A stretch of DNA of 61,511 nt from a virus (IMGVR_UViG_3300044634_003809:1-61511); one strand, 5' to 3'; shown: positions 1 to 61,511, numbered from the stretch's first letter. Translations and numbers: made by a program. Notes: a model not told the origin generated them from the sequence alone.

Positions 1-2
1 TT

Positions 3-497
3 GATAAAATTATGGAAGCAATGCAACCAGAATTTGAAGACGAAGAACCTATCAATCCTTTTGATTTCTGGGCAGGTGCTAATTTTAAACTCAAAATCGT
101 AAAGAAAGATGGGTATTGGAATTACGACAAATCAGAATTTGATCGTGTAGCACCTCTACTGGATGACGATGATGCTCTTGAGACCATTTGGAAGAAAGAG
201 TTTTCTCTGACTGCAATTACTGCTCCAGATCAATTCAAGTCTTATGAAGATCTTGAGCGTCGTATGAATACGGTTCTTGGTGTTAAGAATTCATCTCCTA
301 CTCGTTCTCGTGCAGTAGTTGAACAGGAAGACGACCTTGAAGAGTTTGTTCAAACTCCAACGCCTCAAGATCGTGTCGTAGAAGAATTGGAACAGTCTTA
401 TGCTCGTTCAAAGACTCCTTCTCTTCCTAAAATTTCTTCCGATGATGATGACGAAGATGATGCTCTTTCATATTTCCAGAAACTGGTTGATAGTTGA
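3..497 (+). CDS. gp32: ssDNA-binding protein gp32, C-terminal part (5'-truncated by window edge)
   Basis: Frame open from window start (DKIMEAMQPEF); T4-like gp32 motifs INPFDFWAGANFKLKI, GYWNYDKSEF, FKSYEDLERR; acidic tail DDDEDDALSYFQKL. Confidence 0.95.
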   Translation, partial: DKIMEAMQPEFEDEEPINPFDFWAGANFKLKIVKKDGYWNYDKSEFDRVAPLLDDDDALETIWKKEFSLTAITAPDQFKSYEDLERRMNTVLGVKNSSPTRSRAVVEQEDDLEEFVQTPTPQDRVVEELEQSYARSKTPSLPKISSDDDDEDDALSYFQKLVDS

Positions 498-1190
498 TTA
501 CAGATAAATCTTAATATTATCTGCAGTCTTTAAGGTTTCGGTTTTAAATTGACCGGAACCTTTTTCGTATTTCATAATATCATCCATATCATCAATAATA
601 ATATTTAAATATTTTGGTTTAAGTAAAAATATATTTCTTTTATTCTCTTCAATTTTTTCTTCATATTCGTAATTTGTGATTGGAACTACTGGATATATTG
701 TAGAATATCCTGAAACAAATTCATCGTAATATGTAAGTGAATAATTTTCATCTACTTGTAATCCTTCTTGCACTAAAATTGTTCCAGAAGTATTAGTTGC
801 TTTGACTGTTTCATAGTGATGTATTCCATTATATATTCTATTATAAGTATCTGTTTCAGAATCTCCAACAACTTTATATTTTTCAAATAAGTAGTTGTCA
901 AATGAAGTTTGAGTTAAGGGCCATTCTGTTTGTATATTAAGAATATTGTTAGAAATTAAAACAATCCAATCTAAATTCGCATCTCCATAATATTCAAAGG
1001 CAACATTGTCAGGTCTATCGTCACCAATTATTTTATATTTTTCAAAGAACACTAAATTCTTAAAAATATCTGGTCTAATTTTTCCTCTTTTAAAAAAGTT
1101 TTTAACTTGGATATAGTCTCCTATTTTTGAGTTAGGAAGTCTATTTACATATTCAAAATCTGGAACTTTTCTAAAATACTGATTTGCCAT
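498..1190 (-). CDS. gp53: Baseplate wedge subunit gp53
   Basis: YFRKVPDFEY, DRPDNVAFEYYGDANLDWIVLISNNI, IHHYET, TNYEYE...KRNIFLLKPKY are typical of T4-like gp53; synteny with gp48. Confidence 0.9.
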   Translation of the reverse strand: MANQYFRKVPDFEYVNRLPNSKIGDYIQVKNFFKRGKIRPDIFKNLVFFEKYKIIGDDRPDNVAFEYYGDANLDWIVLISNNILNIQTEWPLTQTSFDNYLFEKYKVVGDSETDTYNRIYNGIHHYETVKATNTSGTILVQEGLQVDENYSLTYYDEFVSGYSTIYPVVPITNYEYEEKIEENKRNIFLLKPKYLNIIIDDMDDIMKYEKGSGQFKTETLKTADNIKIYL

Positions 1191-1191
1191 T

Positions 1192-2523
1192 TTAGTAACC
1201 TATATTAGTATCTATTGATTTTCCATCAAGGTTTCCATAGTCATCATTAAAGATTGGTTCAAGTTCTTGGAACTGCATACTAATTTCATAAGAAGTCATC
1301 ATACCATCAGCAAAGGTCATATAATTTCCTTCTGGAGTATAATTGACAGTAAAAGATTGTAAAGCACACTCTTTAATTAGATTTAAATATGAGCTATCTT
1401 CTTTTTTATGTAGATACCTAATCTTAAATGTATGAGGTGCTTTTAAGAATAATTGAGATTGTGTTCTTTGTACCGCCATACCTTGTTTAAAAAATCTTAT
1501 AATCTGGCGGATTTGATCTCTGTCTTTAGTGCCTCTTGCTGATAACTTAAAAGTAAAGTTAAAAGGTCTTAGTGTTGGACCTGAGAACAGTAACTCCATA
1601 TTTGGGTTAAATACAGCACCTTTGGTTCTTGATAAAATATTAGATTTTCCAACTGCTTGAGATGTAAAAATTGCCGCTACTCCAGTTCTAAGATCTGAAG
1701 AACTTTTTTGTACATTTCCTAATTGTGTTCCGGCAGTATCTGCTGCTGCACTAGCACCCTCAGTAATAAATGAATTTGCAAATTCTGCTAAACTTTTTTC
1801 TAAAGGAGTCATTTCATCACCTCCCCAAGTCACTGCATTAGTATCCGAAATACCACCTGGTATTGGTAAGAAAACTTTTCCAATTATCCTCGAAGTATAA
1901 TTACTTCTTTCACCTAAACTTCCTAAACCTTGATTTGCAGACGTATTTATATTTCTTGGTTCATATCTTAACATATTAAATTGTATTACATCTTGATAAT
2001 CAATTTGAAGATCTGCTGGATATCTTAAGTCTTGTGGAAAATTAAATCTTGAAAGTGTTTTTGATTTTTCTAATTCTTCTCCCAAAGCACGTTGAGATTC
2101 TTCTGCATTTACTGTGTCTGATGCCTGGTTTTTAGAACTTGCTGCTAACTGTTTTTGGTCTTCATTTGATAATGGTTGGGATGCTTTTTGTGCAGAACTT
2201 GAAATTGCGTTTTGAGTATCTGTTTTTAAAGCACCTTCTTTTAGAGATTTTTGTGCATCAGCGCCAAAAATAGGTTTTCCATCTATCCCATTTTTGAAAG
2301 TCCAACTAGCACCTCCATTAGAAGTTTCTGCTGCCTGAACAAAATTTTTTATTCCCGGAATAGTTGAATTGTTATAAGCAATATATGATTTTTGTGTCCC
2401 CGCAATTAATTTTCCGTTATTATCTACTTGATATTCAGTTTGAACATAATATTCTAATGGGGTTCCTTGAGATCCGACTTTTGTGATAGATGGTTTGCTT
2501 TCTATCAATACTCTTCTTGCCAT
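1192..2523 (-). CDS. gp48: Baseplate tail-tube cap gp48
   Basis: LRYP, LPIPGGISD, FNPNMELLFSGPTLRPFNFTFKL, CALQSFTVNYTPEG, MQFQELEPI motifs. Confidence 0.9.
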   Translation of the reverse strand: MARRVLIESKPSITKVGSQGTPLEYYVQTEYQVDNNGKLIAGTQKSYIAYNNSTIPGIKNFVQAAETSNGGASWTFKNGIDGKPIFGADAQKSLKEGALKTDTQNAISSSAQKASQPLSNEDQKQLAASSKNQASDTVNAEESQRALGEELEKSKTLSRFNFPQDLRYPADLQIDYQDVIQFNMLRYEPRNINTSANQGLGSLGERSNYTSRIIGKVFLPIPGGISDTNAVTWGGDEMTPLEKSLAEFANSFITEGASAAADTAGTQLGNVQKSSSDLRTGVAAIFTSQAVGKSNILSRTKGAVFNPNMELLFSGPTLRPFNFTFKLSARGTKDRDQIRQIIRFFKQGMAVQRTQSQLFLKAPHTFKIRYLHKKEDSSYLNLIKECALQSFTVNYTPEGNYMTFADGMMTSYEISMQFQELEPIFNDDYGNLDGKSIDTNIGY

Positions 2524-2585
2524 TAAAATTTATCTCCATTTTGAATGGGAATAATTATCTCAATTTTTTGTAGAGTATGAGACAT
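2523..2585 (-). CDS. Putative 20-aa leader peptide (uORF) MSHTLQKIEIIIPIQNGDKF, coupled to gp48
   Basis: ATG at 2585-2583; TAA at 2525-2523 overlaps the gp48 ATG (TAATG); lies just downstream of late-promoter motifs; below the ORF-track cutoff. Confidence 0.45.
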   Translation of the reverse strand: MSHTLQKIEIIIPIQNGDKF

Positions 2586-2605
2586 TTATATTGATAGGAG
2601 TTTTT

Positions 2606-2616
2606 TATTTATTTAG
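2606..2616 (-). promoter_or_regulatory. Late promoter motif(s) CTAAATAAATA driving uORF-gp48-gp53
   Basis: Minus-strand CTAAATA and ATAAATA overlapping the gp2 stop codon; matches T4-like/cyanophage late consensus. Confidence 0.6.
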
Positions 2617-2992
2617 TAAGGAATTTTGCATAAGGAATTGAAAGCATTTCATCAAGCTCTTCGTATCTAACAATGTGAAGTTTTCCTGCAACTTCTTGCC
2701 AGGTGTATTGTCTATATTTTCTCCAATGAAAATTAATTCCCCTAAATCCCCAGGGTTCTATTGAGGTGCAGGCAATTAATGGGTGTTGATCATATCTAAG
2801 ATTTGGTGTTTTCGCATTGTAGATAAATGTATAAAATTTTCCTACTTCTGGATATAATGCTTCTTCTTTCAATACATCTATAATAATTATCATCAAGTCT
2901 TCAGGATCATTTGATCCTTCTTTCTCAATTCTTTTTTTAATCTCTCTCATCCTTGGAGGTATATTGAGATATTGCCCAAAACCTTCTGCCAT
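2609..2992 (-). CDS. gp2: DNA end protector gp2-like (short cyanophage form)
   Basis: GKFYTFIYNAKT, YDQHPLI, GFRGINFHW motifs; position between gp4 and gp48. Confidence 0.75.
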   Translation of the reverse strand: MAEGFGQYLNIPPRMREIKKRIEKEGSNDPEDLMIIIIDVLKEEALYPEVGKFYTFIYNAKTPNLRYDQHPLIACTSIEPWGFRGINFHWRKYRQYTWQEVAGKLHIVRYEELDEMLSIPYAKFLTK

Positions 2993-3430
2993 TTAGAATA
3001 AATCTTCTTCTGTGATTATTTTAAATTCTACCATTCTATCCGCACACCATTCTTTTGCTGCACTCCATTTTGCTTGATTTATCGCATAGGTTTTACATTC
3101 GTGCAGATATGATTTTGTTACTCTTGATCTTTGTTTGGGTGGAAGAGTTTGTTTTTTCGGCTTTACTTCAACCACATATGTCTTTATATTTCCAGAGTCT
3201 TCTTTTACTTTAATTAAGTAATCTGGAAAATATCTATGCACACGATTATCTACAGGAGATATGTAATTTACGCAAAATTCTTCTGATGCCCAAGATATAA
3301 TACTTGGGTTGTTATCGCACCAATAACAAAACTTCCTTTCCCAATTACTTCTGCAGATTATATTTGAGGGATCACCTTTATATTTTTCAGGATATGATGG
3401 TTTGTATTTGCTTTTAATACTTTCTGCCAT
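2993..3430 (-). CDS. gp4: Head completion protein gp4 (TnsA-like nuclease fold)
   Basis: YKPSYPEKYKGDPSNIICRSNWERKFC, WASEE, HRYFPDY, VEVKPKKQT, NQAKWSAA, FKIITE; start moved to ATG 3430 (MAESIKSKY) because the late promoter lies inside the longer ORF. Confidence 0.92.
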   Translation of the reverse strand: MAESIKSKYKPSYPEKYKGDPSNIICRSNWERKFCYWCDNNPSIISWASEEFCVNYISPVDNRVHRYFPDYLIKVKEDSGNIKTYVVEVKPKKQTLPPKQRSRVTKSYLHECKTYAINQAKWSAAKEWCADRMVEFKIITEEDLF

Positions 3431-3462
3431 TATCCTTACTACATAATATATACGATTAAAAA

Positions 3463-3470
3463 TATTTATA
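3463..3470 (-). promoter_or_regulatory. T4-type late promoter TATAAATA for gp4-gp2
   Basis: Perfect TATAAATA on the minus strand, 32 nt upstream of gp4 ATG. Confidence 0.75.
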
Positions 3471-3471
3471 A

Positions 3472-4374
3472 ATGGCAATTTCTACGCCAAAACCAAGAAA
3501 CGTATCTGAAATAAAAAGTGCTATATTGCAACCTGCAACTACTTCGCACTATGATCTTTTCCTTTCAGTTCCTACTCCTCTCTCATCTATAATGAGTAAA
3601 AATGGAGTGAATTTTGGCGTCATTCAGGATAAACTTCAACTTGCTTGTAGTGAAGCTACTTTACCTGGATCTTCTTTAGCAACTCTTGAAATTAATAATG
3701 ATTATACAGGAGTTACTGAAAGACACGCATATCGTAGAATATATGATGATAGAATAGATTTGACTTTTTATGTTGATACTTCTTATACTGCGATTAGATT
3801 TTTTGAAACTTGGATTAAATTTATTATGAATGAGAGTATTTCTGGTGGTCCCAATAATGCTCCAGTAGGTCTTAAATCTCCAAATTTCTATTACACTACT
3901 AGATACCCGGAAGAATATCAATCACAGTTTAGTATTGTTAAATTTGAAAAAGATTATAAAACAAAACTTACATATACTTTTTTAAAGGCATATCCAATTA
4001 GTATATCTTCTATGCCTATTTCTTATGATTCTTCTTCTCTACTTAAATGTACTGTTTCTTTTGCATACACTAGATATTTTGTTGAAGAACTTAATGGATC
4101 TCCTCCTCCAACCGATGACCAAAATCCCCAGTCTTCTCTAAATAACCCTCTAGAACAAGCAGGATTTAATGTTGCCGCTTATCAGGGACTTGTTAATCCA
4201 GAATTTGGAGTAGATACAACTGGTGGATTGAGCATTCAAAATGCTTTATCTTCTGGAAATTCTCTTCAAGTTTTTGAGGGTGAAGAAATTATTGGTGCAG
4301 TAAATTCTAATTCTCGTTTTGTTGAATCTGGACTTCCATATGTTGGTAGGAACATTGGTCCATTAGCACGATAA
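3472..4374 (+). CDS. gp54: Tail tube / baseplate tail-tube initiator (gp19/gp54 family)
   Basis: LACSEATLPG, RRIYDDRIDLTFYVD, FFETW, FLKAYPISISSMPISY, CTVSFAYTRY; divergent from gp4 as in T4-like cyanophages. Confidence 0.7.
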   Translation: MAISTPKPRNVSEIKSAILQPATTSHYDLFLSVPTPLSSIMSKNGVNFGVIQDKLQLACSEATLPGSSLATLEINNDYTGVTERHAYRRIYDDRIDLTFYVDTSYTAIRFFETWIKFIMNESISGGPNNAPVGLKSPNFYYTTRYPEEYQSQFSIVKFEKDYKTKLTYTFLKAYPISISSMPISYDSSSLLKCTVSFAYTRYFVEELNGSPPPTDDQNPQSSLNNPLEQAGFNVAAYQGLVNPEFGVDTTGGLSIQNALSSGNSLQVFEGEEIIGAVNSNSRFVESGLPYVGRNIGPLAR

Positions 4375-4377
4375 ATA
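4371..4377 (+). promoter_or_regulatory. Late promoter motif ATAAATA upstream of gp26
   Basis: Contains the upstream stop codon; 28 nt before gp26 ATG. Confidence 0.6.
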
Positions 4378-4405
4378 ATCACACCTGAAAAAATTATAGG
4401 ACATT

Positions 4406-5125
4406 ATGCCTTTACCAAAGATTTCTGCACCAACTTATGAACTTGAGTTGCCATCAACTGGAGAAGAAATTAAATATAGACCTTTTTTAGTTAAGGAAGA
4501 AAAATTACTTGTTATTGCTTTAGAGAGTGAAGATATTAAGCAAATTACAACAGCAATTAAAACTGTTATAAAGAATTGTATCTTAACCAAGAATATTAAA
4601 GTAGAATCATTACCAACTTTTGATATTGAATATTTGTTCCTAAATGTTCGTGGTAAATCTGTTGGAGAAGAACTTGAAGTTAATATTATTTGTCCAGATG
4701 ATAATGAAACTCAAGTTCCTGTAAAGATAAATCTTGATGATATCAAAGTTCAAAAAAATGAAAATCATACAAATAGAATTAAACTTGATGATTCTATTAT
4801 GATGGAAATGAAGTATCCTTCTCTAGATCAATTTATTAAAAATAATTTTGATTTTAGTGAAAAAAATGCAATGGATCAATCGTTTGAACTAATTGCATCT
4901 TGTATTGGTGCAATTTTTACTGAAGAAGAAGTTTGGACAACATCTGATGTGACTAAAAAGGAAATGAATGACTTTTTAGAATCAATGAATTCTTCTCAAT
5001 TTAAAGATATTGAAAAGTTTTTTGAAACAATGCCGAAACTTTCTCATACAATTAAAGTTGTAAATCCAAAAACTAATGTTGAAAGTGAAGTTGTTCTAGA
5101 AGGGTTAGCATCTTTTTTCGGGTGA
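4406..5125 (+). CDS. gp26: Baseplate hub subunit gp26
   Basis: MPLPKISAPTYELELPSTGEEIKYRPFLVKEEK, FDIEYLFLNVRGKSVGE, FFETMPKL, LEGLASFF. Confidence 0.93.
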   Translation: MPLPKISAPTYELELPSTGEEIKYRPFLVKEEKLLVIALESEDIKQITTAIKTVIKNCILTKNIKVESLPTFDIEYLFLNVRGKSVGEELEVNIICPDDNETQVPVKINLDDIKVQKNENHTNRIKLDDSIMMEMKYPSLDQFIKNNFDFSEKNAMDQSFELIASCIGAIFTEEEVWTTSDVTKKEMNDFLESMNSSQFKDIEKFFETMPKLSHTIKVVNPKTNVESEVVLEGLASFFG

Positions 5126-5316
5126 GTATGGTCCATATGGATCTTGAAAATTACTTCAAACTTAATTTTTCGTTGATGCAATATCATAAATATTCATTAT
5201 GGGAAATTGAGAATATGATTCCCTGGGAAAGGGATATCTATGTTGGATTATTGCAACAACATCTTGAAGAAGAAGAGTTAAAACAAAAACAGCAGATGAG
5301 CAATGCCCAATTCTAA
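5122..5316 (+). CDS. gp51: Baseplate hub assembly catalyst gp51
   Basis: LENYFKLNFSLMQYHKYSLWEIENMIPWERDIY; directly follows gp26. Confidence 0.88.
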   Translation: MSMVHMDLENYFKLNFSLMQYHKYSLWEIENMIPWERDIYVGLLQQHLEEEELKQKQQMSNAQF

Positions 5317-7927
5317 AGCAATAAATGCTTCTAAATTTTTTGGTAAGGATAGGTATGAACATTACCTAAATGAACTCCTTACAGAAAACACTATTGGTGG
5401 GCAAAAATTATCCAAACAAGAATTAAAAGAAGGTTTTTCTAAAAGAAAAAATAAAATAAGTTTTGAACAATTTATTGATAAAATTGTAAGTACAAAAACT
5501 GCAAAATCGTCAGTTGCTTTTTCTGGAAAAAGTCCTCCTCCTTCACCTTCTGCAAGTGGTGGAAATGGACTTAGAAAAGGTTCTCTTATACGATCTTCCT
5601 CTAATCAGATTCAAAAATACATAGGAATTTCGCAAAAAACTGGAGAAGGTGTAGAAGAAAATATATCTGCAATTGTAAAGTCTGTAATTTCAATTGCAGA
5701 TATTGTTGTAAAACAAAAGAAAATATCAGATGATGCTTCTGCTTATGAAAAAAGAAAATCAGAACAAGAGAAAAGAGGACTTGCTGAAAGTAAGTTAGAA
5801 AAAAGATTTGAAGGTTTAAAAAAAGCAGCAGAAAAAATAATTGCTCCAGTAAAATCTTTACTAGATAAAATTCTTCAATTTTTTACTACGGTAATACTTG
5901 GAAGAATTGTTTATAAACTTGTAGAATGGTTGGGCGACCCCAATAATGCAAATAAAGTAAAATCAATAATTAGATTTTTGGGTGATTGGGGTCCAGCAAT
6001 TCTTGGTGGATTTATTTTATTCGGAACAAAGTTTGGAAAAAGTATTAGGGTACTAACAAATATTGCATTATCAGGAATTGCAAAACTTGCAAAATCAATT
6101 CCTGCTCTCTTAAGATTTGCAAAAAGTAATCCAAAAACTGCTCTTGCAGTCGCTGCAGGTGGATATGCTGCAACTCAACTTGCACAAAGAGCATTTAGTG
6201 GTGAGGATCAGAAAGTTGAAGGACGTGCTGGTGGAGGAATTATAAGTGCGCCAAAGTTTTCTGGTGGAGGGTTTAATTTTTCTGGGTTATTGGGAGGTGC
6301 TAGAAATTTCTTTAATGGAATGGTAAGTGGTGAAAAGGGAGTAGATAAAATTCCTGCTTGGTTAAGCGACGGTGAGTTTGTAATGTCTCGTGGTGCTGTT
6401 CAGAAGTATGGTGTTGATACTCTGGAAGCAATGAATGCTGCTGGTGGTGGAACAAATAAACCTACCTTTAAAAGTGAATCTGTTTATGCTGCTGGAGGAG
6501 GATTGGTTGGTGATATACCTCTTTATTCTACTTATGGCGCAAATCCTAATGATGATACTCTCAGAAGTGCTGCGAGAGCTTTTAGACAATATGGAACAGA
6601 AGAGGACCTATTTAAGGCATTTAAAAAATTAAATGGAGTTCCTGATTTTGAAAAAATGGTTGGTGGTGAAAATAATTTTTCTAGAATATTTGAAGGGCAT
6701 CACGGCGCTGATGATGCTCTTGATGCTATTCGTCAATCTGTAGCAGATAAAATAAAAGCAGTTAATAATCCACAACCAGGATCAGTAACAAAATCAATAT
6801 CAGCGTTACAGAATGCCGAAAATATATTATCAGAGCAAATCAAAAGTAATAGATCTTCTTTAAGAGAAACTGGATATAGAATGGGCACAAGACCAACTCC
6901 ACAATCAAGATTTAGACCTGGAGATTTTAGAAGATTTTCTTCATTACAAAATAGATTTAATTACAATCCATTTAGAGGTCAATCAAGTCCTCTTTCACCT
7001 GATTATTTCTTAAGAGGACAATCAAGTCCTCTTCGTATGACGCCACCAACACCCACAAGTAGTGCTATTGTTCCTTATACTGGTGGTGCTCTTGCTAGAA
7101 CTAAAGTTCCTGGGGGATTGGGTAATCTTAAATCTTTTGGTATTGAACTTTTGTTAAATTATTTAATGCAAAGTGGATTGGATTATGTGGAAGCAAAGAG
7201 ACTTGCTTCTAGCATTGAAAAGGCAAGAAAAGAAACTCCAGAAAAACTTACAAACAGAATAGAAAAATTAAGAGAACTTGTAGACAAAGAGGAAAGATAC
7301 CAAAAAAGTTTTGGTGGAATATTAGATAAAGTTATTAAGATGGGGGGAGAGACTGGTTCAGAGAGATTATCAAGACAGGCAAGAACAATGTTGGGCGGAT
7401 TGGGCGCTAATGCATATCAAGGTGGTGCAATCAAAGGTGGTTATGGATTGAAACAGCAGTCCTTTAAGGATATGCCTAAAACTCAAATAATGACTGATGA
7501 TAAGGGAAGACCCTTTGTTGGTTATAAAGCAATGAGAGGTGGTAAAGTTGTTTATGTTAGAGGACCTCAAGCAGGAACATCTAACCCACTTGAAGCACTT
7601 GGAAGAATGATAAATCCTGGTGCGTATAAAAATATTGATGCTATTAATGCAAGAAAGAAATACGAGGAAGCATCTAAAGGAAATATTTCTTCACTGAAAG
7701 CAAGAGGTGCAACACAAGCAAATATTGCAAAAAAACAAGCAGAATTGAATAAAAGAAAACCAGTATCTCCACCAATAAAACAAAAACCAAAAGTAGTAGT
7801 TGCTGGTGGTGGAATGGGAGGTAGAAGAGGTAGTGGAAGTAATCCATCCACCTCAAAAGTGCCTAATTTTAACGCTTCTACAAAAGGAATGCGTTCAAAA
7901 CAAGAAACTCTTGGATTGATGAGGTAA
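5303..7927 (+). CDS. Tape-measure/hub-like virion protein (paralogue 1)
   Basis: Charged coiled-coil N-terminus, hydrophobic helical region, IPAWLSDGEFVMSRGAVQKYG motif typical of tape-measure-like proteins; position after gp51. Confidence 0.55.
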   Translation: MPNSKAINASKFFGKDRYEHYLNELLTENTIGGQKLSKQELKEGFSKRKNKISFEQFIDKIVSTKTAKSSVAFSGKSPPPSPSASGGNGLRKGSLIRSSSNQIQKYIGISQKTGEGVEENISAIVKSVISIADIVVKQKKISDDASAYEKRKSEQEKRGLAESKLEKRFEGLKKAAEKIIAPVKSLLDKILQFFTTVILGRIVYKLVEWLGDPNNANKVKSIIRFLGDWGPAILGGFILFGTKFGKSIRVLTNIALSGIAKLAKSIPALLRFAKSNPKTALAVAAGGYAATQLAQRAFSGEDQKVEGRAGGGIISAPKFSGGGFNFSGLLGGARNFFNGMVSGEKGVDKIPAWLSDGEFVMSRGAVQKYGVDTLEAMNAAGGGTNKPTFKSESVYAAGGGLVGDIPLYSTYGANPNDDTLRSAARAFRQYGTEEDLFKAFKKLNGVPDFEKMVGGENNFSRIFEGHHGADDALDAIRQSVADKIKAVNNPQPGSVTKSISALQNAENILSEQIKSNRSSLRETGYRMGTRPTPQSRFRPGDFRRFSSLQNRFNYNPFRGQSSPLSPDYFLRGQSSPLRMTPPTPTSSAIVPYTGGALARTKVPGGLGNLKSFGIELLLNYLMQSGLDYVEAKRLASSIEKARKETPEKLTNRIEKLRELVDKEERYQKSFGGILDKVIKMGGETGSERLSRQARTMLGGLGANAYQGGAIKGGYGLKQQSFKDMPKTQIMTDDKGRPFVGYKAMRGGKVVYVRGPQAGTSNPLEALGRMINPGAYKNIDAINARKKYEEASKGNISSLKARGATQANIAKKQAELNKRKPVSPPIKQKPKVVVAGGGMGGRRGSGSNPSTSKVPNFNASTKGMRSKQETLGLMR

Positions 7928-7932
7928 GATAA

Positions 7933-10900
7933 ATGGCGATTAATCCTCAAAAGTTTTTACCTTCTTCAAAAGGAGGAGCACTAACAAAAATTAATAAGAG
8001 TATTGTTCAAACATCTTCAATTGGATTTTCCGATAAAACAATTAATAATTTTAGTATTGTTCGAGTTAAAGTTATTCAAATAGAAGATATTCTAAAAGGA
8101 TCATTAGCATTAGAAAAGAAAAAATTAACTGAAGAAAAAAAGAAAGATAGTTCTAAAAGACGTGAAAAAATAGAAGAAAAATTAGAAACAAAACCAAAAG
8201 TAGAATCAGGTAGAATCAAAATGCCCAGTCTGCCTAGAATGGGATTCTTGGATTGGGTAAAGAACTTTATTGGTAATGTTATTCTTGGATATTTCGCGGT
8301 TAGATTGGTAGATCATCTACCTAAAATAATTCCTATTGTTAAATTTTTAGGAAAAGCAACTGATTTGATTCTTGGTCTTGGCGGAAAACTTTTAGACGGT
8401 CTTGCTACTTTTGTTGATTGGGGATATAAAGCTGTTGATTTTAGTCGTGGTTTAGTAGGAAAAACTTTTGGTGAAGATGCATTAAAGAACTTTGATAAAC
8501 TTACAAGTGAGTTCCAAAAGTTTATGAATCTTGCCATCATTGTTGGAATGGCAAGTGCTGATTTTGGAATGGATCGCCTAAAGGGTAGAGGTGCAGAAAA
8601 GGCAGCAAAAAAAGGAGCAGGAACACTTGCTAGAAGAGGTGTTGGTAGAGCAGCAACAAGAGCTGCTGCCCGTTTAGGCGGAAAGGGTGCTGCAAAATTA
8701 ACTGCAAAAGTTGGTTCTAAAGCACTTAAAGCAGTTCCATTTTTAGGGGCTGGACTTGCTATTGTTGAAGGTATAATGAGAATTCGTGATGGTGATTATG
8801 TAGGTGGATTGCTTTCTTTTGGAACTGCTATTCCTGTTGCAGGATGGGCATTTTTAGCACTTGATATTGCTCGTGAGTTTATGGGTGGGAAAGAGTTTGA
8901 TAAATCAGTTGGAAGAGCATTTAGTGGAAATTCTGGATTAACTGATAATCAAGTTCAAAAGAGAACACCTCGTTTTTCTGGACCTTCAATCGTCACCGGA
9001 CTTGCTAATGGAGGATTAACCCGAAGTGGAAAAAGACGAGGAAGGGTAAGAAGAAAATTAACAAGTTCTAAAAAAGGAAAATATAAAAGAGCATTGGCAC
9101 CTAAAAAACCAGGAAGGGTTGATGTAAATTCTCCTGGTTCTGCTATTGGAGGAGAGGAAAAAATATTAGGAATATTCCCAAAACCAAAACTTCCTGATGT
9201 TATGAATCCATTTAAAGTGATTGAAAATTTTGCAAAAAATACCACTGGTAGTGATTATTTTGGTCCAATTTTTGGAATTGCTTCCAAGTACTTGTTAGGA
9301 CAAAAACCAACGCAGCAGGACTATAAAAATGTCGGTTTGGGTATTAATATGTTGGTTTCCAAGGGTATAGATGATGGTAAGTTGAAGGGAGGTCTTGTTG
9401 CTGCATTTGCTGAAGGTGGATTTGTTGATCCAAAAACATTAGAGGCTATTTCTCAAGGTGGTGATATTAGTGATTGGGTTGCAAAGGCTTTTAAAGATGC
9501 AACAGAAACAAATGCCCAAAAAACTTTGAGAGAACTACAGAAAAATTTGAATCTTAAGAAACCTGGAGATGAAAAAACACCACCAAGTCCTGATGATATG
9601 GGAGAAGGTGGTGGTGTTCAGGTTTCTAGTGATAGTGAAGATTTTTGGTTGCTTGCAACTGCTGCTTTATTTGAAAACTCTGATCCTCAAGGTGCTGCAG
9701 ATGCAGCACAAGCAATTTATAATAGAGTTGCTATGCCGGGTGATCCTTGGAATGTTGATAATAGTATCAGAAAAGCTATTTTAAATCCTGGACAATTTCA
9801 ACCAGTTTCTGATTATGGCGGTGCTTCTGTTTGGGGTAGAATTAAAACAAAGGAAGATGCCTTGAGATTCATAAAAAATTATGGAAAGTCTCAAGCACAG
9901 TTAGAAACAGTTGCTGCAGCACTATTGGATAAAAATAAACAACAAAGTGCAAGACAATTTGTTGGACCAAGAGATAGTTTTAGATCTTATGATTTTGAAA
10001 ATAAAAAAAATCATCTTGCAGATGAAACTGAAGTTAGAAGACTGGGACACGCATTTGGTTTTGAACCAAGAGGTTCAACAATTGGAATGTTTAAATCTGG
10101 GCAATTAAGTGCTGCTATGGTTAATGCAAATATAACTGGAAATGTAAATCTAAAACCAGGTGATGGAAAATTCATTCAAGGTAATTCTGGTGCATCTGAA
10201 GGAAATCATTTTCACATCGGTACAAATAAACCTGGAGATGGTTCTGGCGTAGCAGCTGCTGGATTTAATGTAATTAAAAACTTCTTAGGTAAAAAATCAA
10301 TTTTTGTAGGAAGATCTAAAGAATTTATACCCGCAAGTGCTACAGATGAACAAATAAGAGGATATATTGCTAGAGGACAAAGAGCACATAGAAAAACGGA
10401 ATTAGATCTTCAAATTGGAGGAGTAGTTGGACCCGGAACTAAAGTTGCATTTCCTTTAGCACTTAAAAATATGAAGTATAGTGATACTGATGGTTATGGA
10501 GTATCTGCTGATATTGTTGGAACAAATGCATTTGTTGGGCACGGAAGGTATAAACCTGACGGGACACTTGCTCCTCAACAAGGAGGGACACGATTTAGTA
10601 TGGGTGCTCCAGATTTTTATGCATTCAGAGGAAAATCTTTTGGTATTGTTCCTAAAGGTGGATTGAGATTAACTCTTCACGATGGGGAAATGTTTAAGGT
10701 TATTGATAAAGATTCTGTAAATCTACTTGGATATGATCTCACAAAAGAAATTATTGATATTGAAAATCAATCTCAACTTATAGCAAAAGCACCATCAATT
10801 ATAGAAAAATTAAAAGTAATTTCTGGATACGCTGATTATGAACAACCCTATTCAAAACCAGAAGTTGTTTATGTTCCTACTGTAATTCTTGGAGAAGTTT

Positions 10901-10989
10901 ATGAATCTTCTGGTTCGCCTGGAAGTTTAGTATCAATGGTTGATGTGGAAGAGTCTGATCCATTTGATTCTCTTTATGTTGGTGGTTAA
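7933..10989 (+). CDS. Tape-measure/hub-like virion protein (paralogue 2) with SleB-type cell-wall hydrolase and M23-like domain
   Basis: N-terminus similar to 5303 (AIN.SKFF / AINPQKFL); AALFE...AQAIYNRV...ILNPGQFQP (Hydrolase_2/SleB); GNSGASEGNHFH (M23 HxH). Confidence 0.65.
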   Translation: MAINPQKFLPSSKGGALTKINKSIVQTSSIGFSDKTINNFSIVRVKVIQIEDILKGSLALEKKKLTEEKKKDSSKRREKIEEKLETKPKVESGRIKMPSLPRMGFLDWVKNFIGNVILGYFAVRLVDHLPKIIPIVKFLGKATDLILGLGGKLLDGLATFVDWGYKAVDFSRGLVGKTFGEDALKNFDKLTSEFQKFMNLAIIVGMASADFGMDRLKGRGAEKAAKKGAGTLARRGVGRAATRAAARLGGKGAAKLTAKVGSKALKAVPFLGAGLAIVEGIMRIRDGDYVGGLLSFGTAIPVAGWAFLALDIAREFMGGKEFDKSVGRAFSGNSGLTDNQVQKRTPRFSGPSIVTGLANGGLTRSGKRRGRVRRKLTSSKKGKYKRALAPKKPGRVDVNSPGSAIGGEEKILGIFPKPKLPDVMNPFKVIENFAKNTTGSDYFGPIFGIASKYLLGQKPTQQDYKNVGLGINMLVSKGIDDGKLKGGLVAAFAEGGFVDPKTLEAISQGGDISDWVAKAFKDATETNAQKTLRELQKNLNLKKPGDEKTPPSPDDMGEGGGVQVSSDSEDFWLLATAALFENSDPQGAADAAQAIYNRVAMPGDPWNVDNSIRKAILNPGQFQPVSDYGGASVWGRIKTKEDALRFIKNYGKSQAQLETVAAALLDKNKQQSARQFVGPRDSFRSYDFENKKNHLADETEVRRLGHAFGFEPRGSTIGMFKSGQLSAAMVNANITGNVNLKPGDGKFIQGNSGASEGNHFHIGTNKPGDGSGVAAAGFNVIKNFLGKKSIFVGRSKEFIPASATDEQIRGYIARGQRAHRKTELDLQIGGVVGPGTKVAFPLALKNMKYSDTDGYGVSADIVGTNAFVGHGRYKPDGTLAPQQGGTRFSMGAPDFYAFRGKSFGIVPKGGLRLTLHDGEMFKVIDKDSVNLLGYDLTKEIIDIENQSQLIAKAPSIIEKLKVISGYADYEQPYSKPEVVYVPTVILGEVYESSGSPGSLVSMVDVEESDPFDSLYVGG

Positions 10990-10992
10990 ATA
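10986..10992 (+). promoter_or_regulatory. Late promoter motif TTAAATA
   Basis: Contains the upstream stop codon; followed by GAGG RBS and ATG 11013. Confidence 0.55.
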
Positions 10993-11012
10993 TAATTAAG
11001 AGGTAATAACAA

Positions 11013-12353
11013 ATGGTAAATTTAATAGCAACTAAATCTGCTGAATCTTCTTATATACAAAGACTAGATGTAGTTTCTAATAAGGATCAAAGTAAAACTG
11101 CTAGTATCGTGAATGGTGCTGTTCGTTTAATGTATTATGAAAGCATCCTTCAAGATAGTATTAAAGCAACTTATACTTTTGCTGATACTGGAAATTCAGT
11201 TGATGATAAAACAGTAGTTGATGGTTTGCCTATTGTTGGCCAAGAAAAAGTATATTTAAAATTTACTGATAATAATGAAAAAACTTTAGATTTGGTTCTT
11301 TATGTGAATAAGGTTTCTCCACTTTCTGAAGACACTACAAAATCTATGATTCAGTTGGAATTAGTTTCTAAAGAATTTATTATGAATGAAAAAGTTAGAT
11401 TGAATGAAAGATTTGATGGAAAAATTTCCGAACATATTAAAAGGATTTTGACTGATAAAAAATATCTTGCAACAGATAAGAAATTAGATATAGAGGAGAC
11501 ATTTAATAATTATAATTTTATCGGAAACAACAGAAAACCTTATTATGCTATGAATTGGTTATCTAAAAAATCTGTGCCTAATTTTTCTGAAGCAAGTGGA
11601 AACACTGCTGGATATTTTTTCTTTGAAACAACAGAAGGATTTAAATTTAAGTCTATAGATTCTTTATTAAGTCAAGAAAAGAAAAAGTCTATTATATTCA
11701 ATCAAACTCCAGACTCTAGAGGAGATAATATTCCCTCTGGGTATGATGTTAAAGCACTTGATTATTATAAAGATAATCGGGTCGATGTTCAAGAAAAATT
11801 AAAAATGGGTGCATTTTCTACTCGAACTGTCTTATTTGACCCATTTAATTGTTATTATGAAGTTATTACTCCTAATGCAAAAGAAAAAGAACAATCTTTA
11901 AAGTTGGGTGGAAAAGAACTTCCTACTTTGAATCCAGAGTTTAATAGGGAAGGTAGTAATAAAGAATTTTCTAGAACTACTTACTACTTATTAGATAAAG
12001 GTACATTGCCTTCGGGTAATACTAAGCAACAACTTAGTAAATCTAAAGAAGAAAATTTTGAGTATAAAAACATATTAAATCAATCAATAATGAGATATAA
12101 TCAACTTTTTTCTTTAAAGAGTACTATCACTATTCCTGGTGATTTTTCACTACACGCTGGTGATGTTGTTTTTGTTGATGCTAAAGAATTATCAATTTAT
12201 GATGAAGAAGTAAATAAGGAATATGGTGGGCTATATATTATAGCAGATTTATGTCACTACATTTCCCCGAAAGAAACTTATACTAAGTTAAATTTAGTCA
12301 GAGATTCTTTTGGTAGAGTTGGCAATCACACATCTGGTAAAATACCATTATGA
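11013..12353 (+). CDS. Baseplate hub / tail protein (gp27-like position and fold)
   Basis: YYESIL, LPIVGQEKV, GYFFFETTEGFKFKSIDSL, ITIPGDFSLHAGDVV, GGLYIIADLCH...LNLVRDSFG; precedes gp5. Confidence 0.7.
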   Translation: MVNLIATKSAESSYIQRLDVVSNKDQSKTASIVNGAVRLMYYESILQDSIKATYTFADTGNSVDDKTVVDGLPIVGQEKVYLKFTDNNEKTLDLVLYVNKVSPLSEDTTKSMIQLELVSKEFIMNEKVRLNERFDGKISEHIKRILTDKKYLATDKKLDIEETFNNYNFIGNNRKPYYAMNWLSKKSVPNFSEASGNTAGYFFFETTEGFKFKSIDSLLSQEKKKSIIFNQTPDSRGDNIPSGYDVKALDYYKDNRVDVQEKLKMGAFSTRTVLFDPFNCYYEVITPNAKEKEQSLKLGGKELPTLNPEFNREGSNKEFSRTTYYLLDKGTLPSGNTKQQLSKSKEENFEYKNILNQSIMRYNQLFSLKSTITIPGDFSLHAGDVVFVDAKELSIYDEEVNKEYGGLYIIADLCHYISPKETYTKLNLVRDSFGRVGNHTSGKIPL

Positions 12354-12568
12354 ACAATAAAAGCCTCCAACAACACATTAATGATGATATAGATGAATTA
12401 AACAATTCTAATGTTAGTAGTCAACGTCGTCGTCATTTGAGCGATGAACTTACTGCACTCGAACAATATCAAGTAAATCATCCAGACGAAGATCACGATC
12501 CAACATCACTTGAATTATATTGCGACTCTCATCCAAATGCTCTTGAATGTAGAATATATGAGGATTGA
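12350..12568 (+). CDS. cp12: CP12 Calvin-cycle inhibitor (auxiliary metabolic gene)
   Basis: C-terminal DPTSLELYCDSHPNALECRIYED with the CP12 C-terminal Cys pair; SSQRRRHLSDEL typical of phage CP12. Confidence 0.93.
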   Translation: MNNKSLQQHINDDIDELNNSNVSSQRRRHLSDELTALEQYQVNHPDEDHDPTSLELYCDSHPNALECRIYED

Positions 12569-12574
12569 TCTGTA

Positions 12575-14500
12575 ATGGAAGGTGGGTCTTTATTTAATCC
12601 TGGATTTTTAGGATCACATTTCTATTGGTGGATAGGTCAGATTGCTGATGATTCCACTTGGAGGGATAATATTGTTCCAGGAAAATTTGAAAATAAAGAT
12701 CAGGTTCCTGGGTGGGGGAGAAGATATAAAGTCCGAATAATTGGATTGCACGATAGAGAAGAAACTACAATTCCTTCTGATCAACTTCCTTGGGCGCAGG
12801 TAATGTATCCAATTACTGCGGGTGGAGGTCAAGCAGCAGCGTCTGCTACATCCAACCTTCGCCAAGGTAATTTTGTTTTTGGGTTCTTTCTTGATGGGCA
12901 AGATCAACAAGTTCCTGTAATAATGGGAGTTCTTGGTAATAATGCCCAGACAGTATTAGGTACTAAGATTGGAGATGATAAAAGTAATTTTTCAGCGACA
13001 AGTGGATTTGCAACTCCAGCAAATGGGGATAAGGATTTAAATATAAAAGTTCCTGCAGAATCTTTAGTTACAAATAAACCAAAGTCTAAAGAACAATCTG
13101 AAGAATGTTCTCCTCCTCCAAATGGAGTTTCTGTAAATCAATTTGGATTAAGATCAGATCTTCCTTTATCTAAAGCGCAGTTTCAAGATCAACAAATAGC
13201 AATAATAGAGGCAGAAGCAAGAATAAATTCTGGATTATTGAGACCAGAAGATCGAGCATCATTTATACAATCTGAAGTAGCAAAGGGAATTAAGAATAGA
13301 TGCAAAGAATCTAATTCTTCAACTTCTCCTTCTCAACCTGGTGCAACTAGAGAGCAACCAGATAACCCACACGAATTAAGTGCCGCAGATGTAATTCGTA
13401 ATGAAAAAATGTTGAGAAAGGTTCCTCTTTCCAGTCCTTGTAAAAAACAAAAAACTGATCTTAAAAATATACAAATAGTAATTGAAAATCTTACAAAAGA
13501 CATTAATAAAGTTCAGCAAGCAGCAAATAGTTATATTGATGCAGTTTCTACAAATTTAAATGAATCTAAATTGCAATCATTGGTAGATTCTGCCGCAGCA
13601 AAAGTTGCCTCTTATATGAAAAGTATCTTTGAGCAAGTAAAGGGATATGTGATTAAAGAAATGAATGCTAAAATTTCTAAAATAGTTGATAAAATATTTC
13701 CAAATCAAAGAAATAAAGTTTTGCGTTTGAAAGATAAAAGTACAAGTAAAATTGTTTGTCTCTTTAATAAAATAGTTGGAAAATTAGTTGGATTAATTGG
13801 ATCATTCTTGGGTAAATTATTCAAAGATGATTCTGGGAATTTTAAAAAAGTTGCACCAGAAGAAGGAACTACTCCAATCGTTCCAATTTGTTCAGTTGAA
13901 CAACTCACTGGAAATGTATTAGGAAATGTAATTCAGGAAATTACTGAAGGTGTAGATGCTGCTGTATCTCCTATCGGAAATTTAGTTTCACAATCTCTGG
14001 GTTCTTATGTTGAATTTGGTGGAAGTACTTCTGGTGATTCTAATACTTTTCCTTTAGAATCTTTATCATATGTTTCTTCCGGATTTGTTTCTGGGAAAAT
14101 TGATTCACTTGCAGGACAATCTTCTAGTTTTATTTTTGGTCAGATTGATTCTGCAACTGGAGCAGTAAGTCAGCCTTTAACTAATGTAGCAACAATATTA
14201 AATCAATCTACATCTTTACTTGATGGAATAACTGGAAATATGACGAGTGCTTTAGGATTTGTAAATTCTATACTTCAATTTTTTAGTTGTGATGAAGAAG
14301 AATCTTGCCCAATCAATGATTATCACACTTTCCAGAATGGTGGAGGTGCATCTAAATCTGTAGATCAACCAATTCTAGATAATGTGTCTAAAAATATAAA
14401 TCAAAATTCAGAAGTTCCAAAGAAAGAAAATCCTTTTGCTCAACCTTCTAAACAAACTGTTTCTGGATTTACTGTTGGTGAAAATTCAAACATTGGATAG
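12575..14500 (+). CDS. gp5: Baseplate hub gp5-like (N-terminal OB fold; no recognisable T4 lysozyme domain)
   Basis: FYWWIGQI, RYKVRIIGLH, DQLPWAQVMYP, VFGFFLDGQDQQVPVIMG. Confidence 0.85.
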   Translation: MEGGSLFNPGFLGSHFYWWIGQIADDSTWRDNIVPGKFENKDQVPGWGRRYKVRIIGLHDREETTIPSDQLPWAQVMYPITAGGGQAAASATSNLRQGNFVFGFFLDGQDQQVPVIMGVLGNNAQTVLGTKIGDDKSNFSATSGFATPANGDKDLNIKVPAESLVTNKPKSKEQSEECSPPPNGVSVNQFGLRSDLPLSKAQFQDQQIAIIEAEARINSGLLRPEDRASFIQSEVAKGIKNRCKESNSSTSPSQPGATREQPDNPHELSAADVIRNEKMLRKVPLSSPCKKQKTDLKNIQIVIENLTKDINKVQQAANSYIDAVSTNLNESKLQSLVDSAAAKVASYMKSIFEQVKGYVIKEMNAKISKIVDKIFPNQRNKVLRLKDKSTSKIVCLFNKIVGKLVGLIGSFLGKLFKDDSGNFKKVAPEEGTTPIVPICSVEQLTGNVLGNVIQEITEGVDAAVSPIGNLVSQSLGSYVEFGGSTSGDSNTFPLESLSYVSSGFVSGKIDSLAGQSSSFIFGQIDSATGAVSQPLTNVATILNQSTSLLDGITGNMTSALGFVNSILQFFSCDEEESCPINDYHTFQNGGGASKSVDQPILDNVSKNINQNSEVPKKENPFAQPSKQTVSGFTVGENSNIG

Positions 14501-14505
14501 TTATA

Positions 14506-14512
14506 CTAAATA
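14506..14512 (+). promoter_or_regulatory. Late promoter motif CTAAATA
   Basis: Intergenic, upstream of ATG 14552. Confidence 0.55.
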
Positions 14513-14551
14513 CTTCTAATAAAAGAACGAAAATAACAAGATCAATATTAT

Positions 14552-17500
14552 ATGGCAAGACAAAGCAGTTTATTAGGACCAACACCAAAATCTGCCATAA
14601 CTGTTGGATATATTGATCCTACTTTAGGATATATTGATAACGTTTCTATTAATGATGCAAACAAGTATGCTCAAGTAAATCCAGGAACTGTTTTTATTTT
14701 CTTTGATGGTAATAATAATTTAAGATTTTTAACAATCACTGAAGTAAATTCTTTAACTTATTCTGATCTAATTTCTACTGATAAGTGTAATGATAAACCA
14801 CAAAAATGTGGTCCTCCTATTATTAATTTTTTCGGAGGTGGTGGCGTAGGGGCATCTGCAAATCCTATTATAGGTGCAGATGGATCTTTACTTGCGGTTG
14901 ATGTAGTTTCTGGTGGTTTTGGATATAAATTTCCACCTAAAGTTTCTGCCGAAGATTTGTGTCAGTTTGGAAGTGGTGCGGTATTAAGGTCTTCTTTAGG
15001 AGAAACTGCTACTATTTTAGAAACTTATGAAGACGAAGAAGATTTTGAAGAATATGTAATAGAAGAAGAAGAGGGTAATGGTATAGTTGAATGGGGACCT
15101 GATGGAGAAATTTTAGGTCAATGGAATGCAGATAGTTATGATTTTAATAATGAAAATGATCCAATTGCAGATGAGATTAAAAAATATCAAAAAGTTCTCA
15201 TAGAAAAACCTTTTTGGACTACTAGAAAAAATAAACCATCCAAAATAACTTCTTTGGATGAATCTTATAATTCATATGATGTTACTCATCCTTCTTGGAA
15301 TGAGTTTATGAATAAGTATGCAATTTCTCCAGTACCATCTTCGGATTTTTCTGGAAGTGATTATTCTGGAAGAGTATTTACTTTCGAATGGATAGAAGAA
15401 TTTCCTTATGATGGTCAATATACTTTTAAGGGACTTTGTGATAACATATCAAAAGTTTATCTTGATGATTCTTTACTTGTAGATAATCTAAATGGTTTTG
15501 ATTCCCCAGTATCATCTTTTGCTGCAAATATTACAGAAGGTTTTCACGTAATTAGAGTTGATTTATTAAATATTCCTATTCCACAAACATCTACTCCCAA
15601 TAGTTCTTCAAACAATACTCAAGTATCGAAAATAAATCCAAAATTTATAAAAAAAGGAAAGGATTTTTTTATAGAAGTTGAAGGAACTGGAACAGGTAAA
15701 GTAACTATTTTAGTTGATATAAATGATTCTCCTGGAATTGCTGGAGTTGCTGCAAAACAAATCATAATACCGTCAAATGATGGTGATCTAAAATTTACTA
15801 GAACAGGATATTCTTCATCTAATATAGAATCTTTTGTTGTTCCTAATGAAAGTATAAAAAAAACTGCTAGATTTACTGGAGGAAAAACTTATGGTCCGAT
15901 TAAAATTATTGGAGCATCAATAAATGTTCCTGAACCGGAAGTAAAAAATAATAATAAAATTGCATTATATGATGCAGATGGAACAGATCAAAATATTCAA
16001 GTGACTATTGCTGATGTTGTTAATGAGCAAAATTCATTAAAGGTAAATGGGATAGAAGTACTCAAAGATACATCAAATGAACCAACATCATATCAAATAC
16101 CTACAGTAAAGTTTGTTCAGAAAAATAATCAATACTATATTCAAGTATCTGGAAATGGTGAAGTTAAAGCAAAGATTAAAATGGATGTTAATGATAGTCC
16201 ATACATTGCTGATATTGCTGCATCTGAAATAATTTTACCAACAGATACCGGAAATGTATCTTTTAAAAGGACCAAACTATCTCAAATAGATACTTTTACT
16301 TCTTCGTTTGTTTCTTACATAAAAGAGGAAACGATAACAAAAAATGTAAGTTTCACTGGTGGTAGATTATATGGTCCAATACAGATTTTGGGTAGTAGTT
16401 CTACTCAAAAAATAAATGGATCAAGAAGATTAGATCTATATGATCTAGATGGAAATGATGCAAATATTAAATTTGAAATTTTTAGTATAAACCCAATTAA
16501 ATCTAAAGAGACATCAATATCGGTTGGAACTGTAATATCTTCGGCATCTTGGAACACAAATCCAATGGGTATTTCTATGTCCATAGATGCTCCTGATCCT
16601 CCAATTCCAGTAGAACCAATACCAAAACAAACTGGAAGATGTCCTTCTAATCCAATATGGTCTACAAGATTTTCTGGAGCAACTTCAAGTTGGTACCCTG
16701 TTAAATATGAAGTTCCAAATACCTGGAGCAACTTTATGAACAGGTATGCGGTTTCTCCAGTTCCACCTTCAAGTGACCCTGGAAGTGATCAGTCAGGAAT
16801 AACTTTTTCTAATACTTGGAACGTTAATATTCCATATGATGGATTTTATGCATTAAAAGGAACTGCTGATAATTCGGGAAAGGTATATGTTGATGGAATT
16901 TTAGTAACATCATTAAATGGATTTACTACAAATAATCCTACAATTAATAAAGTCTTTCTTACAGAAGGACCTCATACAATTACCGTTGAGGTTTTAAATT
17001 TTCCTCAAGATGTTTTAAATGTAATTGATAAAAAAATATTCAGTACTCAAGATTGGAGATCTCCGACAAAATCTGATTTTGTTGATGTTGTTTTTAGAGT
17101 TTATGGTGAGGGTAGAAATAGTAATAAAATGAAATTTTCATTTTCTTCAGAAGATAATTCTAGTACATTTACTATTAATGGTGCATATTCTTCTGGGACT
17201 TATAGAAAAGAAACAATTAAAGTAAAAGCAAATACTACTTACAAGGTTGTTGCTACATCTTCTCTTGGTACCGTAGAACAGGGAACTATTTCGAATGGTA
17301 CGAAAAATAAAGAAGGCGGACTCCAAAATTCAAATCGTATTTTTGGTGACCGTATTGCATCTGATAATGATAATGATGATATGCAAATTACTGTAGAGTC
17401 TGGTATATTCATACCTTCCAATAAAAGAAATGCAAAAAATAGTGGTAGAAGTACATATGATCTCACCTTTAGAGTTGATTCTCAAAATTTAACTTCAGTT

Positions 17501-18664
17501 GAAAATATTGGTGGAGTCAGTTATTCTGGTCCTCCATTATTTGCTCATCAAGATAGATCTTGGAGTAATAATTTTATGAATAATTACTCCGTTTCTCCAA
17601 AAGTTTTTACTGATATATCACAACCAGAAAATCCAGTAATAGGAAAATATACTTTAACTTGGAGTAATGTTGATTTTCCAGAAAGCGGTACATATAAAAT
17701 AAATTTTCAGGCAGATAATGTAGGAATTCTAAAAATAGACGAACAAACAATAGCAACATCTACTGATTTTTCAGGAAATCCTATCCAATATATTGCAAAT
17801 GTGACTCAAGGAAAGCACACAGTGAGTGTTGAACTTGAAAATGTCCAAAGACCTTTGGATAATAAAAATTCTTTTATATTTAAAAATAATCCAATGGGAA
17901 CAGCTATACATATAACCAAAGATGTTAGCGTTCTTAATCCAAATGCTGCTTCTTGGGCAAGATCAAATCCAATTGGAGTTTCTGCAGTTCTTATATCTCC
18001 TCCTTGCCCCAAAGAAATTGGTGGTAAAGGAGTTGTTAATGAGGTAATAGTTGAAGATCCCGGAAATGGATATCTGCCTCCAGACCCTACGGGGCAGACC
18101 TATCCAGTAACTCTTGAATTGGCTGATGTTATTGTAACAAATCCTGGAATTAATTATAGTTGTGGAATTGATGAAATAAAAATAGTCCCAGACAATGGTG
18201 CTAAACTATCATATGTTTGTGATTCTTTTGGTAGAATTTCAGATGTTGTTGTGAATGAACCTGGAATAGGTTTTACTTCATATCCAAATATTTTTATGCA
18301 GTCTCCTACACAACCCACTGGTGTTAATGCTTCGTTTGTTCCAGTTTTTAGAGTTGTGAGAGATCCTATAGAAGTTCCTGAAGATAGATTGATTCAGGTT
18401 ACTGATTTGGTGGGTCTTAAACAGACTGGATATGTTGATGGTCGTGCTTACTATGGTGCTGTTTATTATGATAATGGAGTTAGATATGCTGGTTATTATA
18501 AGACAACTGGAACTCAAACTATAGTTTATGATACTTTACAAGAAAGTATAACTGCTAATATAATTACTCCTCCAAGTGCTATTGAAGTTTCTGGAACTGA
18601 TGTTTCATCCAATGATCCAACATTGAACATCCCAAGAACACTAAGAACAACAACGGAATTATGA
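14552..18664 (+). CDS. Large virion structural protein with three PA14-like domains
   Basis: Three copies of W-x-x-FMN-x-Y-x-(I/V)SP followed by (F/I)PxxGxYxxxxxxDN...GxHxxxVxxxN; duplicated insert domain (NDSP...FTGG..YGPI.I.G); GxGY baseplate-type repeats at both ends. Confidence 0.65.
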   Translation: MARQSSLLGPTPKSAITVGYIDPTLGYIDNVSINDANKYAQVNPGTVFIFFDGNNNLRFLTITEVNSLTYSDLISTDKCNDKPQKCGPPIINFFGGGGVGASANPIIGADGSLLAVDVVSGGFGYKFPPKVSAEDLCQFGSGAVLRSSLGETATILETYEDEEDFEEYVIEEEEGNGIVEWGPDGEILGQWNADSYDFNNENDPIADEIKKYQKVLIEKPFWTTRKNKPSKITSLDESYNSYDVTHPSWNEFMNKYAISPVPSSDFSGSDYSGRVFTFEWIEEFPYDGQYTFKGLCDNISKVYLDDSLLVDNLNGFDSPVSSFAANITEGFHVIRVDLLNIPIPQTSTPNSSSNNTQVSKINPKFIKKGKDFFIEVEGTGTGKVTILVDINDSPGIAGVAAKQIIIPSNDGDLKFTRTGYSSSNIESFVVPNESIKKTARFTGGKTYGPIKIIGASINVPEPEVKNNNKIALYDADGTDQNIQVTIADVVNEQNSLKVNGIEVLKDTSNEPTSYQIPTVKFVQKNNQYYIQVSGNGEVKAKIKMDVNDSPYIADIAASEIILPTDTGNVSFKRTKLSQIDTFTSSFVSYIKEETITKNVSFTGGRLYGPIQILGSSSTQKINGSRRLDLYDLDGNDANIKFEIFSINPIKSKETSISVGTVISSASWNTNPMGISMSIDAPDPPIPVEPIPKQTGRCPSNPIWSTRFSGATSSWYPVKYEVPNTWSNFMNRYAVSPVPPSSDPGSDQSGITFSNTWNVNIPYDGFYALKGTADNSGKVYVDGILVTSLNGFTTNNPTINKVFLTEGPHTITVEVLNFPQDVLNVIDKKIFSTQDWRSPTKSDFVDVVFRVYGEGRNSNKMKFSFSSEDNSSTFTINGAYSSGTYRKETIKVKANTTYKVVATSSLGTVEQGTISNGTKNKEGGLQNSNRIFGDRIASDNDNDDMQITVESGIFIPSNKRNAKNSGRSTYDLTFRVDSQNLTSVENIGGVSYSGPPLFAHQDRSWSNNFMNNYSVSPKVFTDISQPENPVIGKYTLTWSNVDFPESGTYKINFQADNVGILKIDEQTIATSTDFSGNPIQYIANVTQGKHTVSVELENVQRPLDNKNSFIFKNNPMGTAIHITKDVSVLNPNAASWARSNPIGVSAVLISPPCPKEIGGKGVVNEVIVEDPGNGYLPPDPTGQTYPVTLELADVIVTNPGINYSCGIDEIKIVPDNGAKLSYVCDSFGRISDVVVNEPGIGFTSYPNIFMQSPTQPTGVNASFVPVFRVVRDPIEVPEDRLIQVTDLVGLKQTGYVDGRAYYGAVYYDNGVRYAGYYKTTGTQTIVYDTLQESITANIITPPSAIEVSGTDVSSNDPTLNIPRTLRTTTEL

Positions 18665-18666
18665 TG

Positions 18667-18673
18667 GTAAATA
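18667..18673 (+). promoter_or_regulatory. Possible late promoter motif GTAAATA
   Basis: Intergenic, 23 nt upstream of ATG 18697. Confidence 0.45.
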
Positions 18674-18696
18674 GTATTATAATTTATAATTTATAA

Positions 18697-19362
18697 ATGG
18701 CGACTCCCCAAAATATAAGAAATACTAGAGTTGGTTCCCCAAGAAGCGATGCTTACGCTTCGGGTTCTTTACCTGAAAATAATAGATCTAAGAAAACATA
18801 TACAACTATTCGTTATGGAAATGACCACGGATCTGTAAGTTTTGGTCATATCCATAAGCAAGCGGATGTTATTGCAGATGTTTTACTTCAGGCTTCTGAC
18901 GGAAGACACTCTATAATGATGGATAAAGATGGTCCCCGAAAAGGTGGGACTACTATGTTTGCTCCTGGTGTTTTTCAAATTCAATGTGGAGATGATAAAA
19001 GCGGAGATGAAAACTCTTTAGTCCTTACCTCTATTAATGGTGATATAATTATCAGGGCTGAAAATGGTAGAGTTCGTATTGAAGGACTTGATATTGATTT
19101 AATCGCAAAAGGACCAGACAATACCAGAGGAAACATTCAAATTAAAGCGGAAGGTGGTAATCTCAATCTTAAAGCAAATAATGTAACAATTGATGGGACT
19201 TCTTCATATAAACTAGTAACTACTGGTCAGGCACAAATAACAGCAAATTCCACTATGAAGATATATAGTTCAGTGATTCAAGGTGTGACTGATGCTGTTG
19301 CGAATAGAGATTCTAAAGTTGGTGGAAAAGATATTTATAGATCTCAAACTAAAGTAAAATAG
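18697..19362 (+). CDS. Putative spike beta-helix protein (gp5 C-terminal-like)
   Basis: Short periodic beta-strand repeats (GDIIIRAENGRVRIEG, GNIQIKAEGGNLNLKA); location downstream of gp5. Confidence 0.5.
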   Translation: MATPQNIRNTRVGSPRSDAYASGSLPENNRSKKTYTTIRYGNDHGSVSFGHIHKQADVIADVLLQASDGRHSIMMDKDGPRKGGTTMFAPGVFQIQCGDDKSGDENSLVLTSINGDIIIRAENGRVRIEGLDIDLIAKGPDNTRGNIQIKAEGGNLNLKANNVTIDGTSSYKLVTTGQAQITANSTMKIYSSVIQGVTDAVANRDSKVGGKDIYRSQTKVK

Positions 19363-19371
19363 GAGAAATAA

Positions 19372-20031
19372 ATGGCTTTTTTACTAGACGATTGTGCTGC
19401 TGGAGGACAATTTATTTGTGGAGCAGGAAACCCAGTTGCATTAGGAGTAGGGGATTCTAAAATAAGAGGATCTGCTTATGTTGAAGGTCCTATGCAAGTA
19501 GGGAAATCAAGTGATCATAAAGTTCCCCGTGCTACTTTCCTTATAGGAAGACTTAACAATTCGGACGCACCATCTGCATTATACTCTCTTTGGGTTAAAT
19601 TATATTCTAGATTTCAGAACTTTGTTAGAATTGATATTTTATTGAAATGTAAATTTATTGAAGCAAAAATTGTAAGAACCGAAGTTCTTCAGGCATCAAT
19701 AAAAAATTTTGTAATTGATCATCCAACCAAAGAAGGTAAAAAACTAGTTCATACCTGTTTAGAGGGACCTGAAAATGGAGTTTATGTTCGCGGTAAATTG
19801 GTTGATGAATCTATAATTGAATTACCAGAATATTGGACAAAGTTGGTTGATGAATCTTCAATATCAATTTCTATTACTCCAATAGGTAATTCACAAGATA
19901 TTTTTGTATCTAACATAGAAAATAATAAAATATTTTTACAAGAAAAAGAGTCTTTACCAATAAGTTGTTTTTATCATATATTTGGTACAAGAAATGATGT
20001 CGAAAAATTAGTAACGGAGATTGATGAATAA
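19372..20031 (+). CDS. Virion protein with C-terminal intramolecular-chaperone-like domain (paralogue A)
   Basis: KNFVIDHPTKEGKKLVHTCLEGPENGVYVRG...IELPEYW; AGGAG RBS. Confidence 0.5.
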   Translation: MAFLLDDCAAGGQFICGAGNPVALGVGDSKIRGSAYVEGPMQVGKSSDHKVPRATFLIGRLNNSDAPSALYSLWVKLYSRFQNFVRIDILLKCKFIEAKIVRTEVLQASIKNFVIDHPTKEGKKLVHTCLEGPENGVYVRGKLVDESIIELPEYWTKLVDESSISISITPIGNSQDIFVSNIENNKIFLQEKESLPISCFYHIFGTRNDVEKLVTEIDE

Positions 20032-20750
20032 TGGCTTTTACTTTTGAAAAGTATGGTACTTTTACTGGACCAGGAACTCCATTTGAGTATAGAGACAATG
20101 ATGACTTTGATGTTAGTAGTTATGATGGATCTTCTTTTAATCTGAATGATGTTTCTGTTTGTTTAGTGAATAGATCAGAATCTCCTGCTGATTATATTTA
20201 CATGCATTTGAATGGATTTCGTACCTCTACTCTTACTTTGGAAAGAAGTTCGGGTAATATCCCTTCATTTTTTGTTAATGCAAATAGATCTACTTTTAGT
20301 GGAGAAGTTTTTTCTAATGGTGGTGCTCATCGACTCTCTGCTAAAAAAAATTTTGATATACCGCACCCAAATAAACAAGGATGGAGACTTAGGCATACTT
20401 GTATAGAGGGTCCAGAAAATGCTGTATATTATAGGGGCAGACTTACTGGTTCGAATATAATTGAACTTCCAGAATATTGGAGAGGATTTATTGATCCTGA
20501 AAGTATTTCAGTGCATTTAACTCAGATAGGTTCTCAGCAGGACCTTATAGTAGAAAAAATTGAATGGGGAACAAGGATTATTATTAAATCTGGTTCAAGT
20601 TCTTCTATAGATTGCTACTATATAGTATATGCTAATAGAATTGATGGGGAAAATTTAATCGTAGAGTATGAGGGAAATAGTCCTGCAGATTATCCCGGAA
20701 ATAATGATGAATATTCTATTGTAGGATGGAATTATGATGTAAGATCTTAA
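20031..20750 (+). CDS. Virion protein with C-terminal intramolecular-chaperone-like domain (paralogue B)
   Basis: KNFDIPHPNKQGWRLRHTCIEGPENAVYYRG...IELPEYW; TAATG overlap with paralogue A. Confidence 0.5.
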   Translation: MAFTFEKYGTFTGPGTPFEYRDNDDFDVSSYDGSSFNLNDVSVCLVNRSESPADYIYMHLNGFRTSTLTLERSSGNIPSFFVNANRSTFSGEVFSNGGAHRLSAKKNFDIPHPNKQGWRLRHTCIEGPENAVYYRGRLTGSNIIELPEYWRGFIDPESISVHLTQIGSQQDLIVEKIEWGTRIIIKSGSSSSIDCYYIVYANRIDGENLIVEYEGNSPADYPGNNDEYSIVGWNYDVRS

Positions 20751-20761
20751 CCTTTATTTCA

Positions 20762-23700
20762 ATGACACATACAAATCCTCAATATAATTTTAAATATCCT
20801 AGAGCATATTCAATTGATACTACCAGAGAATATGATCCAAATGCAGCAAATATATTCGATGATGATCAATTTTCAACTTCTGTTTCCGTAAGTGGAACAC
20901 TTGAAAGTTATTCATTAATTATTACTGGAATAGAAACTTCTGGAATTTCTACCGGGCAGTATATAAAAACAATTGATGAAGTAATACAACCAGGAACTTC
21001 CGTACTTTCAATTGGTATCGGAAGTGTTTTTATTAATCAGGAATCATTAAATGCCGATTCTGTAACAACTACTTTTGAATTTGGTTCTTATCCACTATAT
21101 TCTGATCCAGACTCATTTCCTAATTTAAAGACAGATAATTTATTAGTAAATGAAAACTTGTTTTTGCAAGGGCCAATATATGATAAAACTGATTACAGTG
21201 GAATGTATGGGGAAATACTTTTAACTGATGGTACGTCAGTATTTTGGAGAGATATTTCTGGGATAGGAACTCCACTACAAACTATAGGTATTTGGGATGA
21301 AAATTTATTTAAAGGAATTGTAGCCAATCTCAATTTTCTTGATGGAAATGACCCAAATAATCTAGTAGAAGCTAAAATTGGGATTAGTAGTAAATTTGCG
21401 GATATTATTATATCTGATAGGTGGTCTTTAGTTGATGCTCAAGATCCTTCCAGTAATGTTTATCGACAATCTAAAGTAGGTATTAACAATAATGCTCCAC
21501 TTTATTCTCTTGATCTTAGTGGTGATCTTAGGGTAACTCAAAGTGCAAGATTTACTGGGGATGAACAATCTACTAGTATTACTGATGGTGCTCTTACTGT
21601 AGTTGGTGGCGTCGGTATTGGGTTTAATTTAAATGTAGGTGAAAGTCTTAATGTTATTGGAACTGCAGATATTTTAGATGATACTACAATTGATGCTTCT
21701 TTGGATGTTACTGGAGATGCTTATATTCAACTTCAACTAGAGGTAGATTCATATGTTGATGTTGGTGATTATTTAATTGTACGTTCTACTCAGTCATCAT
21801 CTGATAAAGACACTGGTGCTCTTATAGTAGAAGGTGGTGTTGGAATTGAAGAAAATCTTAATATTGGTAACGATGTTACTATAAGTGGAACTACATCATC
21901 ATCCGATAAAGACACTGGTGCTCTTATAGTAGAAGGTGGAGTTGGAATTGAAGAAAATTTAAACGTTGGACAAGATGTTACTATAAGTGGAACTACATCA
22001 TCATCCGATAAAGACACTGGTGCTCTTGTAGTTGAAGGTGGTGTTGGAATTGAGGAAAATCTTAATGTAGGAAATGATTTTTACTTATCTGGGGATGCAG
22101 AAATTATAGGAACTGTGGATGTTCTTTCTGGAAATTCTTCATCTGATAAAGATTCAGGTGCTGTTGTTATAACTGGGGGACTTGGTGTTGGTGAAAATAT
22201 AAATGCTGGAGGATATGTTACTGTAGGTAGTTTGATAGATTCTACAAGTAAAGATACTGGTGCTCTTGTAGTTGAAGGTGGTGTTGGTATTGAAAAAAGT
22301 TTAAACGTTGGAAATAATGCTTCAATAAATTCTACTTTAAAAGTTGGAGTAGCAGGTACTGTAATCACTACAACCGGAATTGGATCAGTTGGATTTGGAA
22401 CAACTTCTCCTAGAAGAGACATTGAGTTTAATAATAAAGATGTTTTCTTTAATCAAGGTGCAATATATGATTCAAATGAAAATGTGGGATTTAGGTCAGA
22501 AAAATATCAAGTTCCCAGAAATGTTTTAACTGCAGTTGGTGTTGATACTGCAGGAAATATTATACCTGGAAGATTTTATGATGCTGCTAATTTAATTCGG
22601 ATTAATTTAGATTTCATTGCAAATGAAACTATTGGATTTTTAACAAGTACTGATTATAAAAATCCACCATTTGTAGTTGTTAATTCTTCTGGAATTGCAA
22701 CAGATATTGTAAATTGTAAAGATGATATTAAAAATATTTTAAAATCAATAACTTATGATATTACTAGAGGTGGAAACTCACAATCTGTAGGTGCTGGATT
22801 ATCTTACTATAGTGGAAATACCTTATTGCATATAACAGGTAATGATACAAATGGATATTCTGTAAAAGATGCCACCATTGTTGCTATTACCACGGCAGCA
22901 CAACTTGCAAGATATGTAGTTAATAATGTATCAATACCAAAATCATATCAAAGTATTGGATCAAGTATTCAACAAATCAAGGATTTAAGCCTTCAAGATG
23001 ATTCTTCTGTTGGAGGAAATGATAATTATGATGGGTGTGCAAATGTTGTTTCTGCGATTACTGTTTGTGCGGGAATTGTAACTACAATTATTGGAAACGG
23101 ACCATCTGCTGCCCCAAACAAAACCAACCCTGATACTAAAATTGTTTGGTCTCCTGCTGGGGCAGATTCTAAAAATATTATTTACGTTTCCAAATATGGT
23201 AATGATGATAATGATGGTAGGACAGAGGGATCTGCTAAATTGACCATCGGAGCAGCTGCAGAGATTGCTCAAGGTGGAGATACTATTATGGTTCGTTCTG
23301 GATTTTATATTGAAGAAAATCCTATAGGATTGAGAACCGATGTGACAGTTACTGGACAAGATTTGAGACTTGTTACTGTATGTCCTCAATATGATGATGA
23401 TGTTTTCTATGTAAGACGTGGTTGTTTAATTGAAAATTTAAGTTTTGCTTTTAGTAGAAATCCATTTTATGTTGGGCAAAATACTCCAATTGTCTTTACA
23501 AAAGGAGCAGCAGTGGCATTTCCACCTCCAATAGGAATTGGAGGTGCTAGATCTGGATATAAAGAACCAGGACCTGCAACTGAAGGAATTACTGGAAGAT
23601 GGAGGTCTCCTTATATTCGAAATTGTACTAATTTTATGAGTGGAAGTATTGGAATGAAAATTAATGGAGATCACGCAACAGCATCTGATATAGGTGCCGA

Positions 23701-24856
23701 TCTCAAATGTATGGTTTGTGATTCCTTTACTCAATACAATGAAAATGGAATTGGAGTATCTATTACTAATAATGGATATGCTCAATTAGTTTCTATATTC
23801 ACTATTAATTCTAATATTGGAATTTATTGCGATACTGGTGGATCTTGTGATCTAACAAATTCAAATTCTTCTTTTGGTAATTATGGTCTATATGCTGTTG
23901 GTCTTGGTAGAACAGAATTCACTGGATATGTTAAAAATGCACCGCAAAATTTTGGACCAACAGTAACAAGAACTACAAATGGTGTTGATGCCGGATCTGA
24001 TAAAGTTACTTTCAGTAATGTAAGGGATTTAACACCTGAACAAAATTTTAGAAGACCATTTGATGGACAGACTTTATTCTTTGAAATTGATCTAAGTAGA
24101 TATCCTGAGGCTGATACTACTGGATTGCCTTCCACCATTCTAACATCTCCTATGAAAGATGTTCGAGGAATAAAAATAAAATCAGGAGGATCTGGATTCA
24201 GTGCTTCAACACCACCCTCTATGATAATAGTTGATAAAAATTCCAATTTTTCTCAACTTCCGAAAGGTCCTCAAGGAATTATTGCTGAATTGAGTCCAAA
24301 TATAGATGAAAATGGGGTAATAACCTCTGTCGATGTTATAAATAGTGGCAGAAATTATCTACCAAATCAAAATCTAGTTGTTTTGGTTGATGGCGTAGAT
24401 TCTTCGGTCAATACTCCTCAAAATATTTTCAATGTTGAAATGGAGGTTATCACTCAACCAATTTATTATTCTGTTGATACTGCAACAGAACCAACAAACA
24501 CCGGAGAAACCACAGTTACTTTTTCTACATTTATTCCGTATGAATTGTTTGGTGGTGAAAATGTATCATTTAAAAGAATTAGTAGAATATTAACAAGTTC
24601 TCATTCATTCGAATATATTGGTACTGGAACAGATATAAATACTGCAACACCGTTTAAAGGGGCAGTTCCGATAAAAGAAAATGAAGTTGTTGCATTGGAT
24701 GGAGCACAAATTCCATTTACTTCAACAGATCAAAAAGGTAATTTTGATATTGGGGAAGGGTTCCAAGTTAATCAACCAACATCAGTGATCAGAGGAAGAG
24801 ATTTTAGTAAAGCAATACAAGCAGAAGTTACACCACTCATACTTGCATTAAGGTAA
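20762..24856 (+). CDS. Tail fibre/appendage protein with repeat shaft and pectin-lyase-like beta-helix
   Basis: SSSDKDTGALxVEGGVGIEENLN repeats; IIYVSKYGNDDNDG...TIGAAAEIAQGGDTIMVRSGFY (beta-helix cap); SPYIRNCTNF, DSFTQYNENG, SSHSFEYIGTG. Confidence 0.7.
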   Translation: MTHTNPQYNFKYPRAYSIDTTREYDPNAANIFDDDQFSTSVSVSGTLESYSLIITGIETSGISTGQYIKTIDEVIQPGTSVLSIGIGSVFINQESLNADSVTTTFEFGSYPLYSDPDSFPNLKTDNLLVNENLFLQGPIYDKTDYSGMYGEILLTDGTSVFWRDISGIGTPLQTIGIWDENLFKGIVANLNFLDGNDPNNLVEAKIGISSKFADIIISDRWSLVDAQDPSSNVYRQSKVGINNNAPLYSLDLSGDLRVTQSARFTGDEQSTSITDGALTVVGGVGIGFNLNVGESLNVIGTADILDDTTIDASLDVTGDAYIQLQLEVDSYVDVGDYLIVRSTQSSSDKDTGALIVEGGVGIEENLNIGNDVTISGTTSSSDKDTGALIVEGGVGIEENLNVGQDVTISGTTSSSDKDTGALVVEGGVGIEENLNVGNDFYLSGDAEIIGTVDVLSGNSSSDKDSGAVVITGGLGVGENINAGGYVTVGSLIDSTSKDTGALVVEGGVGIEKSLNVGNNASINSTLKVGVAGTVITTTGIGSVGFGTTSPRRDIEFNNKDVFFNQGAIYDSNENVGFRSEKYQVPRNVLTAVGVDTAGNIIPGRFYDAANLIRINLDFIANETIGFLTSTDYKNPPFVVVNSSGIATDIVNCKDDIKNILKSITYDITRGGNSQSVGAGLSYYSGNTLLHITGNDTNGYSVKDATIVAITTAAQLARYVVNNVSIPKSYQSIGSSIQQIKDLSLQDDSSVGGNDNYDGCANVVSAITVCAGIVTTIIGNGPSAAPNKTNPDTKIVWSPAGADSKNIIYVSKYGNDDNDGRTEGSAKLTIGAAAEIAQGGDTIMVRSGFYIEENPIGLRTDVTVTGQDLRLVTVCPQYDDDVFYVRRGCLIENLSFAFSRNPFYVGQNTPIVFTKGAAVAFPPPIGIGGARSGYKEPGPATEGITGRWRSPYIRNCTNFMSGSIGMKINGDHATASDIGADLKCMVCDSFTQYNENGIGVSITNNGYAQLVSIFTINSNIGIYCDTGGSCDLTNSNSSFGNYGLYAVGLGRTEFTGYVKNAPQNFGPTVTRTTNGVDAGSDKVTFSNVRDLTPEQNFRRPFDGQTLFFEIDLSRYPEADTTGLPSTILTSPMKDVRGIKIKSGGSGFSASTPPSMIIVDKNSNFSQLPKGPQGIIAELSPNIDENGVITSVDVINSGRNYLPNQNLVVLVDGVDSSVNTPQNIFNVEMEVITQPIYYSVDTATEPTNTGETTVTFSTFIPYELFGGENVSFKRISRILTSSHSFEYIGTGTDINTATPFKGAVPIKENEVVALDGAQIPFTSTDQKGNFDIGEGFQVNQPTSVIRGRDFSKAIQAEVTPLILALR
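21568..22314 (+). repeat. Six in-frame copies of a ~25-aa shaft repeat (three at 105-bp spacing, near-identical DNA)
   Basis: tcatc(t/c)gataaagacactggtgctctt(a/g)tagt(a/t)gaaggtgg repeated near 21796, 21901, 22006, with more diverged copies either side. Confidence 0.85.
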
Positions 24857-24859
24857 TAT

Positions 24860-25546
24860 ATGGCAATTGCACCACTTAATAAATTTTTAACTATAGCAGT
24901 TCCTGTAGCACCTGGGGAACAATTAATATATTCTACACCGACTGGAGTTTCTGCAATTCTTCTTTATGCACAAGTTTCAAATGTAGGAGTGAATACCTAT
25001 CCAACAGTAACTTTTACTCATCGTAGAAAAAGTACTGCCTCCAGAACTTTTGGAAATACTAGAAATAATAGGATTATAAAAAACGCAGAAGTTCCTCCAA
25101 GTGATGCTTTGATTATTATTGATGGTAGGTTGGTATTAGAAAAAAGTGCAGTAGTTCAAGATTCAATATTAATTGAAGGAACTCAGTCAGGAATTGTATC
25201 TGTTACTGGTTGTAATTATGACAACGTTACTGGAGTTACTACTATTACTACTTCAGTTGCTCATAATTTTAATGTTGGTGATGAAGTCACTATGAGTGGA
25301 TTGGCATTTACTTGTGCAGGATCTGTTGGTATTACGACAACAATATTTCCATCCCCTCAACAATCTTTTACCATAGAATCAATCATTGGATCTGTTGGAA
25401 CTTCAAAGACTTTTGTTACTAATTCTGGAATTGTTTATGATTCTAATACTGGTCTTGGGATAACTCACTATTATAATGGTGGTGGATTAGTAGGTCCTCT
25501 TCAAATGGAATTTATTTGTAGCATACTTGAGAATAGTTCATCGTAA
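24860..25546 (+). CDS. Small virion structural protein (fibre-associated)
   Basis: Co-directional ORF between fibre genes; module YDNVTGVTTITTSVAHNFNVGDEV resembles YNNVTGLATVTTSSNHDF in ORF 30118. Confidence 0.55.
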   Translation: MAIAPLNKFLTIAVPVAPGEQLIYSTPTGVSAILLYAQVSNVGVNTYPTVTFTHRRKSTASRTFGNTRNNRIIKNAEVPPSDALIIIDGRLVLEKSAVVQDSILIEGTQSGIVSVTGCNYDNVTGVTTITTSVAHNFNVGDEVTMSGLAFTCAGSVGITTTIFPSPQQSFTIESIIGSVGTSKTFVTNSGIVYDSNTGLGITHYYNGGGLVGPLQMEFICSILENSSS

Positions 25547-25551
25547 GATAT

Positions 25552-28500
25552 ATGACTAAAAAATATATAAGTGGTAGAAGTAAAGTAATATCTTTTTCTG
25601 GTCTAAGTACAGATAGGCACTTGTATCTTAGTGTTGATCAATCTGAACCAAATTTAGGATATCCTGGAGAAAAAAATACTATTGGTATTTCTGGAACTTA
25701 TTATAAACTTGTAACTATTGATGGTGGTAGTTTATATGATAGGTATTGGATTCCAGAAGCTCCTCAAACTTATTTGAATGGTCTTACTATTTTTGACGAA
25801 GACGTTGCTATTATTGCAGGGATTAATAGCGTATCTAAATTAAATTTTATTGGCAATTCTATAAATGCGACAGTTGATTCTACTGGAACTATTTCAACTA
25901 TCACAGTTTTTGCTCCAGGAGATCCCGGAAATTTTGTATATACTAGACCCAATAATAGAAATAATAAAGATTTTTATGCTACTTCTTATCTTCAATATGA
26001 TTATGTAAATTCTAGAGTTGGTATTGCTTCTACTTTACCTTCTGTTGGATTTGATGTAAATGATGAAGTTAGGTTTCGTTCTCGTTTATTTGATTATGAA
26101 AATAGTTCTGGAGATCCCGGATCTATTTTAACATCTTCTGGTGATGGTGTTATGTGGACAGCACCATATCAATTAATGTTTCAAGGTACTCAAGGAACTA
26201 TAGGTAGTCAAGGATTTCAAGGTACTCAAGGTCTACAAGGTCCTCAAAGTGCTCAAGGTGTTCAAGGACTTCAAGGAACTCAAGGTGTTGGTGGTGAAGT
26301 TGGTATTCAGGGTAATCAAGGAACCCAAGGTGTTCAAGGTTTAAGTAATCAAGGAACTCAAGGTACTCAAGGTACTCAAGGTCTACAAGGTCCTCAAAGT
26401 GCTCAAGGTGTTCAAGGACTTCAAGGAACTCAAGGTGTTGGTGGTGAAATTGGTATTCAGGGTAATCAAGGAACCCAAGGTGTTCAAGGTTTAAGTAATC
26501 AAGGAACTCAAGGTACTCAAGGTCTTCAAGGCACTCAAGGTCTTCAGGGGGATCAAGGAACTCAAGGTACTCAAGGTCCCGCTGGAACTATGCAGGGTCT
26601 TCAAGGCACTCAAGGTCTTCAGGGGGATCAAGGAACTCAAGGTACTCAAGGTCCCGCTGGAACTATGCAGGGTCTTCAAGGTACTCAAGGTCTTCAAGGT
26701 ACTCAAGGACTTCAGGGGACTGATGGGGAAATAGGTCTTCAAGGTCTTCAAGGCACTCAAGGTATTCAAGGTACTCAAAGTGCTCAAGGTGTTCAAGGAC
26801 TACAAGGAAATATAGGACTTCAGGGAACTCAAGGATCTCTGGGGTCAATTGGATTGACGGGTAATCAAGGTACTCAAGGCACTCAAGGCATTCAAGGCAC
26901 TCAAGGACTTCAGGGAGCACAAGGAATTCAAGGTTCACAAGGAACACAAGGATTTCAAGGAACTCAAGGAACAGTTGGTAATTTCCAAGGTACTCAAGGT
27001 CTTCAAGGTCTTCAAGGAACTCAAGGAACTCAAGGGTTTCAGGGACCACAAGGAATTCAAGGTTCACAAGGAACTCAAGGAAGACAAGGAACTCAAGGTC
27101 TTCAGGGACTTCAAGGAACTCAGGGAACAATTGGTAATTTCCAAGGAACACAAGGACTTCAAGGAACTCAAGGAACTCAAGGAACTCAAGGTATTCAGGG
27201 AGAGAGTTTCCAAGGAACTCAAGGTGTTCAAGGAACTCAAGGTCTTCAGGGTGATCAAGGAACTCAAGGAACTCAAGGATCATTCGGTAATTTCCAAGGA
27301 ACTCAAGGTCTTCAGGGTGATCAAGGAACTCAAGGAACTCAAGGAACTCAAGGTATTCAGGGAGAGAGTTTCCAAGGAACTCAAGGAACTCAGGGACTTC
27401 AAGGAACTCAGGGACTTCAAGGAACTCAAGGATCATTAAGTAATTTCCAAGGAACTCAAGGAAGACAAGGAACTCAAGGTGTTCAAGGTCTTCAAGGAAT
27501 TGGTGGTATTGGTGGTATTCAAGGAGCTCAAGGTGTTCAAGGAACTCAAGGTGTTCAAGGTTTAAGTAATCAAGGAACTCAAGGAACTCAAGGAACAATT
27601 GGTAATTTCCAAGGAACTCAAGGAACTCAAGGTTTACCTGGATCTTTTGCTGGTAAGGGCGATCAAGGTACTCAAGGTCTTCAAGGTCTTCAAGGAACTC
27701 AAGGAACAATTGGTAATTTCCAAGGAACTCAAGGAACTCAAGGTTTATCTGGATCTTTTGTTGGTAAAGGTGATCAAGGAACTCAAGGAACTCAAGGTTT
27801 AAGTAATCAAGGTACAAGAGGAATTCAAGGTGAACAAGGAGAAGCTGGTGGTTCCGATCTGATTAGAGTAACAAATACTACAGGTGCTGTTGCAGGACTA
27901 TCGACTTTTTATCCAGTCTTTATTTCTGATTCTGGAATAACTACTGCCCCTAGAATTAATAAAACAAATGATTATTTTGAGTATGAACCGCAAGTTGGAA
28001 GATTAACGGCAATTGAATTTGCTGGACGTGGAATTACACCTAGAGGTGGTATTATTCTTTGGAGTGGGTCTTTAGCAGCAGCAGAAGCACTACAACCAAA
28101 TTGGGCAATATGTGATGGTAGAACTGTAAATGGAGTAACAACTCCCAATTTAGTCAATAGGTTTATTGTAGCAGCCGGTAATGGTAGTTCATATAATGTT
28201 GGTTCTACTGGTGGGGAAAATTCTGTAACCTTAAGTCTTAATGAAATACCATCTCATAACCATGGAGGAGGTGGTTCTTCGACGGTTAGTACAGATTCAC
28301 AGGGAGCTCACACACACTCTATTACAATTACTGATCCAGGACATAGCCATGGTTATGATAAATTGACTGATAAACATAATGCTGCTGGGAGCACTTCCGA
28401 AGTTTGGAGAAAACAGGAAGGAAAAACTACGACCAAAGAAACAACAGGAATATCGGCGTCTATAAATACAGCTGGTGGCGCACACACACATAGTGCTACA

Positions 28501-28593
28501 TTTTCATATTCAATTAGTAGTAACGGAGGTGGATCTGCACACGAAAACAGACCTCCATATTTTGCTTTGGCCTATATTATGAGAACTGCTTAA
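25552..28593 (+). CDS. Collagen-like tail fibre with C-terminal tail-collar domain and HxH tip
   Basis: ~550-aa Gly-X-Gln tract; GGIILWSGS...WAICDG...TPNLVNRFIV (collar); SHNH, AHTH, GHSH, AHTH; HENRPPYFALAYIMR. Confidence 0.85.
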   Translation: MTKKYISGRSKVISFSGLSTDRHLYLSVDQSEPNLGYPGEKNTIGISGTYYKLVTIDGGSLYDRYWIPEAPQTYLNGLTIFDEDVAIIAGINSVSKLNFIGNSINATVDSTGTISTITVFAPGDPGNFVYTRPNNRNNKDFYATSYLQYDYVNSRVGIASTLPSVGFDVNDEVRFRSRLFDYENSSGDPGSILTSSGDGVMWTAPYQLMFQGTQGTIGSQGFQGTQGLQGPQSAQGVQGLQGTQGVGGEVGIQGNQGTQGVQGLSNQGTQGTQGTQGLQGPQSAQGVQGLQGTQGVGGEIGIQGNQGTQGVQGLSNQGTQGTQGLQGTQGLQGDQGTQGTQGPAGTMQGLQGTQGLQGDQGTQGTQGPAGTMQGLQGTQGLQGTQGLQGTDGEIGLQGLQGTQGIQGTQSAQGVQGLQGNIGLQGTQGSLGSIGLTGNQGTQGTQGIQGTQGLQGAQGIQGSQGTQGFQGTQGTVGNFQGTQGLQGLQGTQGTQGFQGPQGIQGSQGTQGRQGTQGLQGLQGTQGTIGNFQGTQGLQGTQGTQGTQGIQGESFQGTQGVQGTQGLQGDQGTQGTQGSFGNFQGTQGLQGDQGTQGTQGTQGIQGESFQGTQGTQGLQGTQGLQGTQGSLSNFQGTQGRQGTQGVQGLQGIGGIGGIQGAQGVQGTQGVQGLSNQGTQGTQGTIGNFQGTQGTQGLPGSFAGKGDQGTQGLQGLQGTQGTIGNFQGTQGTQGLSGSFVGKGDQGTQGTQGLSNQGTRGIQGEQGEAGGSDLIRVTNTTGAVAGLSTFYPVFISDSGITTAPRINKTNDYFEYEPQVGRLTAIEFAGRGITPRGGIILWSGSLAAAEALQPNWAICDGRTVNGVTTPNLVNRFIVAAGNGSSYNVGSTGGENSVTLSLNEIPSHNHGGGGSSTVSTDSQGAHTHSITITDPGHSHGYDKLTDKHNAAGSTSEVWRKQEGKTTTKETTGISASINTAGGAHTHSATFSYSISSNGGGSAHENRPPYFALAYIMRTA
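26182..27840 (+). repeat. Collagen-coding 9-bp minisatellite (caagg(a/t)act and variants)
   Basis: Continuous QG[TLVIN] repeats, with higher-order 150-bp and 75-bp tandem duplications. Confidence 0.95.
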
Positions 28594-28596
28594 ATA
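28590..28596 (+). promoter_or_regulatory. Possible late promoter motif TTAAATA
   Basis: Contains the stop codon of the collagen fibre gene. Confidence 0.35.
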
Positions 28597-28669
28597 ACTT
28601 TGTAAAAAGTATATAATGTAAGTAATATCAAAAATAAAAGAACTTAAAAATTTTTTAAACTCCTTTGAC

Positions 28670-28698
28670 TTGACATTCCAGAAAAATCGGTCTATACT
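28670..28698 (+). promoter_or_regulatory. Sigma70-type early promoter TTGACA-N17-TATACT
   Basis: Consensus -35 at 28670-28675, 17-nt spacer, -10 at 28693-28698, A/T-rich upstream tract. Confidence 0.8.
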
Positions 28699-28725
28699 GG
28701 ATGAGTAATCAAAAGAGATTTTTGA

Positions 28726-28908
28726 ATGAACGATGAATACCTCACACGATGCGTTGTTGATCCCATTAAACGAACAGTGTATCTGTATTCCAGTGAGGGA
28801 ACAGAAAAACAAGTGACTTGTGATACTGTTGATGAGTTTATGAATGTTCTAGAGTTTGTTCGTGATTCATTGGATGAAGATACACTCTCATACGCAAATC
28901 CTCTCTGA
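28726..28908 (+). CDS. Hypothetical 60-aa protein (early)
   Basis: ORF immediately downstream of the sigma70 promoter; plausible composition. Confidence 0.7.
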   Translation: MNDEYLTRCVVDPIKRTVYLYSSEGTEKQVTCDTVDEFMNVLEFVRDSLDEDTLSYANPL

Positions 28909-28984
28909 AACTAAAATCGACTTTTAAATCCATTTTAGGTCGAAAAAAATTCCGGCAAAAATTCTCACACGATACTTTTTTAAA

Positions 28985-29191
28985 ATGAATCCTTATCGCA
29001 TTAACTATAAAGCACTTAAACAAGAATCAGTGAAAACAACACCGGAAAATGTAAAGGAAGCAAATGAAGGACTATTTTATTCTAAAATGAATCTTCCCCA
29101 GGCAGCAAAACATTGTGGAATGAGTGAGAAAGAGATGCGCTTAACATTTTTTGAGTATCTTAAGTATAATCCTATGACTTATCAACACTAA
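28985..29191 (+). CDS. Hypothetical 68-aa protein, possible HTH
   Basis: LFYSKMNLPQAAKHCGMSEKEMRLTF resembles a helix-turn-helix (AAxxxGxS). Confidence 0.6.
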   Translation: MNPYRINYKALKQESVKTTPENVKEANEGLFYSKMNLPQAAKHCGMSEKEMRLTFFEYLKYNPMTYQH

Positions 29192-29194
29192 ATA
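29188..29194 (+). promoter_or_regulatory. Late promoter motif CTAAATA
   Basis: Contains the upstream stop codon; 24 nt upstream of ATG 29219. Confidence 0.5.
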
Positions 29195-29218
29195 ATCAAA
29201 AGTAATAGGAATATTACT

Positions 29219-29488
29219 ATGAAATATAGAATTGATGCCGCATATGTCTGGTATAATCGCGGAAAACAAATTGTTCTTATGTATTTCATAAGTGGTATTC
29301 CATTCACTTTTGATGAGTTACCAGATGATTCATTATTTGATTTAGAACTCATCAAACTAGCAGACAATGAAAGACGTTATGAACCAGAAGATTTGTATCA
29401 AGCATCATATTACTTAATGCTTGAAGAATGTCACCCTTTGCTTTATGAGTTGGATTTAGAAAATCCAGAATGTTTGCCTAGTGATTAA
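29219..29488 (+). CDS. Hypothetical 89-aa acidic protein
   Basis: ORF with AGGA RBS, in co-directional cassette. Confidence 0.7.
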   Translation: MKYRIDAAYVWYNRGKQIVLMYFISGIPFTFDELPDDSLFDLELIKLADNERRYEPEDLYQASYYLMLEECHPLLYELDLENPECLPSD

Positions 29489-29494
29489 TTTTTT

Positions 29495-29566
29495 GCCCTT
29501 GTAACTCAGTGGTAGAGTGCGATACTTGTAATATCGAAGACGTTGGTTCGAATCCAATCGGGGGCT
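29495..29566 (+). tRNA. trnT: tRNA-Thr(TGT), CCA not encoded
   Basis: Acceptor GCCCTTG/CGGGGGC, D arm ACTC-AGTGGTA-GAGT, anticodon arm CGATA-CTTGTAA-TATCG (TGT at 29527-29529), T arm GTTGG-TTCGAAT-CCAAT. Confidence 0.95.
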
Positions 29567-29628
29567 TGAGTTCTATAGAACTCCAATGCATTATAACTTG
29601 GAATTATGTTTAGTAATGGAGTAAAACC

Positions 29629-29802
29629 ATTAATATAAAACTTTGGTATTGTGAAGGAATGAAGCAGTGGCGTTGGACCCTCACAGACAACTCAAGACCA
29701 ATCTGTAAGCAAGAATCTGGACAACAACCATTTCTTCGAGATGCTATGAACGACGTAGCAAATACTGTAGAATATATGATGAAATGCAAACAAAGTGAGT
29801 AA
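29629..29802 (+). CDS. Hypothetical 57-aa protein missed by the ORF track, apparent ATT start
   Basis: (M)NIKLWYCEGMKQWRWTLTDNSRPICKQESGQQPFLRDAMNDVANTVEYMMKCKQSE; GGAG 7 nt upstream of ATT; alternative ATG at 29659. Confidence 0.6.
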   Translation: MNIKLWYCEGMKQWRWTLTDNSRPICKQESGQQPFLRDAMNDVANTVEYMMKCKQSE

Positions 29803-29848
29803 AAATACTTACTAATAATATAGATAGTGAGACACTGTTAATATAAAA

Positions 29849-29932
29849 ATGAATTCTTTTAATTCTTTAGAAGTTTCTTTTATTCTTTTATTATCATTTT
29901 TCATAGTGTCTCAATTTCAGAAATTAAAATAA
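29849..29932 (+). CDS. Possible 27-aa hydrophobic micropeptide
   Basis: MNSFNSLEVSFILLLSFFIVSQFQKLK; no clear RBS. Confidence 0.3.
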   Translation: MNSFNSLEVSFILLLSFFIVSQFQKLK

Positions 29933-29937
29933 TTCTT

Positions 29938-30030
29938 ATGCCCCAATTCATTATATTTTTAGTTACTCTCGCTATAATATCTACAATAGAACTATATACC
30001 GAACTTATTATTTTTAATACAACAATTTAA
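29938..30030 (+). CDS. Possible 30-aa hydrophobic micropeptide
   Basis: MPQFIIFLVTLAIISTIELYTELIIFNTTI; starts 5 nt after the previous micro-ORF and ends just before a terminator. Confidence 0.3.
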   Translation: MPQFIIFLVTLAIISTIELYTELIIFNTTI

Positions 30031-30053
30031 TAATATCTATAATTCATTATATT

Positions 30054-30076
30054 AACCCTCTTAAGAGGGTTTTTTT
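30054..30076 (+). terminator. Rho-independent terminator
   Basis: AACCCTC-TTAA-GAGGGTT hairpin followed by a T run. Confidence 0.85.
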
Positions 30077-30081
30077 GTATG

Positions 30082-30088
30082 ATAAATA
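30082..30088 (+). promoter_or_regulatory. Late promoter motif ATAAATA
   Basis: Immediately after the terminator, 29 nt upstream of ATG 30118. Confidence 0.7.
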
Positions 30089-30117
30089 ATCTATAACGGA
30101 ACTATAAGCATAATAAA

Positions 30118-33100
30118 ATGGGTCTTTCTAGATTAGAAAATTTTATCAAATCAGTTCGTGGAACAATTATATACGTAGATCCTAATAGTTTAGATTCTAC
30201 TGATAGTATTGAAAATCAAGGCAATTCTTTAACCAGACCTTTTAAAACTATTCAAAGAGCTCTGATTGAAGCATCAAGATTTTCATACCAAAGTGGATTA
30301 AACAACGATAAGTTTGCTAGAACTACTATTTTACTATATCCTGGAGATCATATTGTAGATAATAGACCTGGAGTTATACCGGGAGTATCTGCTATATCTG
30401 AATTTACCTTACAATCTAATTTTGACTTAAATGATCCATTAAATGAACTTTATAAATTTAATAGTGTTTATGGTGGAGTAGTTGTACCCCGTGGAACATC
30501 TATTGTTGGATTAGACCTCAGGAAAACTAAAATAAGACCAAAATATGTACCTGATCCTTCAGATGATAATATTGATAGATCTTGTATTTTTAGAGTAACT
30601 GGTGGATGCTATTTTTGGCAGTTTTCAATTTTTGATGCAGACCAAAATGATTTTTGTTATATTGATTATAGCAGCACTACTTCTACTCCAAATTTTTCGC
30701 ACCATAAACTTTCTGCTTTTGAATATGCTGATGGAGTCAATAACGTATCCTCCTATCAGAGAACAGACCTTGAAATGTATTATGAAAAAATAGGTCTTGG
30801 ATATGGACCATCTTCAGGTAGAGAAATATTAAATGACTATCCAAGTTCTTTATTGGACATAGAACCAAAAATAGATGAATATAGAATCGTTGGATCAACA
30901 GGGGAAAGTTCTGTAATTTCTAGTATTTCTGCATCAGGTAATACTATAACAGTTACTCTTTCTTCTGAAATTTTTGGTTTAGAGGTAGATACTCCTATTC
31001 GTGTTTCTGGAGTATCCCCAAGTATTTGTAATGGAAATTATGTTGTTTTTGAAAAAATAAGTAATACTCAATTTAAATATAAAGCATCTTCTACACCATC
31101 TCCATCACCAACAGTTACTGGGGCATCTACAGTAACTCTTGCATTGGATACTGTAAATTCAGCTTCTCCATACATTTTTAATATTTCTCTTAGATCTGTT
31201 TTTGGAATGTGTGGTCTTCTTGCTGATGGAAGTAAGGCTCTTGGGTTTAAGTCTATGGTTGTGGCTCAATTCACTGGAATTGGATTGCAGAAAGATGATA
31301 ATGCGTTTGTAGTCTATAGTGAAAGTTCAGGGACTTATGTTGGAAATGAAACTGCAGGTAATGAAAATATTAGTACAAACTCTAGAGCAATATTCAAACC
31401 AAGTTATAGAAATTTCCATATTAAATGTATAAACGATGCATTTATACAAAATGTTTCTATTTTTGCAATTGGATATGCTGAACAATTTGTAGTTGAATCT
31501 GGCGGAGATCAATCAATTACTAATTCAAATTCTAATTTTGGCGCAAAGGCACTGATTGCATCTGGATTTAGAACAAATGCTTTTTCTCAGGATGACTGTG
31601 GTTATATTACTCATATTATACCACCAAAAGAAATAACAACAAAAGAGAATGCAGTTGAGTTTTATTCTATTGATATATCAAAAACAAAATCAGTAGCAAA
31701 TAATACTAGATTGTATCTTTATAGTCAGACAAATAAAGATATTCCCCCAGATAATGTTCTTCAAGGTTATAGAATTGGTGCGAAACCAATTGATAAATTA
31801 AATGTTGTTATTAGTGGTGTTGAAAAAAGCGCGACAATAACAATTCCAGAAACATCAAATTCATATGAGAAAGTTTCATATGTTTCTCAAAGTTCTGGAA
31901 TCAACTCTATTTCAAGTAATACTTTAACTCTTACAGCAAATCATTCTTTTTCTACGGGAGAAACAGTAAGAGTTTTAAGTAATAATGGACATCTTCCTGA
32001 TGGATTAATTCCTAATACAGTTTATTATGCAATTAATGCTTCATCTAATACTATTAAATTAGCAAAAACACAAAGTGATGCTATTATAGGTGATGCAATA
32101 ACAATCAATAATAGGGGTGGAGAATTAACAATTGTAAGTAGAGTATCTGATAAAAATTCTAATGATATTGGACACCCTATTCAATGGGATGATTCGAATA
32201 AGCAGTGGTACATTAGTGTAGAAGGTCCAAATGATATTTACACTGCAGTAAGTCCTCTTACCATACCTTCAACTTCTAGAACTTATATTAAACGTAAAGG
32301 TGATGATAGAAATTCTGTAGATACTATCTACAGACTAAGATATGTAATACCTAAGGATTTGGGAGGATCTTATGCAAAACCTCCTAGTGATGGTTATATT
32401 ATTCAAGAATCTAATAGCACTATTGGTAAAAATAATACAGAAATAACGAAATATTTTGATCATACTGGATCTACATCAATTTCTAATCGTAATGAATTAA
32501 GAAACTTTAGACTTATTTCAAATGCAACTTGGTCTTCTAATGTTGCAAGTATTACTACAGAACTTCCTCATAACTTGAGAATTGGTGATCAGATTGAAAT
32601 ATTAAACGTAACTAGTACAAATAATATTTCCGGACAAAAAAATACTGGATATAATGGAACTTTTGATATTGTTAGTATTAGTAGTTCTAAGAATTTTTCA
32701 GTAAATTTATCTTCTAATCCAGGTACTTTTACTAATAATACTCAAAGCAGAACTACTTCTTTGCCGTATTTTAAGAGAAAAAAATATAACAATGTTTATT
32801 ATGTTTATAGAGTTGAGGAATATCAAAACTATATTGAAAACAAACAAGATGGAATTTATTATCTAACAGTTCTAAACTCTTCAAATAATCCTGTAGATTC
32901 TCCATTTACTCAAGAGAAATTCTCTCAACCAGTTAAAGAACTTTATCCACAAACAAATAGAGATTATCCAATTTCTGATCCAAATGAGACGAAATGTTTT
33001 GCAGTATCTTCTCCAATAGGACAAGTTGTTGTTGATGATGTCCAAAGTAGTATTACTAAGGAAACAGTTTCTAAAATATTATTAGATAGTGGTTCTGGAA

Positions 33101-36099
33101 TAGGAATTACTAATATAATTTCAAGTAGTGCAACAACTCACGAAATTTATACTTCAACTGATCACGGTCTTGGTAGAATTACAAAACTGGAATATGTTAA
33201 TAGTAGTGAAAAAGGAGTTAATTATTCTGAAGGAACTTTTTATAATGCAACATTAGTTGGATTTGCCGGATCTACTACTGGAAGTGGGGCAACATTAAAA
33301 GTTGTTACTAATAGTAGTGGAAATGTAACTCAGTTTAAGATTATGGATGGGGGAAGTGCGTATGGTATCGGAAACACTTTCTCTGTAGTAGGAATAGCAA
33401 CAACTACAGGGCACGTTCCTGTTGTATTAAGAGTTGCTGCAATTTCAAATAGTGTTGGTGATGTGGTTAGAATTTCTGGAGTCACCTCAGAAAGTACAAA
33501 AGGATATAACACACTATACCGAATTTCTAATATTACTAATGGATCTTCAAAGAGATTTACTGCAATTTCTTTTGATTCAGTTGCTAATCATAACACAACT
33601 GGAATAGGAACAGTAGTTACTAGAAATTCTTTTGTTTATGATTGTGGAAAATCTCTTTCTGTGTCTAGTATTGCTTATAATAATGTTACTGGACTGGCTA
33701 CTGTAACTACTTCTAGTAATCATGATTTTTATGCAAATAATAAAGTAAAAATTATCGGAGCATCTAATAGTTTTTACAATGGAGATTTTATAGTAAAAGA
33801 AAAACTTACATCTACAAGTTTTATTCTTAACGTTGGAGTGAGTACTAATGTACCTGCAGTTTCTGGTACAGTTTATGCATATCCTTTGGGCGTAACTTCA
33901 AATGATGGTGAAATTACACCTAATTATGAAAACTTAAGTGGAAGAATGGTTCCAATTTCCTTTGGAATTACTGCTACACTTTCTGCTCAACTTTCATCAG
34001 TTACTACAACTAACTTTAGTAGTATTGATAATATTGGAAATTTGGATATTAATGTTGGGGATTATTTTCAGGTTGATGATGAAATAATTCAAGTTAGAAA
34101 AATAACTTTTACTGGAACTCCTCCATATTTAAGTAGTATTGATATTCAGCGTGGTGTTTTAGGAACAAAGGCATCAATCCACGCAAGTGGATCTATACTT
34201 AGACAAATTATTATCAAACCAGTTGAAATGCGAAGACATTCTATTATTCGTGCTTCTGGTCATACTTTTGAGTACGTTGGATTTGGTCCAGGTAATTATT
34301 CTACTGCTTTTCCTGAAAAACAAACACGTCAGATTACAGGAACTGAAGAATTATTATCACAATCTACTAGAAGAGAAGGTGGTGCTACTTTCTACACTGG
34401 TATGAATGATAAAGGAACATCATACAATGGAAATAAAAAAACAAGCACTTTAAGTGGAATAGAAGAAATATTTGATACTCCAGTTCCTACTGTTACTGGG
34501 GAAGATATTGGTAATGTTCCTAACATTAATCTAGTAAATTCAGTAGAGGGTAATTTCACAAGATCGATAAGTGTTGATGGTGGTCCTGATGGAAATGTAA
34601 TTTCAGAATTTAAAGGGCCTGTTGTATTCAACGAGAAAGTTACTTCATTATCAACAAAAGGATTTGAAGTAAATTCCCTGTTTATACAAGGAGAAAATGC
34701 GGTATCTAGAAAATATACTTCTGGCGAAACAGAACCAACAGTTGCAGGAAATCCTGGAGATGTACAATATAATTCTAATCCAAGTAGTACTGATTACTTT
34801 GGTTGGGTTTATACAAAAAATAATGAGTGGAAAATATTTGGTAAAATAGGATCAATTGAAGATCTACTTGGAGTTGGAGTTGGTACTGAAGGAGGATATG
34901 TTGGATTCTCTAGTACAATTAATTTTAAAGGAAATAACATTAATATTACTCCTGAATTTAATTCTTCTACTGGAATTTCTACCTTTACCTTTACTGGATT
35001 GAGTACCGCTCAGATATTGAATAATTACACTCTAACAGGATCTTCTGGTAATAGATGGACAGTTGTTCCTACTATTTCCAATTCTGGTGTTGTAGAGATT
35101 GGAAAAGTTGTTGATTTCCATAATGTAGGAACAAGTACTACTGATTATACGTTTAGACTTGAAAATGGAACTGCGGGAATATTAACTGCATATGGAGATT
35201 TAAAAGTTATTGAAGATCCTTTAAGAACCTCAACGACCAATGGAAACATTGAATTGGGAGGAAGTCTAGGATTTATAAATCCAAGTGATAAGTATATTGA
35301 TTTATATACTAATTCTGGCGCAACGAATTATACAACTTATATTAGATTGTTGAATAGTGATGGAACTTCTCAAAAAAATGCTATTACCGCAACATATGGT
35401 GGAGATGTAAAATTACATTATGATAATTCTGAAAAACTTTCCACACTTACTGATGGAGTATCTATAACTGGAAAAGTAACTGCTACTTCTGCAGTTGTAG
35501 GTTCTGCTGTAACAATTAATTCTTCTGGTTTAAATGTTACTGGCGTTATAACTGCTACATCATTTAGTGGAAATTTATCTGGTAATGCAACTACTGCTGG
35601 ATTTGCAACCACCGCAACAAATGCAAATAACATTAATATTTCTTCAATAAATTCAACTGATACTTCAACATATGTGGTTCTTGTTGGAAATGTTACTACC
35701 GGAAATCAGTCTCCATTTATTGATAGTGCATTGATTTATGATGCGAATACAGATACTTTAAATACAAATGCAACTAGTTCTACATATTCTAAAACAGTTC
35801 CTCAGAATTCAAAAACATCTGCATATATTTTAGATTCCTCTGATTCTGGAAAACATATTTCAATTACTACTGGAGGAGTTACTGTTCCTGCAAATGTATT
35901 CTCTACTGGAGATACGATTACAATTTTTAATAATTCCAATACAAATCAAACAATTACTCAAGGATCAAATGTAATACTTCGTCTTGCTGGAACAGCATCT
36001 ACTGGAAATAGAACTCTGGGTCAATATGGAGTATGTAATATACTTTGTGTTTCTGGAATATCAACTACATTTGTAATTTCTGGTTCTGGATTGAGTTGA
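30118..36099 (+). CDS. Very large virion structural/fibre protein (1993 aa) with beta-helix core
   Basis: IIYVDPNS...PFKTIQRAL, ASPYIFNISLRS, KSMVVAQFTG, SITNSNSNFG, SIIRASGHTFEYVGFG; repeated small beta modules; fibre-like C-terminal domain. Confidence 0.7.
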   Translation: MGLSRLENFIKSVRGTIIYVDPNSLDSTDSIENQGNSLTRPFKTIQRALIEASRFSYQSGLNNDKFARTTILLYPGDHIVDNRPGVIPGVSAISEFTLQSNFDLNDPLNELYKFNSVYGGVVVPRGTSIVGLDLRKTKIRPKYVPDPSDDNIDRSCIFRVTGGCYFWQFSIFDADQNDFCYIDYSSTTSTPNFSHHKLSAFEYADGVNNVSSYQRTDLEMYYEKIGLGYGPSSGREILNDYPSSLLDIEPKIDEYRIVGSTGESSVISSISASGNTITVTLSSEIFGLEVDTPIRVSGVSPSICNGNYVVFEKISNTQFKYKASSTPSPSPTVTGASTVTLALDTVNSASPYIFNISLRSVFGMCGLLADGSKALGFKSMVVAQFTGIGLQKDDNAFVVYSESSGTYVGNETAGNENISTNSRAIFKPSYRNFHIKCINDAFIQNVSIFAIGYAEQFVVESGGDQSITNSNSNFGAKALIASGFRTNAFSQDDCGYITHIIPPKEITTKENAVEFYSIDISKTKSVANNTRLYLYSQTNKDIPPDNVLQGYRIGAKPIDKLNVVISGVEKSATITIPETSNSYEKVSYVSQSSGINSISSNTLTLTANHSFSTGETVRVLSNNGHLPDGLIPNTVYYAINASSNTIKLAKTQSDAIIGDAITINNRGGELTIVSRVSDKNSNDIGHPIQWDDSNKQWYISVEGPNDIYTAVSPLTIPSTSRTYIKRKGDDRNSVDTIYRLRYVIPKDLGGSYAKPPSDGYIIQESNSTIGKNNTEITKYFDHTGSTSISNRNELRNFRLISNATWSSNVASITTELPHNLRIGDQIEILNVTSTNNISGQKNTGYNGTFDIVSISSSKNFSVNLSSNPGTFTNNTQSRTTSLPYFKRKKYNNVYYVYRVEEYQNYIENKQDGIYYLTVLNSSNNPVDSPFTQEKFSQPVKELYPQTNRDYPISDPNETKCFAVSSPIGQVVVDDVQSSITKETVSKILLDSGSGIGITNIISSSATTHEIYTSTDHGLGRITKLEYVNSSEKGVNYSEGTFYNATLVGFAGSTTGSGATLKVVTNSSGNVTQFKIMDGGSAYGIGNTFSVVGIATTTGHVPVVLRVAAISNSVGDVVRISGVTSESTKGYNTLYRISNITNGSSKRFTAISFDSVANHNTTGIGTVVTRNSFVYDCGKSLSVSSIAYNNVTGLATVTTSSNHDFYANNKVKIIGASNSFYNGDFIVKEKLTSTSFILNVGVSTNVPAVSGTVYAYPLGVTSNDGEITPNYENLSGRMVPISFGITATLSAQLSSVTTTNFSSIDNIGNLDINVGDYFQVDDEIIQVRKITFTGTPPYLSSIDIQRGVLGTKASIHASGSILRQIIIKPVEMRRHSIIRASGHTFEYVGFGPGNYSTAFPEKQTRQITGTEELLSQSTRREGGATFYTGMNDKGTSYNGNKKTSTLSGIEEIFDTPVPTVTGEDIGNVPNINLVNSVEGNFTRSISVDGGPDGNVISEFKGPVVFNEKVTSLSTKGFEVNSLFIQGENAVSRKYTSGETEPTVAGNPGDVQYNSNPSSTDYFGWVYTKNNEWKIFGKIGSIEDLLGVGVGTEGGYVGFSSTINFKGNNINITPEFNSSTGISTFTFTGLSTAQILNNYTLTGSSGNRWTVVPTISNSGVVEIGKVVDFHNVGTSTTDYTFRLENGTAGILTAYGDLKVIEDPLRTSTTNGNIELGGSLGFINPSDKYIDLYTNSGATNYTTYIRLLNSDGTSQKNAITATYGGDVKLHYDNSEKLSTLTDGVSITGKVTATSAVVGSAVTINSSGLNVTGVITATSFSGNLSGNATTAGFATTATNANNINISSINSTDTSTYVVLVGNVTTGNQSPFIDSALIYDANTDTLNTNATSSTYSKTVPQNSKTSAYILDSSDSGKHISITTGGVTVPANVFSTGDTITIFNNSNTNQTITQGSNVILRLAGTASTGNRTLGQYGVCNILCVSGISTTFVISGSGLS

Positions 36100-36134
36100 T
36101 TTGGAAATTAAATAATTCTTTTAATATTAATTAA

Positions 36135-36141
36135 ATAAATA
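36135..36141 (+). promoter_or_regulatory. Late promoter motif ATAAATA
   Basis: Intergenic, upstream of AAGGA RBS and ATG 36164. Confidence 0.6.
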
Positions 36142-36163
36142 TATAAAAGGATTATTTAAGGAA

Positions 36164-36496
36164 ATGGCAGTTCCGTCAGTCAATATTGTAATAGAAAGGG
36201 GTACAGATTATCAAGAGGTTTTTACTGTTAATAATCCTGATGGATCCCCTTTAGATTTGACTGGTCATTCGGGAGTATCAAAAATTAAAAAACATCCAGA
36301 ATCAACTACTTCTACATCTTTTAATGTAGGAATTGTTTCTACTGCTGGACAAGTAGTTGTTTCTCTTGCAAATACAATTACTTCTAATTTAAATCCCGGA
36401 AGATATTATTATGATGTAATTGTTATTTCCTCCGTTGGTAAAAAAACAAAAGTTGTTGATGGTATGGTGATAGTAAATCCTACAGAATCTCTATAA
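36164..36496 (+). CDS. Small Ig-like fibre adaptor/attachment protein (BppU-like)
   Basis: NIVIERGTDY...PLDLTG...GRYYYDV...KVVDG pattern; TAATG-coupled to the giant fibre gene. Confidence 0.6.
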   Translation: MAVPSVNIVIERGTDYQEVFTVNNPDGSPLDLTGHSGVSKIKKHPESTTSTSFNVGIVSTAGQVVVSLANTITSNLNPGRYYYDVIVISSVGKKTKVVDGMVIVNPTESL

Positions 36497-39400
36497 TGCC
36501 TTCAGTTTCTCTCGGAAGCACTGGATATAACATAGTTGTTGGTTCATCCTCGCAAATTTCTGTTGCGACAACATCTTTGCATCAGGAAATTAATAAAGTA
36601 ACTGTTGGATATTCTCCATCACTTAAAGCTACGAGAGAGTCTAATAGTCTTCAGGGAGTTCAGGGAATTCAGGGAGTTTTTGGTGGTCAAGGATCACAAG
36701 GAACTCAAGGATTTATAGGAGATCAAGGAACTCAAGGTCTTCAAGGTTCTTTAAGTAATTTTCAAGGAACTCAAGGTGTTCAGGGATTTAGTGGAGAATA
36801 CGGAGCACAAGGTACTCAAGGTAATCAAGGACTTCAAGGAAATCAAGGTACTCAAGGTACTCAAGGTGTTCAAGGTAACCAAGGAACTCAAGGATCTCAA
36901 GGTGCTCAAGGAACTCAAGGTAACCAAGGTATTCAAGGAACTCAAGGTGCTCAAGGTTTAAGTAATCAAGGAACTCAAGGTGCTCAAGGTTTAAGTAATC
37001 AAGGAACTCAAGGTGCTCAAGGTTTAAGTAATCAGGGTAATCAAGGTGTTCAAGGAAATCAAGGTGTTCAAGGTAACCAAGGCATTCAAGGCACTCAAGG
37101 TAACCAAGGAACTCAAGGAAATCAAGGATCTCAAGGTTTAAGTAATCAAGGAACTCAAGGAACTCAAGGATTTAGTGGTGAATATGGAGCACAAGGCACT
37201 CAAGGTAACCAAGGTAACCAAGGTGTTCAAGGAGATCAGGGTGTTCAGGGTGTTCAGGGGACTCAAGGTGTTCAAGGAGATCAGGGTGTTCAAGGTGTTC
37301 AAGGTTTAAGTAATCAAGGCACTCAAGGCACTCAAGGTGTTCAGGGAATTCAAGGTACTCAAGGTAACCAAGGTGTTCAGGGATTTCAAGGTACTCAAGG
37401 TAACCAAGGTGTTCAGGGATTTCAAGGTACTCAAGGTAACCAAGGTGTTCAGGGAACTCAAGGTGTTCAGGGATTTAGTGGAGAATACGGAGCACAAGGT
37501 AACCAAGGAACTCAAGGATCTTTGGGTACACTTGGATTGACGGGTAGTCAAGGAACTCAAGGAATCCAAGGTTTTCAAGGTGTTCAAGGTTTTCAAGGAA
37601 ATCAAGGTATTCAAGGAAATCAAGGTATTCAAGGTTTAAGTAATCAAGGAACTCAAGGAATTCAAGGAATTCAAGGAATTCAAGGAATTCAAGGAATTCA
37701 AGGTGTTCAAGGTATTCAAGGTATTCAAGGTTTAAGTAATCAAGGGACTCAGGGAACTCAAGGAACTCAGGGAACTCAAGGATTTAGTGGAGAATACGGA
37801 GCACAAGGTAATCAAGGACTTCAAGGAAATCAAGGTACTCAAGGTACTCAAGGTAACCAAGGACTTCAAGGTACTCAAGGTACTCAAGGTACTCAAGGTA
37901 CTCAAGGTAACCAAGGACTTCAAGGAAATCAAGGACTTCAAGGTACTCAAGGAAATCAAGGACTTCAAGGTAATCAAGGTGTTCAAGGTGTTCAAGGTTT
38001 AAGTAATCAAGGTTCTCAAGGTGCTCAAGGATTAAGTAATCAAGGAATCCAAGGTACTCAAGGCCTTCAGGGTGATCAAGGAACTCAAGGCACTCAAGGT
38101 ATCCAGGGTGTTCAAGGTTTAAGTAATCAAGGTACTCAAGGATCTCAAGGATCTCAAGGAACTCAAGGAAGACAAGGTACTCAAGGTGCTCAAGGATTAA
38201 GTAATCAAGGAACCCAAGGTACTCAAGGCCTTCAGGGTGATCAAGGAACTCAAGGCACTCAAGGTATCCAGGGTGTTCAGGGTTTAAGTAATCAAGGTAC
38301 TCAAGGTAACCAAGGTAACCAAGGTTCTCAAGGTTCTCAGGGTCTTCAGGGAAATCGAGGTAATCAAGGTACTCAAGGTGTTCAAGGTAACCAAGGAACT
38401 CAAGGTCTTCAAGGTTTAAGTAATCAAGGTACTCAAGGTGCTCAAGGATTAAGTAATCAAGGAACCCAAGGACCTCAAGGATTAAGTAATCAAGGCACTC
38501 AAGGAGTTCAAGGTTTAAGTAATCAAGGCACTCAAGGACCTCAGGGTACTCAAGGACTTCAAGGTAATCAAGGACCTCAGGGTACTCAAGGAGTTGGATC
38601 TCAAGGTCTTCAGGGCAATCAAGGCAATCAAGGCAATCAAGGTGTTCAAGGTTTAAGTAATCAAGGCACTCAAGGTGTTCAAGGTTTAAGTAATCAAGGA
38701 ATTCAAGGTAATCAAGGTCTTCAAGGTTTAAGTAATCAAGGTGTTCAAGGGATTCAGGGGTCTTTAAGTAATTTTCAAGGTGTTCAAGGAGATCAGGGTG
38801 TTCAAGGACTTAGAGGAGCTCGTGGAGATTTTCAAGGAACTCAAGGAGCTCAAGGAACTGAAGGTGAGCAGGGTACTCAAGGTAATCAAGGAACCCAAGG
38901 TGTTCAGGGTTTAAGTAATCAAGGAACTCAAGGAACTCAAGGTACTCAAGGTACTCAAGGTAACCAAGGTGTTCAGGGACTTCAGGGAACTCAAGGTAAC
39001 CAAGGTGTTCAGGGACTTCAGGGCACTCAAGGTAACCAAGGTACTCAAGGTAACCAAGGTGTTCAGGGCACTCAAGGTACTCAGGGCACTCAAGGTAACC
39101 AAGGTACTCAAGGTACTCAAGGTAACCAAGGTGTTCAGGGACTTCAGGGCACTCAGGGCACTCAAGGCACTCAAGGTAACCAAGGTGTTCAGGGACTTCA
39201 GGGCACTCAAGGTAACCAAGGTACTCAAGGTACTCAAGGTAACCAAGGTGTTCAGGGACTTCAGGGACTTCAGGGCATTCAAGGTGTTCAGGGACTTCAA
39301 GGTACTCAAGGTACTCAGGGCACTCAAGGTAACCAAGGTGTTCAGGGACTTCAGGGCACTCAAGGTGTTCAAGGAGATCAAGGTGTTCAAGGTTTAAGTA

Positions 39401-42400
39401 ATCAAGGTACTCAAGGTGTTCAAGGAGATCAAGGTACTCAAGGTACTACTGGTCCAGTAGCAGGTTCTGCAAATCAAATTGTTTATAAAGATGGTTCAAA
39501 TAATCCTGCCGGATCTAATAATTTAACTTTTGATGGTTCCAATCTTTATGTTGGTGGTAATATCACAATTGGTGGTACTACAGCGTTTATTGCTGTTAAT
39601 GAATTAGTAGTTAAAGATAAAGATATTGTACTTGGTATTAATACAGATTCTTTTGGTAATGATATCTCTACAGATACAACAGCAAGTAGTGGTGGTATTG
39701 CTATTGCATCGACTGAAGGAACTCCATTAATTAGTATGAACTCTGGTGGAGAAATAACACCAGATACCTATAAGCAATTGATGTGGTTTAAGTCCGGTAG
39801 TTGTACAGGACTCAATACTGATGCTTGGATATTCAATTATGGTGTTGGTATTGGTACAACCATAATAAGTAACGGTGTAAGACTTGCTGCAGGTGCTATT
39901 AATGTCTTAGATAATAAATTAAACGTAAATGGCGATATTGATTTTAGTGGAACATTCTATCAGAATGGAAGTCCCTTTGTAGCATCAAGATGGTCTGCTG
40001 GAACTGGGAATAATATTTACCGATTAAATGGTAATGTTGGTATTGCAACCACAGATCCAACAGATTCCTTGGATGTAAATGGAAATATAAGAGTTCGTTC
40101 TGGACTTAAAGATTATTATGGAAATGTAGGTACTGCCGGTTCAATTTTAGTTTCAACTGGTGTTGGAGTTTCTTGGGCCACTGCATTTGATGCTGGACTT
40201 CAAGGAACTCAAGGTGTTCAAGGTGTTCAAGGACTTCAGGGAACTCAAGGAACTCAAGGACTTCAAGGAACTCAAGGACTTCAGGGAACTCAAGGAACTC
40301 AAGGAACTCAAGGTGTTCAAGGAACTCAAGGTGTTCAAGGAGATCAGGGTGTTCAGGGGACTCAAGGTAACCAAGGTGTTCAGGGACTTCAAGGAACTCA
40401 AGGACTTCAGGGCACTCAAGGATTACAAGGTAACCAAGGACTAAGCAACCAAGGTGTTCAAGGAACTCAAGGACTTCAGGGAACTCAAGGAACTCAAGGA
40501 CTTCAGGGAACTCAAGGAACTCAAGGATCTCAAGGACTTCAGGGAACCCAAGGACTTCAGGGAACCCAAGGAACCCAAGGACTTCAGGGAACCCAAGGAA
40601 CTCAAGGAGTTGGTACTCAAGGTAGCCAAGGTGTTCAGGGACTTCAGGGAACTCAAGGACTTCAAGGCAATCAAGGACTTCAAGGCACTCAAGGTACTCA
40701 AGGTGTTTTGGGTGCTCAGGGAACTCAAGGCACTCAAGGTATTCAAGGTATTTTGGGTGCTCAGGGAACTCAAGGAACTCAAGGAAGACAGGGGACACAA
40801 GGAACTCAAGGTGTTCTGGGAATTCAAGGATCTCAGGGTACTCAAGGTAATCAAGGACCTCAGGGAACTCAAGGAACTCAAGGAACTCAAGGTAATCAAG
40901 GACCTCAGGGAACTCAAGGAACTCAAGGTAATCAAGGACTTCAGGGCACTCAAGGAACTCAAGGTAATCAAGGACCTCAGGGTACTCAAGGAACTCAAGG
41001 AGTTGGATCTCAAGGTCTTCAAGGTACTCAAGGTACTCAAGGAAGACAAGGAACTCAAGGAGTTGGATCTCAAGGAACACAAGGTGTTCAAGGTATCGTA
41101 GGTCCAGTAGCAGGATCTGCCAATCAGATTGTTTATAAGGACGGTTCAAATAATCCTACAGGTTCTAACAGTCTTACATATACCGGAACAGTATCTGGTG
41201 TTGGTACTGTGGGAATCGGTACTATTATTGATATTGTTCATTATGATACTTTAAATTCGGGTACTCTTTCGTTTGAAGGTTCTGCAGGACAACTCTTTAG
41301 TATTACAAACAATTTAACAACTGGAAGTATCTTTAGTGTAAATGATGTTTCAGGTATTCCAAGTATTGATGTAGATGCAAATGGTACTGTTGAACTGGCA
41401 CCTTTTGGTGGCAATGTTGGTGTTGGTCTTACAAATCCAACAAATACGTTCCATATTTCTGGTTCTCCTGGTACAATAGTGAGAATTGATGGCGGCGCTG
41501 CTGGAACAGGAACAAGAGATATTTTTATCAGTGAATTTAATACAACGGCATATGGTGGTATTATACGTTATGATAGTACTGCAGATTTATTTACTTTTGG
41601 AACTGTAGAAAATTCTACGTTCCAATATGCATTAAATGTTGGAAGAAGTACTGGAAATGTTTCTATAGGAAATAGTACTGTAGGATCCACATTTAAATTA
41701 GATGTATTTGGAAATATTCGTTTAGGTAGTAACGTATCTGGTGCGACTGGAACACCTGCATATTTAAGTTTAGGTCAAAGTTTTTCTAGTGGTTCTGCAA
41801 GATCAAATTGCAAAATTCGTCTTTATGATAATGGTGCCGATGTTTATGGGTTTAGTGTTGGTTCTGCAGGTGATGTTCAATACCATTCAACAACAACTCA
41901 CCAATTTTATAATAGTGATGTAGCAACTTTATCGGTAAATGGTACTGCACCATCTTATAAAGGAAATACAATCTGGCACGCAGGTAACGATGGTTCTGGA
42001 AGTAGTTTAGATGCTGATTTACTTGATGGAAATGATAGTTCTTATTTCTTAAATACTAGTACGCCTGGTCAATCCAAGACCGGACAATTATGGGCTTCTT
42101 ATGGAAGCACTTCAATTGGAGGTTATAGTTGGGTTGATGCTGCATTCACTACAAACTCTATTGAAATTGTCAATAATAATGGAACGGTAACTAATTTATC
42201 ACCAACTCTTGCATTCCACAGATACGGAAGTGGTGGTCCGCAGTTTAGATTAGACCCCACAGGAACAAATGTTTTATATCTAGAATCTGCAAATGCGAAT
42301 AGTGCAAGAAATCCAAATTCCCAAGGAAATACATATTTTGCTTCATTAAGTTTAACTAGTTCAGATACAAATGGAATATATGTAAATACAAACAAAGTAT

Positions 42401-45400
42401 GGCACGCTGGTAATGATGGTTCTGGAAGTGGTCTTGATGCTGATTTACTTGATGGTCTTAATTCGGCAACAGCAAACACGGTATCCACTATAGTTGCCCG
42501 TGATGCTTCTGGTAACTTTAGTGCTGGTACTATAACAGCAGGTTCTTTTGTAAAATCCGGTGGAACCTCAACACAATTCTTAAAGGCAGATGGATCTGTT
42601 GATTCCAATACTTATATTACATCAGGATCTATTGGAAATGGTACTTTAACTCTTAATGTTTCTGGTACTGGTTTAAGTGGTTCTCAAACATTTACTGCTA
42701 ACCAAAGTAGTAATGCAACATTTACAGTAACCTCTAATGCTACTTCAGCGAATACGGTATCCACTATAGTTGCTCGTGATGCTTCTGGTAACTTTAGTGC
42801 TGGTACTATTACTGCTGCATTAAGTGGTAATGCAACAACAGCATCATCAACTCCAGGTTGTACTTTTTCAAATGATGCAACAAATCGTGCTGATATCACT
42901 ACAAGAGTGGATAGTGGTTTTTATGAGCACGATACTGCAACAACTGGAGAAGGTTGGCCATTAACCTCTAATACCTGGGCACATTTGCTTGCTTGTACGC
43001 ATAGTAATGATGCAAATTATTACTCAATGCAGATTTCCGCGAGTTTTTACAATAATAGCGACTTATTTTATAGATCGACAAATGGAAGTGGAACTACTGC
43101 CTGGACTAGAATTTGGAATGCAACAAATGATGGTTCTGGTAGTGGTCTTGATGCTGATTTACTTGATGGTCTTAATGCAACAACAGCAAACACTGGTTCT
43201 ACTATTGTTTCTAGAGACTCTTCTGGTAACTTTAGTGCTGGTACTATTACTGCTACGTTAAGTGGTTCTGCATCATCATTAGCCCTTTCTAGTGCTACGA
43301 TTTCTTCAAGTAGTTGGGCTGGTGGTAGTGGATATCACGGTTATACTTATAGTGGTGGTAATTTTAGATTTGGTTTTTCCTCAACTTCTGGAGTTGTTGA
43401 TGTTTATGCTGATGGTAATTTTTACGCTACTGATAGTTCTCATTTAGTATGGCACGCTGGTAATGATGGTTCTGGTAGTGGTCTTGATGCTGATTTACTT
43501 GATGGTCTTAATAGTAGTTCATTTGTGAGAACAGATTCTCGTTCCGCAATATCAATAAATTCAAGGGGAACTTCTTATACAGCATCAAGTTTAGAGTTAT
43601 ATACAGGAGACAATACTCCCCCTGGTTTATCTTTTCATAGGGGTGGATACTCTGCTGTAAATTTATATGAAAGTAATGGATATCTATATCAAGAGAGATG
43701 GGCGGGGGGAGGTGGATTAATTTGGCACTCTGGTAATGATGGTTCTGGAAGTGGTCTTGATGCTGATTTACTTGATGGTATTAATAGTTCTGCTTTCTTG
43801 TATGATAAAGGAAATTCTCCCACAGATTTAAATACCGCTGGTATGGGTATATGGAGAATTAATACCGGACAAACAAATCAACCTTCTGGAACAGACTATG
43901 GAACTTTAGTTAGTATTGACAATTCATCAGATACTGGTTTTCAATTGGCGTCAGATTATACATCAACTAATTTTTATTGGAGGTCTGGAAATTCATCTAT
44001 TTATGGTGGTGGCGGATCTTTTGGAAGTTGGAGAAAAATATGGCATGATGGTAATGATGGTTCTGGAAGTGGTTTAGATGCTGATTTACTTGATGGTTAT
44101 AATACTTCAACTTCAGGAAGCGCAAATACCATTGCTCTAAGAGAAGGTAACGGCCATCTTTATATGAATTATGGTTTTGCTAATTATTTTAATTCTCCAG
44201 ATGACGTAAGTGCCGGAACCATTACTTATATTATGGCAAAGTTTGGTGATAATTATTATCGTTCTGCCACTGCCGCAAAGGTCGCTTCCTTTATTAGTGG
44301 TCAGACTATGAATATTAGTGGTAATGCTACTACAGCAAGTAGTAGTCCGACTTTATCAGCACTTTCAAACTATGTCTGGAGTGCTTCCACTCTTCCGACA
44401 TCTTTTGCGAGTGGTATTCAATGCTCTTTTGTATCTTCTACTGAAGGATTCCAAAATTATGGGTCCGTAATGACAATGAGAACATACGCTGGAGGTGGCG
44501 GGTCTTTACAACTTTATGTTCCATACTCACCAACTTATGGCGGGAACGGAATGCAAGTCAGATTTGGCAATTATGATGTTTCCTCTGGAAATTCTTGGAC
44601 CTCTTGGAAAACTGTATGGGATTCCGGTAATGATGGTTCTGGAAGTGGTTTAGATGCTGATTTACTTGATGGATTGCAATTGCATACTGGAAGAAATAAT
44701 GAGGCAAATAAAGTCGTAAGAACTGACGGTAGTGGATACTTACAGACCGGGTATATCAACTCATCTAATGGAAATGAAGGTAATAACAGTAGTCCAGCAA
44801 GGGTATGGGGTACAAATGGTAGTGATGATTATTTAAGAACTTATTTGACAAGTGCTCTTTCTGCGGGTTATTCAATAAACTATACTCAAGGTTTCAACTC
44901 CAACTGGAACACTGATTTCCAAGCAGCACCTGCAGGAAGTACAATTCTTCGTGGTGATACATCCACTGGAAGTTCTACTGGTGGTCCTGGCGGAACTTGG
45001 TGGTTCCAACAAAATATGCGACACACAAACTCTAGTAATTTCTGGGGCGTTCAGGTTGCTTGGGGATGGGAAGATAATGCAAACCGATTAAGAACAAGAA
45101 ATGTTCAAAATGGTAGTTATGGTGGTTGGGTTAATTACTGGAATGATAATAATGATGGAGCAGGTAGTGGTCTTGATGCTGATTTATTGGATGGATTTAA
45201 CTCCGACAGATTCTTGAGATCCTTAGGTCATCCTGGATATGGTGATTGGAACACCTTTGGAAATGCTCAACAAACCGTTTATGAGATATTACAAGAGAAC
45301 TTTAACGCTGGGACTAACACCGGAAGTTCTAATTTTCCGACTAATAGGGCATATAATTACGGAACATTGGTAAATTTTGGTGCTAATAGTTCCGCAAGAG

Positions 45401-46647
45401 CACAGGTCTATATTAGCCATGCTGGTAATGACTTAATCTTTAGAGGCGGTTGGGGTACTGCAAGTTGGCAAACTTGGAATAGGGTCTGGACAGACATCAA
45501 TGATGGTTCTGGTAGTGGTTTAGATGCTGACTTACTTGACGGTATCAATTCTGGAAGTTTTTACAGATCTGATGCTAGTAATACTGCATTTGGTGGTGTA
45601 TTTACGTTCAGGTCTGCAGATTCAGTTGATGTTACGAATACTGGTCAAATTAATGGTCTTCAAGTATATCAAAATAATGCAGGAGCAGATGCATTAATGT
45701 CGTTCCACGTAGGAGGAGATTTCGCCTGTCACTTTGGATTAAGTGGCGGTGTAAATGATCTGGTTGTTGGTGGATGGAGTTTTGGTGCAAATGAATATAG
45801 AGTTTGGCACGCAGGAAATGATGGTTCTGGAACTGGATTAGATGCTGATTTATGGGATGGATATCAACTTTCAACAAGAACAAACTGGTCTTCTAATAGT
45901 GCCGGTAATATTGTCGTTGGTCAGTTGTCTTGGAAAAACTATGGTAATAATCACACTATATTTGATGCTTCTAACGGCACTTCTCCAGATGGTGGGGCAG
46001 TCAGCAATACAGATTCTCAAGTTGCTTGGACTGGAACATATCCAACTCTTATGGGGTGGAACGGTGCAAATACATATGGAGTAAGAGTTGATAGTGCTAG
46101 AGTTTCTGATAGCACATCATCAGTATCTTCATCTGTTTTGGGTAGTGGAACCGCAAATAGTACAACATATCTTCGTGGGGATAGAACTTGGCAAACTATT
46201 AGTGGAGGGGCAACTCTTTCAAATGATACGACTACAAATGCCACTTGGTATCCAACATTAAGTTCTGCGACTTCAGGAACATATTCAACAGCATATGTTT
46301 CAAATACTAAACTAACATTCAACCCATCTACAGGAACATTATCTGCAACAGTCTTTACATCACTATCTGACAAATCTCAAAAAACTAACATAAGATCTAT
46401 TGAAAATGCACTTGATATCACTAAACAACTTAATGGTGTTAGATTTAATTGGATAGATAATAATAAACCTTCAGTTGGTGTAATTGCACAAGAAGTTGAA
46501 AATGTATTTTCAGAACTTGTTGAAGAAGTTAATGAACATAAAACTGTAAATTATAATGGATTAGTTGCATTATTGATAGAAGCAATCAAAGAGCAACAAG
46601 AACAAATAAATACTTTAAGAAAAGAAATTCAAAATTTAAAAAAATGA
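36496..46647 (+). CDS. Giant collagen-like tail fibre (3383 aa) with modular knob region and C-terminal peptidase S74 chaperone
   Basis: Two Gly-X-Gln tracts; ten W-x3-NDGSGSGLDADLLDG-type linkers; pyocin-knob-like modules; C-terminal SDKSQKTNI...GVIAQEVE...VNYNGLVALLIEAIKE. Confidence 0.9.
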   Translation: MPSVSLGSTGYNIVVGSSSQISVATTSLHQEINKVTVGYSPSLKATRESNSLQGVQGIQGVFGGQGSQGTQGFIGDQGTQGLQGSLSNFQGTQGVQGFSGEYGAQGTQGNQGLQGNQGTQGTQGVQGNQGTQGSQGAQGTQGNQGIQGTQGAQGLSNQGTQGAQGLSNQGTQGAQGLSNQGNQGVQGNQGVQGNQGIQGTQGNQGTQGNQGSQGLSNQGTQGTQGFSGEYGAQGTQGNQGNQGVQGDQGVQGVQGTQGVQGDQGVQGVQGLSNQGTQGTQGVQGIQGTQGNQGVQGFQGTQGNQGVQGFQGTQGNQGVQGTQGVQGFSGEYGAQGNQGTQGSLGTLGLTGSQGTQGIQGFQGVQGFQGNQGIQGNQGIQGLSNQGTQGIQGIQGIQGIQGIQGVQGIQGIQGLSNQGTQGTQGTQGTQGFSGEYGAQGNQGLQGNQGTQGTQGNQGLQGTQGTQGTQGTQGNQGLQGNQGLQGTQGNQGLQGNQGVQGVQGLSNQGSQGAQGLSNQGIQGTQGLQGDQGTQGTQGIQGVQGLSNQGTQGSQGSQGTQGRQGTQGAQGLSNQGTQGTQGLQGDQGTQGTQGIQGVQGLSNQGTQGNQGNQGSQGSQGLQGNRGNQGTQGVQGNQGTQGLQGLSNQGTQGAQGLSNQGTQGPQGLSNQGTQGVQGLSNQGTQGPQGTQGLQGNQGPQGTQGVGSQGLQGNQGNQGNQGVQGLSNQGTQGVQGLSNQGIQGNQGLQGLSNQGVQGIQGSLSNFQGVQGDQGVQGLRGARGDFQGTQGAQGTEGEQGTQGNQGTQGVQGLSNQGTQGTQGTQGTQGNQGVQGLQGTQGNQGVQGLQGTQGNQGTQGNQGVQGTQGTQGTQGNQGTQGTQGNQGVQGLQGTQGTQGTQGNQGVQGLQGTQGNQGTQGTQGNQGVQGLQGLQGIQGVQGLQGTQGTQGTQGNQGVQGLQGTQGVQGDQGVQGLSNQGTQGVQGDQGTQGTTGPVAGSANQIVYKDGSNNPAGSNNLTFDGSNLYVGGNITIGGTTAFIAVNELVVKDKDIVLGINTDSFGNDISTDTTASSGGIAIASTEGTPLISMNSGGEITPDTYKQLMWFKSGSCTGLNTDAWIFNYGVGIGTTIISNGVRLAAGAINVLDNKLNVNGDIDFSGTFYQNGSPFVASRWSAGTGNNIYRLNGNVGIATTDPTDSLDVNGNIRVRSGLKDYYGNVGTAGSILVSTGVGVSWATAFDAGLQGTQGVQGVQGLQGTQGTQGLQGTQGLQGTQGTQGTQGVQGTQGVQGDQGVQGTQGNQGVQGLQGTQGLQGTQGLQGNQGLSNQGVQGTQGLQGTQGTQGLQGTQGTQGSQGLQGTQGLQGTQGTQGLQGTQGTQGVGTQGSQGVQGLQGTQGLQGNQGLQGTQGTQGVLGAQGTQGTQGIQGILGAQGTQGTQGRQGTQGTQGVLGIQGSQGTQGNQGPQGTQGTQGTQGNQGPQGTQGTQGNQGLQGTQGTQGNQGPQGTQGTQGVGSQGLQGTQGTQGRQGTQGVGSQGTQGVQGIVGPVAGSANQIVYKDGSNNPTGSNSLTYTGTVSGVGTVGIGTIIDIVHYDTLNSGTLSFEGSAGQLFSITNNLTTGSIFSVNDVSGIPSIDVDANGTVELAPFGGNVGVGLTNPTNTFHISGSPGTIVRIDGGAAGTGTRDIFISEFNTTAYGGIIRYDSTADLFTFGTVENSTFQYALNVGRSTGNVSIGNSTVGSTFKLDVFGNIRLGSNVSGATGTPAYLSLGQSFSSGSARSNCKIRLYDNGADVYGFSVGSAGDVQYHSTTTHQFYNSDVATLSVNGTAPSYKGNTIWHAGNDGSGSSLDADLLDGNDSSYFLNTSTPGQSKTGQLWASYGSTSIGGYSWVDAAFTTNSIEIVNNNGTVTNLSPTLAFHRYGSGGPQFRLDPTGTNVLYLESANANSARNPNSQGNTYFASLSLTSSDTNGIYVNTNKVWHAGNDGSGSGLDADLLDGLNSATANTVSTIVARDASGNFSAGTITAGSFVKSGGTSTQFLKADGSVDSNTYITSGSIGNGTLTLNVSGTGLSGSQTFTANQSSNATFTVTSNATSANTVSTIVARDASGNFSAGTITAALSGNATTASSTPGCTFSNDATNRADITTRVDSGFYEHDTATTGEGWPLTSNTWAHLLACTHSNDANYYSMQISASFYNNSDLFYRSTNGSGTTAWTRIWNATNDGSGSGLDADLLDGLNATTANTGSTIVSRDSSGNFSAGTITATLSGSASSLALSSATISSSSWAGGSGYHGYTYSGGNFRFGFSSTSGVVDVYADGNFYATDSSHLVWHAGNDGSGSGLDADLLDGLNSSSFVRTDSRSAISINSRGTSYTASSLELYTGDNTPPGLSFHRGGYSAVNLYESNGYLYQERWAGGGGLIWHSGNDGSGSGLDADLLDGINSSAFLYDKGNSPTDLNTAGMGIWRINTGQTNQPSGTDYGTLVSIDNSSDTGFQLASDYTSTNFYWRSGNSSIYGGGGSFGSWRKIWHDGNDGSGSGLDADLLDGYNTSTSGSANTIALREGNGHLYMNYGFANYFNSPDDVSAGTITYIMAKFGDNYYRSATAAKVASFISGQTMNISGNATTASSSPTLSALSNYVWSASTLPTSFASGIQCSFVSSTEGFQNYGSVMTMRTYAGGGGSLQLYVPYSPTYGGNGMQVRFGNYDVSSGNSWTSWKTVWDSGNDGSGSGLDADLLDGLQLHTGRNNEANKVVRTDGSGYLQTGYINSSNGNEGNNSSPARVWGTNGSDDYLRTYLTSALSAGYSINYTQGFNSNWNTDFQAAPAGSTILRGDTSTGSSTGGPGGTWWFQQNMRHTNSSNFWGVQVAWGWEDNANRLRTRNVQNGSYGGWVNYWNDNNDGAGSGLDADLLDGFNSDRFLRSLGHPGYGDWNTFGNAQQTVYEILQENFNAGTNTGSSNFPTNRAYNYGTLVNFGANSSARAQVYISHAGNDLIFRGGWGTASWQTWNRVWTDINDGSGSGLDADLLDGINSGSFYRSDASNTAFGGVFTFRSADSVDVTNTGQINGLQVYQNNAGADALMSFHVGGDFACHFGLSGGVNDLVVGGWSFGANEYRVWHAGNDGSGTGLDADLWDGYQLSTRTNWSSNSAGNIVVGQLSWKNYGNNHTIFDASNGTSPDGGAVSNTDSQVAWTGTYPTLMGWNGANTYGVRVDSARVSDSTSSVSSSVLGSGTANSTTYLRGDRTWQTISGGATLSNDTTTNATWYPTLSSATSGTYSTAYVSNTKLTFNPSTGTLSATVFTSLSDKSQKTNIRSIENALDITKQLNGVRFNWIDNNKPSVGVIAQEVENVFSELVEEVNEHKTVNYNGLVALLIEAIKEQQEQINTLRKEIQNLKK
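36652..39450 (+). repeat. Collagen tract 1 of giant fibre (~930 aa)
   Basis: QG[TVNLISA] triplets with recurring LSN, FSGEYGA and SLSNF interruptions. Confidence 0.95.
40195..41100 (+). repeat. Collagen tract 2 of giant fibre (~300 aa)
   Basis: QG[TLV] triplets; like tract 1, ends in GPVAGSANQIVYKDGSNNP. Confidence 0.95.
41974..45861 (+). repeat. Ten dispersed in-frame ~57-bp linker repeats (W-x3-NDGSGSGLDADLLDG)
   Basis: Trp codons at 41974, 42400, 43114, 43450, 43723, 44041, 44617, 45139, 45487, 45805. Confidence 0.95.
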
Positions 46648-46931
46648 TTAGTACTTACACGGATTCTGAAAAAATGATTATTACTTACGTAGTTTCCGAA
46701 TATACTGCAGAAGATAAAACAGTAGAAGTGACTTATGAAAATTCAGAGGGACTTATTCATAAAAGAAATATCAATATCCCACATCTAGGAGATGGAAGTA
46801 TTGATGAAGAATATTTACAAGAAATTCTTGAAGGACAACTACGAGGCGTAGAAAATAAAGCAAAAATTGGGGTGATACAATTTATAGACCCTAATGCAGA
46901 AGAAGTTGTAGAAGAAGTTGTAGAAGAGTAA
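46644..46931 (+). CDS. Hypothetical protein (possible fibre assembly helper)
   Basis: ATGA overlap with the fibre stop; acidic tail; second in-frame ATG at 46674. Confidence 0.65.
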   Translation: MISTYTDSEKMIITYVVSEYTAEDKTVEVTYENSEGLIHKRNINIPHLGDGSIDEEYLQEILEGQLRGVENKAKIGVIQFIDPNAEEVVEEVVEE

Positions 46932-46939
46932 AAACTTAA

Positions 46940-46946
46940 ATAAATA
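46940..46946 (+). promoter_or_regulatory. Late promoter motif ATAAATA
   Basis: Within TTAAATAAATAAAT upstream of 46979/47178. Confidence 0.6.
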
Positions 46947-46978
46947 AATTTGATTCTGAAATATTTAATTTTAAAAAA

Positions 46979-47173
46979 ATGAAAGAACAACAACAGCATT
47001 TGGAAACTATCTTAAAGCAACAGAAAGATCTTGCAGTAGAAATTCAAGAATTGAGTACCACTATTGCGATTAAAAAAGAACAATTTTTAAAACTTCAAGG
47101 AATTGTAGAGTATTTAAATTCTTTAGGAGTAGAAAAAACTCAAGAAGTGCCTGAAGTGCAAATAGATGAATAA
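46979..47173 (+). CDS. Small coiled-coil protein
   Basis: Heptad-like LETILKQQKDLAVEIQELSTTIAIKKEQFLKLQGIVEYL. Confidence 0.65.
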   Translation: MKEQQQHLETILKQQKDLAVEIQELSTTIAIKKEQFLKLQGIVEYLNSLGVEKTQEVPEVQIDE

Positions 47174-47177
47174 TTAA

Positions 47178-48389
47178 ATGTCTAGACCCAATCAGTTTTT
47201 ATCCCCAGAAGGTGATATAGAAGATTATTTTGTGGATGAATATTGGTTGATTGACCAGTGGGTTGGAGACCAATTGTGGGTTTGGGGGGCCGCATCAAGA
47301 TTATCTGGAAATGGAGCACTTGGAAACGGAGCAACAACAGGTAACATAAGCACTCCAATCACCACATTTGCCGGAGGAACCAACTGGAAACAAGTGGATG
47401 GTGGACTTGTTCAAACAGCAGCAATCAAAACTGATGGAACCTTATGGACTTGGGGTTATAATGTGCAAGGACAACTTGGAAACGCACAAGTAACCAATAG
47501 ATCTACTCCAGTCACCACATTTGCTGGAGGAACCAACTGGAAACAAGTTAGTTGTGGAGATACTCATACAGCAGCAATCAAAACTGATGGAACCTTATGG
47601 ACTTGGGGTCTTACGAATGATGGACGACTTGGAAACGGAATAACAACATTAGGTACCAGATCCACTCCAATCACCACATTTGTCGGGGGAAATAATTGGA
47701 AACAAGTTAGTTGTGGATCTGGTAATACATCAGCAATCAAGACTGATGGAACCTTATGGACTTGGGGTATTGGAACTAATGGACGACTTGGAAACGGAAT
47801 AACAACAGGCAATATATCCACTCCAATCACCACATTTGCCGGAGGAACAAACTGGAAACAAGTGAGTACTGGAAGATTTCATACAGCAGCAATCAAGACT
47901 GATGGAACCTTATGGATTTGGGGTCAGGGAACTGTTGGGCAACTGGGAAATGCACAAATAATCAATATATCCACACCAATCACCACATTTTCTGGAGGAA
48001 CTAACTGGAAACAAGTTAATTGTGGAGAACTTCATACAGCAGCAATCAAGACTGATGGAACTTTATGGATTTGGGGTTCTGGAGATAATGGACAACTGGG
48101 AAATGCACAAATAATCAATATATCCACACCAATCACCACATTTTCTGGAGGAACCAACTGGAAACAAGTGAGTGGTGGAAGTGGTCATGCAGCAGCAATC
48201 AAGACTAATGGAACCTTATGGACTTGGGGTCTTGGAAATTATGGACGACTTGGAAACGCACAAACAACCAACGTATCCACTCCAGTCACCACATTTGCTG
48301 GAGGAACCAACTGGAAACAAGTGAGTGGTGGAAATGTTCATACAGCAGCAGTTGAAGCAGGTATCAACGCCGAGTACCCACTCTCATAA
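47178..48389 (+). CDS. RCC1/BLIP-II-like 7-bladed beta-propeller protein 1
   Basis: Seven ~51-53-aa repeats LWxWG-x4-GxLGN...STPITTFAGGTNWKQV-x5-HTAAIKTDG. Confidence 0.9.
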   Translation: MSRPNQFLSPEGDIEDYFVDEYWLIDQWVGDQLWVWGAASRLSGNGALGNGATTGNISTPITTFAGGTNWKQVDGGLVQTAAIKTDGTLWTWGYNVQGQLGNAQVTNRSTPVTTFAGGTNWKQVSCGDTHTAAIKTDGTLWTWGLTNDGRLGNGITTLGTRSTPITTFVGGNNWKQVSCGSGNTSAIKTDGTLWTWGIGTNGRLGNGITTGNISTPITTFAGGTNWKQVSTGRFHTAAIKTDGTLWIWGQGTVGQLGNAQIINISTPITTFSGGTNWKQVNCGELHTAAIKTDGTLWIWGSGDNGQLGNAQIINISTPITTFSGGTNWKQVSGGSGHAAAIKTNGTLWTWGLGNYGRLGNAQTTNVSTPVTTFAGGTNWKQVSGGNVHTAAVEAGINAEYPLS

Positions 48390-48392
48390 ATA
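48386..48392 (+). promoter_or_regulatory. Late promoter motif ATAAATA
   Basis: Contains the stop codon of propeller 1; 13 nt upstream of ATG 48406. Confidence 0.55.
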
Positions 48393-48405
48393 CTCAAAAA
48401 CGATA

Positions 48406-49074
48406 ATGGAAATAGCACTCATTCATAACAACTCATTAGAACTTGGTCCTTTCGGGATGAATGTTCATTATATCAATCAAGAGTTAGAAGAACTTGAAGT
48501 AGAAGAGAGAGTATCTCCTCAAAGTTTTTCTGAACTTCCTATTCATTTTAGTGATGGACTTACTCATCTACTTCCAACAGAAAGAGTCATTCCAGAGAAC
48601 GACCCAAAGTATCAAAATGTAGGAAACTTTACTTGGGAAATTGTTGAAGAAAATGGTGTTTCCACTAAAGTAGTATTCACTTATCCAATTATTGATAAGA
48701 CTTTAGAAGAAGTCAAGGTAATTCGCAAGCAAGAAGTTGCTCCAGCAAGAAGACAGAAAGAAAATACTATTACTACTCTTACGGTCAATAATACTGAAGT
48801 AGAAGTATCAACCTCAAGAGAAGAGAGATTGATGCTTGCAAGTAAACTTTCAGCATCTCCTGGGCCTCATAACTTTAAGTTCCAGAATACTTGGTTAGAG
48901 ATTACTACAGAAGAACTTCAATATATTGTAAGTGAAGTTGATAAAGTAGTTCAAGAAGCATTTGACTGGGAATTAGCAAAACTTCAAGAGATTGATGCTT
49001 GTGAGACGATTGATGAGGTTTATGATGTTGTGATTGTAGAGCAACCAGAACCCCCTCAATTACCAGTAGAGTGA
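48406..49074 (+). CDS. DUF4376-like / tail-fibre-assembly-like protein
   Basis: KTLEEVKVIRKQEVAPARRQKE...HNFKFQNTWLEITTEEL...VQEAFDWE...IDACETIDEV pattern; start moved from 48325 to 48406 to avoid overlap. Confidence 0.6.
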   Translation: MEIALIHNNSLELGPFGMNVHYINQELEELEVEERVSPQSFSELPIHFSDGLTHLLPTERVIPENDPKYQNVGNFTWEIVEENGVSTKVVFTYPIIDKTLEEVKVIRKQEVAPARRQKENTITTLTVNNTEVEVSTSREERLMLASKLSASPGPHNFKFQNTWLEITTEELQYIVSEVDKVVQEAFDWELAKLQEIDACETIDEVYDVVIVEQPEPPQLPVE

Positions 49075-49075
49075 A

Positions 49076-50317
49076 ATGAGTAGAGTAGAAACAACCACTA
49101 ACTTTAGAGATAGTTTTGGTACTGATTTGGGTAGAAAGTTGGTCACCAAAGACTATCTAATCAGTGTCTATCCTGAAATTGGAGATAAGATTGGTATTCC
49201 TCCAGAGTTGTGGACTTGGGGTGATGGACAATTTGGAAGACTTGGAAACGCTGTAATAACAGGTACCAGAAGTGCTCCAAGTACAACATTTGCTGGAGGA
49301 ACTAACTGGAAACAAGTGAGTGCTTTAAAACGTCATACAGCAGCAATCAAAACTGATGGAACCTTATGGACTTGGGGTTATGCAGAGTCTGGAAGACTTG
49401 GAAACGCTGTAATAACAGGTAACAGAAGTACTCCAGTCACCACATTTTCCGGCGGAACCAATTGGAGACAAGTGAGTTGTGGAGGTTATCATACAGCAGC
49501 AATCAAAACTGATGGAACCTTATGGGGTTGGGGTGCTAATAGTAATGGACAACTTGGAACTAATGATTCAGGTAACAGAAGTACTCCAGTCACCACATTT
49601 TCCGGCGGAACCAATTGGAGACAAGTGAGTTGTGGAGATAATCATACAGCAGCAATCAAAACTGACGGAACTTTGTGGATTTGGGGCAGGGGAAATAATG
49701 CAAGACTTGGAAACGCTCTAACAACAGGTAATAGAAGCACTCCAATCACCACATTTGCTGGAGGAACTAACTGGAAACAAGTGAGTTGTGGAGGTTATCA
49801 GACAGCAGCAATCAAAACTGATGGAACCTTATGGACTTGGGGTTATGGGAGTAAATCGCGACTTGGAAACGGAGCAATATCAGGTAACAGAAGTACTCCC
49901 GTCACTACATTCGCTGGAGGAACTAATTGGAAACAAGTGAGTTGTAATCTTAATAATACAGCAGCAATCAAAACTGATGGAACATTATGGACTTGGGGTG
50001 ATGGAAGTTATGGACGACTTGGAAACACACAAACAACCGATAGATCCACTCCAATCACAACATTTGCTGGAGGAACTAACTGGAAACAAGTTGCTTGTGG
50101 ATATCGACATACAGCAGCAATCAAAACTGATGGAACTTTATGGACTTGGGGGTATGAAAATAATGGAGCACTTGGAAATAATAGAATAGACCCTTTTTTT
50201 CCAGCATCCATAGTTAGTCCAATTACCACATTTGCCGGAGGAACCGACTGGAAACAAGTAACTTGTGCATATCAACATACAGCAGCAATCAAATCAGTAG
50301 ACTTTTCACCATTCTAA
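49076..50317 (+). CDS. RCC1/BLIP-II-like 7-bladed beta-propeller protein 2
   Basis: Seven repeats with the same framework; Arg/Tyr-rich variable loops. Confidence 0.9.
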   Translation: MSRVETTTNFRDSFGTDLGRKLVTKDYLISVYPEIGDKIGIPPELWTWGDGQFGRLGNAVITGTRSAPSTTFAGGTNWKQVSALKRHTAAIKTDGTLWTWGYAESGRLGNAVITGNRSTPVTTFSGGTNWRQVSCGGYHTAAIKTDGTLWGWGANSNGQLGTNDSGNRSTPVTTFSGGTNWRQVSCGDNHTAAIKTDGTLWIWGRGNNARLGNALTTGNRSTPITTFAGGTNWKQVSCGGYQTAAIKTDGTLWTWGYGSKSRLGNGAISGNRSTPVTTFAGGTNWKQVSCNLNNTAAIKTDGTLWTWGDGSYGRLGNTQTTDRSTPITTFAGGTNWKQVACGYRHTAAIKTDGTLWTWGYENNGALGNNRIDPFFPASIVSPITTFAGGTDWKQVTCAYQHTAAIKSVDFSPF

Positions 50318-50323
50318 TAAATA
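50317..50323 (+). promoter_or_regulatory. Late promoter motif ATAAATA upstream of the enzyme cluster
   Basis: 24 nt upstream of ATG 50348. Confidence 0.55.
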
Positions 50324-50347
50324 CGTAAAATACATTCAATATTCTTT

Positions 50348-51688
50348 ATGAACCCTCTTGAGTTGGTCACAAAAACTCTACACTCCTTCAACGAAAAAGA
50401 ACTTACCTCACAAATTCTACAAGCATTTGGTAAGAGAGCAGAAACTTTTGAGCAACATAATGATGTTGCCAAGATTTTCTTTGAAATTAAAGATTTCTCA
50501 AATGCTATTACTTATGGTGAGAAAGCACTTAAGTTAGCAAAGTCAAAAGAAGAACTTTATATTACTACAAAAAACCTCATAAACGCATACAACCAAAATA
50601 ATTATCCAGAGAAAGCAATAACTCAAATCTCAAAAATTAAATCACAAAATCCCCAAGATACTGAACTTCTTCTTGAGGAAACTTTTTCATACTCTGCTCT
50701 GAATCAAAAAGAAAAATCAGAAAAACTTTTATTTGACCTAATTAAAAAACCACTACCAGAAGAGATTGAAAGAAAGGCATATCACAATCTTTCTGGACAT
50801 TATTTCCGTAAAGATGATATTCGTACAGGACTTCAACACTTTCTCAAAGCAGGAGAAGTGGAGGCATATAAGAATAAAAAGTATCCAAACTATGAGAAGT
50901 GGGATGGAACAGTAACTCCAGGTAGAACGATTATTATTGATAGTCAGTGTGGTGCTGGTGATGAAGTGATTCACGTTCGGTTTATGAAGCACCTAAAAGA
51001 ACTTGGAATGAATCCAATCTGGACAACAACCAGAAAAGATATTCAAGAACTCTTTAACTATAATGGTTTCCGTACTGAACTTGTATGGGATAATCCAGAG
51101 TTTCCAAAAGATTCTTGTTGGGTTTATGCTCTTGCTCTTCCTTATTATCTCAATCTCAAAGTAGAAGATTTGGGGCAAACTCCTTATCTCAAACCACTAC
51201 CACAGAAAGAAGAGCAATATTCTTATCTACAAGAAGATAATAACTATAAGATTGGTACATTCTGGAACTCTGGTTCTGGATTTGAACAAGCACATTTCCG
51301 TTCAATTGATGCTGATGATTTATTCAAAGTTCTATCAAAAACTAATTCATCATTATATTCACTTCAACTACCAGACCAACAACCACCAGAGTATTATGAG
51401 GTAAATACTTTTGATATTCCAAATCGTGATTTTACGGATACATTTTCACTTGTATCTCAAATGGACTTGGTGATTACTTCTTGTACTTCTATTGCTCACA
51501 TAGCAGCATCAATGGGTAAAGAAGTTTGTGTGTTTGTACCAATTATGGAATATTATGTCTGGACTAGTAGTACAGGAAAGTCTTGGTGGTATGGGGATAA
51601 TGTTCATTTGTTTAAACAAAAGAAACCGAGAAATTGGGACGAACCTTTGAAACAATTGAAGGAGTTTCTAAATGATAGAGGAATATAA
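50348..51688 (+). CDS. TPR-repeat + GT-B (GT9/heptosyltransferase-like) glycosyltransferase
   Basis: N-terminal TPR-like helices; WDG...TIIIDSQCGAGDEVIHVRF; DFTDTFSLVSQMDLVITSCTSIAHIAASMGK; WY..V.LF.Q...W. Confidence 0.8.
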   Translation: MNPLELVTKTLHSFNEKELTSQILQAFGKRAETFEQHNDVAKIFFEIKDFSNAITYGEKALKLAKSKEELYITTKNLINAYNQNNYPEKAITQISKIKSQNPQDTELLLEETFSYSALNQKEKSEKLLFDLIKKPLPEEIERKAYHNLSGHYFRKDDIRTGLQHFLKAGEVEAYKNKKYPNYEKWDGTVTPGRTIIIDSQCGAGDEVIHVRFMKHLKELGMNPIWTTTRKDIQELFNYNGFRTELVWDNPEFPKDSCWVYALALPYYLNLKVEDLGQTPYLKPLPQKEEQYSYLQEDNNYKIGTFWNSGSGFEQAHFRSIDADDLFKVLSKTNSSLYSLQLPDQQPPEYYEVNTFDIPNRDFTDTFSLVSQMDLVITSCTSIAHIAASMGKEVCVFVPIMEYYVWTSSTGKSWWYGDNVHLFKQKKPRNWDEPLKQLKEFLNDRGI

Positions 51689-52130
51689 CCTTTCTTTTCT
51701 CAATCTAAATATCATTAAGAACAAACTTCTTGAAATAGAAACCAGTCCTCACGGACTTGTGACTAAAGGTGTTTCTACTTATAATCACGGAATGCCCACT
51801 CTAATGTATCCAGAACTCACTGGATTAAAGAATGTTATTAAACAATATGTTAGACTATATTGTAATAAGTATGAGATTCCACCTTTAAAGTTTATCAATA
51901 GTTGGTTTAATATTTCACAACCAGGAAATAAACTTAAAGCACATAAGCACGAAGAAAGTATTGTAAGTGGTGCATTTTATATTTCTGGAAAAACCCCACT
52001 TATTTTTCCAGATACAAAAGTAAATCCATATCCAGGACTTTTAGTTGTCTTCTCAAGTGATTTGGTTCATTATACAGAAGAAGAAACAGAAGAAAGAATT
52101 ATTATTAGTTTTAATACAGATTACCTATGA
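51672..52130 (+). CDS. 2OG-Fe(II) oxygenase (TIGR02466-like)
   Basis: SWFN...AHKH...SGAFYI...PGLLVVFSSDLVH...RIIISFN. Confidence 0.8.
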   Translation: MIEEYNLSFLNLNIIKNKLLEIETSPHGLVTKGVSTYNHGMPTLMYPELTGLKNVIKQYVRLYCNKYEIPPLKFINSWFNISQPGNKLKAHKHEESIVSGAFYISGKTPLIFPDTKVNPYPGLLVVFSSDLVHYTEEETEERIIISFNTDYL

Positions 52131-52915
52131 AATTTTTATTTTTGGTTGGTTCAGCACTTAAACACTTCCAAGAAGAAAAGTTTAGTGCTTATGATGAAGA
52201 ACAAAGATTTGAGCAAACACTAAAAACAATTGAATGTATAAGAGAAAAAGTTCCTAACTCTTATGTCGTTTTATTTGAGTGTTCTTCTAAACCAATTGAT
52301 GAGAAGCAAAAAGAGGTACTCAAAGAAAAAGCAGATTTGTTTTTAGAGTTTTATAATGAACCAGTACTCAAACAGATTTATGAAAATCTAGAATCAAGAC
52401 CAGAATTGATTACTTATGGTAAATCATTATTAGAAACCAGAGGATTATTGAATACTCTTTATGTAATCAAGAAGCATAATTTGTTTAGTGATAGCCAAAG
52501 AGTATTCAAACTGACTGGAAGATACTTACTGAATGAGTATTTTGATATTAAAGATTATGAATCAAAATTTCTTGAGGAAAAATATGTAATCAAAAAGTAT
52601 GATTATCTTCCACAAGAGGCAGAGAATTTTGATGAGAAAGAACTTGAGAATGTTTATGCCTATCTTTATGGTGCTCAAGGTATGATGGTAACTGGTCTAT
52701 GGTCTTTTGACCGTATTCTGTTTAATGAGATTGTTGAGTCACTTGAAAAAGCATTTGTTTATATGGAAAAGATGCTTCAATTTACAGCAGGTACTGATGT
52801 TGAGCATTCTCTTTATCGGTTCTTGAACAAAAAAAATGTGATTAGTATTCCAAATCTTGGTCTTACAACGATTAAGGGAATGAGTGGTGAGAATGGAGCA
52901 AGTTATAATATATGA
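52127..52915 (+). CDS. Uncharacterised protein, possible glycosyltransferase-like
   Basis: RFEQTLKTIECIR, VVLFECS, RVFKLTGRYLLN, DVEH; ATGA-coupled within glyco cluster. Confidence 0.5.
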   Translation: MKFLFLVGSALKHFQEEKFSAYDEEQRFEQTLKTIECIREKVPNSYVVLFECSSKPIDEKQKEVLKEKADLFLEFYNEPVLKQIYENLESRPELITYGKSLLETRGLLNTLYVIKKHNLFSDSQRVFKLTGRYLLNEYFDIKDYESKFLEEKYVIKKYDYLPQEAENFDEKELENVYAYLYGAQGMMVTGLWSFDRILFNEIVESLEKAFVYMEKMLQFTAGTDVEHSLYRFLNKKNVISIPNLGLTTIKGMSGENGASYNI

Positions 52916-53565
52916 AACTAGCAATCTTTTATCATATTGGGCAGATTGGTATTGGTGCTTTTGTTTATATTAATCAGGTTCATAGACTTTATACTTCAGG
53001 ATTAATCAAAGAAGCATCTTATATTCACTTTGGAGTGAATGGAAATCAAGAACTCTTTAATATTCCTAATAATACAAAGGTTGTTTATAATCAAAATCAT
53101 AAGGAAGAAACAGAAACTTTAATGTCTTTACGTGATTTTTGTAAACAAAATCCAGATTATAAAGTTCTTTATTTTCATACTAAAGGAGTATCAAAAGAAA
53201 GTATGAATGCTGAAAGTTGGAGATTGATGATGGAATATTTTGTGATTGATAGATGGAAAGAATGTGTAGAATACTTGAATGATTATGATGTTGTTGGAAG
53301 TAATCTCAAAGTTTTGGGACCAACCACTTGGAGTGATGGTAGACAATCGTGGGAGAAAGCAGGAACTCAACATTTTGTAGGAAACTTTTGGTGGGCAAAT
53401 GCTTCTTATGTAAATACTTTAAGTGATGAGTTTTTGGAAAGTGACTTTAGATTAGACCGTGAGTTCTGGATTGGTACTGGAGATGGTAAAATGAAATCTT
53501 TATATCAACCAGAAGATTACGAACCTTATACATACTTTTACCGGGAGAAGGATTATGTTTCGTGA
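52912..53565 (+). CDS. Uncharacterised protein, possible glycosyltransferase-like
   Basis: AIFYH, VLYFHTKGVS, WRLMMEYF, HFVGNFWWA, REFWIG; ATGA-coupled. Confidence 0.5.
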   Translation: MKLAIFYHIGQIGIGAFVYINQVHRLYTSGLIKEASYIHFGVNGNQELFNIPNNTKVVYNQNHKEETETLMSLRDFCKQNPDYKVLYFHTKGVSKESMNAESWRLMMEYFVIDRWKECVEYLNDYDVVGSNLKVLGPTTWSDGRQSWEKAGTQHFVGNFWWANASYVNTLSDEFLESDFRLDREFWIGTGDGKMKSLYQPEDYEPYTYFYREKDYVS

Positions 53566-53908
53566 ATGTGGAGAATGCACTGCATGTTGCAGTTGGTTAG
53601 TTGCTAATATCTATGGATGGGAAATTGGTGGCGGAAAGTCTTGTAAATTTTTAGAGTGTAATGGTTGTGGTGTCCATAATGCAAGAGCAGAGGTTTGCAG
53701 AAACTATCAGTGTGCTTGGACGCAACATTTACTTCCAGAAGAAATGAGACCTGATAAATCTAATATAATAGTCTCTGTAGAGAATAATCCAAATGGGCAA
53801 CATTTAAAAGTATTGCCAATAAATAATAAAGAAATAAAACCTGAAGTTAAACAATACCTTCAAAAGTGGAGTGAGAGTATGAACACTCCTGTGATTTTTA
53901 TAGAATAA
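53555..53908 (+). CDS. YkgJ-family CxxCxxCC cysteine-cluster (Fe-S/Zn) protein
   Basis: CGECTACC...CKFL...GCGVH..R.EVCRNYQCAW. Confidence 0.8.
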   Translation: MFRECGECTACCSWLVANIYGWEIGGGKSCKFLECNGCGVHNARAEVCRNYQCAWTQHLLPEEMRPDKSNIIVSVENNPNGQHLKVLPINNKEIKPEVKQYLQKWSESMNTPVIFIE

Positions 53909-53930
53909 AAGTCGTTTCCAAGAACTCAAA

Positions 53931-55118
53931 ATGCCAGCCTTTTATAACTTTACAGAAAACGGACTTGTTTATAGTTTTGATGACATTTTTGTTCCTGCTG
54001 ATTTTTTTCGTGAAGGGAATTTGTGGACTTGGGGTTCTGCAATTAGTATTCAACTTGGTGATGGTTCGACAACAGGTAATAGAAGTACTCCAATAACTAC
54101 ATTTGCTGGGGGAGCAAATTGGAAATCTGTCCAAGATTCTTTTAACACATCAACTGCGGCAGCAATTAAAACTGATGGAACCTTATGGATTTGGGGAAGT
54201 CAATTTAACGGACAATTAGGAATTAATAACACTGGCAATAGAAGCACTCCAGTTACAACATTCGCCGGAGGAACCAATTGGAAACAAATTACTTTTGGTT
54301 CTGCTCATGCCGTAGCAATTAAAACCGATGGAACCTTATGGACTTGGGGATTTGGTGGAAGACTTGGAAACGGAACAACAACTGGCAACATAAGCACGCC
54401 AGTCACCACATTTGCTGGAGGAACCAACTGGAGACAAGTAAGTTGTGGTGATGCCCACACAGTAGCAATCAAAACTGATGGAACTTTATGGGCTTGGGGT
54501 TCTGGTGGACAAGGAAAACTTGGGAATGGTTTAGTTTCAGCCGTAGCAGTTATATCAACTCCAATCACAACATTTGCTGGAGGAACCAACTGGAGACAAG
54601 TTGCATGTTCAAATAATATGACAGCAGCAATCAAAACTGATGGAACTTTATGGGTTTGGGGTGATGCTGCAAATTCATTGCTTGGAAACGGATTAACAAC
54701 AGGTAGCATAAGTACTCCAATCACAACATTTGCTGGAGGAACCAACTGGAAACAAGTTTCCAGCGGAGGCAATCACACAGCAGCAATCAAAACTGATGGG
54801 ACCTTATGGACTTGGGGTTCTGGTGCTAATGCCATTGGAAATGGAAGCTTTCCTACTAGTACTCCAGTCACCACATTTGCTGGAGGAAATAACTGGAAAC
54901 AAGTAAGTTGCGCGAATGCAATTGCTACAGCAGCAATCAAGGCTGATGGAACCTTATGGACATGGGGTGCTGGTAATAATGGAATACTTGGAGAAAGATC
55001 TACATATGGTACTAAAAGCACTCCAGTCACCACATTTGCTGGAGGAACCAATTGGAGACGGGTCGGTTCTTCTGGCAATGGTTTTGCTGCACTCACATAC
55101 GATGACCCTGTGATATAA
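53931..55118 (+). CDS. RCC1/BLIP-II-like 7-bladed beta-propeller protein 3
   Basis: Seven repeats with the same framework. Confidence 0.9.
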   Translation: MPAFYNFTENGLVYSFDDIFVPADFFREGNLWTWGSAISIQLGDGSTTGNRSTPITTFAGGANWKSVQDSFNTSTAAAIKTDGTLWIWGSQFNGQLGINNTGNRSTPVTTFAGGTNWKQITFGSAHAVAIKTDGTLWTWGFGGRLGNGTTTGNISTPVTTFAGGTNWRQVSCGDAHTVAIKTDGTLWAWGSGGQGKLGNGLVSAVAVISTPITTFAGGTNWRQVACSNNMTAAIKTDGTLWVWGDAANSLLGNGLTTGSISTPITTFAGGTNWKQVSSGGNHTAAIKTDGTLWTWGSGANAIGNGSFPTSTPVTTFAGGNNWKQVSCANAIATAAIKADGTLWTWGAGNNGILGERSTYGTKSTPVTTFAGGTNWRRVGSSGNGFAALTYDDPVI

Positions 55119-55142
55119 TACATAATAAGAAAGCAATAAACT

Positions 55143-55925
55143 ATGAAGACATTATATTTTCTTGGAGGACTTCCAAGAAGTGGTTCTACATTACTTGGGT
55201 CACTTCTCAATCAACATCCTGACATTTATGTATCACCAACATCTCCATTGGGTGATGTAGTCACTGATATTGAAAAGTCATTTAATACTTTAGATATTCA
55301 ATTTACCTTTGACCGTAAAGCAATATCTTATAATGTTTATAAGGCAGTTCTTGCTAACTTCTATAATCATATTCCAAAATCAACAATTCTAGATAAGCAT
55401 CGGTTTTGGGGAAAGAATCTTGATACAGTACAAATGTTTCTTTCGAACAAACCAAAGATTGTAGCAACTTATCGTTCTATTCCAGAAGTTCTTACATCTT
55501 ATATTTCTCTTATAGAACGGTCAAAGCACGAAGATAACTTTATTGATAATCATTTAAGAAAAGATAATCTTCCAATCACAAACAATAATCGTGCCGAATA
55601 TATTTGGAGATATTATGTTTCTCCATCTTATGAGAGTATGGTTTATGGACTTACAAAGTATCCAGATTGGGTTCATCTGGTAGAATACAATAGTCTCGTA
55701 GAAAATCCAGAAACAGAACTGAATAAAATCTATGAGTTTTTAGAGGTTCCTTCTCATACAAATGCCTTTGATAATATTGATAATGCTTGCGGAGAACAAA
55801 AGGATGATGCTTGGGGATTAAGAGGTCTTCACGATATTCGTCCAAATCTATCTAAAATCTCACAAAATCCTATTGATGTAATAGGAGAAGAAAATGTAAA
55901 ACTTTATTCCAAGTTTGATTTATGA
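55143..55925 (+). CDS. PAPS-dependent sulfotransferase
   Basis: 5'-PSB loop GGLPRSGSTLL, LNQHP, R-x7-S (RSIPEVLTS), VEYNSLVENP...KIYEFL. Confidence 0.88.
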   Translation: MKTLYFLGGLPRSGSTLLGSLLNQHPDIYVSPTSPLGDVVTDIEKSFNTLDIQFTFDRKAISYNVYKAVLANFYNHIPKSTILDKHRFWGKNLDTVQMFLSNKPKIVATYRSIPEVLTSYISLIERSKHEDNFIDNHLRKDNLPITNNNRAEYIWRYYVSPSYESMVYGLTKYPDWVHLVEYNSLVENPETELNKIYEFLEVPSHTNAFDNIDNACGEQKDDAWGLRGLHDIRPNLSKISQNPIDVIGEENVKLYSKFDL

Positions 55926-56728
55926 AAACTCATTTGTTAGTGGTTCTTCAGTCTCATTCAAAAGGGAATAGAGATGCTGATGAAAATCATAAAAGATATT
56001 GTAATGCTCCAAAGATTGAAGTATCATCAAGATGTATTTTTTCTGTGATTGATGCTTTGAATTATGCTCAAGAGCAATATCCAGATTATGAAATAGAACT
56101 ACAAATCTTTGATGACCATTCAGACCAAGAGTTTCTGGATATTCTTCAGTCACTAATTGATACAGCAAAGTTTAAGGTCAATCTAACACATCTTGAAACT
56201 TATGGAATAATGCCTTCAATCCTTCGTTGTTATGAGCACGGAAGAGACTGTGGAAAGGATTGGGTCTATTTTATTCAAGATGATTTTCTTCATCAACAAA
56301 ACTCCGTTGAATTGATGATAGATGCTATTAATCAGTTCAGTTGCAATCTAGGAAAACCAGCAAGTATCTTTCCATTCAACAAACCAGCAGAATATCATAA
56401 CCCAGAAAATACTGCGGTTCTTTGTAATATTGTTGTAGGTAAAGACAGATACTGGAGAACTAATATTCATCCAGCAGTCACTTTGATGACTCATAGTAGT
56501 ATCATTAAACAAAACTGGGATTTATTTTATAAGATGGGAACAAGTAAAATAAGTGAAACGATGGAGATGGAGAGTATTTGTAAGATTTATTATGAAAGAG
56601 GATATTACTGCTTTACTCCCATTCCATCATTAGCACTTCATATGCAAACAGAGTGGGATAAGGACTTTTTTATTGACTGGAAATCTTGGTGGAATGAATA
56701 CGATTTGGAGAAACTAAATGAAAATTAA
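55922..56728 (+). CDS. GT-A fold glycosyltransferase (GT2-like)
   Basis: IFDDHSD, VYFIQDDFLH, TPIPSLALH. Confidence 0.7.
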   Translation: MKTHLLVVLQSHSKGNRDADENHKRYCNAPKIEVSSRCIFSVIDALNYAQEQYPDYEIELQIFDDHSDQEFLDILQSLIDTAKFKVNLTHLETYGIMPSILRCYEHGRDCGKDWVYFIQDDFLHQQNSVELMIDAINQFSCNLGKPASIFPFNKPAEYHNPENTAVLCNIVVGKDRYWRTNIHPAVTLMTHSSIIKQNWDLFYKMGTSKISETMEMESICKIYYERGYYCFTPIPSLALHMQTEWDKDFFIDWKSWWNEYDLEKLNEN

Positions 56729-57413
56729 TGTATATTTAAGACACTGCTATTACTCAAAAATTCAAGAAGCACCAGGAAAACAAAGACCTTCTTGGTGGGA
56801 TAAAGAAAAGGTATTTCAAAACTTTAAGAATACTCTTAATCCAGAAACAACAAACTATACAATCATCTATGATGAACATTATGGAAAGATAGAAGATACT
56901 TTCTTAGCACAAGAGAATAATGTTTATACTATTAATTGTGGTGGAGAAGCAAAGAGTTTTATTGAGACATTAAAGTACATTCAATCTCAAAACCATTCTC
57001 CAGATGATATCATTTATTTTCTAGAAGATGATTATGTCCATCAACCAGGATGGGATAAAGTTCTAATTGAGGGATTTACTCTACCAGTTTCTTATGTGAC
57101 CTTGTACGACCATAGAGATAAGTATGGTGAGTATTATGCGGAGTTTCGCACAAAAGTTTTGTTTACAGATTCTAGTCACTGGATGGCAACACCGTCAACC
57201 ACAAATACTTTTGCCGTTAAGTATTCAACTCTTGTAGAGGACTTTTATACTCATACTAAATATTCTACAGGAGTGGAACCATCAGCAGACCACCAAAAGT
57301 TTTTAGAATTATCACAAAGAGGAAGAGTTCTTATATCTTCTATTCCTGGTTATTCTACACACTGTCAAGAAGATTTATTATCACCTTGTATTGATTGGAA
57401 AAATTACTTATGA
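56718..57413 (+). CDS. GT-A fold glycosyltransferase
   Basis: IIYFLEDDYVH, YVTLYDH, STTNTFA, SSIPGYSTH; distantly similar to 55922. Confidence 0.7.
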   Translation: MKINVYLRHCYYSKIQEAPGKQRPSWWDKEKVFQNFKNTLNPETTNYTIIYDEHYGKIEDTFLAQENNVYTINCGGEAKSFIETLKYIQSQNHSPDDIIYFLEDDYVHQPGWDKVLIEGFTLPVSYVTLYDHRDKYGEYYAEFRTKVLFTDSSHWMATPSTTNTFAVKYSTLVEDFYTHTKYSTGVEPSADHQKFLELSQRGRVLISSIPGYSTHCQEDLLSPCIDWKNYL

Positions 57414-59527
57414 ATTGGAAAGATGTTGAAGGTTATTTTTCTTACACTAACCTTTATGATTTAGCAATCAAATACTGTCCAGATAACTCAACTTTTGTAG
57501 AAGTTGGTTCTTGGATGGGGAGGTCTACTTGTTATATGGGAGAACAGATTAAAAAATCTCCCAAAAATATCAAGTTTTATGCTGTAGATACTTGGGAAGG
57601 TAGTGAGGAAATATCTCATAAAGAAACAATAGAAAAACTGAAGAATGAAAACCTATCTCTATTTGATATCTTCAATCATCATATTCAAATGTGTGGTGTT
57701 CAGGAACAAGTAATACCACTTAAAACCACTAGTATAGAAGCAGCAAAACAGTTTGAAGATAATAGTCTTGATTTTGTTCACATTGATGCTTCACACGATT
57801 ACGAAAATGTTTTAGCAGATATTATTGCTTGGTATCCAAAAGTAAAACCAGGAGGTTTTATTACTGGTGATGACTATGTAATAAGTTGGGGTGGAGTTAT
57901 TCAAGCAGTTAAAGAATATTTTACAGGAAAATCTGTGGTTCTTTTAGACCGTGGAGATTTTACATTAAACAAAGTTTGGTTACATCAAAAACAAGGAGAA
58001 AAAATGGAAGTTGCACTTTATGCTATCTCTAAAAACGAAGAAAAGAATGTTGAGAAATTCGTTGAAATCTCAAAGAAATTTTCTCATACTGTTGTAGTTG
58101 ATACTGGAAGCACAGATAATACAGTTCAACTACTCAAAGAAGCAGGTGTTGAAGTCTATGAGCATCCACAAAGTAGAGAAGAGTTTGATTTTTCAGTTGC
58201 AAGAAATCAGGCACTGTCTTATGTAAAGACCGATTGGGCATTTTCTCTTGATTTGAATGAAGACCTAGATGAGTTTCATCCAGAAGGTCTTGGTGTGATT
58301 GCGGGAGAGTTCACATCATTCAAACACGAACGATACAATAAAATAGGAGATCAAGAGACATCACTATCAAATGAAACTCACACTCGTTTTCACAGAACCA
58401 AAAACTATATTTGGGTAGGTGCTGTACACGAAAATCTTGTATTTTTACCATCTGAAGAACATCTAAACGAGTCTACTGTTGATACTACTATTAAAATTAC
58501 TAAAAATATTCATAATACGGTAGATAAAGAACTATTCTATCTTTCAATATGCGAAAGAGAATTTGAAAAAGATCCCACTAATACCTACTATCTTTGGTTT
58601 ATCTTCAAGCATTATTTTGAAGTTAAAAATTTCGGCAAAGCAATTGAACTTGGTCAAGAATATCTAAATCTTTCTAAAGCATATTTTGATGTTACTAGAA
58701 TTGATGTGTTTATTATGACTAGTATTGCTCTTATTAATATTAAAGATATTCAAAGAGCATCTAATTATGCTTTCCATGCATTGAGTGAAGCAATGAATAT
58801 TGGTGGTGATGTTATGGGTAAAGCATTCACTCATCTACTTAACATTGGTAAACTTACTCAAAATCCTAATATTATTATCTTTGCATCTGGATTTAGTTCA
58901 GATACAGTAAGACTTTCCGAAAGAACAGAAGCAATTGACAAACTATTCTTGACCAATCTTGACGATATTCCAACCACTGCTTGGATGGGGCATCGTCCTT
59001 TTGCTGAATGGATTGTAAAACAACTAAATCCGGAAGTAATTGTAGATTTGGGTGTTGATTGGGGATACTCTACATTCTCATTTGCAATGCCAAGAATTGG
59101 TAAAGTGTATGGTATTGATAATTTTGCTGGTGATGATTTTGTTGGAAAATCAAATACTTATTCTTTCATATCTATGAAGAGGGATAAATTACACCTTCAA
59201 GATAATGTAGAATTTATCAAAGGTGACTTTAATGAAGTTTCCAAGACCTGGGATAAGAAAATTGATATTCTTCACATTGATGGTAGTCACCACTATGAAG
59301 ATGTGAAGAAAGATTTTGAAACTTGGAGTCAGTTTGTAAATGATGATGGTGTAATTCTAATGCACGATACTTGTGTTGAGAATTTTGAAGGTATGGAGTA
59401 TGGAGTTAAGAAATTCTTTGATGAAATTGAACTTCCAAAATGCACATTTACACATTCTTTTGGTCTTGGTGTAGTTTCTAAAAATGAAAAAATAATGGAA
59501 CAAATTAAGACAACTTTCAATCTATGA
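57410..59527 (+). CDS. Fusion: SAM methyltransferase (Methyltransf_24) - GT2 - TPR - second methyltransferase
   Basis: FVEVGSWMGRS, AVDTW, FVHIDASHDY, GDDY; AISKNEE, VVDTGSTDNT, FDFSVARN, WAFSLDLNE; VDLGVDWGYS, ILHIDGSHHYE, MHD; start set at ATG 57410 (ATGA overlap). Confidence 0.85.
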   Translation: MNWKDVEGYFSYTNLYDLAIKYCPDNSTFVEVGSWMGRSTCYMGEQIKKSPKNIKFYAVDTWEGSEEISHKETIEKLKNENLSLFDIFNHHIQMCGVQEQVIPLKTTSIEAAKQFEDNSLDFVHIDASHDYENVLADIIAWYPKVKPGGFITGDDYVISWGGVIQAVKEYFTGKSVVLLDRGDFTLNKVWLHQKQGEKMEVALYAISKNEEKNVEKFVEISKKFSHTVVVDTGSTDNTVQLLKEAGVEVYEHPQSREEFDFSVARNQALSYVKTDWAFSLDLNEDLDEFHPEGLGVIAGEFTSFKHERYNKIGDQETSLSNETHTRFHRTKNYIWVGAVHENLVFLPSEEHLNESTVDTTIKITKNIHNTVDKELFYLSICEREFEKDPTNTYYLWFIFKHYFEVKNFGKAIELGQEYLNLSKAYFDVTRIDVFIMTSIALINIKDIQRASNYAFHALSEAMNIGGDVMGKAFTHLLNIGKLTQNPNIIIFASGFSSDTVRLSERTEAIDKLFLTNLDDIPTTAWMGHRPFAEWIVKQLNPEVIVDLGVDWGYSTFSFAMPRIGKVYGIDNFAGDDFVGKSNTYSFISMKRDKLHLQDNVEFIKGDFNEVSKTWDKKIDILHIDGSHHYEDVKKDFETWSQFVNDDGVILMHDTCVENFEGMEYGVKKFFDEIELPKCTFTHSFGLGVVSKNEKIMEQIKTTFNL

Positions 59528-59880
59528 GAATTGTAGTTCCTATATCAGTCGGAGAACTTTTAGATAAGATTACTATACTTGAAATTAAATCTCTTTTGGG
59601 TTATAATGAGTACGTAGAAAAAGAACTTGAAGAACTTAATCAGATTAAAGATACTATAAAATCTTACACTGAAGAATATATGAATCAGTTGCGAAAAGTG
59701 AATCAAAATCTTTGGAAGATTGAAGACAGATTAAGAGTTCTTGAAAAGGAACAAAGATTTGATAATGAATTTATTGAACTTGCTCGAAGTGTTTATAAAC
59801 TAAACGACCAAAGAGCAGAAATTAAAAGAAAAATCAACAAAGAAACTAATTCAGAATATAAAGAAATTAAAATTTATTAA
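59524..59880 (+). CDS. DUF6165-like protein
   Basis: VPISVGELLDKITILEIK...VNQNLWKIED...FIELARSVYKLNDQRAEIKRKIN...KEIKIY. Confidence 0.75.
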   Translation: MRIVVPISVGELLDKITILEIKSLLGYNEYVEKELEELNQIKDTIKSYTEEYMNQLRKVNQNLWKIEDRLRVLEKEQRFDNEFIELARSVYKLNDQRAEIKRKINKETNSEYKEIKIY

Positions 59881-59881
59881 A

Positions 59882-59888
59882 ATAAATA
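59882..59888 (+). promoter_or_regulatory. Late promoter motif ATAAATA
   Basis: Intergenic, 22 nt upstream of ATG 59911. Confidence 0.55.
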
Positions 59889-59910
59889 TTAGAAAATAAA
59901 AAAAATAACA

Positions 59911-60240
59911 ATGAAATATGATTGGAAAATAAAAGAAATAGTGAAAAAAGATTTCTCAAATAGAGAGAATGTCATCTATAAAGTTTTTTGGGAAAAAATA
60001 GGAACCGATGAAAATGGAAACATTGGGAAAGCACAAGGATCAACACTTTTCAATACGGATAAAGTGAGTTATGATGAGTTTGTAGAATATGATAATTTAA
60101 CAGAAGAACTTGTTTTAGGGTGGATTTTGGATTCAATAACTGAATCATATGATAAAAGATTGAATAGAAAAATTTTAAATAAAATAGAACAAATTAAAAA
60201 TCCTTCCACTAAAGTTTCTGAATTTCCTTGGAGTAATTAA
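59911..60240 (+). CDS. Small phage protein of a type usually next to fibre genes (DUF7936-like)
   Basis: YDWKI, VIYKVFW, GTDENG, FVEYDNLTEELVLGW, terminal PW. Confidence 0.55.
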   Translation: MKYDWKIKEIVKKDFSNRENVIYKVFWEKIGTDENGNIGKAQGSTLFNTDKVSYDEFVEYDNLTEELVLGWILDSITESYDKRLNRKILNKIEQIKNPSTKVSEFPWSN

Positions 60241-60251
60241 ATTTAACTGAT

Positions 60252-61232
60252 ATGATTAATTTTGTAAAACTTGCCATAGAAAATGGGGGATCTATATACC
60301 CTCTCATAATTCCACATACAGAATTAAAAGGTCCCGCATTAACAAATCCCTCAATCTATAATGATAATGGTAAATTACTATTAAATTTGAGAAATATTAA
60401 TTATACTTTATATCATTCGGAAAAGAAAAAATTTGAGCATCATTGGGGACCTCTGGTTTATATTCATCCCGAAAATGATATTCGCCTTCGCACTTGGAAT
60501 TATATGTGTGAAGTTGATGGTAATATGAGAATTAAAAAGTATAGCAAAATAGACACCTCAAAGTTTCCTGATAAAGAACTTTGGGAATTTGTTGGTCTCG
60601 AAGATGCTAGAATTGTTCGTTGGGATGAAAAACTTTATATCTGTGGAGTTCGTAGAGATCTTGATGAAGTTGGAACTGGTCGTATGGAACTTTCTGAAAT
60701 TGAGATTACAGAAAGTGGTGTTAAAGAAATAAATCAATACAGAATTCCTACTCCAGGAAACAACGATTCTTATTGTGAAAAGAATTGGATGCCTATTCTT
60801 GATATGTCATTTCATTTTGTAAAATGGACTAATGGTACTGAAGTAGTAAAATATGATATTTCTACAGGAAAAACAGAGCAAGTATTGGTTACCGAATGGA
60901 GAGATCTTGGATGTATAGATCTTCGTGGAGGATCACAAATTATTAAATTAGATGATCAACATAGATTTGCACTAAATCACGAAACTTATTTGTTTAAAAG
61001 CGAACAAGGAAGAAAGGATGGAAAATATCGCCATAGATTTATTGTATGGGATGATAATTGGAATATTATAAAAGTTTCTAAACAATTCTCATTCTTGAAT
61101 GCAGATGTTGAATTTGCAGTTGGTATGTGTGAATATAAAAATGATTATTTAATTACTTTTGGTTTTCAAGATAATGCTGCTTATCTATTGAAAGTATCTC
61201 AAGATTTTGTTAAAAAATTTATTTTCGATTAG
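60252..61232 (+). CDS. Five-bladed propeller glycosidase/phosphorylase-like protein (GH130/GH43 superfamily)
   Basis: TNPSI, GLEDARIV, EKNWMP, RGGS, VEFAVG, ITFGFQD. Confidence 0.7.
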   Translation: MINFVKLAIENGGSIYPLIIPHTELKGPALTNPSIYNDNGKLLLNLRNINYTLYHSEKKKFEHHWGPLVYIHPENDIRLRTWNYMCEVDGNMRIKKYSKIDTSKFPDKELWEFVGLEDARIVRWDEKLYICGVRRDLDEVGTGRMELSEIEITESGVKEINQYRIPTPGNNDSYCEKNWMPILDMSFHFVKWTNGTEVVKYDISTGKTEQVLVTEWRDLGCIDLRGGSQIIKLDDQHRFALNHETYLFKSEQGRKDGKYRHRFIVWDDNWNIIKVSKQFSFLNADVEFAVGMCEYKNDYLITFGFQDNAAYLLKVSQDFVKKFIFD

Positions 61233-61234
61233 TT

Positions 61235-61511
61235 GTGAATTTAATTATAGGAAATACTGCAGGAACTTTTAGTACGATACTAAACTATCTTTCTTGGATG
61301 GTTATTAAAGATATTTCTGAAAATGAAATATCTTTAGATTTCCATTGGACTAATAAAACAGATTTTAGTGGAAATACCTTTTACGGATATAAAAATGTAA
61401 AAAAGCAAAATTTTTATGAACCATTAATTCATAGACCAAATATAATGAGTCATTTATTTGAGTATGCTCCAAATTCTTTTATGGAAGATTATGAAGAATA
61501 TGTTGAATCTT
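61235..61511 (+). CDS. Partial ORF running off the window, possibly another glycosyltransferase
   Basis: GTG 61235; open to the end: MNLIIGNTAGTFSTILNYLSW...; the GxFS start loosely recalls NodZ/GT23-type fucosyltransferases. Confidence 0.45.
   Translation, partial: MNLIIGNTAGTFSTILNYLSWMVIKDISENEISLDFHWTNKTDFSGNTFYGYKNVKKQNFYEPLIHRPNIMSHLFEYAPNSFMEDYEEYVES

Follow-up and report, generated by a model that had tools for sequence, protein, structure and literature searches.

The analysed stretch of DNA (hereafter the window) is a 61.5-kb piece of the genome of a freshwater T4-like cyanophage, kin to Synechococcus phage S-SRM01, and contains 27% of the source phage genome. At the distal end of its baseplate and tail-fibre module, and transcribed in the direction of that module, lie three open reading frames with Pfam matches to RCC1 propellers, all on the plus strand: gene A at position 1 (47178..48389, 403 aa), gene B at position 2 (49076..50317, 413 aa; also modelled with AF2) and gene C at position 3 (53931..55118, 395 aa). 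S-SRM01 carries three counterparts at matching places (gp335, gp337 and gp344) in the same gene order.

Upstream of gene A, an open reading frame of 3383 aa (36496..46647, plus strand) encodes a giant collagen-like tail fibre. At its C-terminal end, a conserved tip module of ~ 55 aa precedes a Peptidase_S74 chaperone (Pfam E 7.6e-15, about 46366-46521); the C-terminus is 68% identical to S-SRM01 gp334, annotated as 'long tail fiber protein distal subunit'. The fibre tip (...NPSTGTLSATVFTSLS|D) is kept in all seven aligned fibres. In eight of the ten relatives checked, the preceding gene stops only after an 8-nt overlap with the start of the position-1 propeller gene, and this preceding gene ends in an S74-type fibre C-terminus in all seven relatives where this was checked. 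The window differs from those eight relatives in that two small open reading frames of 95 and 64 aa (46644..47173, plus strand) intervene between the fibre gene and gene A; the 64-aa one matches phrog_20934 (unknown function).

The interval between positions 1 and 2 is occupied by an acidic protein of 223 aa (48403..49074, plus strand), whose place is kept in relatives and whose orthologues are found at 28 loci. It has a sub-cut-off match to Pfam DUF4376 (E 1.4e-4) and a weak one to phrog_10508, 'tail fiber protein' (E 1.1e-6); its AF2 model (pLDDT 90.4) gave no clear PDB match in the structure comparison. Five genes interleaved between positions 2 and 3 (50348..53908, plus strand) are syntenic in S-SRM01 and encode a weak-TPR protein, a 2OG-Fe(II) oxygenase, two hypothetical proteins and a Cys-rich 117-aa protein. 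These five served as single-copy baselines for the rate comparisons below. Non-structural sugar- and methyl-transferase genes are also interleaved with the propellers, indicating that the operon is not purely structural.

Anatomy of the propeller genes

Seven STPxTTFxGGTNWKQV units can be counted in each of A, B and C, in agreement with the 21 blades described in an earlier reading made from the sequence alone (the sequence-only reading). The seventh unit is a part-blade that is completed by an N-terminal LWxWG strand. Blades measure 49-56 aa, and loop lengths stay fixed. All three proteins score well beyond the curated cut-offs of Pfam RCC1, RCC1_2 and WD40_RLD (E 1e-42 to 3.5e-84), with 204, 225 and 145 bits for RCC1 (PF00415, cut-off 21.7) and 251, 284 and 192 bits for WD40_RLD (PF25390, cut-off 150), and belong to both families. 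The window holds 19 RCC1-type matches, all within the frames of A, B and C; 18 exceed the cut-off and one reaches 20 bits. The AF2 model of gene B (pLDDT 81.5, pTM 0.82) contains 29 strands in a four-per-blade pattern with closure by the N-terminal strand, and aligns with the RCC1-like domains of HERC2, UVR8 and RPGR at Foldseek TM of 0.76-0.81. The predicted fold is thus a closed, seven-bladed RCC1-like propeller. All three proteins also match phrog_4219.

The window propellers differ from RCC1, UVR8, HERC2 and RPGR in being phage-encoded, in the unusual uniformity of a framework repeated 21 times and in their position-specific end-pieces. Ran exchange, chromatin binding or UV sensing is not expected in a cyanobacterial phage, and membership in the RCC1 family is taken here as structural only.

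The end-pieces flanking the propellers are distinct for each position. At position 1, the N-terminal end-piece (MSRPNQFLSPEGDIEDYFVDEYWLIDQWVGD; 47178..47270, plus strand) occurs in all 12 position-1 genes listed, and the C-terminal tail AGINAEYPLS (48357..48386, plus strand) is identical at position 1 of a related phage, L058, with kindred ...P(D/E)(L/Y)P(L/I)S tails in other position-1 genes. The N-terminal end-piece at position 2 (..TNFRDSFGTDLGRKLVTKDYLISVYPEIGDKIGIPPE; 49076..49207, plus strand), predicted to be partly helical, is found in 12 of 12 position-2 genes and differs from that of a second relative, L073, by one synonymous and no nonsynonymous change; the tail SVDFSPF (50294..50314, plus strand) is identical in L058 and belongs to a class ..(S/T)xD(F/Y)... 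Likewise, the N-terminal end-piece at position 3 (MPAFYNFTENGLVYSFDDIFVPADFFREGN; 53931..54020, plus strand) is present in 12 of 12 position-3 genes, and the tail ALTYDDPVI (55089..55115, plus strand; class ..TY(I/D/E)D(P/S)..) is identical in L058. The loosely shared pattern that had been noticed among the distinct N-terminal peptides is present as NF..G.D...FV.

Both end-pieces are thus specific to their position and conserved from phage to phage (36 of 36 genes, 15 genomes), which is new in this analysis; the three window genes accordingly carry three different, separately conserved sets. An N-terminal type could be assigned to 143 of 164 distinct RCC1 open reading frames (39 of position 1, 63 of position 2 and 41 of position 3), and 13 of the 21 unclassed ones start less than 200 nt from a contig end. 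The number of propellers between the end-pieces ranges from one to about five per gene, as two-, three- and approximately five-propeller proteins are flanked by the same end-pieces. Some relatives have four or five such propeller genes. With three different sets of end-pieces, and with such variation in the numbers of propellers and of genes, the suggestion of the sequence-only reading that three copies would suit a trimeric fibre finds no support here.

Loop turnover and framework DNA

The sequence-only reading had described a constant scaffold in which variation is limited to three loops per blade, after QV, WG and LG(N). Blade alignment and column entropy bear this out. Among 362 blades taken from 15 genomes, the only columns with more than 3 bits of entropy are 20 and 21 (after QVSCG), 37, 39 and 40 (after WG) and 47 (after LGN). 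Distinct sequences make up 330 of 360 first loops and 285 of 307 second loops. At the seven columns that vary most, S, N, Y, Q, G, T and R are abundant and K, E, L, I and P scarce. The variable columns fall in the turn between strands 2 and 3 and in the loop between strands 4 and 1', and no column of the strand1-2 and strand3-4 loops reaches 1.2 bits. Judged by blade topology and predicted strands rather than coordinates, these would be two loop types on one face of the propeller. UVR8 is matched at E 3.6e-49, and in this alignment the variable positions of CGxxH and WGx pair with the GWRHT and YGW positions of UVR8, which lie on its interaction face.

Between the window and L058, neighbouring genes are 91% identical in protein, whereas propellers A, B and C are only 70, 71 and 53% identical. 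Loop-column identity is 0.38 for orthologous blades versus 0.40 for non-orthologous ones. Despite the 91% identity of the neighbouring genes, the loop residues of the two phages have been turned over completely, a further new finding of this analysis. Rates display the same division. In comparison with L073 (94.5% nucleotide identity), 20 of the codon changes in the loops of gene B are nonsynonymous and 4 synonymous; the adjacent gene has 18 and 60, respectively (Fisher p 1.7e-7). Loop dN/dS values against four relatives are 1.5, 1.45, 1.58 and 0.93-1.04 (Nei-Gojobori), compared with 0.10-0.21 for the framework and 0.04-0.22 for neighbouring genes, so that the loops evolve at a ratio of about 1 or higher while both references stay low, in support of the sequence-only reading. 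The loop class includes conserved G, L and N, and hence the variable sites must exceed this average. For the most variable columns, Z is above 1.96 in three of eight pairwise tests, in which the columns were picked by their variability and the window is a member of every pair.

The framework is near-invariant, as said earlier, and its conservation in DNA is real: same-residue synonymous codon identity is 0.74 among the window's blades, whereas the codon usage of the window would predict 0.44. Some codons that the genome seldom uses, for example ATC and ACC, sit at fixed framework columns. The further claim that the framework is homogenised across all three genes goes too far. Framework codons are indeed alike in the three genes (0.73-0.76 within the window), but a nearly equal likeness is seen from phage to phage (0.60-0.74), and blades that are orthologous are no more similar than blades that are not. 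In all 15 genomes, the identity between genes of one genome is above its mean to other genomes, yet it is above the maximum in only seven; the window's own figures are 0.731 and 0.733. Exact tracts of at least 60 nt lie nearly all inside single genes, where they reach 135 nt, and the longest tract has a median of 38 nt for genes of the same genome versus 32 nt between genomes.

Both exact tracts reported earlier for adjacent blades were recovered and are maximal. The 62-bp tract (47940-48001 = 48093-48154; span 47940..48154, plus strand) lies at the A4/A5 and A5/A6 blade boundaries and includes the loop NAQIIN, whereas the 69-bp tract (49416-49484 = 49569-49637; span 49416..49637, plus strand) lies at the B1/B2 and B2/B3 boundaries. 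In 300 shuffles that kept the codons of each column, the longest exact run averaged 44 with a maximum of 58, and none reached 62, so that both tracts are longer than chance would give. L073 differs at six positions within 49574-49610, and at these the window is identical to other blades of its own. The 69-bp tract therefore arose by conversion on the branch leading to the window, once this had separated from L073, and the gene conversion between blades that had been suspected did occur at least here. Exchange also involved a whole allele in one case: gene B of the window and that of L073 differ by a dS of only 0.04-0.10, beside a gene at dS 0.27.

Possible roles of the propellers

A fast-changing face on a constant scaffold with constant end-pieces is the pattern expected of host-recognising proteins. 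With moderate confidence, we propose that the three genes encode host-binding modules borne on the virion, built on an RCC1 scaffold after a design resembling that of the T2/T6 adhesin gp38. The N-terminal peptide and the C-terminal tail come together at the closing blade and are the probable anchor to a fixed virion site; the position-1 protein might dock on the conserved tip of the neighbouring tail fibre. The cargo between the end-pieces would be one or more seven-bladed RCC1-like propellers, in which the strands and the 'bottom' loops (TFAGGTN, KTDGT) are held constant, while the 'top' loops (the CGxxH turn and the WGxxxxGxLGNxxxxx connection) may together make up a binding face whose diversification is driven by selection from host surfaces. 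New loop sets could arise by point substitution, by short conversion tracts between the blades of one gene and by swapping of whole propeller alleles between co-circulating phages, with the conserved framework DNA as the likely substrate for conversion and allele exchange.

As described in the gp38 report, this adhesin has a conserved N-terminal attachment part and hypervariable segments that alternate with conserved glycine-rich motifs; its gene directly follows the distal long-tail-fibre gene, and exchanges occur within or near the conserved motifs (PMC3157838). The window propellers are similar in having a conserved attachment part and hypervariable segments between conserved motifs, and the position-1 gene lies directly downstream of the distal fibre gene in eight of ten relatives. 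This is an analogy of design only. Homology to gp38 was considered and rejected: the Pfam matches of A, B and C include no gp38 family, only RCC1 types and, for A and B, weak sub-cut-off unrelated domains, and the ~ 400-aa seven-bladed RCC1-like fold is unrelated. Unlike gp38, the window has three positional paralogues with three sets of end-pieces, and its variable loop sets number 21 or more, against four segments in gp38. The count of propellers also varies, and binding to the fibre tip is here a proposal by analogy.

Alternatively, the propellers might decorate the virion or fibre with no specific ligand, their top loops varying as unconstrained sequence and their framework reflecting the needs of folding. 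A dN/dS close to 1 over all loop codons (0.93-1.58), the limited number of significant tests and a framework codon identity nearly as high between phages as within would all agree with this. However, the loops keep a fixed length, S, N, Y, Q, G and R are strongly favoured at the variable columns, the rate of these columns must lie above that of a class diluted with conserved residues, and the youngest comparison gives the 20 to 4 excess of nonsynonymous changes. Furthermore, the expansion to two, three or about five propellers under the same end-pieces suggests selection for avidity. We consider unconstrained loops a doubtful explanation.

The propellers could also act inside the cell, as variable binders of host proteins such as defence or takeover targets, and be merely located in the late region. 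Anti-defence proteins also have fast-evolving binding faces, non-structural transferase genes lie among the propellers, and the main text of the S-SRM01 paper mentions neither RCC1, chromosome condensation nor mass spectrometry. Against this stand the tight coupling to the fibre gene in eight of ten relatives and the position-specific conserved end-pieces, as in anchored tail proteins. The fold is also fused to tail-fibre N-terminal domains in other phages: a Foldseek search of BFVD found it in a Pseudomonas phage Littlefix 'Tail fiber protein' and in a PollyC 'T7 tail fibre protein-like N-terminal domain-containing protein'. Moreover, distant RCC1 homologues were found by mass spectrometry in the virions of two other myoviruses: three 40-43 kDa proteins of phrog_4219 in Escherichia coli phage W70 (PMC11370258) and the structural protein GAP_001 in Cronobacter phage GAP32 (PMC5259590). 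The W70 proteins (W70_237-239) resemble those of the window in their single-propeller size, in their number of three (adjacent in W70) and in phrog_4219. Both phages belong to different families and infect different hosts, and their RCC1 proteins, too distant for such a search, are absent from tblastn at E 1e-5. An intracellular role thus appears unlikely.

It is very improbable that the propellers are packaged DNA-condensing or capsid-internal proteins, even though PHROGs places the family under nucleotide metabolism, protein B has a pI of 9.6 and the authors who found RCC1 proteins in virions proposed a role in DNA packaging. Such a function predicts neither the complete turnover of one face between phages otherwise 91% identical nor the position beside the fibre gene, and protein A has a pI of 7.7. 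Eukaryotic RCC1 is a Ran exchange factor, so that the name reflects this activity and not DNA compaction. Targeted hypervariability of a phage host-recognition gene is a hallmark of diversity-generating retroelements, but rewriting of the loops by one is extremely improbable, as PF00078 reverse transcriptase is found in none of four related records (two of them 100% complete; the window covers only 27% of its own genome) and variation extends over three loops in 21 blades of three genes rather than one C-terminal variable repeat.

Host-binding modules on the virion therefore remain our preferred explanation. A more far-reaching version, put forward tentatively, is a natural antibody-like display, in which three anchor-specific tail slots would each hold one to five propellers with combinatorial top-face loops, and the framework DNA would be kept as built-in recombination sites that shuffle loops between blades, genes and co-infecting phages.

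The direct positional counterparts in S-SRM01 have the same three end-piece classes and propeller bodies ~ 60% identical to those of the window, with six units in gp335. For all three, the sole annotation is 'regulator of chromosome condensation'. The clade with these genes comprises widespread lake cyanophages.

Propeller genes in a clade of lake phages

The three propeller genes occupy positions 1, 2 and 3 at 47178-48389 (gene A, 403 aa), 49076-50317 (gene B, 413 aa) and 53931-55118 (gene C, 395 aa), each with seven STPxTTFxGGTNWKQV units. Proteins A, B and C all match Pfam RCC1, RCC1_2 and WD40_RLD far over the cut-offs, and the ORFs, the Pfam matches and the unit counts confirm the three seven-blade RCC1 genes proposed in the sequence-only reading. 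Each propeller ends in a part-blade unit, which an N-terminal LWxWG strand completes. By sequence, protein B matches UVR8 with an E value of 3.6e-49. An AlphaFold2 model of B built from 24 sequences (pLDDT 81.5, pTM 0.82) has four strands per blade, and in Foldseek it comes closest to the RCC1-like domains of RPGR, UVR8 and HERC2 (TM 0.76-0.81). The matches and the model indicate that all three proteins are true RCC1-like propellers. The original observation is sound, and stronger than its author could know.

The virus record (61,511 bases, G+C ~31-43%) has an estimated completeness of 27%. The sole megablast match to the propeller region is S-SRM01, a freshwater Synechococcus phage of the Kyanoviridae (240.8 kb), at 78.6% identity over 38% of the query. 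It displays the gene order of the window: tail fibre, RCC1, hypothetical, RCC1, 'tetratricopeptide repeat protein', 2OG-Fe(II) oxygenase, four hypotheticals, RCC1, sulfotransferase. Upstream of the propellers the window carries large co-directional ORFs, and the counterpart place in S-SRM01 holds annotated baseplate wedge and tail-fibre genes. Scanning IMG/VR with protein B returned 210 related stretches among 213 pattern matches, equal to 63 loci, and scanning metagenome contigs with the adjacent gene returned 86 relatives, equal to 78 loci; the region is present, at least partly, in lake-water runs of 23 studies, and no RNA run is among the carriers listed. In S-SRM01 and two related genomes rated 100% complete, all RCC1 repeats are confined to three ORFs each. 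The three-slot propeller system is conserved throughout a large clade of lake phages. Detailed counts refer to the window and 14 loci (L001, L003, L009, L013, L015, L017, L021, L023, L024, L032, L037, L040, L045 and L058), picked from the 64 loci L001-L064 as non-identical contigs with all three positions, leaving out duplicate contigs (e.g. L004-L007, equal to L003) and contigs cut short.

The number of genes varies among relatives. Some carry four or five RCC1-type genes (five in L053), and in L022, L057 and L084 a slot is duplicated, with tandem genes that both bear the position-1-type peptide; three genes are therefore common, not fixed. Some relatives have single ORFs with about three to at least five fused propellers (1159-2291 aa; L047/L048 5804-12679, L013 11835-15314, L037 1702-5214), which keep the usual position-specific N-terminal peptides.

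Loop turnover on one predicted face of the blade

Comparison with L058, a related locus, illustrates the turnover of the loops, i.e., the variable stretches after QV, WG and LG(N) of each blade. Protein identity to the window is 91% for seven neighbouring genes and 70, 71 and 53% for the propellers; the propeller differences are located in the loops, while the framework and the end-pieces match. Orthologous blades, which agree in both gene and blade number, have a loop-column identity of 0.384, compared with 0.396 for non-orthologous blades, both those from the same gene and those from another, and in 14 of 14 genomes the orthologous value lies at most 0.05 from the non-orthologous one. Nearly every loop is distinct (330 of 360 first loops, 285 of 307 second loops).

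The closest relative, L073, aligns to window positions 48974-51846 at 94.5% identity with one single-base gap. Codon changes between the two amount to 20 nonsynonymous and 4 synonymous in the gene B loops, 6 and 11 in its framework, 0 and 1 in its N-terminal peptide, and 18 and 60 in the adjacent gene (Fisher, loops versus neighbouring gene p 1.7e-7, loops versus framework p 0.003). Nei-Gojobori loop dN/dS is 1.5, 1.45 and 1.58 in comparisons with L073, L074 and L123, and 1.04, 0.96 and 0.93 for genes A, B and C in comparison with L076; a value of 0.73 for gene A against L074 derives from 53 loop codons only, in a partial alignment (140 of 403). By the same method the framework gives 0.10-0.21 and neighbouring genes 0.04-0.22. 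The 14 most variable columns yield 0.95-2.37 over eight pairs, above 1 in seven and with Z above 1.96 in three, which represents an upper view and not independent tests, since the columns were chosen by amino-acid variability and the window is common to all pairs. On their frozen scaffold, the loops change at the neutral rate or faster.

Entropy, taken over 362 blades, is above 3 bits in columns 20 and 21 (the xx of CGxxH), 37, 39 and 40 (after WG) and 47 (after LGN), and below 1.2 bits throughout the loops TFAGGTN and KTDGT. S, N, Y, Q, G, T and R are abundant at the seven most variable columns, and K, E, L, I and P scarce. By the established geometry of a four-stranded antiparallel blade, the connections between strands 2 and 3 and from strand 4 to the next strand 1 lie on one face, and those between strands 1 and 2 and strands 3 and 4 on the other. 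The model of B places the variable segments in the strand 2-3 turn and the loop from strand 4 to the next strand 1, and the invariant ones in the strand 1-2 and strand 3-4 loops. From this blade geometry, the N-terminal peptide, leading into the outermost strand, and the C-terminal tail, departing from the third, would both be expected on the invariant face. Upon alignment with UVR8, the variable xx corresponds to WR of GWRHT and the residue after WG to W of YGW, positions that we take to lie on the UVR8 interaction face.

Framework DNA and exchange between blades

When two blades of the window have the same residue at a framework position, the codon is also the same with a frequency of 0.764 within a gene and 0.731 between genes, compared with 0.44 predicted by window codon usage, and genome-rare codons recur at fixed columns (ATC in 17 of 19; ACC in 12-14 of 18-21 at three columns). 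Framework synonymous sites, whose saturation the sequence-only reading had counted as evidence against its proposal, are therefore not saturated. That reading saw the framework as homogenised over all three genes, a claim that stands only in part. In 15 of 15 genomes, between-gene identity inside the genome is above the mean identity to other genomes, but only 7 of the 15 also surpass the most similar other genome (0.731 versus 0.733 in the window), and the phages share framework codons: 0.60-0.74 are common to the window and other phages, with orthologous blades no closer than non-orthologous ones. Blade identity to distant genomes is no lower than that of single-copy orthologues (0.71 versus 0.635 for L001). 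A tree of 36 propeller bodies is star-like, with a well-supported group of 16 that includes all three positions from seven phages, and its position labels require nine changes where the minimum is two.

The longest exact shared tracts reach up to 135 nt within genes, where 15 of 45 genes have one of at least 60 nt; the median is 38 nt between genes of a single genome (n = 45), and 32 nt between non-orthologous genes of different genomes (n = 630, maximum 61). Two exact tracts of 62 and 69 bp, already noted from the sequence alone, are real and maximal; in 300 column-preserving codon shuffles the longest exact run has a mean of 44 and a maximum of 58. At 49574-49610 the window equals its own boundaries between blades B1 and B2 and between B4 and B5, and L073 differs at six positions, indicating that the 69-bp tract reflects conversion in the lineage of the window.

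Between the window and L073, dS is 0.04-0.10 in gene B and 0.27 in the next gene, hence the two share a gene B allele across diverged backbones. For L074 and L123 the neighbour has much the same dS (0.29), but loop dN is 0.42-0.48. Divergence in the window-L073 alignment changes at ~50300, a jump that marks a recombination joint at the gene boundary. The loop differences between these two are clustered, with as many as 11 changes within 33 nt. Five further clusters contain at least three differences; for four of them, no matching donor sequence was present among the collected loci, and the fifth lies in framework codons, with both of its versions recurring in many loci.

A diversity-generating retroelement was rejected, as reverse transcriptase is present in none of four related records. 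In our reading, the sequences point to conversion that is probably frequent between the blades of one gene and occasional between genes, and beyond conversion either to exchange from phage to phage or to selection acting on the DNA of the framework.

In four lake-water runs compared with window positions 46600-57400, Logan contigs break within the shared framework (e.g. at 54428 in all four runs) and display many different continuations after the WG motif, which may belong to different blades or to different phages. Long pieces of the single-copy genes lying between the propellers are identical in the runs, e.g. 3688 nt with no differences in run X2.

End-pieces, neighbouring genes and the likely role of the propellers

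The end-pieces of the propellers are conserved by position, a new observation that goes beyond the sequence-only reading. Phages share the N-terminal peptide of each position, in 12 of 12 genes per position: MPNQFLSPEGDLENYFV(S/T)EYWLIDQ(W/Y)(V/I)GD at position 1, TNF(K/R)DSxGxDLGxKL(I/V)TKDYLxSVYPxI...PEL at position 2 and MPTFYNFxxxGxxYSFDD(V/I)FVPADxFRxGN at position 3. The loose NF..G.D...FV pattern noticed earlier is present in all three. The C-terminal tails are likewise position-specific (AGINAEYPLS, SVDFSPF and ALTYDDPVI at positions 1, 2 and 3), each identical in L058. Among 164 distinct RCC1-type ORFs from all loci, N-terminal classes 1, 2 and 3 account for 39, 63 and 41; 13 of the 21 unclassed ORFs start less than 200 nt from a contig end. 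Proteins with two, three and about five propellers, up to 2291 aa long, are bounded by these same end-pieces. In two position-1 propellers (L029 9968-11302, L045 7960-9270), a proline-rich tail (PPPPPPPPGG..DDN) replaces the usual ..P(D/E)LPxS tail.

Apart from two small ORFs between it and propeller A, the last ORF upstream of the propellers in the window encodes a collagen-like fibre of 3383 aa (36496-46647) that ends in a Peptidase_S74 chaperone. Long collagen-like GxQ/GTQGxQG tracts in this fibre are followed by about a dozen modules with WHAGNDGSGSGLDADLLDG-like motifs. The stop of the upstream gene overlaps the position-1 start by 8 nt in 8 of 10 relatives, and in all seven checked of those eight (the short ORF of L058 excluded) this gene closes with a ...NPSTGTLSATVFTSLS|D module and then the S74 chaperone. 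Seven of seven aligned sequences retain the module, at fibre lengths of 295-3383 aa (295-2844 in relatives). From these sequences, the conserved fibre tip, at 46099-46368 in the window, and the conserved position-1 end-piece make a plausible candidate pair. The T4-type late-promoter motif TATAAATA has 6 matches versus 7.7 expected, none of them near the propeller genes.

Host recognition by virion-attached propellers is the most likely function, and we infer for them a location on the virion, an anchoring partner and a ligand. The proposal in the sequence-only reading that three copies would suit a trimeric fibre is so far unsupported. All three window propellers match phrog_4219, the family shared by three adjacent RCC1 proteins of 40-43 kDa in E. 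coli phage W70, all found in virions by mass spectrometry (PMC11370258). A second paper describes the RCC1 protein of GAP32 as structural and related jumbo phages as having many copies (PMC5259590). Foldseek searches of BFVD place the fold in Pseudomonas phage Littlefix, in a 'Tail fiber protein', and in phage PollyC, in a 'T7 tail fibre protein-like N-terminal domain-containing protein'. In design, the nearest counterpart is gp38, the adhesin of T2/T6-type phages; it combines an N-terminal attachment domain with a specificity domain whose hypervariable segments lie between conserved glycine-rich motifs, with exchanges falling within or near these motifs (PMC3157838). The propellers would most likely represent a gp38-like design on a new scaffold. 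The main text of the S-SRM01 paper mentions neither RCC1, nor chromosome condensation, nor mass spectrometry, and literature searches on RCC1 in cyanophages, phage receptor-binding proteins and phage virion propellers gave no description of this system.

Very little is known about host recognition by freshwater cyanophages. If our reading is true, the propellers are likely specificity determinants of this clade, and the RCC1 propeller joins a small set of phage scaffolds for fast-evolving binding faces. The reading would also correct an annotation that follows the name alone, 'regulator of chromosome condensation' under nucleotide metabolism, and from which authors have suggested a role in DNA packaging. 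Binder engineering could also take an interest in a small, uniform scaffold built of repeats and predicted to expose at least 14 variable loops on one face.

Between positions 1 and 2, in 28 loci, lies an acidic protein (48403-49074 in the window; 223 aa, pI 4.4), modelled at pLDDT 90.4 with a beta-rich N-terminal half and a long helical hairpin. Foldseek gave no PDB match for it at E <= 0.001, and the best VIA-align Z of 7.0 (prefoldin and other helical hairpins) is within the stated noise range of the tool. At 50348-59527, sugar- and methyl-modifying genes interleave with and come after the propeller genes; this stretch encodes a 446-aa weak-TPR protein, a 2OG-Fe(II) oxygenase, a sulfotransferase, two GT2 glycosyltransferase matches and a 710-aa double methyltransferase-GT2 fusion, whose targets may be the virion, the collagen-like fibre or the surface of the host. 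Directly upstream of propeller C, and syntenic in S-SRM01, is a 117-aa protein (53555-53908, phrog_9155) with several CxxC pairs.
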